Part shown: positions 1 through 32,000 of the stretch, one piece after another
How positions within the stretch are numbered: the stretch's first letter is position 1
Layout of the letters: each line of letters opens with the position of its first letter
Origin: Candidatus Iainarchaeum sp.
GTDB lineage: Archaea > Iainarchaeota > Iainarchaeia > Iainarchaeales > JACQJH01
Assembly: GCA_016205145.1 (NCBI GenBank)
Contig: JACQJH010000002.1
Location: 1-32,000 of the forward strand
Reading direction: 5' to 3'
DNA length: 32,000 nucleotides
Program-made: the position numbers and the translations under genes
The notes under the pieces: model-generated
What the model was told of the DNA's origin: nothing
Database searches by the model: none
The model's input: only the letters and a program-made list of their open reading frames with translations

Positions 1-14
1 ATTGTATAAGTGAT

Positions 15-1190
15 GTGGTGAATGGTTTGAGCTATTGTAGGCGTTGCGGTTCTGAAGAAATAGTTAAGCGGGGGAAGGCTCTAAACGCTTTGAAGACTAC
101 TTGGAAGCAACGGTATTTCTGTAAAAAATGTGGTTTCAAGTTCATTGATAAAAAACCTAATCTTTGTGTTGATTATGAGCCACCAAAGTTCGAGTACAAA
201 TCCAAAGAAATAGCACCTATTGACTGGTCGAGCTACAATGAGGCACAGCTTAATGAGAAACCGATGTTTCTCAAGATTCTGAATGATGTTCTGGAACTAT
301 TTATATTTGAGCAAGCAAAGAGCAACGGCAGACCGCTATTCAATGCAAAAGACATTTTGATTGCAATATTGGTCAAAATTTACAACAAAAACTCTGCAAG
401 AAGAACAATATCGGATTTGAAACTTCTGAAAGAACTCGGCTACATAGAGCACATCCCGTGCTATGTAACGTTGATGAACCACTTCAACAATCTGAATTTC
501 AAGCCGATTCTTGAGAAAATGATTGAGCTTACAGCACTGCCTTTGAAAGAGGTTGAAACTGATTTTGCCGCAGATTCGACAGGCTTTTCTACTTCTCAAT
601 TTGGCAGGTGGTTTGATGAGAAGTGGGGCGAGGAAAAAGAAAAGCGAATTTATAGGAAAGCCCACGTAATGACTGGCACTCTCACAAATGTTGTCACTTC
701 TTGCATTATCACAAAGCAGGAGGGCAAAGGCACTGGAGATTCAACACAGTTCAAGCCTCTACTAAACAAGACCGCGCTTAATTTCAAAATGAAAGAGGTA
801 TCAGCAGATATGGCTTATCTTTCACGAGAAAATATCGAGGCAGTAATCAAAACTGGCGCTCTACCATTCATTCCTTTTAAGTCAAACGTAACAGGCACTG
901 GAAATGGCTTGATTTGGCATACTCTTTGGAAATTCTTCAAAGACCGCCCACAGGAGTTTTACGAGTGTTATCATAAACGCTCTAATGTGGAATCTACTTT
1001 CAATATGATAAAACAAAAGTTCAGTGGCTTCCTAATGACAAGAACCTATACAGCCAACACCAACGAGATTCTTGCCAAAGTTGTCGCTCATAACATTTGT
1101 TGCCTAATCTCAGCTTATTTCGAGCTAAGGCTCGAAAGGGCTTTTTTAACAAAAGCCCAAGAAACAACCAAAATTTCGATATTACTCTAA
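15..1190 (+). CDS. DDE transposase (IS4/IS5/ISH3-like) with N-terminal zinc ribbon
   Basis: 391-aa ORF with a GTG start. N-terminal CxxC...CxxC (CRRCGS...CKKCGF). DDE-type motifs ADSTGF and SADMAYLS. Y-x2-R-x3-E-x6-K signature in YHKRSNVESTFNMIKQK. Confidence 0.8.
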   Translation: MVNGLSYCRRCGSEEIVKRGKALNALKTTWKQRYFCKKCGFKFIDKKPNLCVDYEPPKFEYKSKEIAPIDWSSYNEAQLNEKPMFLKILNDVLELFIFEQAKSNGRPLFNAKDILIAILVKIYNKNSARRTISDLKLLKELGYIEHIPCYVTLMNHFNNLNFKPILEKMIELTALPLKEVETDFAADSTGFSTSQFGRWFDEKWGEEKEKRIYRKAHVMTGTLTNVVTSCIITKQEGKGTGDSTQFKPLLNKTALNFKMKEVSADMAYLSRENIEAVIKTGALPFIPFKSNVTGTGNGLIWHTLWKFFKDRPQEFYECYHKRSNVESTFNMIKQKFSGFLMTRTYTANTNEILAKVVAHNICCLISAYFELRLERAFLTKAQETTKISILL

Positions 1191-1207
1191 CTTTTTAAAC
1201 AAGCCCG

Positions 1208-1245
1208 GGCGGGCCTTTCACCCGCCAGAAATCGGTATTTTTTCC
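1208..1245 (+). terminator. Hairpin plus T-tract downstream of the transposase
   Basis: GGCGGG(1208-1213)/CCCGCC(1221-1226) stem, followed by a T6 run at about 1238-1243. Confidence 0.4.
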
Positions 1246-1274
1246 GAATTTTTGGGGCGGGGATTATTCGGATT

Positions 1275-1841
1275 TCATGCGCCCGTCTGGCATTTCTTTT
1301 TCAGGTAGTCGCCGTAAATCTTTTCGCACAAGGCCTTGTCGTTTTTCGCATTCGCTATCTCGTAATAGCACTGGTCTTTTGCCGCCAAAGCGTTTTCAAT
1401 CTTTTCGCAAACGCCCGGGTCGAGGAGTTCCACTGCGATGTTTCCGTAGCATGCGTTGCGGATGGTGTCGGTCACAATCCGGCCGCACAGTTCCTGGTCT
1501 TTCAGTATGCCTGCCACATTGCCGTAACAATCGTCCCTGACATTGACTGTCTCGATTCCGGAACAGGCCTGTCCGTTTTTCTCGGTTTCCGCCGCCACGC
1601 TGATGCAGGACTCGGTTTCGGTTTTAACGCTGAATTTTTGGCATTCGGCAAGCTTTTGGTCAAGCGTGCTTTGCATTCCGCCGGCGGGATTTACCGTGGT
1701 GCCGCCCGAGTCGGCTGTGCTTCCGCTGGTGGTGGGGGTTTGAGGGGGTGAATTGCTTTCATTGCCCTGCTGGCTGCAGCCCGCGGCAAAAACTGTCAAG
1801 GCGAAAAGCAAAACCATACAAGCTAAAATTTTGGTTTTCAT
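1275..1841 (-). CDS. Secreted Cys-rich repeat lipoprotein, function unknown
   Basis: Signal peptide MKTKILACMVLLFALTVFAAGC with a lipobox-like AAGC, then a S/T/P/G-rich linker. Three copies of the unit CYxxxAxxxxDxxxCxxI (DDCYGNVAGILKDQELCGRI, NACYGNIAVELLDPGVCEKI, DQCYYEIANAKNDKALCEKI). Ten Cys in the mature part. Confidence 0.7.
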   Translation of the reverse strand: MKTKILACMVLLFALTVFAAGCSQQGNESNSPPQTPTTSGSTADSGGTTVNPAGGMQSTLDQKLAECQKFSVKTETESCISVAAETEKNGQACSGIETVNVRDDCYGNVAGILKDQELCGRIVTDTIRNACYGNIAVELLDPGVCEKIENALAAKDQCYYEIANAKNDKALCEKIYGDYLKKKCQTGA

Positions 1842-1860
1842 AAATCAGATTTAAGGAAGA

Positions 1861-1873
1861 ACTTTTTTAAATC
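1861..1873. promoter_or_regulatory. Shared A/T tract (TATA-like) between divergent starts at 1841 (-) and 1900 (+)
   Basis: acttttttaaatc lies 20-30 nt from both start codons, which fits short-leader or leaderless archaeal transcripts. Confidence 0.4.
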
Positions 1874-1899
1874 CCTTTCCGCATTGTTTGTGTCGGCTT

Positions 1900-2841
1900 A
1901 TGCCAGCGCAAACACATGCAAACGATTTTCTTGTCGGCTTGGTCAAACTGCTCCGGCCGCTTGAATGGAGCAAGGGCTTCGGCAACATGGCCGTTGCGGC
2001 AATCATTGCAAGCTATGCTTTCGGCGTCCAGCCAAGCATTCCGCTTTTTCTCGCCGGCTTTCTGGCGGTTTCGATGCTTTGGTCGGGCCTCTATGCATTG
2101 AACGACTGGACCGACCGGGAGGCGGACAAACTGCATCCCGTCAAGAAAAACAGGCCTATTCCTTCGGGCGCAATTCCGGCTGGCTTTGCATTGGGCCTTG
2201 CGGTCGTTTTGATTTTGTCCGCGCTGGCGATCGGCTTTTCCCTGGGAATGCTTTTTTTCATCTGCCTGCTTGCAATGCTGTTGAACCAGCTGCTCTACAC
2301 CCTTGAACCGTTTTCGTTCAAGAAGCGCGCGGTAGTAGATTTGATTTCAGGTTCCGCAATCAACCCGGTTTTCAGGTTTTATGCCGGCTGGGTCCTCCTG
2401 GTTCCGGCATTCAATGCGCCTTTGCCGGCATTGCTTTTTGTTGTCGGCGTGCAGTTCGGCGGGTTCACCCTGTACAGGCTGACTTCGCATTCCGTCGAGG
2501 AAAAGCTCGGCTATAAAAGCTCGGCAACTGTTTTCGGCGAAGGCAAAGTGAAGGCATTGGCATACCTTGCGATTGTTTCGAGCGGCGCTTCGTATTTTTT
2601 GATGGCGCTGAATGGCGGCGGCTTTCTGGATTTTTGGAACGTTGCAGGCGCGGCCAATGATTTGGGCTTTTTGCCGTTCAAATTCTTCTGGCTCGGCGTT
2701 CTTTCGCTGCTTGCCCTGCCATTGTATGCGAACGTTCTGCTTAACCCGAAAAAGGCGGACATAAGCAAGGTTTATGTTCTTGTTTACCTGAATTATATCG
2801 TGTTTGTCGGCGGCATGATTGTGCTGTTTTTCTGGCAATGA
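1900..2841 (+). CDS. UbiA-family prenyltransferase, resembling polyprenyl-phosphate phosphoribosyltransferase (DPPR-synthase type)
   Basis: First Asp-rich motif NDWTDREADKLHPVKKNRPIPSG (ND..D...D..HP.K..RPI..G). Multi-TM hydrophobic profile. RPLEWSKG near the N-terminus. ATG at 1900 preferred over TTG at 1888. Confidence 0.8.
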   Translation: MPAQTHANDFLVGLVKLLRPLEWSKGFGNMAVAAIIASYAFGVQPSIPLFLAGFLAVSMLWSGLYALNDWTDREADKLHPVKKNRPIPSGAIPAGFALGLAVVLILSALAIGFSLGMLFFICLLAMLLNQLLYTLEPFSFKKRAVVDLISGSAINPVFRFYAGWVLLVPAFNAPLPALLFVVGVQFGGFTLYRLTSHSVEEKLGYKSSATVFGEGKVKALAYLAIVSSGASYFLMALNGGGFLDFWNVAGAANDLGFLPFKFFWLGVLSLLALPLYANVLLNPKKADISKVYVLVYLNYIVFVGGMIVLFFWQ

Positions 2842-2853
2842 ATTTCGTTTTCA

Positions 2854-3606
2854 ATGAATTTTGTTCCGGATGGTGTTTTTGTTTTGGCCCGCAAGCCGGT
2901 TGTTTCCGTCATAATCCCGACGCTGAACGAGGCGAAGTTCATCGAGCGGTGCATTTCTTCTTTTCAAACCCAGTCGGTTCCAAGACATGATTTTGAAATA
3001 ATCGTGAGCGACAGCTCAAGCAACGACAATACCGCTGAAATTGCCCGCAAAATTGCCGACAGGGTTGTCGTCTGCGAAAGGATGAGCGCAACTCACGGCA
3101 GGAACGAGGGCGCAAAGCTTGCAAGCGGAAAATTCCTTGTTTTTGTCGACGCCGACACGGTTGTCGGAAAGCATTTCATTGAAGGCGTGGTTTGGGCGCT
3201 TGAAAAAGGAATTGCCGCGACCGGCCCGATTTTCGCGCTTGAAAAGGATTCATTGCGCATGAGGCTTTTTCTCCAGTACTGGAGTTTTCAGTCGCTTGTT
3301 TCCACTGCAATCGGCTTCCCGATTTTTCCCGGCTTCAATTTTGCCGTGCGCAGAAACGTGTTTGAAAAGGCCGGCGGCTTCCAGGAGAAAAGGACGGGCG
3401 AGGACATTGACCTTTCATTGCGCCTTGCAAGGCTTGGAAAAACCGTTTTCAGCGAAAACATGGTTGTGTTCACTTCCACGCGCAGGCTGAAGGAACAGGG
3501 CATAATCAAGTATGCGTTCAACGGTTTCACTTACATTTTTTTCGGGAAAAGCGTGCCATGGCACGAATACAGGAAGGATTTTGTCCCGCGGGGTGAGCGC
3601 AGATGA
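2854..3606 (+). CDS. Family 2 glycosyltransferase
   Basis: VSVIIPTLNE start of a GT-A fold, SDSSSNDNT, and the DxD-type motif VFVDADT. Confidence 0.85.
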   Translation: MNFVPDGVFVLARKPVVSVIIPTLNEAKFIERCISSFQTQSVPRHDFEIIVSDSSSNDNTAEIARKIADRVVVCERMSATHGRNEGAKLASGKFLVFVDADTVVGKHFIEGVVWALEKGIAATGPIFALEKDSLRMRLFLQYWSFQSLVSTAIGFPIFPGFNFAVRRNVFEKAGGFQEKRTGEDIDLSLRLARLGKTVFSENMVVFTSTRRLKEQGIIKYAFNGFTYIFFGKSVPWHEYRKDFVPRGERR

Positions 3607-4598
3607 AAGTGCTTTTCGTGGTTTCGACTGCAAAGGACAGCGGCATTTTCACTTCCGCTAACGCCCTGGCGGAAAAACTGCGTGAAAAAGGCGTCGAGGT
3701 TGAAATCGACAACCTTCTTGGCAATGGCTATGACCTGGTGCATTTCCACAATCCTCTGCCGACAACGTTTTTTGCGGCACGCATCAAGTTCCTGAACCTG
3801 CCGTTCGTCTGCACGACAAACATGACAATAACCGAGCTGGACGGCCTCGTTCCAAACTATCTGTTCGGCCTGTCAAACCAGTATCTGCAGTTTTATTACT
3901 CGCACTGCGACAGGATAATCTGCACTTCGAGAAAAATCGAGGCGTTGCTCGGAGTTGAAGGATTTGCGTCCAAAACGGTTTTCATGCCGCTCGGCATCGA
4001 CAACTCCTTTTTCCGGCCGAAACCTGAACTGGGCGGAATTTTCCGGCAGCGTTTCGGCCTGAAGCGAAAGGTTGTTTTGGCGGTTGCGTCCGCGCAGAAG
4101 CGCAAGGGCATTTTTGATTTTGTCGAAGTTTCAAAGGCGTTGCCGCAGTACGATTTTGTCTGGGTCGGGGGAATCCCGCAATTGCAGACGCTTGAAAAAA
4201 GGGCGGAGCTTGAAAAAATCGTGGCGGAAAAATATGACAACCTGGTTTTCACGGGCTATCTTTCTTTGGACGAGCTTCTGCAGGCGTACAATGCCTGCGA
4301 TGTCTTTGTTTCGCCTACGTATGCGGAAACTTTTGGTTTGAACATAGTGGAGGCGGCCAGCTGCGGAAAACCCGCAATAGTGCGCGATTTGCCGGACCTG
4401 GACAACTTTGACCCGTTTGCCCTGAAGTTTTCCGACAACGAGGGCTTTGCAAGGCAGGTCTGCGCTGTCATGGAAGATGAAAGCCTGCGGAACGGCCTGT
4501 CGGAGAAGTCGCTTAAGGAATCCGCGAAGTTCAGCCTTGAGGCTAACTCGCAGAAAATCCTTGAAATCTACGAACGGCTTGTGCAAGGAAAAAATTGA
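3603..4598 (+). CDS. GT-B glycosyltransferase (family 4-like)
   Basis: C-terminal ETFGLNIVEAASCGKPAIV motif typical of GT4. ATGA overlap with the GT2 stop implies translational coupling. Confidence 0.85.
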   Translation: MKVLFVVSTAKDSGIFTSANALAEKLREKGVEVEIDNLLGNGYDLVHFHNPLPTTFFAARIKFLNLPFVCTTNMTITELDGLVPNYLFGLSNQYLQFYYSHCDRIICTSRKIEALLGVEGFASKTVFMPLGIDNSFFRPKPELGGIFRQRFGLKRKVVLAVASAQKRKGIFDFVEVSKALPQYDFVWVGGIPQLQTLEKRAELEKIVAEKYDNLVFTGYLSLDELLQAYNACDVFVSPTYAETFGLNIVEAASCGKPAIVRDLPDLDNFDPFALKFSDNEGFARQVCAVMEDESLRNGLSEKSLKESAKFSLEANSQKILEIYERLVQGKN

Positions 4599-4604
4599 GT
4601 GAAA

Positions 4605-4627
4605 GCAGAGGTTACTTTGCCCTCTGC
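4605..4627. terminator. Hairpin between convergent GT4 and eL41-like genes
   Basis: GCAGAGG(4605-4611), 9-nt loop, CCTCTGC(4621-4627). Confidence 0.4.
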
Positions 4628-4740
4628 TTCAGGTAACGCTTTTTCCGCTTCTTGCGGCGCATTTTCTTCTTTTTCCATTTCCATCTCTGGCGCGCCTTTG
4701 TCTTCTTGAAGCGGCTTGTTTCCTTAGTTCGAGTTCCCAA
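4612..4740 (-). CDS. rpl41e: Candidate ribosomal protein eL41 (42 codons; below the ORF-track cutoff)
   Basis: Hand translation gives (TTG)GTRTKETSRFKKTKARQRWKWKKKKMRRKKRKKRYLKQRAK*. The RWKWKKKKMRRKKRKKR core matches the K/R-rich eL41 pattern (KW.KKRMRRLKRKRR). A GGTGG Shine-Dalgarno-like element (plus-strand ccacc, 4747-4751) sits 6 nt upstream of the TTG. Confidence 0.55.
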   Translation of the reverse strand: MGTRTKETSRFKKTKARQRWKWKKKKMRRKKRKKRYLKQRAK

Positions 4741-4808
4741 AAAAACCACCATTCCCGGCAAAAAAACCGGACAAATCGGATTTGAATACTACTGATTTGG
4801 AATGAAAG

Positions 4809-4817
4809 TATTTTAAA
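4809..4817. promoter_or_regulatory. TATA-like box (tattttaaa), possibly bidirectional
   Basis: Near-palindromic A/T box. It lies about 70 nt upstream of the eL41-like start on the minus strand and about 15-25 nt upstream of the GC-rich structured block on the plus strand. Confidence 0.35.
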
Positions 4818-4827
4818 GGTTTGATTC

Positions 4828-5027
4828 GCCGGTTTCGTCCGGAGCCGTCACGCCCGGCTGGTGCGCTTTGTGGTGTTCGCGCTGTTGCGGAACACCACGC
4901 ATGCTTTGCGGGATTTGCAAGGGATGCAACCCCTGCGCTCGCTTCGCTCGGAATGGCTGGTCCGAGACTAAGGCGCCCCGTTTGCGAAGCGCCGAGTAAA
5001 CAAGGCAGGATTTTGCCGGCTTTTTTT
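4828..5027 (+). ncRNA. Candidate structured RNA (free-standing ncRNA or regulatory leader of thiM-thiE-thiL); family not recognised
   Basis: GC-rich block between AT-rich flanks. It contains an 11-bp hairpin at 4870-4898 (GTGGTGTTCGC/GCGGAACACCAC), hairpins CCGG-N6-CCGG and AGCCG-N7-CGGCT near the 5' end, a hairpin around TTGCA-aggga-TGCAA, and an 8-bp long-range pairing CGCTTCGC/GCGAAGCG that competes with a local GGCGC/GCGCC hairpin. It ends in GCCGGC plus T7 (5021-5027). Its in-frame translation (R/A-rich) does not look protein-like. Confidence 0.35.
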
Positions 5028-5076
5028 CGTCAATCGGCTTTATTGTGTCGTTTTTTTGCATTTTTGCGTGCGGGCA

Positions 5077-5086
5077 TTTTAATAAA
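5077..5086 (+). promoter_or_regulatory. TATA-like box upstream of thiM
   Basis: ttttaataaa lies 29-44 nt upstream of the candidate thiM starts (TTG 5115 or TTG 5130). Confidence 0.4.
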
Positions 5087-5114
5087 TTTTCAGCGCAGCA
5101 TATGTTCTCTGATT

Positions 5115-5933
5115 TTGGGGTGGTTTGCTTTGGTTGAAGTTGTTTCGTTTTTGAGTGCCGTGCGCGAAAAAAAGCCGTTGGTGCATCACATCACAAACTG
5201 GGTCACGATTTACGATTGCGCAAATGTCGTGAGGGCGTTCGGCGCATTGCCCGTGATGGCGCATGCAAAGGAAGAGGTTGAAGAAATGGCTGGCATTGCG
5301 AACGCGCTTGTCCTCAACATCGGAACCCTCACGCCTGAACTGGTTGAGGCAATGATTCTGGCGGGAAAGGCGGCAAACAAAAAAGGCATTCCGGTCATCC
5401 TTGACTGCGTCGGCGTCGGCGCGACAAGCCTGCGTAATGAGAAGGCGGCTGAGATTCTTGAAACGGTGAAGGTTTCAATCATCAAGGGGAATTCCTCGGA
5501 AATCGCAAAAACCGCGGGCGCGAAAGCCCACACGAAAGGCGTGGAAGCGGCGGGCGTCGAGGGCGACCTGAAACAGATTGCAAAAAATTTCGCCAAAAAG
5601 CAGAATGCGATTGTAGTTGTTTCCGGAAAGGAGGACATCGTGACCGACGGCAAAAGGGTTTTTCTGGTGAAAAACGGCTGCAGCCAGATGGGCAGCATTG
5701 TTGGAACAGGCTGCATGCTTGCATCCGTTTTGGGCGCGTTTGCGGGCGCGGCGGAGAAGGAAAAATTGCTTGACGCAAGCATTGCCGCGTTGGTTTGCTT
5801 TGAGATTGCAGGCGAGCTTGCAGCAGGGCAAAGCAGGGGGCCCGGCACTTTCAAGGAAAGGTTTTACGATGAAATCGCTTCGCTTGACGCGTCGCAGGCC
5901 GACAGGTTGAAAAATGTCGAAGAGGTATCCTGA
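5115..5933 (+). CDS. thiM: Hydroxyethylthiazole kinase
   Basis: [39 protein letters not shown] matches the ThiM N-terminal consensus (PLVH.ITN...AN..LA.GASP.M). The track ORF from 4821 is an artificial extension. The true start is TTG 5115 or TTG 5130 (uncertain). Confidence 0.85.
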
Positions 5934-6579
5934 ATTGGCGAAAGAACTTATTCTCAGCTGGGACCTTTACTTCATTACTGACCGCAACCTTTCAAAGCGG
6001 AACATTTTCCTGGATTGCGAGGATGCGCTCAGGGCCGGCGCCAGGGTTGTGCAGTACCGCGAAAAGAATTTTTCGAAGAAAAAAATGCTGGAAGAGGCCC
6101 TGAAGATCAAGGCGCTTTGCCGCAGGTTCGGCGCCAGTTTCATTGTGAATGACAACGTTGGCATTGCGTTTGAAACCGATGCTGATGGCGTGCATGTCGG
6201 ACAGGAAGATGAGGCTGTGGAAAATGCCAGGAAAATTCTTGGCAATGAAAAGATTGTCGGCCTGACCGTGCATACCGTTGCGGAGGCGCTTGAAGGCGGG
6301 CGCCTTGGCGCGGATTACCTCGGCTTTTCTCCGGTGTTTGAGACTTCAACAAAGCCTGATGCGGGGAAAGCAGCGGGAGTTGGGGCGCTGGCAAAGGTTG
6401 TCAATGCAACTAGTCTGCCGGTTGTTGCGATCGGCGGCATAAGCGAAAAAAACCTTCCGATGGTTTTGCAGGCAAAGCCCTGTGCGGTCGCAATGATTTC
6501 AGCGGTTGTATGCGCCGACAGCGTTTTTGAAACCACTTCAAGGATCAGGAAAACAATCTTAAATTCTCGGCAGGAATAA
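5914..6579 (+). CDS. thiE: Thiamine-phosphate synthase
   Basis: LYFITDR...VVQYREK...[24 protein letters not shown]...[11 protein letters not shown] motifs. 20-nt overlap with thiM. Confidence 0.9.
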
Positions 6580-7572
6580 ATGCTATTTTCTAGCGAGGGG
6601 CATGGCATGGTATCCATCAGGGATTTCGGCGGCGAGTTTGCAGTCATTGACATGATAAAAGGAATTCTTGAAAAGCCCGGCAAAGACGTGGAAGTCGGCA
6701 TCGGCGATGACTGCGCCATCGTGAATTTTGGCGGTAAAAAGCTTGTGCTTACCGTCGACGCGCTGGTTGAAGGCGACCATTTTGGCGGATGGTTTTCGCC
6801 GGAACAGGTCGGCAGGAAGGCGATTGAAGCAAACGTTTCCGACATCGCTTCGATGGGCGCGAAGCCGAAATTCGTTTTGGTGGGATTGTGCCTCAGGCGG
6901 GATTCGGAAGCCGGGTTTGTTGAACGCCTTTACAATGGCATCAATGAGGCGTGCAAAAAATACGGCGTTTTCGTCATTGGTGGAAATATCACGCACGGAA
7001 CGCAGGTCGTAATCGACATTTTTTTGCTCGGCGAGCTGGAAGGCAATGCGAAACCGTGCCTTCGCAGTTCCGCAAGGCCCGGCGATTATATTGTTTCCTC
7101 CGGCAGCCTTGGCGGAAGTTGTGCCGGGCTGAATCTTTTCCTCAAAAAGGTTCCCGGCTTTGATGAAGTGAAAAAGTTTCACGTCGAACCGCACGCTAAC
7201 CTCGGCAAGGCGCTTTTGCTCGCGCCTCTTGTCAATGCAATGGAGGATGTGAGCGACGGCCTCGCATCCGAAGTGAAAAACATCTGCAAGGAAAGCAATT
7301 GCGGCGCCGTCATTTTCGCGGACAATGTGCCGATTGCAATGGAAGTGAAAAATGCGGCGAAGGCGTTGGGCATGGATGCCTTGAATTTCGCGCTTTTCGG
7401 CGGCGAAGACTATGAACTGGTTGCAACCGTGCCGGAAAAAAACCTTAAAGCGGTCGAAGGCATCGGCGCGGTTGTCGTCGGCAGGATAATTGAAGGGAAA
7501 AACGTCTATCTGGAGCGCGGCGGAAAGCGGGTTTTGCTGGAAAAACGCGGCTATGACCACTTCGGAAAATGA
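6580..7572 (+). CDS. thiL: Thiamine-monophosphate kinase
   Basis: AIR-synthase-related fold motifs GIGDDCAIV, LTVDALVEGDHF, GRKAIEANVSDIASMGAKP. The ATG directly abuts the thiE stop (TAAATG). Confidence 0.88.
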   Translation: MLFSSEGHGMVSIRDFGGEFAVIDMIKGILEKPGKDVEVGIGDDCAIVNFGGKKLVLTVDALVEGDHFGGWFSPEQVGRKAIEANVSDIASMGAKPKFVLVGLCLRRDSEAGFVERLYNGINEACKKYGVFVIGGNITHGTQVVIDIFLLGELEGNAKPCLRSSARPGDYIVSSGSLGGSCAGLNLFLKKVPGFDEVKKFHVEPHANLGKALLLAPLVNAMEDVSDGLASEVKNICKESNCGAVIFADNVPIAMEVKNAAKALGMDALNFALFGGEDYELVATVPEKNLKAVEGIGAVVVGRIIEGKNVYLERGGKRVLLEKRGYDHFGK

Positions 7573-7833
7573 TGCCGGAAAACTTGGTTTTTTTGCATAA
7601 AAAATGCGTTTGGAAAGCAAATTATTTTGGCACAATTTATTAGCATAATTAACGTTAAATTTTTTGGCACATGGTTTTAATTCGGAATCCAAAATTTTTA
7701 TTTTTTCAAATTTTGTTTTCTGATTTTTTATGTTTCGTGTAAAAAGGTTTTTATATGCCGGGCGGCTCTATTGTATGCCGGCATTTTTCAGCCGTTTGTT
7801 GTTGTTTTGCATTATTTTTAGCGGGGGGTCTTC

Positions 7834-10509
7834 ATGGCGCAGGCAGGGTTCTCGGAAATCAGGAAAAGGAACGGTGACATAGCCAAGTTTTCCAAGAAGA
7901 AGATTGTCCTTGCAATCTGGAAGGCCGCGCAGGTCGTCGGCGGGAAGGACAGAGGCCTTGCAGACAGGCTTGCCGATCTTGTCATTGATGAACTGAACTC
8001 GAAATTTGACGAGAAAAGCCCCCCGAATGTCGAGCAGGTGCAGGACTGCGTCGAAAAGGTGCTCATGACATCCGGGCACGCCAAAACCGCGAAGGCATTC
8101 ATACTTTACAGGCAGGCGCGCGCCGAAATAAGGAAGGAAAAAATGGTCGTCCTCGAAAAGGAGGAGATCGACGAGGTTGACAAGCGCTTCGACCTGAATG
8201 CATTGAAGGTTCTGAAGGCGCGCTACCTGCGCAGAAGCGAGGAAGGCAAGCTTGTCGAGGCCCCGAAACAGCTTTTCACGCGCGTTGCCGTGCACGTCGC
8301 CCTGCCGGACATGCTTTACGACGAAAAGGTTTTTGACAAAACCGCGAAGCAGAAAGCGCATCCAGCCGAAGAATTCGATTGCGCCGCAAACGACGGGAAA
8401 TTTTCGGTCGGCATGTTCAAGCTCAACCAGTTTCATTTGGAGGGATTCAAGCGCCTTTTCGACAGGCTTAACATGGAGAAAAAGATGGTTCTGCCCTGGC
8501 ATGAAATCCTGAAACTGCTTGAATCGGGTTATTTCGACAAGTTCGAAGGAAACATTTCGGAATTCTACGATCTCATGACTCTGAAAAAGTTTTTGCCCAA
8601 TACTCCGGCAATCGCGAATTTTGGAAATCCTTTGGGCATGGGTTCGGCCTGCTTTGTCCTGGATGTTCCGGATTCGCTTGAAGATATAATGGAGACGCTG
8701 AAGAATACCGCGCTTGTCTTCAAGTCCGGCGGCGGCATGGGCTACAATTTTTCCAAGCTCAGGCCGGAAGGCGATTTCGTTTCCACGACATCCGGAATTG
8801 CATCCGGGCCTCTTTCGTTCATGCGCCTGTTTGATACAATGACTGAAGTCATAAAGCAGGGCGGCATAAGGCGCGGTGCAAACATGGGCATCCTGAACAG
8901 CAACCATCCCGACGTCGAAAAGTTCATTGTGGCAAAGAAGGGCAACATGGCCTTGCGCAATTTCAACATTTCCGTGCTGATAATGCCGGATTTCTGGGGC
9001 TATTATGAGAGGAACGAGCCTTATCCGCTTGTCAACCCGCGCACGGGTGAAGTGCTGAGGCACGTCAATCCGAGAATGCTTTTCGACATGATAGTTTACC
9101 AGGCTTGGGAGTCGGCCGAGCCGGGCGTGATTTTCTTCGACCACGTCAACGAGTTCAACCCGTTTTTCGCGCATCTTGGACCGATCGTAACGACAAACCC
9201 GTGCGGCGAAGTGCTCTTGTACCCTAACGAGCCGTGCAATCTCGGCAGCGTGAATGTCTGGGCCTTCGCAAAAGAGGACGAGGAAGGCAAGGTTTTCTTC
9301 GACTGGGATGAAATGGCGGGCATTGTCCGGCTTTCGACAAGGTTTTTGGACAACGTCATTGACATCAACAACTGGCCTTTGCCGCAGATCGAGGAAATGG
9401 CGTTGAACACGCGGAAAATCGGATTGGGCGTAATGGGCTTCGGCGATTTGCTGTATGAAATCTCGATAAGATATGATTCCGAGGACGGCAGGGCTTTCAT
9501 GGAGCGGCTGATGGAAGCGGTCAACTATCATTCCAAGCTTGAATCCGTTGCCCTTGCAAAGTCAAGGGGCGCACTGCCGTATTTCAACAAGAGCTTCTAC
9601 CCTGAAGGCAGGCTTCCGTTCAGCGGCAGCGTTGAAAAGGACAAATGGCACTTTGACTGGAACGAGGTTTCAGAAAAAGTCAAGTCGGATGGCATCCGCA
9701 ACGGTTACACCACGATTATCGCGCCGACCGGCAGCATTTCAATGATTGCCGGCTGCAGTTCGGGCATGGAACCGGTTTTCAGCCTGGTCTTTGAAAAAAA
9801 CGTCAAGGTCGGAAGCTTTTACTATGTGGACCCGGTCTTTGAAAAGGCGATGAAAAAGGAAGGCCTCTACGACGAAAAGCTCATGGAGCAGGTTTCCGAA
9901 AACGGCGGAATGCTGCATGACATTCCCTACATTCCGGAGCATTTGAAGGAAGTCTTCGTTACGGCAAGGGAAGTTTCGCCCGAAAACCACATCAGGGCGC
10001 TCGCGGCATTCCAGAAATGGACCGATTCCTCGATTTCAAAGACTAACAACTTTCCGGCCGACGCAACAGTGGATGACATGCGCATGTCATATCTGCTTGC
10101 CTATAAGCTCGGCTGCAAGGATGTCACAGTTTTCAGGGACTCGTCCATAATGGACCAGGTTCTTGTCGCGCCGATAAAAAAGGCGGAAAAAAAGGAATCG
10201 CCTGCGCTCCAGCCGGCGCACAAGCCATCGCATGAAACCGCAAACGCCGTGCCCGAAGAAAAGGGCTCTTTGAAGCTTGAGATGAAGGCAGTCGAGGCAA
10301 TCGCCGTTCCGAAGAAAAAAGTCGAATTCATTCCCAACACGACCATTCCAAAATTCACTTTCGAGGACATTTCAAGGCACGGAAAACAGCAGAAGGACAT
10401 TGCGTTTTCCAAAGCCGAGCTCAAGGACTGCCCCGAATGCAGCAATGCCTTGCAGTTCAAGGAAGGCTGCCTGACGTGCCCGGATTGCGGTTGGGGACTT
10501 TGCAAGTAG
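7834..10509 (+). CDS. nrdJ: Class II (adenosylcobalamin-dependent) ribonucleotide reductase with N-terminal ATP-cone and C-terminal zinc ribbon
   Basis: ATP-cone (IRKRNGDIAKFSKKKIVLAI). Active-site region TTNPCGEVLLYPNEPCNLGSVN. C-terminal CPEC...CPDC ribbon after a roughly 110-aa K/E/P-rich linker. GGGGGGT SD-like element 5 nt upstream of the ATG. Confidence 0.92.
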   Translation: MAQAGFSEIRKRNGDIAKFSKKKIVLAIWKAAQVVGGKDRGLADRLADLVIDELNSKFDEKSPPNVEQVQDCVEKVLMTSGHAKTAKAFILYRQARAEIRKEKMVVLEKEEIDEVDKRFDLNALKVLKARYLRRSEEGKLVEAPKQLFTRVAVHVALPDMLYDEKVFDKTAKQKAHPAEEFDCAANDGKFSVGMFKLNQFHLEGFKRLFDRLNMEKKMVLPWHEILKLLESGYFDKFEGNISEFYDLMTLKKFLPNTPAIANFGNPLGMGSACFVLDVPDSLEDIMETLKNTALVFKSGGGMGYNFSKLRPEGDFVSTTSGIASGPLSFMRLFDTMTEVIKQGGIRRGANMGILNSNHPDVEKFIVAKKGNMALRNFNISVLIMPDFWGYYERNEPYPLVNPRTGEVLRHVNPRMLFDMIVYQAWESAEPGVIFFDHVNEFNPFFAHLGPIVTTNPCGEVLLYPNEPCNLGSVNVWAFAKEDEEGKVFFDWDEMAGIVRLSTRFLDNVIDINNWPLPQIEEMALNTRKIGLGVMGFGDLLYEISIRYDSEDGRAFMERLMEAVNYHSKLESVALAKSRGALPYFNKSFYPEGRLPFSGSVEKDKWHFDWNEVSEKVKSDGIRNGYTTIIAPTGSISMIAGCSSGMEPVFSLVFEKNVKVGSFYYVDPVFEKAMKKEGLYDEKLMEQVSENGGMLHDIPYIPEHLKEVFVTAREVSPENHIRALAAFQKWTDSSISKTNNFPADATVDDMRMSYLLAYKLGCKDVTVFRDSSIMDQVLVAPIKKAEKKESPALQPAHKPSHETANAVPEEKGSLKLEMKAVEAIAVPKKKVEFIPNTTIPKFTFEDISRHGKQQKDIAFSKAELKDCPECSNALQFKEGCLTCPDCGWGLCK

Positions 10510-10580
10510 CTCGGCGATTTCGTCCGCCGGGTCCGACGACGGGTACACCGCTGTTGCGCTGTACCCATCTGCACTGATGG

Positions 10581-11156
10581 ATGCTGATGAAAGAAAAAAA
10601 TAATTCCGGTTTCGGCCTGGTTCAGGTTTTTTGGGGCAACGGGAAAGGAAAGACGACTGCCGCGTTGGGCACCGCGCTCAGGGCGATTGCGCTCGGCAAA
10701 AGGGTTTTGCTCGTGCAGTTCTTGAAGGCGGGCGTTGAAAAACAGCCCGGCCTGAATTCAAGCGGTGAAGTCGAATTGCTGCAGAAGTTTCCCAATTTTT
10801 TTGTGAAGCGCTTCGGCACCGGCGACTGGTTTTTTTCAAGGCACAAGGACAACCTTGAAGGGCATAAGCGGGAAGCATTGCTGGCGTTGAAGGAAGCCTG
10901 TGCAAACATTTCTTCCGGCGAATTCGACCTTGTTGTTTTGGACGAAGTGCTTTACGCGGTTTCTTTCGGCCTGCTTTCCGAAAAGCAGTTGCTTGAAGAG
11001 CTTGCGAAAAAGGCGCCGGGCACGGAAGTCATCCTGACCGGCAGCCACAAAAAGCTGGCAAAAATCGAGGCTGCCGCTGACCTGGTCACGGAAATAAGAA
11101 AAGTCAAGCACCCTTTCGACAGGGGCGTGCTGGCGAGAAAAGGCCTTGACTATTAA
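10581..11156 (+). CDS. cobO: Cob(I)yrinic acid a,c-diamide / cob(I)alamin adenosyltransferase (CobA/CobO/BtuR type)
   Basis: VQVFWGNGKGKTTAALGTALRA P-loop and LVQFLK, VLDEV, THPFD-like KHPFDRG motifs characteristic of the family. Confidence 0.85.
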   Translation: MLMKEKNNSGFGLVQVFWGNGKGKTTAALGTALRAIALGKRVLLVQFLKAGVEKQPGLNSSGEVELLQKFPNFFVKRFGTGDWFFSRHKDNLEGHKREALLALKEACANISSGEFDLVVLDEVLYAVSFGLLSEKQLLEELAKKAPGTEVILTGSHKKLAKIEAAADLVTEIRKVKHPFDRGVLARKGLDY

Positions 11157-11172
11157 GCTGGTCGGAATCGAA

Positions 11173-11574
11173 TCAGTTCACGACTGACACTGTTGCCGCG
11201 TAACCGGCTGAAGGGTAGTAAGAAGGATAATAGTAGTATGCGGGGTAAGTGTAATAGTAAAACGCATAATACGGGTAATAGTATGGGTAAGCGTATGGCA
11301 GGTAAGTGTTGTACGCATACCGGTATGCCGGCACGTACGTTGTGACCGGAACAACCATTGCCGGCTGGGGCGCAGGATAATAAGCCGGGTAGTATTGTGC
11401 CGCATAGCCGCCTCCATGAAAGCAATTGTAACCGTAACAGCCGCCGGGTTCGCGCTGGTAGCTTACGCTCCAGTCATCGCCGCCGAACTCGACATAGTTT
11501 ACCCTTGCAAAGGCGGGGCCTGCAAAAAAAGCCAAAAAAAGAATTGCCGTCAGAAGTGGAACGGTTTTACCCAA
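11173..11574 (-). CDS. Secreted, extremely Tyr/Pro-rich small protein, function unknown
   Basis: TTG start preceded by GGTGG. Signal peptide MGKTVPLLTAILFLAFFAGPAFA. By my hand count, 32 Tyr in about 110 mature residues, with runs such as PYAYPYYYPYYAFYYYTYPAYYYYPSYYP. Confidence 0.6.
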   Translation of the reverse strand: MGKTVPLLTAILFLAFFAGPAFARVNYVEFGGDDWSVSYQREPGGCYGYNCFHGGGYAAQYYPAYYPAPQPAMVVPVTTYVPAYRYAYNTYLPYAYPYYYPYYAFYYYTYPAYYYYPSYYPSAGYAATVSVVN

Positions 11575-11744
11575 ACAACCACCAATAACTTGTTTAAGTA
11601 AATGAATTATTGCGGGTTTGTTTTTTAAACCCGACTTTCAGCGTTCAGGCAAGGCGGTTTTGGCATTCAACTATGCCGTGCTTGACTTTTGGCCGGCCGC
11701 TTTCAAGCCCGAATAGGCCTGCCGAAGGAAAATTCCGCTTGCTT

Positions 11745-13133
11745 TCAGCAGTTTCCTCCGCCGTCAAACTGCTTCCAGTTCGCGCCATTGCAGTAGCATG
11801 GCTCGTTGAGGCTGTTGTCTGCATAGACACTGCCTTCCGCGCCAGCATTGCACGTGCCCGGCGCGTCGGTCGGCGTCAATTTCATCACGCCTGAAATTTC
11901 AAGCTTTTGGGTTGGGTTTGCCGTGCCGATTCCGACGTTGCCGCTTGTGTTGATGCGCAGTGTGTCAGTCTGCCTCCATGTGTCGCGTATGGCGAATGAG
12001 CCGTCGTTGGTGACTGCGCCGGTGTCTGGTGCATTGCCGCCGGGGCCATTGGTTCGTCCGGCACCGATGGACCAGAACCTGCTTCCTTCGGCTATGTACA
12101 TTTGTCCGCCTATCGTGAGCTTGGCTTTGGGAGTGTAACCGATTCCGACGTTGCCGCTTGTGTTGATGCGCAGTGCGTCAGTCTGCCTCCATGTGTCGCG
12201 TATGGCGAATGAGCCGCTGTTGTCTATGGCGCCGGTGTCCGTGGCATTTCCGCCCGGGCCGTTGGTGCGTCCGGTGCCTATAGACCAGAACCTGTTTCCT
12301 TCGGCTATGTACATCTGTCCGCCTACCGTGAGCTTGGCTTTGGGAGTGTAACCGATTCCGACGTTGCCGTTAACAAAGAGGCTGCCGTCGGTTCTCAGCG
12401 TGTTCGCCGCCGAGCGATAGAGTTTTGTGTCCGTGCCGAAGAGCAGTCCTGCGGCCGTGCTTGCCGTTGGAAGCTGGAGCTGTCCCGCGGAAGTCAAAGC
12501 CATTTTCACGCCATCATACGCGCCCGCGTCGGTATAATGGTGGATGTTAAGCGCATCAGACGCCGAATTGTAGGCAAACCCCCATTTCAATGCGGATAAA
12601 TTAGTATTGTAAAATTCAAATCCCGCATTCGTTGCGGCGGGAACATTGAACCGAAGTCCTGCGCCGTATATCAGGCCATCGGTTGCCAGGGAATCTGCCG
12701 CAAAAATGCTGCCCTCGGTTTTCAGGGTGTTCGGCGCGGAACGGTATAGCCTGACATCCGTGTCGTTGAGGCTTGCCGCGCTGATTGCACTGAGGCTTGA
12801 AGGCGTTTTTGTCCTTGGAGACATTTCCGCGTCGTTGTCAATGGATATTCCGAGCCAGTGTTCCTGCGAAAAATCGATTGCCTTGAGCGAATTCGCGTCG
12901 CCGAGCATTGCGGAAAAATATCCGTCGCTCACGCTGATTGTCTGGGTTTCACGCCACAGCAATGAGCCTGCGGATGGCTGGGAATAGATTGAAAATGCTA
13001 CGGAATGGCTTCCCGAAACCGGGTTTCCGAGAACGTCCAAAAGCCTTCCGTTGAACGGAATGGACGAGTTTGATGCGTTCACCGGCAGCAAGAGCGCCAG
13101 GAACAGTATTCCAATCCAGACAATTTGCTTCAT
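11745..13133 (-). CDS. Secreted tail-fibre-like repeat protein
   Basis: Signal peptide MKQIVWIGILFLALLLPVNA. N-terminal FNGRLLDVLGNPVSGSHSVAFSIYS...LWRETQTISVSDGYFS module. LYRSA(A/P)NTL(K/R)T(E/D)GS and NVGIG(Y/T) motifs, as seen in phage tail-fibre-like proteins. Two 71-aa tandem repeats. Cys-containing C-terminal knob CNAGAEGSVYADNSLNEPCYCNGANWKQF. Confidence 0.8.
   Translation of the reverse strand: MKQIVWIGILFLALLLPVNASNSSIPFNGRLLDVLGNPVSGSHSVAFSIYSQPSAGSLLWRETQTISVSDGYFSAMLGDANSLKAIDFSQEHWLGISIDNDAEMSPRTKTPSSLSAISAASLNDTDVRLYRSAPNTLKTEGSIFAADSLATDGLIYGAGLRFNVPAATNAGFEFYNTNLSALKWGFAYNSASDALNIHHYTDAGAYDGVKMALTSAGQLQLPTASTAAGLLFGTDTKLYRSAANTLRTDGSLFVNGNVGIGYTPKAKLTVGGQMYIAEGNRFWSIGTGRTNGPGGNATDTGAIDNSGSFAIRDTWRQTDALRINTSGNVGIGYTPKAKLTIGGQMYIAEGSRFWSIGAGRTNGPGGNAPDTGAVTNDGSFAIRDTWRQTDTLRINTSGNVGIGTANPTQKLEISGVMKLTPTDAPGTCNAGAEGSVYADNSLNEPCYCNGANWKQFDGGGNC
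11926..12351 (-). repeat. In-frame tandem duplication, 2 x 213 bp (71 aa), with the first ~18 nt of a third unit
   Basis: Units start at 11926, 12139 and 12352 (ccgattccgacgttgcc...). The two peptide copies differ at 8 of 71 positions by hand comparison. Confidence 0.9.
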
Positions 13134-13140
13134 TTTTCAT

Positions 13141-13146
13141 GCCTCC
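13141..13146 (-). promoter_or_regulatory. Shine-Dalgarno-like GGAGGC for the tail-fibre-like gene
   Basis: Plus-strand gcctcc lies 7 nt upstream of the minus-strand ATG (13131-13133). Only 44 nt separate it from the protease stop, suggesting co-transcription. Confidence 0.5.
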
Positions 13147-13177
13147 ATAAAAGCCAATAAATCATTCATAAGCATTC

Positions 13178-16100
13178 TCATGTTTTTGCCTGCTCTTCCC
13201 CCACTGAAACAACCGGCAGATCGTACACCGCCGGCTGGGCCCTGAAATTGTCGAAGTATGCGTTGCCGCTTCCGTTGTAGCCCCTTGCCCCTATCCTCGC
13301 GATTGTTTTCGCGGAAACGGTTTGGTTCAACAGCGAAGCCAAAAGGCTTGTTCCTGTCTCGTTCCAGATGAAATAATTCATGCTTGTCCCGCCGTTCGCA
13401 TAATCCATTGCAGCAAGGTAGTTCGTGTTTGCGCTTGGCATGTTTCCGCCGTCATTCATGTTCGCCCAATTCCCGCCGGTATTAGCCAAAAATTTGTTGT
13501 CGCCTATTCCAAGGCATCTCATGCACAGCGCGGTATCGCTTGCGCCCATTAGGTCGACAAGCGAGCCGTTGGAAATGCCGTCAGCCTGGATGGCGTAAGA
13601 ATACCTGTGCCGTTTGCCGTCAGGCATGCTTGGAATGCTTTGCTTGTACGCATTTGACGAGTTCTGCAAATTTGCGGAATACGCGCCGGAAATTTTCTGG
13701 ATCGCGGTTATGGAGCCGTCGCCCAGAGTCCAGTCGCTTACGTAGGCGTCCTCGAAGTCAAGCCAGTACGAGTAAATTTTTCGCATGTCGGACGGCGGGC
13801 TTGAAGCCGAGGGATTGCCGTAATAGATTGCGAGCACGCCGTCGTAATTGGTGTTTGCCTGCCATGCGGACTTCAATTGCACCACGACTTTTGTGCTTGC
13901 GGTATTGCATCCGGCAACTTGCCTGTCAAGCTCGATGTGCAGGTTTTCGTCGTACACGCGCAAATCGTCGCAGCCCGTCTGCATCTTTCCCGCCGCCACA
14001 AGGCTTTGCGTGTCAAGCGTTATCTCCTCTTGCATCGTGGTTTCGCTCAAGTCCGAAAAGGTGTAGTTTGCGTCCAAGGCTTCCGATTTCACAGAGACAA
14101 AAATCGGCTTTTTATAAGAATAGGCGGCGTTTTCCCATCCGCTGTAAACGCCCCTGAACGTTTGCAGTACAACGCTGAACGGCGCGAGCAAAAAGCTCTG
14201 GCTCGACACCTGCGGCATGGAACCGCCCACCGAAAAGCTGAGCGAAAAATTCGGGCTTCCAGCAATATGCTCAAAGCCCCTTTCAACGCTTGGCGGCGGC
14301 TTTGGCGGCGCAACATATCTGCCAGTATGCCCTGTGTCATGGCCGAACATTGGCCAAGGCATGTTCGCCGCGTTGTAGTCGCCGTCAAGGTCCCAGGCAT
14401 AGATTGAGCCGCGGTGCTTGGATTCCTGGTTGAAAAAATCGTAGTCGTCCTTGTATCCTGCGATAAGCTCGACTTTTCCGTCATTGTCAATGTCGTCGAC
14501 AATCGGTGCGGGGCTGTACCTTATGGATTTTTCAGGATACGTGCCGACCGGATGTTTTTGGCCCTCAATGCCTTTGGGAAATCCGTTCACACTGCTTCCG
14601 TCCGTGTTCCACGCGTAAATTCCGCCGTGGCTTTCCTTGTTGGGCTGGAACGCATTGCCCGCTGAAACCAGTATTTCAGGCGCATTGTCGGAATCAATGT
14701 CCGCCATTATCACGCCGTAATTTGCGTTCCAGTTGATTTCCTGCGGCCAGCCTGAAACCGTTTCGCCGTTTGCGCGCAGCAAATGCGTTTTCGGCTGCCC
14801 CGCATAATAATTATAATTGCTTGTTGCGGCGATTTCCAGGAAACCATCATGGTCAATGTCCCCCAACGCGGGGGTTGCCTCAAAGGACAATCCTTTCAGC
14901 ACGGGCCAGCCCGGAACAAGGCTTCCGTTTGCATCGAAAGCGTATATGCCGCCATAATCTGTACTGTAATTGTACCATTCGCCCGCGTTTCTGCCCATCG
15001 CACCGACAACTATTTCCAAATTGCCGTCATTATCAATATCTCCAACTGATGGCGATGCGAATATTGCGCTTGGTATGCTGACAGGCCAACCGTCCACGAC
15101 CGAGCCGTCCATGTTGTAAACGTAAATGGCGCCCGAATCAGAGTATTCGCTGTCGCCGGTTTGCTGTGCCGAAACTATTTCCAGTTCAGGATCATCATCA
15201 AAGTTTCCGACCGCAGGATAAGATTGGATTTTTGCGACGTTGCCCGCAAAAGGGTTCTGCGGCAAATCCCATGACGCGCGAATCGTGCCATTGCCGTCTA
15301 TGACAAGCATCTGTTCTGTTCCACCAACGCCTACATTTCCTTCAGGCCAGTTTCCCTTGACTATTATCTCGTCCGCGCCGTCATTGTCAAGATCGGCAAG
15401 CGTTATCGTATATTTATAATCTGTAGGCAATGGGATGTAATAATTGCCTGAAGACTGCCAAAATTTAAGGTCACCTACATTATTAAGTACGGACAGATAG
15501 CTGTTTGAGGCAACCACGATTTCCTTGTTTCCGTCCCCATCAATGTCGCCTATTGTCGGGATTGTCTGCGGGTAATCGTAAACATATCCCGACCACAACA
15601 AGGAACCATCATTTTTGAATGCTAGAATTTGAGCATTATCGACATAAGCAGTGATTATTTCCTTGTTTCCGTCATTCGTCAAATCCGCAACAACCGGTTC
15701 GAACAAGCCGCCGACAATGTACACGTCCCAAGGCGCATAATAATACCAGCCGTATTTGACAGGCCATCCTTTTTTCAGTGTCGGGTCCAGATAAACGTGG
15801 AAAATGTTTTCGTCGACGTTTCCCTGTGGCCTTTCAAGCGTGATTTTCATGTCGTACCATCCTGAAAGGCCCGAAGTGTCCCAAGTCGCCAACGTGCCAT
15901 TTTCAACAGGCTGCAGGCCATTGTTTGCAAGCGAAATGCCTGAATTGGACCACGTGGCATTCGGGTCCGTGGCGAAATTGAAATCGGGGCTTGCCGCGAA
16001 TTCTATCGTGTAGCCGTTGAAATTTCCGAGAACACTGCCGTTTATGTCAATAACATCGCCCGCCCTGAAAATGTCGTTGTTCAGCGGGCTTGTTGTTTTG

Positions 16101-18067
16101 ATGTTGTTCACAGTGAAGCCGCCGTATTCGGTTGTCTGTTGCCCATTTGCGTTTACGACCAATTTCAAGCCATAATCGCCGTTTACTGTATTCGCCGCGT
16201 CAAAATCGAACGTGCAGAGCAGGCCTTCCTCCGGAACCTGGCTTGAGCCGTTGCAGATTGTCTGCCACGGATCTGTTTCGTTTAAGTGGTAGTAAAGCGT
16301 GTACCCGCTGAAATTGTCGCCTGTCGCCGTGCCAAGAATGTTTGCAGTCGTGTCATTCAATGGCTGAAACGAATGTATTTCCGCGATCGGGGGCGCTCCG
16401 CTCAGCGATGCCGCAGCAAGAACGTCAATTCTTCCGTGGCCCTGAGTGTTCATCGGTTCGCCGATGTCAACGGCGGTATTCTGCAGCGCCATTTTAATTT
16501 CATCCGGCGACCAGCCAGGGTATTTTTGTTTTAAAAGTGCGGCGGCACCCGCTACAACGGGCGCTGAAGCGCTTGTGCCGCTGAAGGAACTATGTTTGCC
16601 GTCGTTAAAATAAGGAATACAATTATATGGCCCCCCGTCACCCGACCATTTTGCCACACAAATATTCACGCCTACTGCCACAACGTCAGGTTTGACAAGA
16701 TATTGATCGTAGCCATTCGAGTCAATCCATTTCACGGGCCCCCTTGATGAAAACGACGCAATTTCATCGTCTTTCCATGTTGCGCCGGCTGAAATGATCT
16801 TTCGACCCATCCCTGGGCTTGTCATTGATTCAGGGGAAGACCCGGCATTTCCTGCTGAAACAACCGCTACAACTCCTGCCCTGACTATATTATCGAATGC
16901 CTGGTTTTGCGTGTCATCGGGGTTTCCATTGCCCCCGAAACTATAATTTACCACGTCCAAATGGTCATCGAAGTTTCCGTCATTGTCCGGGTCAAGCGCC
17001 CAGTCAAGGGCTTCTATGACATCGCTCAAATATGCGCTGCCCTGGCTGTTCCCGACCTTTAGCGCGTAAAGTGTTGCGTCGCGCGCGACACCATTTAAGT
17101 CATAGCTTTCGTATCCCCCGTTTCCGGCGACAACAGATGCGACCAGCGTTCCATGCCCCTGGTCATCCATCGGGTCGTTATCCTCGTTAACAAAATCGTA
17201 TCCGCCAGCGACCTTTGCGCACAAGCCGTCCGTAAACTGCTGGGTCGTGCAGTTCCCGAAATCGTCGTGCGTGTAATCGATGCCCGTGTCCATTATTCCG
17301 ACCTTCACGCCTTTTCCCGTAATGCATTCCTTTCCGCTGGACGCGCATTGCCCGCCATCAATGTCAAGTGCCCAAACGTCATCCGCGTTGATTATTGGAA
17401 TGGTTTGAAAAAGCTGCATCTGGCTTTTCGTGTTCGGCGTGACAGATTTCACTCCGGGCAAATCCAGAATTTTTTCCGCGTCCTCTTGTGAAATGTCCAG
17501 TGCGATGCCGTTGAATGTTTTCGAGTATTCGCCTAAAATTGCGAGCGTCGGCGTGCCAAGGGTGCTTTGCGCGCTGATTTCCGCCAGGGTTTTTGGGGTT
17601 TCGCTGTTTTTGCTTAACGCGTTCAAAATGCCCGTTTTTGCCTGTTCGTGCTGGGATTCGATTTTTTGCGCGTGCAGTCTGAGTTCCGCCCCGATATCGG
17701 TTGTCCTGGCGCTTGCGGCGTTAAAAATTTCCGGATTTTCCGACGCGGTCGCATTGGCAAAAAGCTCTTCGGCGTTTTCGTTCGCTTCCTTCAGTTCCGC
17801 ATACTTCACTGCCAGCGGCGCCTCGTAGAATTCGACAATGAATCCGTTTGCGCCTTCAATGTTTTCATTCGGCCCCGGGCCGCCTGATTCCTGGCGCAAG
17901 GCAAAACCTGCGCCAGTAAGCGTATCCTGATTCGGATTTGCATCCGGAAAATCCGGTTCCTGTCCCTGTGCAACCACCGGGTTTGGCACGGCAAAGGCCA
18001 AGAAAAGAAAGAAAAGAACGAAACAAGGTAACAAGGTTCTTTTCAGGCTTGAGGCCATCCGATGCAA
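13178..18067 (-). CDS. Giant secreted subtilisin-like (S8) protease fused to an FG-GAP/VCBS beta-propeller region, a DUF2341-like domain and a LamG/ConA-like domain
   Basis: Signal peptide (LLPCFVLFFLFLAFAVPNPVVA). I9-like propeptide (FIVEFYEAPLAVKY). Catalytic D260 (GIMDTGID, nt 17288-17290), H305 (HGTLVAS) and S499 (GTSASAP). Eight DxDxDG-type repeats between aa ~795 and 1200 (DIDGDGNKEIVV, DLDNDGADEIIV, DIDNDGNLEIVV, and others), closed by WPMFGHDTGHTGRY. CDDLRVYDENLHIELDRQV...LAIYYGNPSA is DUF2341-like. No C-terminal TM anchor seen. Confidence 0.9.
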   Translation of the reverse strand: MHRMASSLKRTLLPCFVLFFLFLAFAVPNPVVAQGQEPDFPDANPNQDTLTGAGFALRQESGGPGPNENIEGANGFIVEFYEAPLAVKYAELKEANENAEELFANATASENPEIFNAASARTTDIGAELRLHAQKIESQHEQAKTGILNALSKNSETPKTLAEISAQSTLGTPTLAILGEYSKTFNGIALDISQEDAEKILDLPGVKSVTPNTKSQMQLFQTIPIINADDVWALDIDGGQCASSGKECITGKGVKVGIMDTGIDYTHDDFGNCTTQQFTDGLCAKVAGGYDFVNEDNDPMDDQGHGTLVASVVAGNGGYESYDLNGVARDATLYALKVGNSQGSAYLSDVIEALDWALDPDNDGNFDDHLDVVNYSFGGNGNPDDTQNQAFDNIVRAGVVAVVSAGNAGSSPESMTSPGMGRKIISAGATWKDDEIASFSSRGPVKWIDSNGYDQYLVKPDVVAVGVNICVAKWSGDGGPYNCIPYFNDGKHSSFSGTSASAPVVAGAAALLKQKYPGWSPDEIKMALQNTAVDIGEPMNTQGHGRIDVLAAASLSGAPPIAEIHSFQPLNDTTANILGTATGDNFSGYTLYYHLNETDPWQTICNGSSQVPEEGLLCTFDFDAANTVNGDYGLKLVVNANGQQTTEYGGFTVNNIKTTSPLNNDIFRAGDVIDINGSVLGNFNGYTIEFAASPDFNFATDPNATWSNSGISLANNGLQPVENGTLATWDTSGLSGWYDMKITLERPQGNVDENIFHVYLDPTLKKGWPVKYGWYYYAPWDVYIVGGLFEPVVADLTNDGNKEIITAYVDNAQILAFKNDGSLLWSGYVYDYPQTIPTIGDIDGDGNKEIVVASNSYLSVLNNVGDLKFWQSSGNYYIPLPTDYKYTITLADLDNDGADEIIVKGNWPEGNVGVGGTEQMLVIDGNGTIRASWDLPQNPFAGNVAKIQSYPAVGNFDDDPELEIVSAQQTGDSEYSDSGAIYVYNMDGSVVDGWPVSIPSAIFASPSVGDIDNDGNLEIVVGAMGRNAGEWYNYSTDYGGIYAFDANGSLVPGWPVLKGLSFEATPALGDIDHDGFLEIAATSNYNYYAGQPKTHLLRANGETVSGWPQEINWNANYGVIMADIDSDNAPEILVSAGNAFQPNKESHGGIYAWNTDGSSVNGFPKGIEGQKHPVGTYPEKSIRYSPAPIVDDIDNDGKVELIAGYKDDYDFFNQESKHRGSIYAWDLDGDYNAANMPWPMFGHDTGHTGRYVAPPKPPPSVERGFEHIAGSPNFSLSFSVGGSMPQVSSQSFLLAPFSVVLQTFRGVYSGWENAAYSYKKPIFVSVKSEALDANYTFSDLSETTMQEEITLDTQSLVAAGKMQTGCDDLRVYDENLHIELDRQVAGCNTASTKVVVQLKSAWQANTNYDGVLAIYYGNPSASSPPSDMRKIYSYWLDFEDAYVSDWTLGDGSITAIQKISGAYSANLQNSSNAYKQSIPSMPDGKRHRYSYAIQADGISNGSLVDLMGASDTALCMRCLGIGDNKFLANTGGNWANMNDGGNMPSANTNYLAAMDYANGGTSMNYFIWNETGTSLLASLLNQTVSAKTIARIGARGYNGSGNAYFDNFRAQPAVYDLPVVSVGEEQAKT

Positions 18068-18149
18068 TATATGCGTAAAACGTCAATAAAAATGTTGTGA
18101 CCATCCACAATTTCGTCTATTGACGAAGCGAAATTTCTGCCGGTTTTGG

Positions 18150-19454
18150 TCAGGCGGTTTGCACCAATTCTTTGGCAAACCCGATCGCTTTTTGCACGTC
18201 TTTTATGTCGGGCTTCGCTGAAACCGGCTTGTTCGGGAACCTTGGCTTTATGCCTTCAAGCTGGCCCAGATGATAGTTGACTGTCGCATCCGGATCCTTC
18301 AAAAGGTTGCCCGTGAGTATGCCGACAACAATTTCATCGGGCTTTATGATTCCCTTTTCGACCAGTTTTTTCGCGCCCGCAACAGAGCAGGCGGAAGCGG
18401 GTTCGCAGCCGATTCCGGTTGCGTCAACCATTGCCTTTGCATCCATGATTTCCTGGTCGGACACCTCTTCTACAACGCCTTTGCTGTGCCTGACTTCGCG
18501 CAAGGATTTTTTCCACGAAACGGGGTTGCCGATTTTGATTGCGGTCGCAATTGTTTTCGGGTCTTTTATGGGCGTGAGGTTTTCGCCGTTTTCCGACCAG
18601 AGCCTGTAAAACGGGTTCGAGCCGTGCGCCTGCACTACCGCAAGCCTTGGCACTTTGGCTGTCAGGCCCAATTCTTCGAGTTCGCGGAATCCCTTGCCGA
18701 TTGCGGAAGAATTGCCGAGGTTTCCGCCTGGAACCACAACCCAGTCAGGAATTTCCCAGTTCATCTGCTGGCAAAGCTCGAAGGCAATTGATTTCTGGCC
18801 TTCTATGCGGTAAGGGTTTATGGAATTGACGACGTAAAGGCCGAGTTCTTTTGCGTTTTCCAGCAGGAAGTTAAGCGCTTCGTCGAAATTGCCGTCGATC
18901 TGCACGGTTTTGATGCCGTAAGCGAGGGCCTGCGACAGTTTGCCGTACGCAATGTTGCCTTTGGGCACGAAAATGACGCCTTTGAGGCTTTCCGCCGCGG
19001 CATACGCCGCCAATGAAGCCGAAGTGTTGCCTGTTGACGCGCACGCAATCGCCTTTATGCCCAAAAAGTTTGCATGCGATACCGCGACGGTCATGCCGTT
19101 GTCCTTGAAACTGCCGGTCGGGTTTTCTCCCTGCGCTTTCAGGAAAAAATTTTTGAGGCCGACGTAATGCCTCACCTGTTCGCCGAAATGAATGCTTGTG
19201 TTGCCTTCAAGAATGGAAATGACCTTGTCGTCGGGAATGAGCGGGTGGATTATTTCCTTGTAGCGCCAGACGCCCGAACCGTAAGGATATGCCTTGCTGC
19301 CGACGCGCTTTTCAAACAGTTCCCTTGAAACAACCTCTTTTGCGGCTTCCAGGTCGTGCACAACGTCAAGCAATCCCTTGCAGTCGCATTCGCACCTTTC
19401 TTCCGTTGCGGGATATTCCTTTCCGCAGTCAAAGCATTTGAGGACCATTTCCAT
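18150..19454 (-). CDS. thrC: Threonine synthase (with N-terminal zinc-ribbon)
   Basis: PLP-lysine motif PTGSFKDNGMT. N-terminal CFDCGKEY...CECDC. ATG at 19454 (preceded by GGTG) preferred over the longest-ORF ATG at 19481. Confidence 0.9.
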   Translation of the reverse strand: MEMVLKCFDCGKEYPATEERCECDCKGLLDVVHDLEAAKEVVSRELFEKRVGSKAYPYGSGVWRYKEIIHPLIPDDKVISILEGNTSIHFGEQVRHYVGLKNFFLKAQGENPTGSFKDNGMTVAVSHANFLGIKAIACASTGNTSASLAAYAAAESLKGVIFVPKGNIAYGKLSQALAYGIKTVQIDGNFDEALNFLLENAKELGLYVVNSINPYRIEGQKSIAFELCQQMNWEIPDWVVVPGGNLGNSSAIGKGFRELEELGLTAKVPRLAVVQAHGSNPFYRLWSENGENLTPIKDPKTIATAIKIGNPVSWKKSLREVRHSKGVVEEVSDQEIMDAKAMVDATGIGCEPASACSVAGAKKLVEKGIIKPDEIVVGILTGNLLKDPDATVNYHLGQLEGIKPRFPNKPVSAKPDIKDVQKAIGFAKELVQTA

Positions 19455-19504
19455 CAGTTTCGCACCCAGAAAGATTGGCATTAAAAAAACTTAAACCTAT
19501 CATT

Positions 19505-20179
19505 TCACCGTGGCTCTTGTCGGTTGCGGGCGGAACTGTCACGGCGGTTTCTCTGTTGCCTGCCCTTTCCGGCTTGCCGGTGATAATAGCCTCCCGCGCC
19601 TGCGACATTTTCAGACGTGGAAAGGCCGCTTTCAATGCGCGCATGTTCAATTGGCAGGCCAAGGCCGTGAACAAGGTGTTCCAAATTCCTTGGCACGCAA
19701 ACCTCTTCGGTTTCCCCGAAGGCCATGATTCGGAGATCCTTTGAATCGAAGCCGAAGCCGTTCTTCTGCAACGCTTCCTTTACATGCCGCGGGTTAAGCT
19801 GGATGCCTGCAGGCAAAACAACGAGCCTGTCGCCAAGCTGGGCCTTTGCAAATTCGAGGAGCCTTGAAGACCTTTTTTGCGCATCGCTTCCCGGAATGTA
19901 TTCAAACGGCAGAATCACAAGCATGGCGGCATGATTTTCCCTTATCCGCATTATGCGCCGCCCCCAAAGGGCGTTTATTGCCGACCATCCGCGCTTCACC
20001 CGCCTTAATGCGCGCCTGTCTTCCCGCGCCAGCACGCCAAGCCAGTCCTGGTGGGAATTTTCAAGTGTTGTTGGTTCGTTGGTGAGATTCCATGCGGTGC
20101 CGACATGATATTCGGGGTGGACCAGAAGGTGTATTTCGCTTATTTGCCGCAACGGCACACGCCCGGGCTGTTGGCTCAT
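19505..20179 (-). CDS. Hypothetical alpha/beta protein embedded between thrB and thrC
   Basis: The only long ORF in the interval. Its ATG overlaps the thrB stop (ttATGAgcc), so the track ORF from 20338 was trimmed. Alternating strand/helix-like segments (IHLLVHPEY, AMLVILPFEY, RLVVLPAG, LRIMAFGETEEVCV). The basic, low-complexity C-terminal tail of about 45 aa looks disordered. No family recognised. Confidence 0.5.
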   Translation of the reverse strand: MSQQPGRVPLRQISEIHLLVHPEYHVGTAWNLTNEPTTLENSHQDWLGVLAREDRRALRRVKRGWSAINALWGRRIMRIRENHAAMLVILPFEYIPGSDAQKRSSRLLEFAKAQLGDRLVVLPAGIQLNPRHVKEALQKNGFGFDSKDLRIMAFGETEEVCVPRNLEHLVHGLGLPIEHARIESGLSTSENVAGAGGYYHRQAGKGRQQRNRRDSSARNRQEPR

Positions 20180-21102
20180 AAAACCGCCGCGCCCTTCGCA
20201 TTCATCTTTGAAACAACCGCGCCGCTTTCCATGCCGTTTTTGTAAAACGCCTCTTGCATGGCCTTCGCCGCGCGTTCCGCAACCGCCTTGTTTTCCGCAA
20301 CGCAGAAAACGCTTGGCCCCGCCCCTGAAATGCTGCAACCAAGCGCGCCCGCTTCAAGCGCGGATTTTTTCACGTCGTAAAAGCCTGGAATGAGGGAAGC
20401 GCGGCGCGGTTCGACTACCGCATCATTGACTGCCTCGCCGAAAAGATTAATGTTTTGCGTGTGAAGCGCGTGCACCATCAAGGCGGTGTTCGCCCAATTG
20501 GAAATCGCCTCGTTCAATGGAATCTCTTTCGGCAAGACAGCCCTCGCTTTTTTTGTCGGCAGCTCGAAGTCAGGCGTGGCAACCGAAAAGAACGCGTTTT
20601 CAAGGCAGCCGATTTTCACTGCGGAAAGCGGGGAATAGCTTTTCACCAAGACAAATCCGCCGAGAAGCGAGGGCGCGACATTGTCTGCGTGGAAACCGGA
20701 AACAGCTTCTTCCGCTTTCGCGCAGGCAAAAACCATTTCCTCGCGTTTGAGTTTGTTGCCGAACAGCGCGTTGACCGCTACTGCCGCCGCCACGGCTGAT
20801 GCGCCGGAACTTCCGAGGCCGCTGCCCAAAGGCATGTTTTTTTCAAGCGAAATTTCAATGCCAACATCATTCAAGCCGAGCTGTTCGAGGACAAGCCTTG
20901 CGGCAATGCCGGCAGTATTCCTGTTCACGTCTTTCGCAAGCCTGCCATTGTCGCCTTTGATGGCTGAGATGCGGACGCCTTTTTCGCTTGTGCGTTTTGC
21001 CTCGACAAAGTCGCCGGGCCTTTCAAGGCATAAGCCGAAAACGTCGAAGCCCGGGCCGGCGTTTGCAATCGTTGCCGGCGCGAAAGCCCTTGCCTTGTCC
21101 AT
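20176..21102 (-). CDS. thrB: Homoserine kinase
   Basis: GHMP-kinase motif NMPLGSGLGSSGASAVAAAVA. N-terminal APATIANAGPGFDVFG. Confidence 0.9.
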   Translation of the reverse strand: MDKARAFAPATIANAGPGFDVFGLCLERPGDFVEAKRTSEKGVRISAIKGDNGRLAKDVNRNTAGIAARLVLEQLGLNDVGIEISLEKNMPLGSGLGSSGASAVAAAVAVNALFGNKLKREEMVFACAKAEEAVSGFHADNVAPSLLGGFVLVKSYSPLSAVKIGCLENAFFSVATPDFELPTKKARAVLPKEIPLNEAISNWANTALMVHALHTQNINLFGEAVNDAVVEPRRASLIPGFYDVKKSALEAGALGCSISGAGPSVFCVAENKAVAERAAKAMQEAFYKNGMESGAVVSKMNAKGAAVL

Positions 21103-21147
21103 GCAACAAGGGTATACAATAATGTTTTAATTTTTGCCGACGCCACC

Positions 21148-21182
21148 AATTATAACTGAAATCTTGTAATTATAGCTGAAAT
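21148..21182. promoter_or_regulatory. 15-nt imperfect direct repeat AATTATA(A/G)CTGAAAT x2 in the thrB/pdxS divergent control region
   Basis: Copies at 21148-21162 and 21168-21182, period 20 bp, one mismatch. Each contains a TATA-like ATTATA core. Confidence 0.45.
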
Positions 21183-21245
21183 ATCTTCGGAACTGCCAGT
21201 GCATGCCCTTTGTTTTGCATGTCTCCTGGCCTGTGGTGTTTTTGG

Positions 21246-22145
21246 ATGGAATTGTCTGAAAAAATCGTTTTGCAGAAGGGCACTGAGCGCCTGAAACGCG
21301 GCTTTGCAAGGATGTGCAAGGGCGGCGTTATAATGGATGTTACAACTGGAGCGCAGGCGGAAATCGCGGAAAAAGCCGGCGCGGTTGCAGTGATGGCGTT
21401 GGAAGCGGTTCCTGCTGACATCCGGGCAAAGGGCGGGGTTGCGAGAATGGCTTCCCCTGAAAAGGTCGCCGAAATAATTTCCGCCGTGACAATTCCGGTC
21501 ATGGCGAAGTGCAGGATCGGGCATTTTGCCGAAGCGCAGGTTTTGGAATCGCTTGGCGTCGACATGGTTGACGAAAGCGAAGTCCTCACGCCGGCGGACG
21601 AGGAAAGCCATATTGACAAGAAAAAGTTTGGTGTTCCATTCGTGTGCGGCTGCCGCAACATTGGTGAGGCTTTGAGGCGCATTGACGAGGGCGCGTCAAT
21701 GATTCGCACCAAAGGCGAGCCTGGAACCGGAAATGTAGTGGAGGCAGTACGGCATTTGAAGCTTGTGAACCGGGAAATCGCGGAACTGAAAGAATTGTCC
21801 GGTGCGGAACTCAAAAGGAAGGCGAAGGAACTGCGCGTTCCGGTTGAGCTTGTGAAGGAAACGAAAAAGCTTGGCAGGCTGCCCGTCGTGAATTTTGCGG
21901 CCGGCGGCATTGCAACGCCGGCTGACGCGAGCCTCATGATGCAGTTGAAGGCTGACGGCATTTTTGTCGGCAGCGGAATCTTCAAGTCCTCGGACCCGGA
22001 AAAATTTGCCAAGGCGATTGTCGCGGCAACCCTCAACTTTTCTGACGCAAAAAAGGTTGCCGACGCGTCCCGCGGATTGGGCGAGGCCATGAAAGGCGAG
22101 GAAATTTCGCGGCTTGGCCTGAGAATGCAGGACAGGAGCACCTGA
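21246..22145 (+). CDS. pdxS: Pyridoxal 5'-phosphate synthase, lyase subunit
   Basis: Near-continuous match to the PdxS consensus (GGVIMDV...[25 protein letters not shown]...[25 protein letters not shown]...TKGE.GTGN). ATG at 21246 preferred over 21210. Confidence 0.93.
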
Positions 22146-22211
22146 ACGTTTTTCCGGGCTTTTTTGGTTTTTTGCCCGCAGGAACCTATTGGCTTTTTGG
22201 AAAGTGATTTT

Positions 22212-22844
22212 GTGCCGGAACCTAAAATTGCCGTCATCGGCGTGCAGGGCGCGGTCGAAGAGCACATCGATTGCCTGAACGCCTGCAATTCAAACGCAAT
22301 CTGGGCCAGAAACGTTTCGGATCTTGAAGGCATTTCCGGCGCAATCATTCCGGGCGGCGAGTCGACCACAATCAACAAGCTCATGCTCGCAGGCGGAATG
22401 CATGCCAGATTGAAGGAAATGGCTTTGAATGGAATGCCGTTGCTCGGCACGTGCGCCGGCGCAATCCTTTTGGCGAAAGAGGGGGATTCGCAAACGCAAA
22501 AGACCGGCCAGGCATTGCTTGGCCTGATGGATTTCAAGGTCAACAGGAACGCTTTCGGCAGGCAGGCCGACAGCTTTGAAGCGAAAGTTCGGGTTCCGGA
22601 AATAGGAAAGCCGGATTTTCCAGGCGTGTTCATCCGCGCGCCCGCGGTCGAAGGCATTTCCGGCAGGGCGGAGGCGTTTGCAACGCTTGAAGGAAAGCCT
22701 GCCGGCGTGAGGCAGGGCAAAATGATTGCATTGGCATTCCACCCGGAGCTTTCAGGCGACCTGCGCATCCACTCGTTTTTCTGCGGGCTCGCCAAAAAAT
22801 TCGCACAGGCCGATGGCAATGCCCGTGAAGCCAAAAATTTATAA
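22212..22844 (+). CDS. pdxT: Pyridoxal 5'-phosphate synthase, glutaminase subunit
   Basis: KIAVIGVQGAVEEH, IIPGGESTT, GTCAGAILLA (catalytic Cys) and AFHPEL motifs. Start uncertain: GTG 22212 preferred, TTG 22164 or 22197 possible. Confidence 0.88.
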   Translation: MPEPKIAVIGVQGAVEEHIDCLNACNSNAIWARNVSDLEGISGAIIPGGESTTINKLMLAGGMHARLKEMALNGMPLLGTCAGAILLAKEGDSQTQKTGQALLGLMDFKVNRNAFGRQADSFEAKVRVPEIGKPDFPGVFIRAPAVEGISGRAEAFATLEGKPAGVRQGKMIALAFHPELSGDLRIHSFFCGLAKKFAQADGNAREAKNL

Positions 22845-22874
22845 TAGGGGTTAATCGTATTCTTTTAGGTTTGC

Positions 22875-24137
22875 GTGTTGTCCAAAGCCGTTTATTTCAG
22901 CCAGCTTGCCGGCAAGGCCGTCAGCGACTCCAAGGGAAGGGCCATTGGCACGCTTAAAGACCTGGTCATGGTTGACGGCGAGCTGACCGCGCCCATTGTA
23001 GCGCTGGTCGTGAAATCAAACGGTTCAAGGAAAAAGATTCCATGGAAATTCGTTGAAAGCGTTGAACGGCAGGTTTTCCTTGAGGCCGAAAAGGACGGCG
23101 TGGAATTCGGGGATGTCGCCGAAACCGACCTTCTTGTCAATGAGGTTGTGATGGACCGCCAGATAATCGACGTGAACGGCGTGAAAATCCTGAAGGTCAA
23201 TGACGTTTTGCTGTCAAAGTCCGGCGACCGGCTCGAGATAATAAGCGTTGATGTGGGGGCGGCGGGTTTTCTTCGCAGGCTCGGCATAAAGGCTTTTCCG
23301 CGCATTTTCGGCGGAAAAATCATTGGCGATTTTTTGATTCCGTGGAAGCATGTCGCGCCGCTTGAATTGAGTTCGGTTTCAAACATAAAGGTGAATGTCG
23401 AGGGCACAAAGCTCAACGAAGTGCATCCCGCGGACCTTGCTGATCTGCTCGAAGAGATGTCGCACAGCGAGCGCGCAATCGTTTTCAAGGCCATAAAGGA
23501 CGAGCAGGCCGCCGATACGCTTGCCGAAGCCGCGCCGGACGTTGCAAAGTCGCTGTTCAAGTCCCTGACCCAGGCGAGAATCGCGCAAATTCTCAAAAAA
23601 ATGGAGCCGGATGAGGCTGTTGATGTGCTGAGCCTTTTTCCGCATGAAACAGTTCTGAAAATCCTCAAGTCAATGGCCCCGGAAGAAGCCGCAAAGCTTT
23701 TGGGCCTGCTCTCTTTTCCGGATGAGGCCGCGGGTTCGCTCATGAACCCGAATGTGCTGTCCCTTGACAAGGATTTGACTGCGAAAAAGGCCATTTCAGT
23801 GCTTAGAACGAAAATGAGGGGCCTTGACAGGGCATATTACATTTATGTTGTGGACAAGAACAACAGGCTTTGCGGGATAACCTCGCTGAGGCGCCTGATA
23901 ATAGCCGACCCTGACAGGAAACTTGGCGATTTCATGGGAAAGCGCGCCTATCGCGTCAAAACTTCGACGCCGGTCGAGAACATAACAAAGATAATCAACA
24001 AGTACGACCTCTTGTCCCTGCCTGTAGTTGACGACCAGAACCGGCTTGTCGGCGCGATAGCGATTGACGATGTCTTCGAGGAAATCGTGCCCGCAAGCCT
24101 GAAAAAAAGGCGTTATACTCACGTCCACGTCGGATGA
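22875..24137 (+). CDS. Soluble PRC-barrel / MgtE N-domain / CBS-pair protein (MgtE cytoplasmic module without the MgtE membrane domain)
   Basis: PRC-barrel-like N-terminus (LAGKAVSDSKGRAIGTLKDLVMVDG). MgtE_N motifs HPADLADLLEEM and EPDEAVDVLSLFP. LLSFPDEAAGSLMNPNVLSL followed by two CBS-like segments. The ORF ends without hydrophobic helices. Confidence 0.8.
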   Translation: MLSKAVYFSQLAGKAVSDSKGRAIGTLKDLVMVDGELTAPIVALVVKSNGSRKKIPWKFVESVERQVFLEAEKDGVEFGDVAETDLLVNEVVMDRQIIDVNGVKILKVNDVLLSKSGDRLEIISVDVGAAGFLRRLGIKAFPRIFGGKIIGDFLIPWKHVAPLELSSVSNIKVNVEGTKLNEVHPADLADLLEEMSHSERAIVFKAIKDEQAADTLAEAAPDVAKSLFKSLTQARIAQILKKMEPDEAVDVLSLFPHETVLKILKSMAPEEAAKLLGLLSFPDEAAGSLMNPNVLSLDKDLTAKKAISVLRTKMRGLDRAYYIYVVDKNNRLCGITSLRRLIIADPDRKLGDFMGKRAYRVKTSTPVENITKIINKYDLLSLPVVDDQNRLVGAIAIDDVFEEIVPASLKKRRYTHVHVG

Positions 24138-24174
24138 TTTTTTTTGTCGGCTGAAGGCTTTTTTTGGTGGCATC

Positions 24175-25407
24175 ATGCCCGGATTTGACTGGAAAAAGAT
24201 TGCGTTGCTGTTGGCGATTGTCGGCCCCGGCATAATCACTGCCGCTGTCGACAACGACGCGCCCGGCATTGCAACCTATTCGGTTGCCGGCGCAAACTTC
24301 GGCTTTTCATTCATGTGGACGCTTATTCCGATTGCGGTTATACTGATTATAATCCAGGAAATGAGCGCCAGGCTTGCGATTGTCACGGGAAAGGGCCTCG
24401 GCGACCTTATACGGGAGCAGTTCGGCCTCAAGCTGACTTTTTTCCTTATGCTCGGCCTTGTGCTCACGAACATTGCTAATACCATTGCACAGTTTGCTGG
24501 CATCAGCGCGTCCGCGGAAATTTTCGGTGTGAGCAAGTATGTCGCCGTTCCGCTTGCCGCGATTTTCGTCTGGATTCTCATAACCAAAGGCACTTACAAG
24601 TCGGTTGAAAAGGCGTTCCTGCTTGCAACCGTTTTTTACCTGACATATGTCGTGGTCGGCCTGACTGCAAAGCCGGACTGGAATGCCATAGTGCCGACGC
24701 TTTTCCAGCCGCAAATGCGGTTTGACATGGATTTCCTGCTCATGCTTACCGCGCTCGTCGGCACAACGATTGCGCCGTGGATGCAGTTTTACATCATGGC
24801 TGCGATTGTCGAAAAGGGAATCAGGAAGGAGGACCTGAAGTACACGAAGATTGACGTCGTGGCGGGCAGCATTATCACGCTCATAATCGCATTTTTCATC
24901 ATAATGGTTACTGCAGTCGTCCTGCACTCCAACGGCATGAGGGTTGAAACAGCGGAGGATGCGGCCATGGCCCTTGCGCCTGTTGCAGGGGAATACGCTT
25001 CAAGGCTTTTTGCTTTCGGACTGCTTTCCGCCTCGCTTTTTGCCGCTGCGATTCTGCCTCTCGCCACGGCATTCTACCTGTCGGAGGCTTTCGGCTGGGA
25101 GCACGGCGTCGACAAGAAGTTTTCCGAGGCACCGTATTTTTACACGGCTTTCACTGCGACCATCGCGGTTAGCGCGCTTGTCATTATGCTGCCGGGCATA
25201 CCGTTGATACCGCTCATGGTGGCATCGCAGGCAATGAACGGGCTGCTTCTGCCGGCAGTCCTGATCCTGATGCTGTTGCTTGTCAATGACAGGAAACTCA
25301 TGGGCCCGTATGCCAATTCATGGAAGTCAAACCTTGTTGCGGGCCTGTGTTCGGCAATGCTCGTGCTCATGTCATTGTTCCTTGCCGCAAGCGTTTTTTT
25401 CAGGTGA
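24175..25407 (+). CDS. NRAMP/SLC11-family transporter with non-canonical metal-site residues (NRMT-like, possible Mg2+ transporter)
   Basis: NRAMP hallmarks GPGIITAAVDND.PGIAT and QEMSARLAIVTGKGL; about 11 hydrophobic helices. TM1 reads D28-A-P-G31 where canonical members have DPGN. TM6 reads T197-T-I-A200-P-W where canonical members have A-x-x-M-P-H. Confidence 0.85.
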   Translation: MPGFDWKKIALLLAIVGPGIITAAVDNDAPGIATYSVAGANFGFSFMWTLIPIAVILIIIQEMSARLAIVTGKGLGDLIREQFGLKLTFFLMLGLVLTNIANTIAQFAGISASAEIFGVSKYVAVPLAAIFVWILITKGTYKSVEKAFLLATVFYLTYVVVGLTAKPDWNAIVPTLFQPQMRFDMDFLLMLTALVGTTIAPWMQFYIMAAIVEKGIRKEDLKYTKIDVVAGSIITLIIAFFIIMVTAVVLHSNGMRVETAEDAAMALAPVAGEYASRLFAFGLLSASLFAAAILPLATAFYLSEAFGWEHGVDKKFSEAPYFYTAFTATIAVSALVIMLPGIPLIPLMVASQAMNGLLLPAVLILMLLLVNDRKLMGPYANSWKSNLVAGLCSAMLVLMSLFLAASVFFR

Positions 25408-25458
25408 CTCCAAAAGCCGGGGAAAGGTTTTTTACCGGTTGCACAGCAGATCATATCT

Positions 25459-25593
25459 ATGGCATCCGACTACGCTTTTTATTTGCAGTTGTTCGCATTG
25501 GCAATAGCTTTCCTTGCGGGATTTTTTATCGGAAGGCTGTCTATGGCGGTGCAGGTCGCCTCATTGAGGTCGGCGGCAAAACCCGGCAAGTGA
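25459..25593 (+). CDS. Possible 44-aa single-pass membrane mini-protein (below the ORF-track cutoff)
   Basis: Hand translation: MASDYAFYLQLFALAIAFLAGFFIGRLSMAVQVASLRSAAKPGK*. One clear hydrophobic helix plus a basic tail. Lies 51 nt downstream of the NRAMP gene. No RBS or homology support. Confidence 0.25.
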   Translation: MASDYAFYLQLFALAIAFLAGFFIGRLSMAVQVASLRSAAKPGK

Positions 25594-25595
25594 CC

Positions 25596-26483
25596 TCAGT
25601 CTTTTTGAAGGGTTTTTGTCACTGCCCAGTCCACAAGGTCCTCGGCAACGCCGAGCAGATGGCTTTTTATCCTCGCCTTGCCGTGGCCCTTCATGCCGGT
25701 CGCGTGGATTTCCGGCAGGCCATCCACAAGGTCTATGAATTGTGCGGCGCGCTCGACGTTCAGGCCGGTTTTTTCGCTCCCGGTTTCCTCAAACATTCCT
25801 TTCAGGCAGTCTATGACCGGCAGCAGCTGCCCAAGGTATTTCCTGTCGGATTTTTCAAGCAGGATTATGTGGTCGGCGGCGCTTTCAAGATTTTTGGAAA
25901 CGCGTGAAATATAATGCAGGTCAATGGCCCTTATTTTCTGCTGCTGGCTGTCGGAAAGCGAGGAAATTATCGCCTTTTCTATCAGCACCTTTTTCCTGTC
26001 GATTTCCTCCTCGTGCTTTTCGATTATGTTCCGGTCGAAGCCTCCGGTCATAACCAAAACCATCGTCCTTATGCGCTGCACCATTGTGCGGAGCGTTGCA
26101 AGCGGGCTTTCAATGGTTATTGTCGACTCGCATGAAACCGAATTTTTTCCGATTTCAATGAGCTCTATGCCGAAAAGCCCTTTTTTTGAAAGCAGGCCTT
26201 CAAGCTTCGGCGGATTCCTGATTCGTATCCTGAAAGATTTCGCGGGGTTGACATAGCAGGCCATGACGAGCTTTTCAAGCGCGCCGATGCTGCATTTTTC
26301 CAGGTTTATTGAGATGCTGCGTGAAGGCCGTTCCGCGGCGCCAGAACTGATGATCAGCGAGCCGTCGGCCGATTCCTCGGCGGCTATTTTGGATGAAGCC
26401 CCCACGCCATGCTTCCTGCACCACGCCGTGGGCAGGTAAACATAGAACATGTTGCCGCTTTTCTGGACATTCCGGACCGGCAT
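25596..26483 (-). CDS. AbrB/SpoVT-domain plus PhoU-like regulator (archaeal phosphate-uptake-regulator type)
   Basis: N-terminal swapped-hairpin-like NVQKSGNMFYVYLPTAWCRKHGV. PhoU-like helices HEEEIDRKKVLIEK and ISRVSKNLESAADHI. Confidence 0.7.
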   Translation of the reverse strand: MPVRNVQKSGNMFYVYLPTAWCRKHGVGASSKIAAEESADGSLIISSGAAERPSRSISINLEKCSIGALEKLVMACYVNPAKSFRIRIRNPPKLEGLLSKKGLFGIELIEIGKNSVSCESTITIESPLATLRTMVQRIRTMVLVMTGGFDRNIIEKHEEEIDRKKVLIEKAIISSLSDSQQQKIRAIDLHYISRVSKNLESAADHIILLEKSDRKYLGQLLPVIDCLKGMFEETGSEKTGLNVERAAQFIDLVDGLPEIHATGMKGHGKARIKSHLLGVAEDLVDWAVTKTLQKD

Positions 26484-26498
26484 GAAAACCTAAATAGT

Positions 26499-26524
26499 TG
26501 CTAAATGTTAGCATTTATAATATT
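26499..26524 (-). promoter_or_regulatory. TATA box plus palindromic operator candidate immediately upstream of the AbrB-PhoU gene
   Basis: On the minus strand, ttataaat is followed by the palindrome TGCTAA-N3-TTAGCA (26499-26513), which ends 15 nt before the ATG at 26483. This geometry fits a leaderless transcript with an operator over the start site. Confidence 0.45.
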
Positions 26525-27863
26525 AGTTCCGTCTGGTTTTTGGCCTTTTTCCCGGCCCGGCGGACCCGTTCGTGCCCCCGACCACCACTTTGTCCACGAG
26601 CTTTTCGCGTTTTTCCTCTTCCCTTGCCGCCTGTTCGGGCATGGACTGGTGCGAATAGAAAACGCCCGCGCTCGTCGTGATATTGGTGAAAATTATTATC
26701 AGGAAAACAAGCTGGCTTATTTCCTGTGCATGGCCGTTGACATCAACGCCGATTGAAAGCGGATATGTCGCCAGCACCGCGGCGGCGAGGCCGCGCGCCA
26801 TCAGCGACACTATCACGGTTTTGTCGGCTTCCAGCTGCCTGTTCAAAAAGATCAGAACCTTCGCCGCAATGAGCCTTGCCGAGCCGATGAGCACGACAAG
26901 GAATGCCGCAGCCAGCAGGGAAAATACCGTGAATGAGTTCAGGTCGGTTATTATGCCGAGATAGATGAAAAAGAACGTTTTAACGAAAAACGCTATTTCG
27001 GACTGGAAAAGCTTTATGTTGGCGTCGATTTCGATTTCCCGCATTTTGAGGAAGCCCATTATTTCCTTTGAATTGCCGAGGACCATGCCGAAGACCAGCG
27101 CCGCGACCGCGCCGTTTCCCTTGGCGTATTCAACGACAACGTAAATGGCGAAAAGGGTTGCGATTGTCAGCAGGTACTGGTATTCCTTTATGCTGCCATT
27201 GAAATCGCGCAGTATTTTCAGCCATGCTATGCCGGATACGGCGCCGACAAAGCCGGCTATCGCGAACGCCCCGAGAATAGACTGCATGACCACCTGGAAA
27301 TCAATGCTCTTTGACACAATTATCTGGATAATCGTTATCGCGGCAATCACGCACAGAGCATCCGTTATGGTTGATTCAAGAGCCAGCATTGTCTTTGTTT
27401 CGTCCCTTGCAGTGGTTTTTTTCACTATTGGCACGATTATCGTGGAGCATGTGCCGCCTATTATCGCGCCGACAAGCAGGCCCACAAGTATGGGCCAGCC
27501 AAGGACGAAAAAGAATGCCGCGACAAACAGGAGCGTGATGACAAACGTCATGATGGTGAAAAGGGTTGCCCGGCTTATTTCCCTGAGGACATTCTGGAAA
27601 TTCAGGTGAAGGCCGCCCTCAAAAAGCATTATTATGAGCGCCAGGGATGCGAAAAACGGCGTGATGTCGCGAAGGAAGGATATTGTTGCCTGGTCAAAAA
27701 TGTTCAGCACCGGGCCCGCAAGCAGCCCTATTGCCAAAAGCAGTATGAAATCCGATACCCTGGTCCGTTTGAAAATTATCTGCCCGAAAAAACCCGAAAG
27801 GATTATTATCGAAATGAAAAGGAACGAAGTTATGACATCAACCATGCGAATCTCTCCGGGCAA
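26523..27863 (-). CDS. Cation:proton antiporter (CPA1, NhaP-type Na+/H+ exchanger), paralog A
   Basis: 446 aa, polytopic. N-terminal SGFFGQIIFKRTRVSDFILLLAIGLLAGP and IMLFEGGLHLNF motifs typical of Na+/H+ exchanger family proteins. Confidence 0.85.
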   Translation of the reverse strand: MPGEIRMVDVITSFLFISIIILSGFFGQIIFKRTRVSDFILLLAIGLLAGPVLNIFDQATISFLRDITPFFASLALIIMLFEGGLHLNFQNVLREISRATLFTIMTFVITLLFVAAFFFVLGWPILVGLLVGAIIGGTCSTIIVPIVKKTTARDETKTMLALESTITDALCVIAAITIIQIIVSKSIDFQVVMQSILGAFAIAGFVGAVSGIAWLKILRDFNGSIKEYQYLLTIATLFAIYVVVEYAKGNGAVAALVFGMVLGNSKEIMGFLKMREIEIDANIKLFQSEIAFFVKTFFFIYLGIITDLNSFTVFSLLAAAFLVVLIGSARLIAAKVLIFLNRQLEADKTVIVSLMARGLAAAVLATYPLSIGVDVNGHAQEISQLVFLIIIFTNITTSAGVFYSHQSMPEQAAREEEKREKLVDKVVVGGTNGSAGPGKRPKTRRN

Positions 27864-27898
27864 TATCTAATAGTGGTTCCAGGATTAAAATTTTCTGG

Positions 27899-29209
27899 TT
27901 AAAGCGGCTCCAACTGCATTTCCTTTGCCGTCCGGCCAGGCCCTACAATCACTTCCGAAACAAGCCCGTTTTTGCTGTCTGCATTCACGGGAACCCCGGA
28001 TTTCTGGCGCGAATTCAGGTAAAACACCCCGGCCATCGCGACGACATTTGTCAGGATTATTGCGATGAAAGTCAGGCGGATTATGGCAGGGCCGAATTCC
28101 CCCAAATCGACTCCGGCGGAAACTACGTATGTTGCCAGCACGGCAGTGGCGAGGCCGCGCGCCATCAGCGACACTATCGCAGTCTTGTCCGCCTGCAGTT
28201 CCCTGTTGAACCGGGCAACAACCTCTGTCGCGGCAACCCTCGCCAGCACCAGGAACACGACGATTGAAACGCCGAGGGCAATCAAAAGCGGCGTAAACTC
28301 GCCGGGGTCGATTATTATTCCAAGGTAGACGAAAAAAAACGTTTTGATGAAAAACGCTATTTCGGACTGGAAAAGCTTTATGTTGGCATCAATCACTGTT
28401 TCCTTCATGCCCAATGCGGCGGTTATTTCCCTGGAATTGCCGAGAATCAGGCCAAAAACCAAAACCGCTATCGGGCCGTTGCCCTTGGCGTATTCTGCAA
28501 AGAAATAGAGGACGAAAAGAACTGAAATTGTCAGCAGATACTGGTATGGTTTCACTGTTTCCCTGTGGTCGCGCAGTATTTTCAGCCAAAAAATGCCTGC
28601 ATAGGCGCCGAGAAACGCGGCAACCGCGAAAGCCGCAAGTATTCCCTGGAATATGCCCTGCACGTCAAGGCTCCTTGAAACCATTATCTCCAGTATGGCT
28701 ATCGCCGAAACAAGGCAGAATGCGTCGTTTATAGTGGACTCCAGAAAAATCATAGTCTTTGTTTCATTGGATGCGCGCAGGCCCTTCAGCATCGGAATTA
28801 TTATTTCCGCGCTCGTTCCCCCGAGCACCGCGCCAACCAGAAGGCTCACAAGCAGAGGCCAGCCGAAAGCCGACAGTATGCCGGCGACCAAAAAAAGCGT
28901 GAAAACGAAAACAAGGAAAGTGAAAAGCGTCGCCCTGCCTATTTCGCGCAGAACCTGCCTGAAGTTGAGGCCCATGCCGCCTTCAAACAGCATGAAAATC
29001 AGCGCGAGAGAGGCGAAAAACGGCGCAATGCCCCTCAAAAAGATTACTGTCGCATTGTCAAAAAAATGGAGCACGGGGCCGAGCAGAAGGCCGATTGCCA
29101 TGAGCAGGAGAAAGTCCGAAATGCCGGTCCGCCGGAAAAACGCCTGGGCAAAAAAACCCGAAAAAATCACCAATGCGAGGAAAAAGAACGCGGTTAAAAC
29201 GTCGGTCAT
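27899..29209 (-). CDS. Cation:proton antiporter (CPA1, NhaP-type), paralog B
   Basis: 436 aa, collinear with paralog A along its whole length (SGFFAQAFFRRTGISDFLLLMAIGLLLGP, FMLFEGGMGLNF). Shares a 39-nt identical DNA stretch with paralog A. Confidence 0.85.
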   Translation of the reverse strand: MTDVLTAFFFLALVIFSGFFAQAFFRRTGISDFLLLMAIGLLLGPVLHFFDNATVIFLRGIAPFFASLALIFMLFEGGMGLNFRQVLREIGRATLFTFLVFVFTLFLVAGILSAFGWPLLVSLLVGAVLGGTSAEIIIPMLKGLRASNETKTMIFLESTINDAFCLVSAIAILEIMVSRSLDVQGIFQGILAAFAVAAFLGAYAGIFWLKILRDHRETVKPYQYLLTISVLFVLYFFAEYAKGNGPIAVLVFGLILGNSREITAALGMKETVIDANIKLFQSEIAFFIKTFFFVYLGIIIDPGEFTPLLIALGVSIVVFLVLARVAATEVVARFNRELQADKTAIVSLMARGLATAVLATYVVSAGVDLGEFGPAIIRLTFIAIILTNVVAMAGVFYLNSRQKSGVPVNADSKNGLVSEVIVGPGRTAKEMQLEPL

Positions 29210-29221
29210 TCCATACCAGCC

Positions 29222-30187
29222 TCAAATCAGCGCTGTTTGCCCGTAAACGAACAGGGCGACAAACGCAATATACCCCAAAATCAGCAGGACGCCTTCCCTT
29301 TTTCCGAAGCTTCGCTTTACCTGCAGGAAATACAGCAGGCTGATGTTCGCTATCACCGAAAACACTATGAGACGCATGTAATTCGAGACCGCGTAAACCG
29401 GCGCTATCAGCAGGGATATTCCCAAAACAAGCGAGAGATTGACTATGCAGCTTCCTATGACATTGCCCACCGCCAGAGAATAATGTTTTTCCCTGACCGA
29501 GAGTATGCTGATGGAAAGTTCCGGCAGGGTTGTGCCGACTGCAATCAGCGTTGCGCCGATGAGCGTCTGGGAAAGGCCGGCAATTTTTGAAATTTCAATC
29601 GTGGAATTCACCGCAATCTGGGCGCCCAGTATGACCGCCGCTGTCGAGACCGTGAACAGCAAAAGCTCCTTCGGAAGGCCGCGGCCATGGAATTTTTTGG
29701 GTTCCTCGACCTCGATTTTGTGCTTTTTCGTAAGCGTGGTGAAAACGTAAAACAGGAAAATTATTATGAAAAAAATGCCCGTCCACCTTCCCGGATTATA
29801 CAGCAGAAGAAGCAGGGACATAAGCGACGTTCCCAGCAGGATGAGCGTGAGATTGCGCAGGGTTTCGGGGTTTATCACAATCGTGGCAAAAATCGCGGTT
29901 GCGCCCAGGACAAGGGCAACGTCTGCAATGTTGGCGCCGAAAACTGTTCCGAATGCGAGGTCGGAACCGTGATTGACCGACGCAATCACGGAAACGACAA
30001 GTTCCGGAAGCGATGTTGAAAGCGAAACCAGCAGGAAGCCAATCGTAAGCTCGCTCACGTGTATCCGCGCGGCTAGCTGTACGGCATACTTTATGACAAA
30101 CTGCGATGCCTTGTAGATTACCGCAAGCGAGCCGGCGAGCAGCAGCAGGTTCAAAATCAGTGGGCTTAAGGGCATTTTAACCGCCAT
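29222..30187 (-). CDS. Ca2+/cation antiporter (CaCA family, NCX/YrbG-like)
   Basis: Two alpha-repeat signatures: LLVSLSTSLPELVVSV and LIAVGTTLPELSISI. About 10 TM helices. Confidence 0.85.
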   Translation of the reverse strand: MAVKMPLSPLILNLLLLAGSLAVIYKASQFVIKYAVQLAARIHVSELTIGFLLVSLSTSLPELVVSVIASVNHGSDLAFGTVFGANIADVALVLGATAIFATIVINPETLRNLTLILLGTSLMSLLLLLYNPGRWTGIFFIIIFLFYVFTTLTKKHKIEVEEPKKFHGRGLPKELLLFTVSTAAVILGAQIAVNSTIEISKIAGLSQTLIGATLIAVGTTLPELSISILSVREKHYSLAVGNVIGSCIVNLSLVLGISLLIAPVYAVSNYMRLIVFSVIANISLLYFLQVKRSFGKREGVLLILGYIAFVALFVYGQTALI

Positions 30188-30316
30188 GCGTTCTGGTCTT
30201 TTATTTTAAGTGTTTTGTGATTAATAATGTTTCTTGCAATGCAGCCCGAAAAGCCACATGGAAGCATGCGCGCAGCCCCTGCCATGCAGGTGCCGCGGCG
30301 TTTTCTTTCCGCAAAC

Positions 30317-31585
30317 ATGGAATTCGCTCTCGTTCTGGCGTTCTTCGCGGTTTTCGCCCTGCTGTTCTTCAAGCCGACAATTTCATCGGGCGACCCGTAC
30401 GGCTACTTTGCCGTTCTGCAGGGCATTGCAAGGGATGGAACGCTTGATTTTCAAAAACAGCACGATTTTGCGCAATCCATGGGCCAGACTACCTTGCAAT
30501 TCAACGAAACCACGAAAAAATTCGTTTCAAAGTTTGCCTTCGGCTGGCCGCTCATTGCCCTGCCAGCCTACCTTGTCGCATTGTTCCTTTCAAACTTCTG
30601 GATTTTCCATGTCAAGGATGCGTTTTTCATGCAAACCGCTGGCGCCCTGCTAGTGGAACAGCTTGCAGTGACGCTCACAACGCTTGCATTGTTTTTCTCG
30701 ACCCTGCTGCTGGTTTATCTTTCGCTCAAAAAACTGGGCTTCGGAAAAAGGCTGTCCGCATTCTCGGTTTTTGCCGCGGGCATTTCAACGCCGATCCTGC
30801 TGTATTACTCTTTCCTCGCAAGCTCGCCGCACGTTGCAGAGGCGTTCCTGTTTTCGCTCGTGATTTTCATTTCGGTTTCAGGAAAACTCGAAGCCAAGAA
30901 GCCGGCAATGCTGTCGGGATTTTTTCTTGGCCTGCTCGCCGCAGTAAGGTATCCGGGCATTCTTTGCGCGGCATTCTTTTTAGGTGAAAAACCCAAAACC
31001 CTTGCAAGAATTTTTTTGGGCGCAGTGCCCATGCTCCTGCTCCTTGCATTGTACCAGCAGGCGCAGTTCGGAAGCATTTTTTCCACGGGCTACACTTCGG
31101 ACCCGGCAGGCTTTTCCGCATTTCCCGCCTTCGCCATTCCGATGATTTTTGACAGGGATTTCGGAATACTGTTCTGGTCGCCCATGCTCCTGTTCGGGTT
31201 TGCGGGCCTGTTCTTGCTTGAAGACAAGAACATTGCAAAAAAACTGCTCGCGTCATTTCTGGCAGTCTTCCTGTTTTACGCCTTTTGGCCGAGCTGGAAC
31301 GCTGGCTGGAGCTACGGCAACAGGTTCCTGGTCGTGCTGTTTCCCGCCATCGCAATAGGCATTGCCGCCCTGCTGAAAAAATATTCAAAAATGCGTTCCG
31401 TTGTCTGCCTGCTGTGCATTTATTCCCTGCTTGTTGCACTGCTTTTCATCGCCTCAAGCGGGCACATCGAGCCGAACTTCTTTTCACGCCAGGCGGATTT
31501 CTGGTTTGCGCAGGGAAAAATCTTGAGCCTGCCGCAGATGCTGTTCGAAAAGCTCAGCGTTGTGCGGTTCTTTCTGGAAAAATAG
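30317..31585 (+). CDS. Polytopic membrane protein, GT-C (ArnT/PMT-like) glycosyltransferase candidate
   Basis: First-loop motif SSGDPYGYFAVLQGIARDGTLDF, later FGILFWSPMLLF and WSYGNRFL motifs reminiscent of GT-C enzymes; 10 or more hydrophobic helices. ATG 30317 preferred over 30227 because it leaves room for a promoter (cttttattttaag at about 30198-30210). Confidence 0.55.
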   Translation: MEFALVLAFFAVFALLFFKPTISSGDPYGYFAVLQGIARDGTLDFQKQHDFAQSMGQTTLQFNETTKKFVSKFAFGWPLIALPAYLVALFLSNFWIFHVKDAFFMQTAGALLVEQLAVTLTTLALFFSTLLLVYLSLKKLGFGKRLSAFSVFAAGISTPILLYYSFLASSPHVAEAFLFSLVIFISVSGKLEAKKPAMLSGFFLGLLAAVRYPGILCAAFFLGEKPKTLARIFLGAVPMLLLLALYQQAQFGSIFSTGYTSDPAGFSAFPAFAIPMIFDRDFGILFWSPMLLFGFAGLFLLEDKNIAKKLLASFLAVFLFYAFWPSWNAGWSYGNRFLVVLFPAIAIGIAALLKKYSKMRSVVCLLCIYSLLVALLFIASSGHIEPNFFSRQADFWFAQGKILSLPQMLFEKLSVVRFFLEK

Positions 31586-31600
31586 CGTTGCCTTGAAAAA

Positions 31601-32000
31601 TTACTTGCTTATGGCATTCTGCCTCAGCAGATGGTCTGCCAGAACAATTGCAACCATTGCCTCTGCAATAGGCCCGGCGCGCGGCGCAACGCACGGGTCG
31701 TGCCTGCCGAGAACTGAGATTTTTGCGTTCCTTCCCATGTCGTCGACTGTCGACTGCGCTTTTGCAATCGAGGACGGCGGCTTTACCACAAACCTCAAAA
31801 CAATGTCCTGCCCGGTTGAAATGCCGCCGAGAATGCCGCCGGCATTGTTGGACTTGAATGAAACCTTTCCGCCTTTCATTTCAATCGCGTCGTTGCATTC
31901 GCTGCCCTTAAGCCTTGCGGCCCCGAAGCCCACGCCAATTTCCACGCCTTTCACGGCAGGCAAGGACATTATGGCTTTTGCCAGTTCCGCTTCAAGCTTG
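31601..32000 (-). CDS. aroC: Chorismate synthase, C-terminal part (N-terminus beyond the window)
   Basis: [16 protein letters not shown] and [13 protein letters not shown] motifs. The reading frame stays open to the window edge. Confidence 0.9.

Follow-up and report, generated by a model that had tools for sequence, protein, structure and literature searches.

Three adjacent genes for predicted exported proteins in a Diapherotrites archaeon, one of them encoding a MAT-like fiber, probably form a lineage-specific cluster and not a dedicated apparatus

Do three consecutive genes for predicted exported proteins in a DPANN archaeon encode the parts of one surface apparatus, or are they neighbors in one lineage only? 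The question arises for genes A, B, and C, which lie on the minus strand of a 32-kb window (the whole stretch of 32,000 nucleotides that was analysed) and which the initial annotation had proposed to form a three-gene secreted surface module. Our preferred reading, to which we assign a probability of roughly 0.7, is that the three, with products that would be exported surface or extracellular proteins of known kinds, form a cluster specific to this lineage and not a dedicated multi-gene machine. The window originates from a Candidatus Diapherotrites (DPANN) MAG, in line with the earlier assignment to a small-genome archaeon; the groundwater runs SRR12113383-85 contain the same population. Within the 32-kb window, the trio is flanked by housekeeping genes, and genes for Thr, thiamine, PLP, and chorismate biosynthesis surround it; none of the flanking genes is a phage or secretion-system gene, and the window contains no tRNA and no Rfam family. 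The surrounding biosynthesis genes suggest that this lineage is less host-dependent than most DPANN archaea, and a case has been made that Diapherotrites can grow autonomously (cited in PMC6642349). The features of the locus are as follows.

11173..11574, minus strand: gene C, 133 aa, TTG start
11575..11744, minus strand: B-C intergenic region, 170 nt
11745..13133, minus strand: gene B, 462 aa, ATG start
11926..12369, minus strand: 213-nt tandem repeat, 2.1 copies, 90% identical, encoding the shaft repeats of B
13142..13146, minus strand: GGAGG Shine-Dalgarno sequence, 8 nt upstream of the ATG of B, within the 44-nt A-B spacer
13178..18067, minus strand: gene A, 1629 aa from a TTG, 1626 aa from the ATG at 18058
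18085..18092, minus strand: TATA-like TTTTTATT, 27-34 nt upstream of the ATG at 18058, read from the sequence

By Kyte-Doolittle hydropathy, A, B, and C each have one hydrophobic segment, which is N-terminal and is followed by an AxA-like site (VVA↓QG in A, VNA↓SN in B, and AFA↓RV in C). None of the three has a C-terminal hydrophobic segment by the same analysis, and an archaeosortase-type anchor or a lipobox was rejected; the Cys in the signal peptide of A lies within the hydrophobic core and outside any lipobox. Signal peptides were judged by hydropathy and AxA sites only, and by these measures all three proteins look exported and unanchored, with secretion and cleavage predicted. Logan assemblies call A from the ATG at 18058, which is probably the true start, and the TATA-like element upstream of it could be a candidate archaeal promoter giving a leaderless transcript or one with a short leader. 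The A-B gap is 44 nt and contains no TATA-like element by eye or regular expression; because B is also preceded by a Shine-Dalgarno sequence, A and B are probably co-transcribed here, as the initial annotation had suggested. The 170-nt B-C intergenic region contains a T4 run 13 nt past the stop codon of B and a TATA-like TTTAAAAAA at 11621-11629 on the minus strand, while a GGTGG lies 5 nt ahead of the TTG of C, and C would have its own promoter. Both kinds of element, TATA-like boxes and T-runs, were picked out by eye or regular expression and count as weak evidence. The earlier description of three minus-strand ORFs with N-terminal hydrophobic segments and no other anchor, separated by 44 and 170 nt and with a GGAGG before the second gene, agrees with both the hydropathy profiles and the coordinates.

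Protein A is 100% identical to MBI4053016.1, annotated as [quoted passage not shown], and is divided as follows.

aa 1-33: signal peptide (hydropathy)
about aa 137-216: I9 propeptide (PF05922, 29.3 bits; cut-off, 21.2)
aa 251-545: S8 catalytic domain (PF00082, 185.7 bits; cut-off, 21.8)
about aa 560-790: beta-rich linker, no domain assigned
about aa 795-1250: FG-GAP propeller (Pfam FG-GAP_3, above cut-off)
about aa 1365-1447: DUF2341-like domain (PF10102, below cut-off)
about aa 1450-1620: ConA/LamG-like jelly roll (suggested by Foldseek on the AF2 model)

In a 26-sequence alignment of the A family, D260 (in DTG), H305 (HGT), S499 (GTS), and the oxyanion residue N407 are invariant. FG-GAP models match A (PF13517, 77.6-90 bits with six stretches; PF01839, 49 bits), and eight Ca-type motifs of the form D-x-D/N-x-D-G..E-I start at aa 795, 841, 892, 955, 1010, 1070, 1123, and 1192 and together span aa 795 to 1201. 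PF10102 (DUF2341) scores 21.9 bits, just under its cut-off of 23.4. Homology of the C-terminus to DUF2341 is nevertheless likely based on the motif block W-x-YR...DTASL-x-x-GKM-x-x-DC-x-D-x-R...YYGN in 1,128 relatives of this C-terminal module, among them giants of up to 5,866 aa. For LamG, there is no Pfam match in A. The AF2 model of the C-terminus is mediocre (pLDDT 63), and its Foldseek matches, which comprise legume lectins, CBM22, the BoNT binding domain, and thrombospondin C-terminal domains (E, 4e-5 to 2e-2; TM up to ~0.5), suggest a ConA-like lectin or CBM fold for the tail. The domain list given for A at the outset is largely right: S8 and FG-GAP hold above the Pfam cut-offs, DUF2341 falls just short, and in place of a LamG match a ConA-like fold is suggested by structure comparison. 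We propose that A would be a Sec-exported pro-subtilase in which the I9 propeptide folds and then releases the active D-H-S protease, with the Ca2+-binding propeller and the DUF2341/ConA-like lectin tail most likely targeting it to glycosylated surfaces or substrates; it may serve extracellular protein degradation, peptide scavenging, or surface remodelling.

A belongs to an abundant family. More than 1,100 homologues with S8, I9, and FG-GAP domains occur in CPR bacteria and DPANN archaea, and a genome scan found relatives of A in Pace-, Woese-, and Nanoarchaeota as well as in CPR phyla. Subtilases of this kind (e.g., Buchananbacteria A3B15_02015) arrange I9, S8, linker, and propeller in the order seen in A, are 31-44% identical to A over ~75% of its length, and share a conserved WP-x-F-x-HD motif (about aa 1238-1251 in A) at which the propeller ends. 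They differ in the C-terminal add-on, which may be CARDB, MopE, LamG_3, dockerin, PKD, or others, while that of A is DUF2341-like plus ConA-like. The combination of subtilisin and FG-GAP has reportedly been catalogued already in surveys of prokaryotic proteases; a functional study of the CPR/DPANN family was not found in the literature searched. T7SS mycosin, CspBA, IteS, and other named S8 subfamilies score far under their curated cut-offs on A. A further analogy among DPANN surface proteins is with the SPEARE proteins of Nanohaloarchaeota. Like A with its putative lectin tail, they join a serine-protease region to laminin-G-type adhesion domains, and an action on the host surface has been proposed for them (Hamm et al. 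2019, PMC6642349). However, SPEARE proteins comprise 3,000-8,500 aa, are held in the membrane by a TM helix, and are best conserved in a cytoplasmic region of the type III restriction-enzyme kind; A has none of these features. The assignment of A as a SPEARE protein was rejected, as its sole hydrophobic segment is the N-terminal signal peptide and no nuclease domain was found.

Protein B has the following parts.

aa 1-20: signal peptide (hydropathy)
about aa 25-115: conserved N-terminal beta-sandwich domain (AF2 pLDDT above 90)
aa 118-250: middle part, poorly modelled
aa 251-393: shaft of two 71-aa repeats, matching Bd2133
aa 394-462: 4-Cys C-terminal tip, common to other fibers

The NCBIfam model NF053851 (Bdello_MAT_N) matches B at E=8.7e-7 and 2e-7 with 29-31 bits, compared to a curated cut-off of 60 bits, and all 20 aligned relatives of the N-terminal domain match it as well (best E=2.6e-13). 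These matches support that the N-terminal domain of B is homologous by sequence to that of the MAT (mosaic adhesive trimer) fibers of Bdellovibrio bacteriovorus; because B scores below the NCBI cut-off, it counts as distantly related and falls outside the curated family. Using phmmer, B matched Bd2133 (PDB 8OND) at E=7.9e-5 over three repeat stretches, and about 9 to 10 of the best 11 Foldseek matches to the model of B were Bdellovibrio MAT fibers (Bd2133, Bd3182, and Bd1334, at ranks 1-9 and 11). The Foldseek TM-scores are low because the model is a monomer (pTM 0.33) that is compared with chains of trimers. B shares with the non-S74 Bdellovibrio MAT fibers (Caulton et al. 2024, PMC10769870) the predicted signal peptide and the NF053851 match, which in B lies below the curated cut-off, and with Bd2133 the shaft motif GNVGIGT-x-P-x-x-KL-x-V, which aligns by both sequence and fold. 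A further likeness is the small C-terminal tip, which would fold independently and is swapped among otherwise different fibers: the tip of B is 55-69% identical to the tips of otherwise different fibers, and in a close relative (locus L084), the tip is 94% identical, while the preceding module is different. At least 826 homologues of B were identified, with a patchwork pattern of coverage. B as a single query against metagenome contigs retrieved no relative, and the loci that share its tip were found using a narrow alignment of the tip. The differences from the Bdellovibrio fibers are the size (462 aa in B versus about 1,000 aa), the 4-Cys tip of B, which is not among the six solved tip folds, and the producer, an archaeon without an outer membrane, in which the docking partner must differ.

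Based on these data, we suggest that B would be a trimeric fiber adhesin of the MAT/phage-tail-fiber kind. Its N-terminal domain would dock on the surface of the producer, and its 71-aa repeats would make up a beta-helical shaft presenting a small tip with disulfide bonds and a presumed ligand-binding role, while recombination would exchange tip and shaft modules between lineages. The label "tail-fibre-like" in the initial annotation is borne out by PHROG tail-fiber families (E=5e-13 and 6e-6), by NF053851, and by the sequence and Foldseek matches to Bd2133. The same PHROG matches raise the question of a viral source, as do the many relatives of B that terminate in a phage-type Peptidase_S74 chaperone domain. 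A small assembly gene is often found downstream of phage fiber genes, and B, possibly together with C, might then be what is left in the chromosome of a virus or tailocin, namely a tail-fiber gene and its small assembly or accessory gene. We regard this as exceedingly improbable. Phage tail fibers (PHROG 9942/18345 and those terminated by Peptidase_S74) share with B the shaft repeat motif and a mosaic distal part; unlike them, B has no S74 chaperone, no viral neighbors, and, in place of a virion-attachment domain, a predicted Sec-type signal peptide and a MAT-like N-terminal domain of the cellular kind. No viral gene other than B is present in the 32-kb window, the predicted signal peptide and low complexity of C are unlike known tail-fiber assembly proteins, and none of the 18 tip-sharing loci has a conserved small downstream partner. 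In addition, tblastn of B against 50,697 phage genomes gave nothing at E<=1e-5, and a phage origin of B was rejected based on this result and the housekeeping neighbors.

The third protein had been described as aromatic and of low complexity, and its composition is indeed 24% Tyr, 13.5% Ala, and 11% Pro with two Cys. Among 5.8e9 proteins, the only relatives of C were C itself and one cluster (P0242; 80% identity). In a codon comparison with its relative, 81 codons are identical, 23 are synonymous, and 18 are non-synonymous; no indel disrupts the frame, and TTG is the start codon in both. This pattern supports that C is a real but orphan gene with a coding frame under purifying selection, and its product may be a fast-evolving secreted Tyr-rich protein of low complexity, probably a structural or adhesive matrix component. 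The B-C intergenic region is ~93% identical to that of the relative, with the flanking coding DNA less conserved; an RNA element in this conserved spacer was rejected (fold z=-0.43; no Rfam match at E<=1).

We compared 83 loci with relatives of A, all of them distant (47% identity or less); 25 of these have the full S8-plus-propeller architecture, 20 of which have at least 1.5 kb of downstream sequence. In none of the 83 is a homologue of B or C located beside the protease gene, and none of the 18 loci that share the tip of B has an A-like or C-like/Tyr-rich neighbor. Outside the window, B and C are adjacent only in L084, the close relative with 86% nucleotide identity, in which the B-C spacer is highly conserved and the downstream neighbor is different. 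Thus, the genes occur independently with no conserved adjacency for A-B and A-C, and the same holds for B-C except in L084. B-family ORFs near an S8 gene were seen in two loci only, and both are weak: in L066, the ORF lies ~5 kb away and on the opposite strand, and in L091, a small ORF that weakly resembles MAT-N comes directly after a different S8 gene. Judged from gene order, the A-B pairing is local and not conserved, and A and B each come from already populous families. Within the genus or family, the trio may still be kept, as the sampled loci yielded no other Diapherotrites genome that carries an orthologue of A.

These observations bear on the possibility that the three genes work as a genuine module by which the archaeon contacts a host or partner cell. 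In it, B would bind the partner surface, A, targeted by its propeller and lectin domains, would open the S-layer or wall of the partner, and C would supply an adhesive matrix, by analogy with nanohaloarchaeal SPEARE proteins or with Bdellovibrio MAT fibers at the invasion pole. The predicted export of all three products, the short A-B gap with its Shine-Dalgarno sequence and no TATA-like element, the persistence of B-C adjacency and spacer in L084 despite the different neighbor, and the gene pair in L091 are in agreement with such a module, and so are the prey recognition by Bdellovibrio MAT fibers (PMC10769870) and the role in host interaction proposed for protease and LamG adhesion domains in DPANN archaea (PMC6642349). 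Nevertheless, we consider it unlikely. The absence of adjoining B or C genes from the A-relative loci, including the 20 of full architecture with sufficient downstream sequence, and of A-like or Tyr-rich neighbors from the tip-sharing loci argues against it, as does the confinement of C to one close lineage; moreover, the trio includes no anchor, pore, or transfer component, and it sits among amino-acid and cofactor biosynthesis genes in a group argued to be autonomous. The proposed module was therefore not borne out, and because the other genomes sampled do not keep all three genes side by side, we favor the local cluster of surface-protein genes over a new apparatus.

The adjacency and probable co-transcription of A and B also allow for A being a dedicated maturation protease that trims or activates exported B and/or C, the more so as B is of the "non-S74" type and has no autoproteolytic S74 domain. 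We find this very improbable: A-B adjacency is kept in no other sampled genome, the family of A is far wider spread than the A-B pairing, and the tips of non-S74 Bdellovibrio MAT fibers fold independently without strand swapping (PMC10769870).

Beyond its own lineage, the trio has no support as a system, and the value of the locus is as a pointer to two under-studied families of surface proteins; its most interesting part is the MAT-type fiber in an archaeon. In agreement with the initial annotation, which knew of no such system, the literature searched for DPANN archaea together with tail fibers, FG-GAP, or tyrosine-rich proteins does not describe this combination. In the boldest version, which we rate as decidedly unlikely, this archaeon would recognise a partner cell using a bacterial-type MAT fiber made from one transcript with a lectin/propeller-targeted subtilase, followed by a lineage-specific Tyr-rich adhesive protein. 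If so, B would correspond, on the archaeal side, to the fibers with which Bdellovibrio recognises prey, the MAT N-terminal domain would dock to something other than a Gram-negative outer membrane, and an adhesin toolkit would move among CPR bacteria, predatory bacteria, and DPANN archaea. Should B be displayed on the cell surface, MAT/tail-fiber adhesins, for which a predatory bacterium has been the sole source of characterised members so far, would reach into archaea whose envelope is completely different, and B would give a concrete lead on how ultra-small archaea attach to surfaces or to partners.

In an exact-sequence look-up, neither the full B protein nor the NCBI version of A was on record. 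Independent assemblies break in the 213-nt repeat of B, with Logan contigs ending or starting inside it, and B is on record only as fragments for this reason.

The initial annotation had three adjacent minus-strand ORFs here, and reading the ORFs of the window returned exactly the same positions:

13178..18067, minus strand: gene A, subtilase-propeller protein, ORF of 1629 aa
11745..13133, minus strand: gene B, fibre protein, ORF of 462 aa
11173..11574, minus strand: gene C, Tyr-rich protein, ORF of 133 aa

Genes A and B are separated by 44 nt and genes B and C by 170 nt. In independent Logan gene calls, gene A begins at an ATG at 18058 (1626-aa product), which is most likely its start; TTTTTATT lies 27-34 nt upstream of this ATG, compatible with an archaeal TATA box and with an mRNA that has a short leader or none. 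GGAGG lies 8 nt ahead of the gene B ATG, and no TATA-like element was found in the A-B spacer. Gene C is preceded by TTTAAAAAA 55 nt upstream and by GGTGG 5 nt ahead of its TTG. From the lack of a TATA-like element between A and B and the elements before C, we infer one A-B transcript and a separate gene C transcript. Each of the three products has a single Kyte-Doolittle hydrophobic segment, which is N-terminal, with a basic residue before it and an AxA-like site after it; no second such segment was found in any of them. Based on these features, the earlier proposal of signal peptide-like N-termini without a membrane anchor is, by hydropathy only, a fair reading for all three products, which would be exported and unanchored.

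The trio had also been proposed to form a three-gene secreted surface apparatus, a proposal tied to conserved adjacency of the genes in relatives. A profile of the gene A family was run on one genome per GTDB species, which gave 80 loci, each taken with flanks of up to 10 kb, and the loci of the three closest gene A homologues brought the total to 83. The full S8-plus-propeller architecture was present in 25 loci, of which 20 had at least 1.5 kb downstream. Searches by tblastn and by phmmer, the latter with B, C and 120 B relatives as queries, gave a B or C homologue beside the protease in none of the 83 loci, whose gene A relatives are distant (at most 47% identity) and which yielded no gene A orthologue from a second Diapherotrites genome. 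Near S8 genes, only two B-family ORFs turned up, both of them weak cases. At locus L066, a small B-family ORF lies on the opposite strand about 5 kb from the S8 gene. L091, the contig of the gene A homologue P0124, encodes a second S8 protease (1081 aa) that has a NosD domain. The ORF directly after it (164 aa) matches the fibre family weakly (E=1.3e-7 to P0023); this region (9890-13661) is the only other S8/fibre-like juxtaposition seen. Similarly, 18 metagenome loci with B-tip fibres contained no A-like or Tyr-rich neighbour and no conserved downstream partner. By the adjacency standard set with the proposal, the three-gene apparatus is not supported, and A-B-C is a local cluster of surface-protein genes.

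One positive adjacency result came from contig L084, which has 86% nt identity to the window. Here, the fibre has a B-type tip, the module ahead of the tip differs, and a matching spacer, a gene C homologue and then a different gene come next. L084 2-646 and window 11745-12400 have the tip (94% aa identity) and the last repeat in common, and another module replaces the first repeat of B; this comparison provides direct evidence for module shuffling within the fibre gene between near relatives. The gene order and swapped module of L084 show that B and C are linked in a narrow lineage and that B has recombined internally, and nothing more. The B-C spacer (11575-11744) is about 93% identical to L084 647-822, compared with about 86% for the flanking coding DNA. 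It contains a TATA-like box and small hairpins, but its RNA fold is not significant (z=-0.43) and Rfam gave no match; its extra conservation may reflect promoter or regulatory sites.

Most of the initial domain reading was correct. Pfam identifies the following in gene A:

aa 137-216: I9 propeptide
aa 251-545: S8 domain
about aa 800-1210: FG-GAP repeats

All 26 sequences of an alignment keep the triad D260/H305/S499 and the oxyanion N407, on which basis the protease should be active, and eight Ca-type D-x-D/N-x-D-G..E-I loops mark the propeller. The family core is conserved to about aa 1251, and the add-ons beyond it differ among members. In gene A, the add-on (aa 1252-1629) scores slightly under the DUF2341 threshold; an exhaustive search gave 1,128 relatives, often as repeats within giant proteins, the largest of 5,866 aa. 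Its AF2 model (12 sequences, pLDDT 63) shows a beta-sandwich and, after it, a jelly roll, for which Foldseek ranks highest legume lectins, CBM22, botulinum-toxin binding domains and thrombospondin C-terminal domains. The sub-threshold score and the lectin-type matches of this model make the suggested DUF2341-plus-LamG tail reasonable, short of proof. Conceptually, gene A parallels the SPEARE proteins of Nanohaloarchaeota, which are protease-plus-LamG surface proteins in DPANN, but the membrane anchor and the nuclease region that define SPEARE proteins are missing from it (PMC6642349). The S8+I9+FG-GAP architecture is very common (>1,100 matches), with sources among CPR bacteria (Buchanan-, Vogel- and Parcubacteria) and DPANN archaea (Pace-, Woese-, Aenigmat- and Nanoarchaeota), and gene A is a member of this very large CPR/DPANN subtilase-propeller family. 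Its best non-self match is P0122 of the CPR bacterium Candidatus Buchananbacteria (contig L092; 44% identity over 72% of A). That the nearest homologue of an archaeal protease is bacterial, in a family intermixed between CPR and DPANN, suggests inter-domain transfer among ultra-small groundwater organisms.

The most noteworthy element of the locus is a fibre of the mosaic adhesive trimer (MAT) type in an archaeon. Gene B, in which no Pfam domain was found, is clearly a fibre of four modules:

residues 11-83: N-domain, matching NCBIfam NF053851 (Bdellovibrio MAT N-domain) at E=8.7e-7, under the curated cut-off
residues 118-250: middle segment, poorly modelled by AF2
window 11926-12369, minus strand: shaft of two 71-aa repeats (213-nt tandem repeat, 2.1 copies, 90% identical)
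last 69 residues: 4-Cys tip, 55-69% identical to tips of otherwise unrelated fibres

All 20 aligned N-domain relatives match NF053851, and AF2 gives a confident beta-sandwich for residues 25-115; overall, the structure models are of modest confidence. The shaft aligns with the Bd2133 fibre (PDB 8OND) in phmmer, 9 of the 11 best Foldseek matches are Bdellovibrio MAT fibres, and two PHROG tail-fibre families match as well. No gene B match was detectable in cultured-phage genomes. Each module is common to a different subset of at least 826 homologues, the same chimeric pattern as described for MAT fibres (PMC10769870); named sources include Omnitrophota, Zixibacteria, Latescibacteria, Margulisbacteria and a Woesearchaeota archaeon. 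We conclude that gene B is a short archaeal member of the MAT/tail-fibre-like adhesin superfamily. In Bdellovibrio, the MAT N-domain is presumed to attach the fibre to the cell surface (PMC10769870); its counterpart in the archaeal fibre would then have to bind something else. The repeat site is the break point of three independent Logan assemblies, in which contig L001 stops after residue 264 and contigs L086-L088 begin with the last 69 residues; since these assemblies break within the repeat, its copy number in the MAG, and hence the length of gene B, may be unreliable.

Gene C encodes 24% Tyr, 13.5% Ala and 11% Pro, and its only matches in 5.8 billion proteins were itself and one cluster at 80% identity. 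Compared with this relative, 81 codons match exactly, 23 differ synonymously and 18 non-synonymously; each of the four indels preserves the frame, and both genes start with TTG. All of this argues that gene C is a real, fast-evolving orphan gene. We would guess that its product is secreted and serves as an aromatic protein with a structural or adhesive role.

The gene A product matches, at 100% identity, MBI4053016.1 ('S8 family serine peptidase [Candidatus Diapherotrites archaeon]'; 637-kb contig), and the same locus is present in three Logan assemblies. No phage, secretion-system or pilus genes were found within the 32-kb window, and the genes flanking A-B-C are housekeeping, with thiamine biosynthesis genes, ribonucleotide reductase and corrinoid adenosyltransferase on one flank and threonine synthase, homoserine kinase, PdxS/PdxT, MgtE, Nramp, cation antiporters and chorismate synthase on the other. 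Several 100-200 aa ORFs lie antisense within gene A, and a 587-aa ORF (7768-9531, minus strand) is antisense to the ribonucleotide reductase gene; these are most likely composition artefacts, not genes. An ORF at 15-1190 (plus strand) has a DDE_Tnp_1 transposase domain (E=3.7e-18), and the low G+C content of the first kilobase (40% versus about 52% elsewhere) indicates that this region is probably an insertion sequence. A 188-aa ORF (1275-1841, minus strand) without a Pfam domain adjoins UbiA-prenyltransferase and glycosyltransferase genes (1888-4598) and, given its lipoprotein-like N-terminus (MKTKILACMVLLFALTVFAAGC...), would be a further exported protein. Finally, a 224-aa ORF without a Pfam match (19505-20179, minus strand) lies between the homoserine kinase and threonine synthase genes, overlaps the end of thrB by 4 nt and is predicted as a gene in each of the three Logan assemblies.

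Follow-up and report, generated by a model that had tools for sequence, protein, structure and literature searches.

An MgtE-derived sensor protein encoded next to an Nramp-related magnesium transporter

Two adjacent genes in a 32,000-nucleotide stretch of DNA (the whole of which is termed the window below) raise the question of whether a carrier has come under the control of a sensor taken over from a magnesium channel. Among the Mg2+ importers of prokaryotes, the Nramp-related magnesium transporters (NRMTs) form the fourth class, and their structure and selectivity have been worked out. Their partner gene has posed a question since 2014, and structural studies have passed it over. The present locus adds little by itself, but the surrounding survey sharpens the question. 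The partner appears as a near-constant neighbor of close NRMT relatives, with PRC-type barrels carrying an invariant acidic motif; it keeps the Mg2+ clamp of MgtE without the plug helix, and it also occurs as a membrane-anchored protein whose pore is dead. These points provide the constructs and residues with which the question can be asked. The two genes lie on the same strand, 37 nt apart.

22875-24137, + strand: ORF A, GTG start, 420 aa; PRC-barrel domain, PRC-like domain, MgtE_N domain, CBS pair and short basic tail
24175-25407, + strand: ORF B, ATG start, 410 aa; NRMT-clade transporter of the SLC11/Nramp fold

ORF B matches the Nramp family of Pfam (PF01566) over the whole of the profile (positions 1-357 of 357, E-value 5.3e-94). 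An earlier note had aligned its metal site by hand as D28-x-x-G31 and T197-x-x-A200, and both direct read-out and HMMER alignments lead to the same assignment. The alignments were made to DraNramp (with D-P-G-N and A-x-x-M) and to EleNRMT (with D55, G58, T224 and A227), and they put D28, G31, T197 and A200 of ORF B in the ligand columns.

24256-24267, + strand: TM1 metal-site motif D28-A29-P30-G31 (canonical D-P-G-N), from direct read-out and HMMER alignments
24763-24774, + strand: TM6 metal-site motif T197-T198-I199-A200 (canonical A-x-x-M), from direct read-out and HMMER alignments

Neither Asn nor Met is restored at the site by profile alignment. ORF B therefore has the NRMT motif of DxxG together with TxxA/T, as against DxxN and A/CxxM, given by Ramanadane et al. 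2022 (PMC8806188), and the loss of both residues that the note had likened to NRMTs is borne out. In 81 relatives the site columns contain D in 81/81, G in 81/81, T in 81/81 and A in 77/81. Since these columns are near-invariant and the E-values are extreme, the features of the two ORFs are not due to chance.

The best solved relative of ORF B is EleNRMT (7qia), with an E-value of 6.2e-114 compared with 1e-22 for the next-best chain. The score is 384 bits, while every other PDB chain gives 84 bits or less; this comparison places ORF B with the NRMTs and not with MntH, as the note had anticipated. The two proteins are 46.7% identical over 394 ungapped positions, and have the same fold and length (PDB 7QIA/7QIC/7QJI/7QJJ). 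D55, G58, T224, A227 and Q379 of EleNRMT are identical to D28, G31, T197, A200 and Q352 of ORF B. W202 and I207 occupy the two helix-6b histidine positions in ORF B; proton-coupled Nramps have histidine at the position of W202, and in EleNRMT too the first of these histidines is replaced by Trp. The differences are Pro30 in place of Gly, and Gln106 where EleNRMT retains a glutamate (E133) that is also present in most relatives. The closest homologues in the database include proteins of Diapherotrites and other archaeal MAGs, and it is these that suggest an archaeal (DPANN-like) origin.

That ORF B is an ordinary proton-coupled Mn2+/Fe2+ importer of the MntH type, with the odd site residues arising as an alignment artefact, has in our view practically no chance of being correct. 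Homologues in the database carry the source name 'Mn2+/Fe2+ NRAMP family transporter', and the NCBIfam MntH model does match ORF B, although the score of 118.6 bits falls short of the cut-off (430). The classical proteins (MntH, DraNramp, ScaDMT) have in common with ORF B the LeuT-type fold of PF01566, the TM1 aspartate and the helix-10 glutamine. However, the machine alignments set G31 opposite the canonical Asn and A200 opposite the canonical Met, so that relative to classical SLC11 proteins Asn is changed to Gly, Ala to Thr and Met to Ala, while the histidine of the proton pathway has become Trp. The classical site (DPGN, A/CxxM, with its soft Met ligand) is thus not found in ORF B, and MntH structures score only about 80 bits, i.e. 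they trail EleNRMT by about 300 bits. Alignments, scores, site read-out and the columns of the 81 relatives together refute a classical MntH identity.

By its sequence, then, ORF B is an NRMT, a member of the Nramp-related Mg2+ transporter branch of PF01566. According to PMC8806188, EleNRMT has the LeuT fold and works as an uncoupled carrier that transports both Mg2+ and Mn2+, and does so in liposomes without a partner. By analogy ORF B is most likely a proton-uncoupled carrier importing Mg2+ and also Mn2+, with a metal site (D28, G31, T197, A200 and Q352) that is most likely enlarged and all-oxygen. The alternative of a channel, which the note had left room for, is unlikely given the carrier nature of this solved relative.

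The gene upstream encodes a protein of quite different character. The note had described it as the N-domain and CBS pair of MgtE with no pore, preceded by PRC-barrel-like domains and ending 37 nt before the transporter gene, and Pfam, NCBIfam and the match to 2yvy all uphold this. The domains are placed as follows.

22887-23093, + strand: PRC-barrel domain 1 (ORF A residues 5-73), PF05239, 24.5 bits when scanned alone, which passes the cut-off
23157-23363, + strand: second PRC-like domain (residues 95-163), Pfam PRC 20.7 bits, just below the cut-off of 21.2
23424-23726, + strand: MgtE_N helical domain (residues 184-284), from Pfam and alignment to 2yvy
23739-24086, + strand: CBS pair (residues about 289-404), from Pfam and alignment to 2yvy
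24087-24134, + strand: short basic C-terminal tail VPASLKKRRYTHVHVG, occupying the place of the MgtE plug helix

The Pfam matches of the complete protein are to PRC (2.1e-09, two stretches), MgtE_N (1.8e-25, residues 184-284) and CBS (1.8e-16, two stretches); no match to the MgtE pore domain PF01769 was found in the Pfam scan. The NCBIfam mgtE model (TIGR00400) gives 171 bits, below its cut-off of 232.75, and aligns over profile positions 25-251 of 450 only. The five-helix C-terminal pore of MgtE with its pore aspartate (D432) is absent, and the protein stops 16 residues past the second CBS motif. The best PDB sequence match is to the cytosolic domain of T. thermophilus MgtE (2yvy, E-value 1.4e-35). 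An AF2 model of ORF A has a mean pLDDT of 81, and Foldseek again returned 2yvy as its top match (target-normalised TM 0.85, rmsd 2.0 Å over 230 columns). Sequence and model thus indicate that ORF A is an MgtE-derived cytosolic sensor module, soluble and without a pore.

The chief difference from TtMgtE (PDB 2YVX/2ZY9/2YVY), apart from the lack of a transmembrane pore, is at the N-terminus. Residues 180-404 align with TtMgtE, and their predicted fold is that of the N domain and CBS pair, whereas about 175 added N-terminal residues form PRC-type barrels. The first of these is β-rich in the model, with a pLDDT of about 90. As residues 5-73 pass the PRC cut-off and residues 95-163 are borderline, 'PRC-barrel-like domains' is a fair wording for the two. 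In an alignment of 42 homologues D94, Q96, D99, N109, D110, R134 and W157 are invariant, and conservation over the full chain is highest in this motif of the second PRC-like domain. At the other end of the chain residues 411-420 have a pLDDT below 50.

Alignment to 2yvy permits the metal positions to be compared, using the ligand list of Maruyama et al. 2018 (PMC5882242). D214, D246 and D250 of ORF A correspond to E59, D91 and D95 of TtMgtE, and D378, D399 and E402 to D226, D247 and D250, so that 6/6 sensor-internal ligand positions are acidic; the same columns were counted over 69 partners. By contrast, the plug helix and the Mg1, Mg2 and Mg3 ligands are absent, and K410 and K411 take the place of E258 and D259, the Mg2/Mg3 ligands of TtMgtE. 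ORF A therefore appears to retain the Mg2+-sensing clamp of the N-domain and CBS pair without the plug helix. Since plug helix and Mg2/Mg3 ligands transmit the signal in MgtE, the mechanism of the channel is not simply transferable. Only some of the ATP contacts of TtMgtE (Tomita et al. 2017, PMC5529423) persist, at Y322 and R339; in place of D188, N203 and F227 ORF A has R340, G355 and L379. Loss of the stacking phenylalanine and of D188 and N203 makes ATP sensing by the CBS pair unlikely.

The earlier note implied that the pairing was novel, and in this it was mistaken. Shin et al. 2014 (PLoS Genet, PMC4072509) described, upstream of most NrmT genes, a gene that encodes only the cytoplasmic domain of MgtE, and proposed, as speculation, a cytoplasmic feedback regulation. 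They saw no effect of co-expression, with a transporter that looked chiefly like a Mn2+ carrier, and also raised a chaperone role. Their operons (C. acetobutylicum Ca_c0685; A. capsulatum ACP_2976/ACP_2977) have the same two-gene order as ours, and the regulation hypothesis is the same; the C. acetobutylicum partner is split, whereas ORF A is one gene. On the sequence evidence ORF A and ORF B thus belong to the published MgtE-fragment/NrmT gene pair, a very widespread arrangement known since 2014, and add a further member to it rather than a new pairing. The NrmT of C. acetobutylicum complements on its own (PMC4072509) and EleNRMT transports without a partner, and therefore the partner is not required for transport.

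The words PRC-barrel and CBS are absent from the main text of Shin et al. 2014 (PMC4072509), in which archaea are not mentioned. In PMC8806188 we found no mention of a partner protein; the passages seen with 'MgtE' all concern the channel, and the words 'operon' and 'CBS' are absent. In the searchable literature we found no report of the PRC region in every full-length partner, of the six acidic sensor positions occurring without plug-helix ligands, of partners with a degenerate MgtE membrane domain, or of partner homologues away from Nramp genes.

Conservation of the gene order was surveyed at 80 related NRMT loci, drawn from many bacterial phyla as well as from DPANN archaea. The partner is directly upstream on the same strand in 74/80, so the adjacency on which the note relied is conserved. 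At four of the six other loci the contig ends less than about 600 nt before the start of the NRMT gene. The partner is clearly absent from only two of the 80, and both of these have an M-box Mg2+ riboswitch before the NRMT gene instead. The gap between the genes has a median of 28 nt, and 11 pairs overlap. The PRC region is present in every full-length partner. In some partners a degenerate membrane domain of MgtE persists, giving membrane-anchored variants of 600 aa, and in 3/3 checked the gene immediately precedes an Nramp gene, which places the partner lineage at the membrane beside the transporter.

We consider it probable that ORF B is a Mg2+-importing NRMT and that ORF A is an MgtE-derived partner acting as a Mg2+-dependent brake upon it. 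ORF A would dimerise and close on binding Mg2+ in the manner of the MgtE cytosolic domain; the closed form would dock on the cytoplasmic face of the transporter, perhaps through the PRC region or the basic tail, and would slow import once cytosolic Mg2+ is sufficient. We infer the physical contact between the proteins and the direction of the regulation; regulation of the NRMT in trans is plausible. Set against this mechanism are the lack of a co-expression effect in Shin et al. 2014, transport by NrmT and EleNRMT without the partner, the lack of a plug helix and of an M-box in the window, the failure to find a fusion, the more distant partner homologues that lie away from Nramp genes, and Gln106 of ORF B where most relatives have Glu.

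More tentatively, the PRC-PRC-MgtE_N-CBS protein could be a true regulatory subunit of the NRMT, derived from an MgtE whose pore degenerated and was then lost, and gating an unrelated LeuT-fold carrier in trans via its highly conserved second PRC-like domain, either by docking or by an extra metal site. The 600-aa membrane-anchored variants still beside Nramp genes would be the intermediate in pore degeneration.

It is rather unlikely, in our estimation, that the two proteins are co-expressed without forming a complex, with ORF A a free cytosolic sensor of Mg2+ or another ligand, a buffer or a chaperone, and the NRMT unregulated at the protein level. ORF A would then act on other targets or pass metal on. 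The results of Shin et al. on co-expression and their chaperone suggestion would fit, as would some of the distant homologues. Of seven distant soluble partner homologues on long contigs, two adjoin an intact Nramp gene and one a remnant; there is no adjacent Nramp gene for L082 and L083 (the latter with its own M-box), and L092 and L093 are in an era / DUF502 / CNNM-CorC cluster. Yet these non-adjacent homologues are more distant (31-35% identity) and may be paralogous subfamilies, while close NRMT relatives have the partner next to them almost without exception, often with overlapping genes or very short gaps, and the membrane-anchored variants are beside an Nramp gene in every case checked. 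No natural fusion was found in a search with the concatenated proteins, which also favors separate action; this negative is weak because the match list was seemingly limited to proteins of at least about 455 aa, with only 29 matches passing the E-value cut-off. Both domain types occurred together only in P0249, whose out-of-frame, Arg-rich middle section marks it as a frameshifted gene call rather than a fusion.

The regulatory signals bear on the identity of the metal. No M-box was found in the window, either with Rfam or with an nhmmer profile based on the M-boxes of four related loci. In the operons of Shin et al. an M-box is upstream in many members but not all; it is not defining, since the published A. 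capsulatum pair also lacks one (PMC4072509). In our survey M-boxes additionally precede one pair (L073), besides the stand-alone partner noted above, and a link of NRMT relatives to Mg2+ is supported by these riboswitches. A primary role in manganese, with ORF B importing Mn2+ in vivo and ORF A sensing it, seems to us improbable. Shin et al. 2014 suggested such a role for the Acidobacterium capsulatum pair, where the NrmT-group protein, with its adjacent MgtE-like gene and no riboswitch, fully rescued a Mn2+-transport mutant and a Mg2+ mutant only partly, and behaved mainly as a Mn2+ carrier (PMC4072509). Transport of Mn2+ by EleNRMT and the missing M-box agree with this. Against it, the signature of ORF B is intact including T197, and the corresponding T224 of EleNRMT is needed far more for transport of Mg2+ than of Mn2+ (PMC8806188). 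In addition close relatives are preceded by M-boxes, ORF A keeps an acidic residue at each Mg2+-ligand position of the MgtE sensor, and in an archaeal host the lack of an M-box would be no surprise.

Two further elements of the locus may be relevant to expression.

22838-22845, + strand: TATA-box-like element TTTATAAT, about 30 nt before the GTG of ORF A, where it overlaps the stop codon of pdxT
24138-24174, + strand: 37-nt spacer with two oligo-T runs and a Shine-Dalgarno-like GGTGG (24166-24170) 4 nt before the ATG

A candidate intrinsic terminator between the genes (24122-24136) is a match at the chance level for the region. If an archaeal host is assumed, TTTATAAT is a possible archaeal-type promoter that would give a near-leaderless transcript, and the oligo-T runs of the spacer could matter in an archaeon.

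The pair comprises a sensor protein derived from MgtE (ORF A, also termed the partner) and an Nramp-fold transporter of the NRMT (i.e. NrmT) clade (ORF B).

22875-24137, forward strand: ORF A, GTG start, 420 aa
24175-25407, forward strand: ORF B, ATG start, 410 aa

The two genes are separated by 37 nt and are preceded on the same strand by pdxS and pdxT, with 30 nt between the stop of pdxT and the start of ORF A. A TATA-like TTTATAAT ~30 nt 5′ of ORF A and a GGTGG motif 5′ of ORF B can be read from the sequence. Proteins of Diapherotrites and other archaeal MAGs are among the nearest homologues of both. The motifs and the homologues are compatible with an archaeal host.

ORF B is a full-length Nramp protein (Pfam PF01566, 5.3e-94), and its metal-site motifs read directly as D28-A-P-G31 and T197-T-I-A200. 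In HMMER alignments these occupy the ligand columns of both the classical DraNramp (DPGN and AxxM) and Eggerthella lenta NRMT (EleNRMT, 7qia). The latter is the best solved relative (6e-114 vs 1e-22 for the next-best chain, a margin of ~300 bits), with 46.7% identity over 394 ungapped residues. The motifs match the NRMT signature DxxG-TxxA/T, as opposed to DxxN-A/CxxM in classical NRAMPs (Ramanadane et al. 2022, PMC8806188), and the metal-site columns are invariant or nearly so in 81 NRMT relatives. The hand alignment and NRMT assignment of the earlier note are therefore correct. D55, G58, T224, A227, W229 and Q379 of EleNRMT (chain numbering) correspond to D28, G31, T197, A200, W202 and Q352 of ORF B, whereas E133 is replaced by Q106. 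In the metal-site comparison ORF B departs from its 81 relatives only at Q106 (24490-24492; Glu in 69, Asn in 10) and at P30 of the TM1 motif (24262-24264; Gly in 78). EleNRMT carries both Mg2+ and Mn2+ without proton coupling, and its T224 is required for Mg2+ transport (Ramanadane et al. 2022, PMC8806188).

A Pfam scan of ORF A finds PRC (2.1e-09, two stretches), MgtE_N (1.8e-25, residues 184-284) and CBS (1.8e-16, two stretches) and no MgtE pore domain, bearing out the pore-less MgtE module proposed earlier. The NCBIfam mgtE equivalog covers only profile positions 25-251 of 450, below cut-off. PRC-barrel-like domains had also been proposed; scanned separately, residues 5-73 score above the PRC cut-off, while residues 95-163 fall slightly under it (20.7 vs 21.2 bits). 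Residues 180-404 align with the cytosolic domain of Thermus thermophilus MgtE (TtMgtE; 1.4e-35), and an AlphaFold2 model calculated from 42 homologues (mean pLDDT 81) superimposes on that domain (2yvy) with a TM-score of 0.85 normalised to the target and an rmsd of 2.0 Å. There is very little doubt about the identity of ORF A and ORF B.

The Mg2+ sites used for comparison are those of TtMgtE listed by Maruyama et al. 2018 (PMC5882242), i.e. Mg2 (E258), Mg3 (D259), Mg4 (D91/D247), Mg5 (D226/D250), Mg6 (D95) and Mg7 (E59). ORF A has an acidic residue at each of the six ligand positions within the N and CBS domains (D214, D246, D250, D378, D399 and E402). By contrast the plug-helix ligands E258/D259, like the pore, are absent, aligning with K410/K411 in a short, basic tail of low confidence in the model. 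Among 69 partner sequences the position of TtMgtE D95 is Asp in 66, those of E59 and D250 are acidic in 57 and 47, and those of D91 and D247 in ~40 each; that of D226 is seldom retained, with Asp in just eight. The ATP contacts are retained only in part, the stacking F227 being Leu379 in ORF A; loss of F227 abolishes ATP binding in TtMgtE (Tomita et al. 2017, PMC5529423). The second PRC-like domain (residues 95-163; 23157-23363) is the most conserved part of the partner family, above the MgtE module, with D94, Q96, D99, N109, D110, R134 and W157 invariant in 42 homologues. This domain might provide an additional metal site or the docking surface.

A scan with one genome per species gave at least 600 NRMT relatives. 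We surveyed the best 80 loci (50-58% identity), from many bacterial phyla and from Nanoarchaeota and Woesearchaeota MAGs, and found the adjacency to be conserved and operon-like. An ORF encoding MgtE_N-CBS lies directly 5′ on the same strand in 74, with the NRMT start a median of 28 nt after the partner stop codon and overlap in 11 pairs; all full-length partners also share the PRC region of ORF A. Of the six exceptions, four have less than ~600 nt upstream of NRMT before the contig end, one (L080) is odd, and only two Peptococcaceae loci (L065 and L075) clearly have no partner. These data establish the nature of both parts and the conservation of their arrangement.

The locus is a further member of a known pairing, since the pairing was published in 2014 and the site signature in 2022. 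Shin et al. 2014 (PMC4072509) named NrmT and noted that in most members of the group the adjacent gene encodes the MgtE N-terminal cytoplasmic domain alone. That gene is split in two in C. acetobutylicum, while ORF A is a single gene. In the searchable literature we found no paper combining NRMT with CBS, NrmT with PRC-barrel, or PRC-barrel with MgtE, and the partner is not discussed in the later NRMT/SLC11 papers checked.

We infer that ORF B would import Mg2+ and Mn2+ without proton coupling, while ORF A would sense cytosolic Mg2+ via its MgtE clamp and damp ORF B at high Mg2+. The regulation in trans suggested in the earlier note is a tentative reading, slightly more doubtful than probable. 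Shin et al. 2014 (PMC4072509) speculated that the fragment acts in cytoplasmic feedback regulation or as a metal chaperone; the main rival is that ORF A is a co-expressed yet independent Mg2+ sensor or chaperone. In their experiments the A. capsulatum transporter mainly rescued a Mn2+ defect, and co-expression of its partner did not improve rescue further. A literal MgtE-type gate is disfavored because ORF A has no plug helix, because transport does not depend on the partner, because this co-expression test was negative, and because a search with the concatenated proteins found no natural partner-NRMT fusion (hits apparently all of ~455 aa or longer, only 29 within the E-value cut-off; a weak negative). 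One apparent MgtE_N-Nramp fusion (P0249, 469 aa) was rejected, its middle section being out of frame and Arg-rich; in this high-GC organism the gene call runs through a frameshift and joins two neighbouring genes.

NRMT relatives are tied to Mg2+ through riboswitches. An M-box lies directly 5′ of NRMT in the partner-less L065 (4548-4714) and L075 (4594-4760), precedes a partner-NRMT pair in Pelotalea chapellei (L073, 3451-3616), and precedes a stand-alone partner homologue with no adjacent Nramp in a Clostridium genome (L083, 3663-3829). Rfam and nhmmer searches found no M-box within the window.

Partner homologues extend beyond the NRMT pairing. In a reverse look-up of seven soluble homologues on long contigs, P0125 and P0193 adjoin an intact Nramp gene, and no Nramp gene is adjacent to P0188, P0197, P0239 or P0218. 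The archaeal P0131 lies beside only a 49-aa Nramp remnant (L094, 4344-4493), which could reflect decay of an NRMT gene or a fault in the assembly. P0239 and P0218 are located in an era/DUF502/CNNM-CorC cluster. This arrangement, at L092 (2501-5810) and L093 (2501-5829), places PRC-MgtE_N-CBS homologues among ybeY, dgkA, cdd and era, with DUF502 and a gene for a CNNM/CorC-type Mg2+ transporter coming next, so the module may serve other Mg2+ transporters too.

About ten matches of 594-611 aa bear a C-terminal MgtE-like membrane domain that has lost the pore Asp432 (TtMgtE D432) and the GGNTGNQ motif. The three looked up (599-611 aa) each have a five-helix membrane domain and an Nramp gene directly 3′.

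L084, 4001-5815: P0248, directly upstream of an Nramp gene
L085, 3001-4836: P0219, directly upstream of an Nramp gene
L087, 3001-4800: P0147, directly upstream of an Nramp gene

These three could represent membrane-anchored precursors of the soluble partner. Together the observations suggest a series from MgtE through an anchored dead-pore partner to the soluble partner.

The window is ordinary chromosome. Its genes are, in order, a DDE transposase, UbiA and glycosyltransferase genes, thiamine biosynthesis genes, a class I/II-type ribonucleotide reductase, a subtilase, thrC, thrB, pdxS, pdxT, the ORF A/ORF B pair, a PhoU-like gene and exchangers.

25596-30187, reverse strand: ion-transport cluster just 3′ of the pair, with a PhoU-domain protein (weak match), a tandem pair of paralogous Na+/H+ exchangers of 446 and 436 aa, and a member of the Na+/Ca2+ exchanger family
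13178-18067, reverse strand: subtilase of 1629 aa (Peptidase_S8, I9 inhibitor prodomain and FG-GAP repeats), a protease that is probably secreted or located at the surface
15-1190: DDE transposase (PF01609) at the edge of the window, where GC is lowest (0.44 vs ~0.52)
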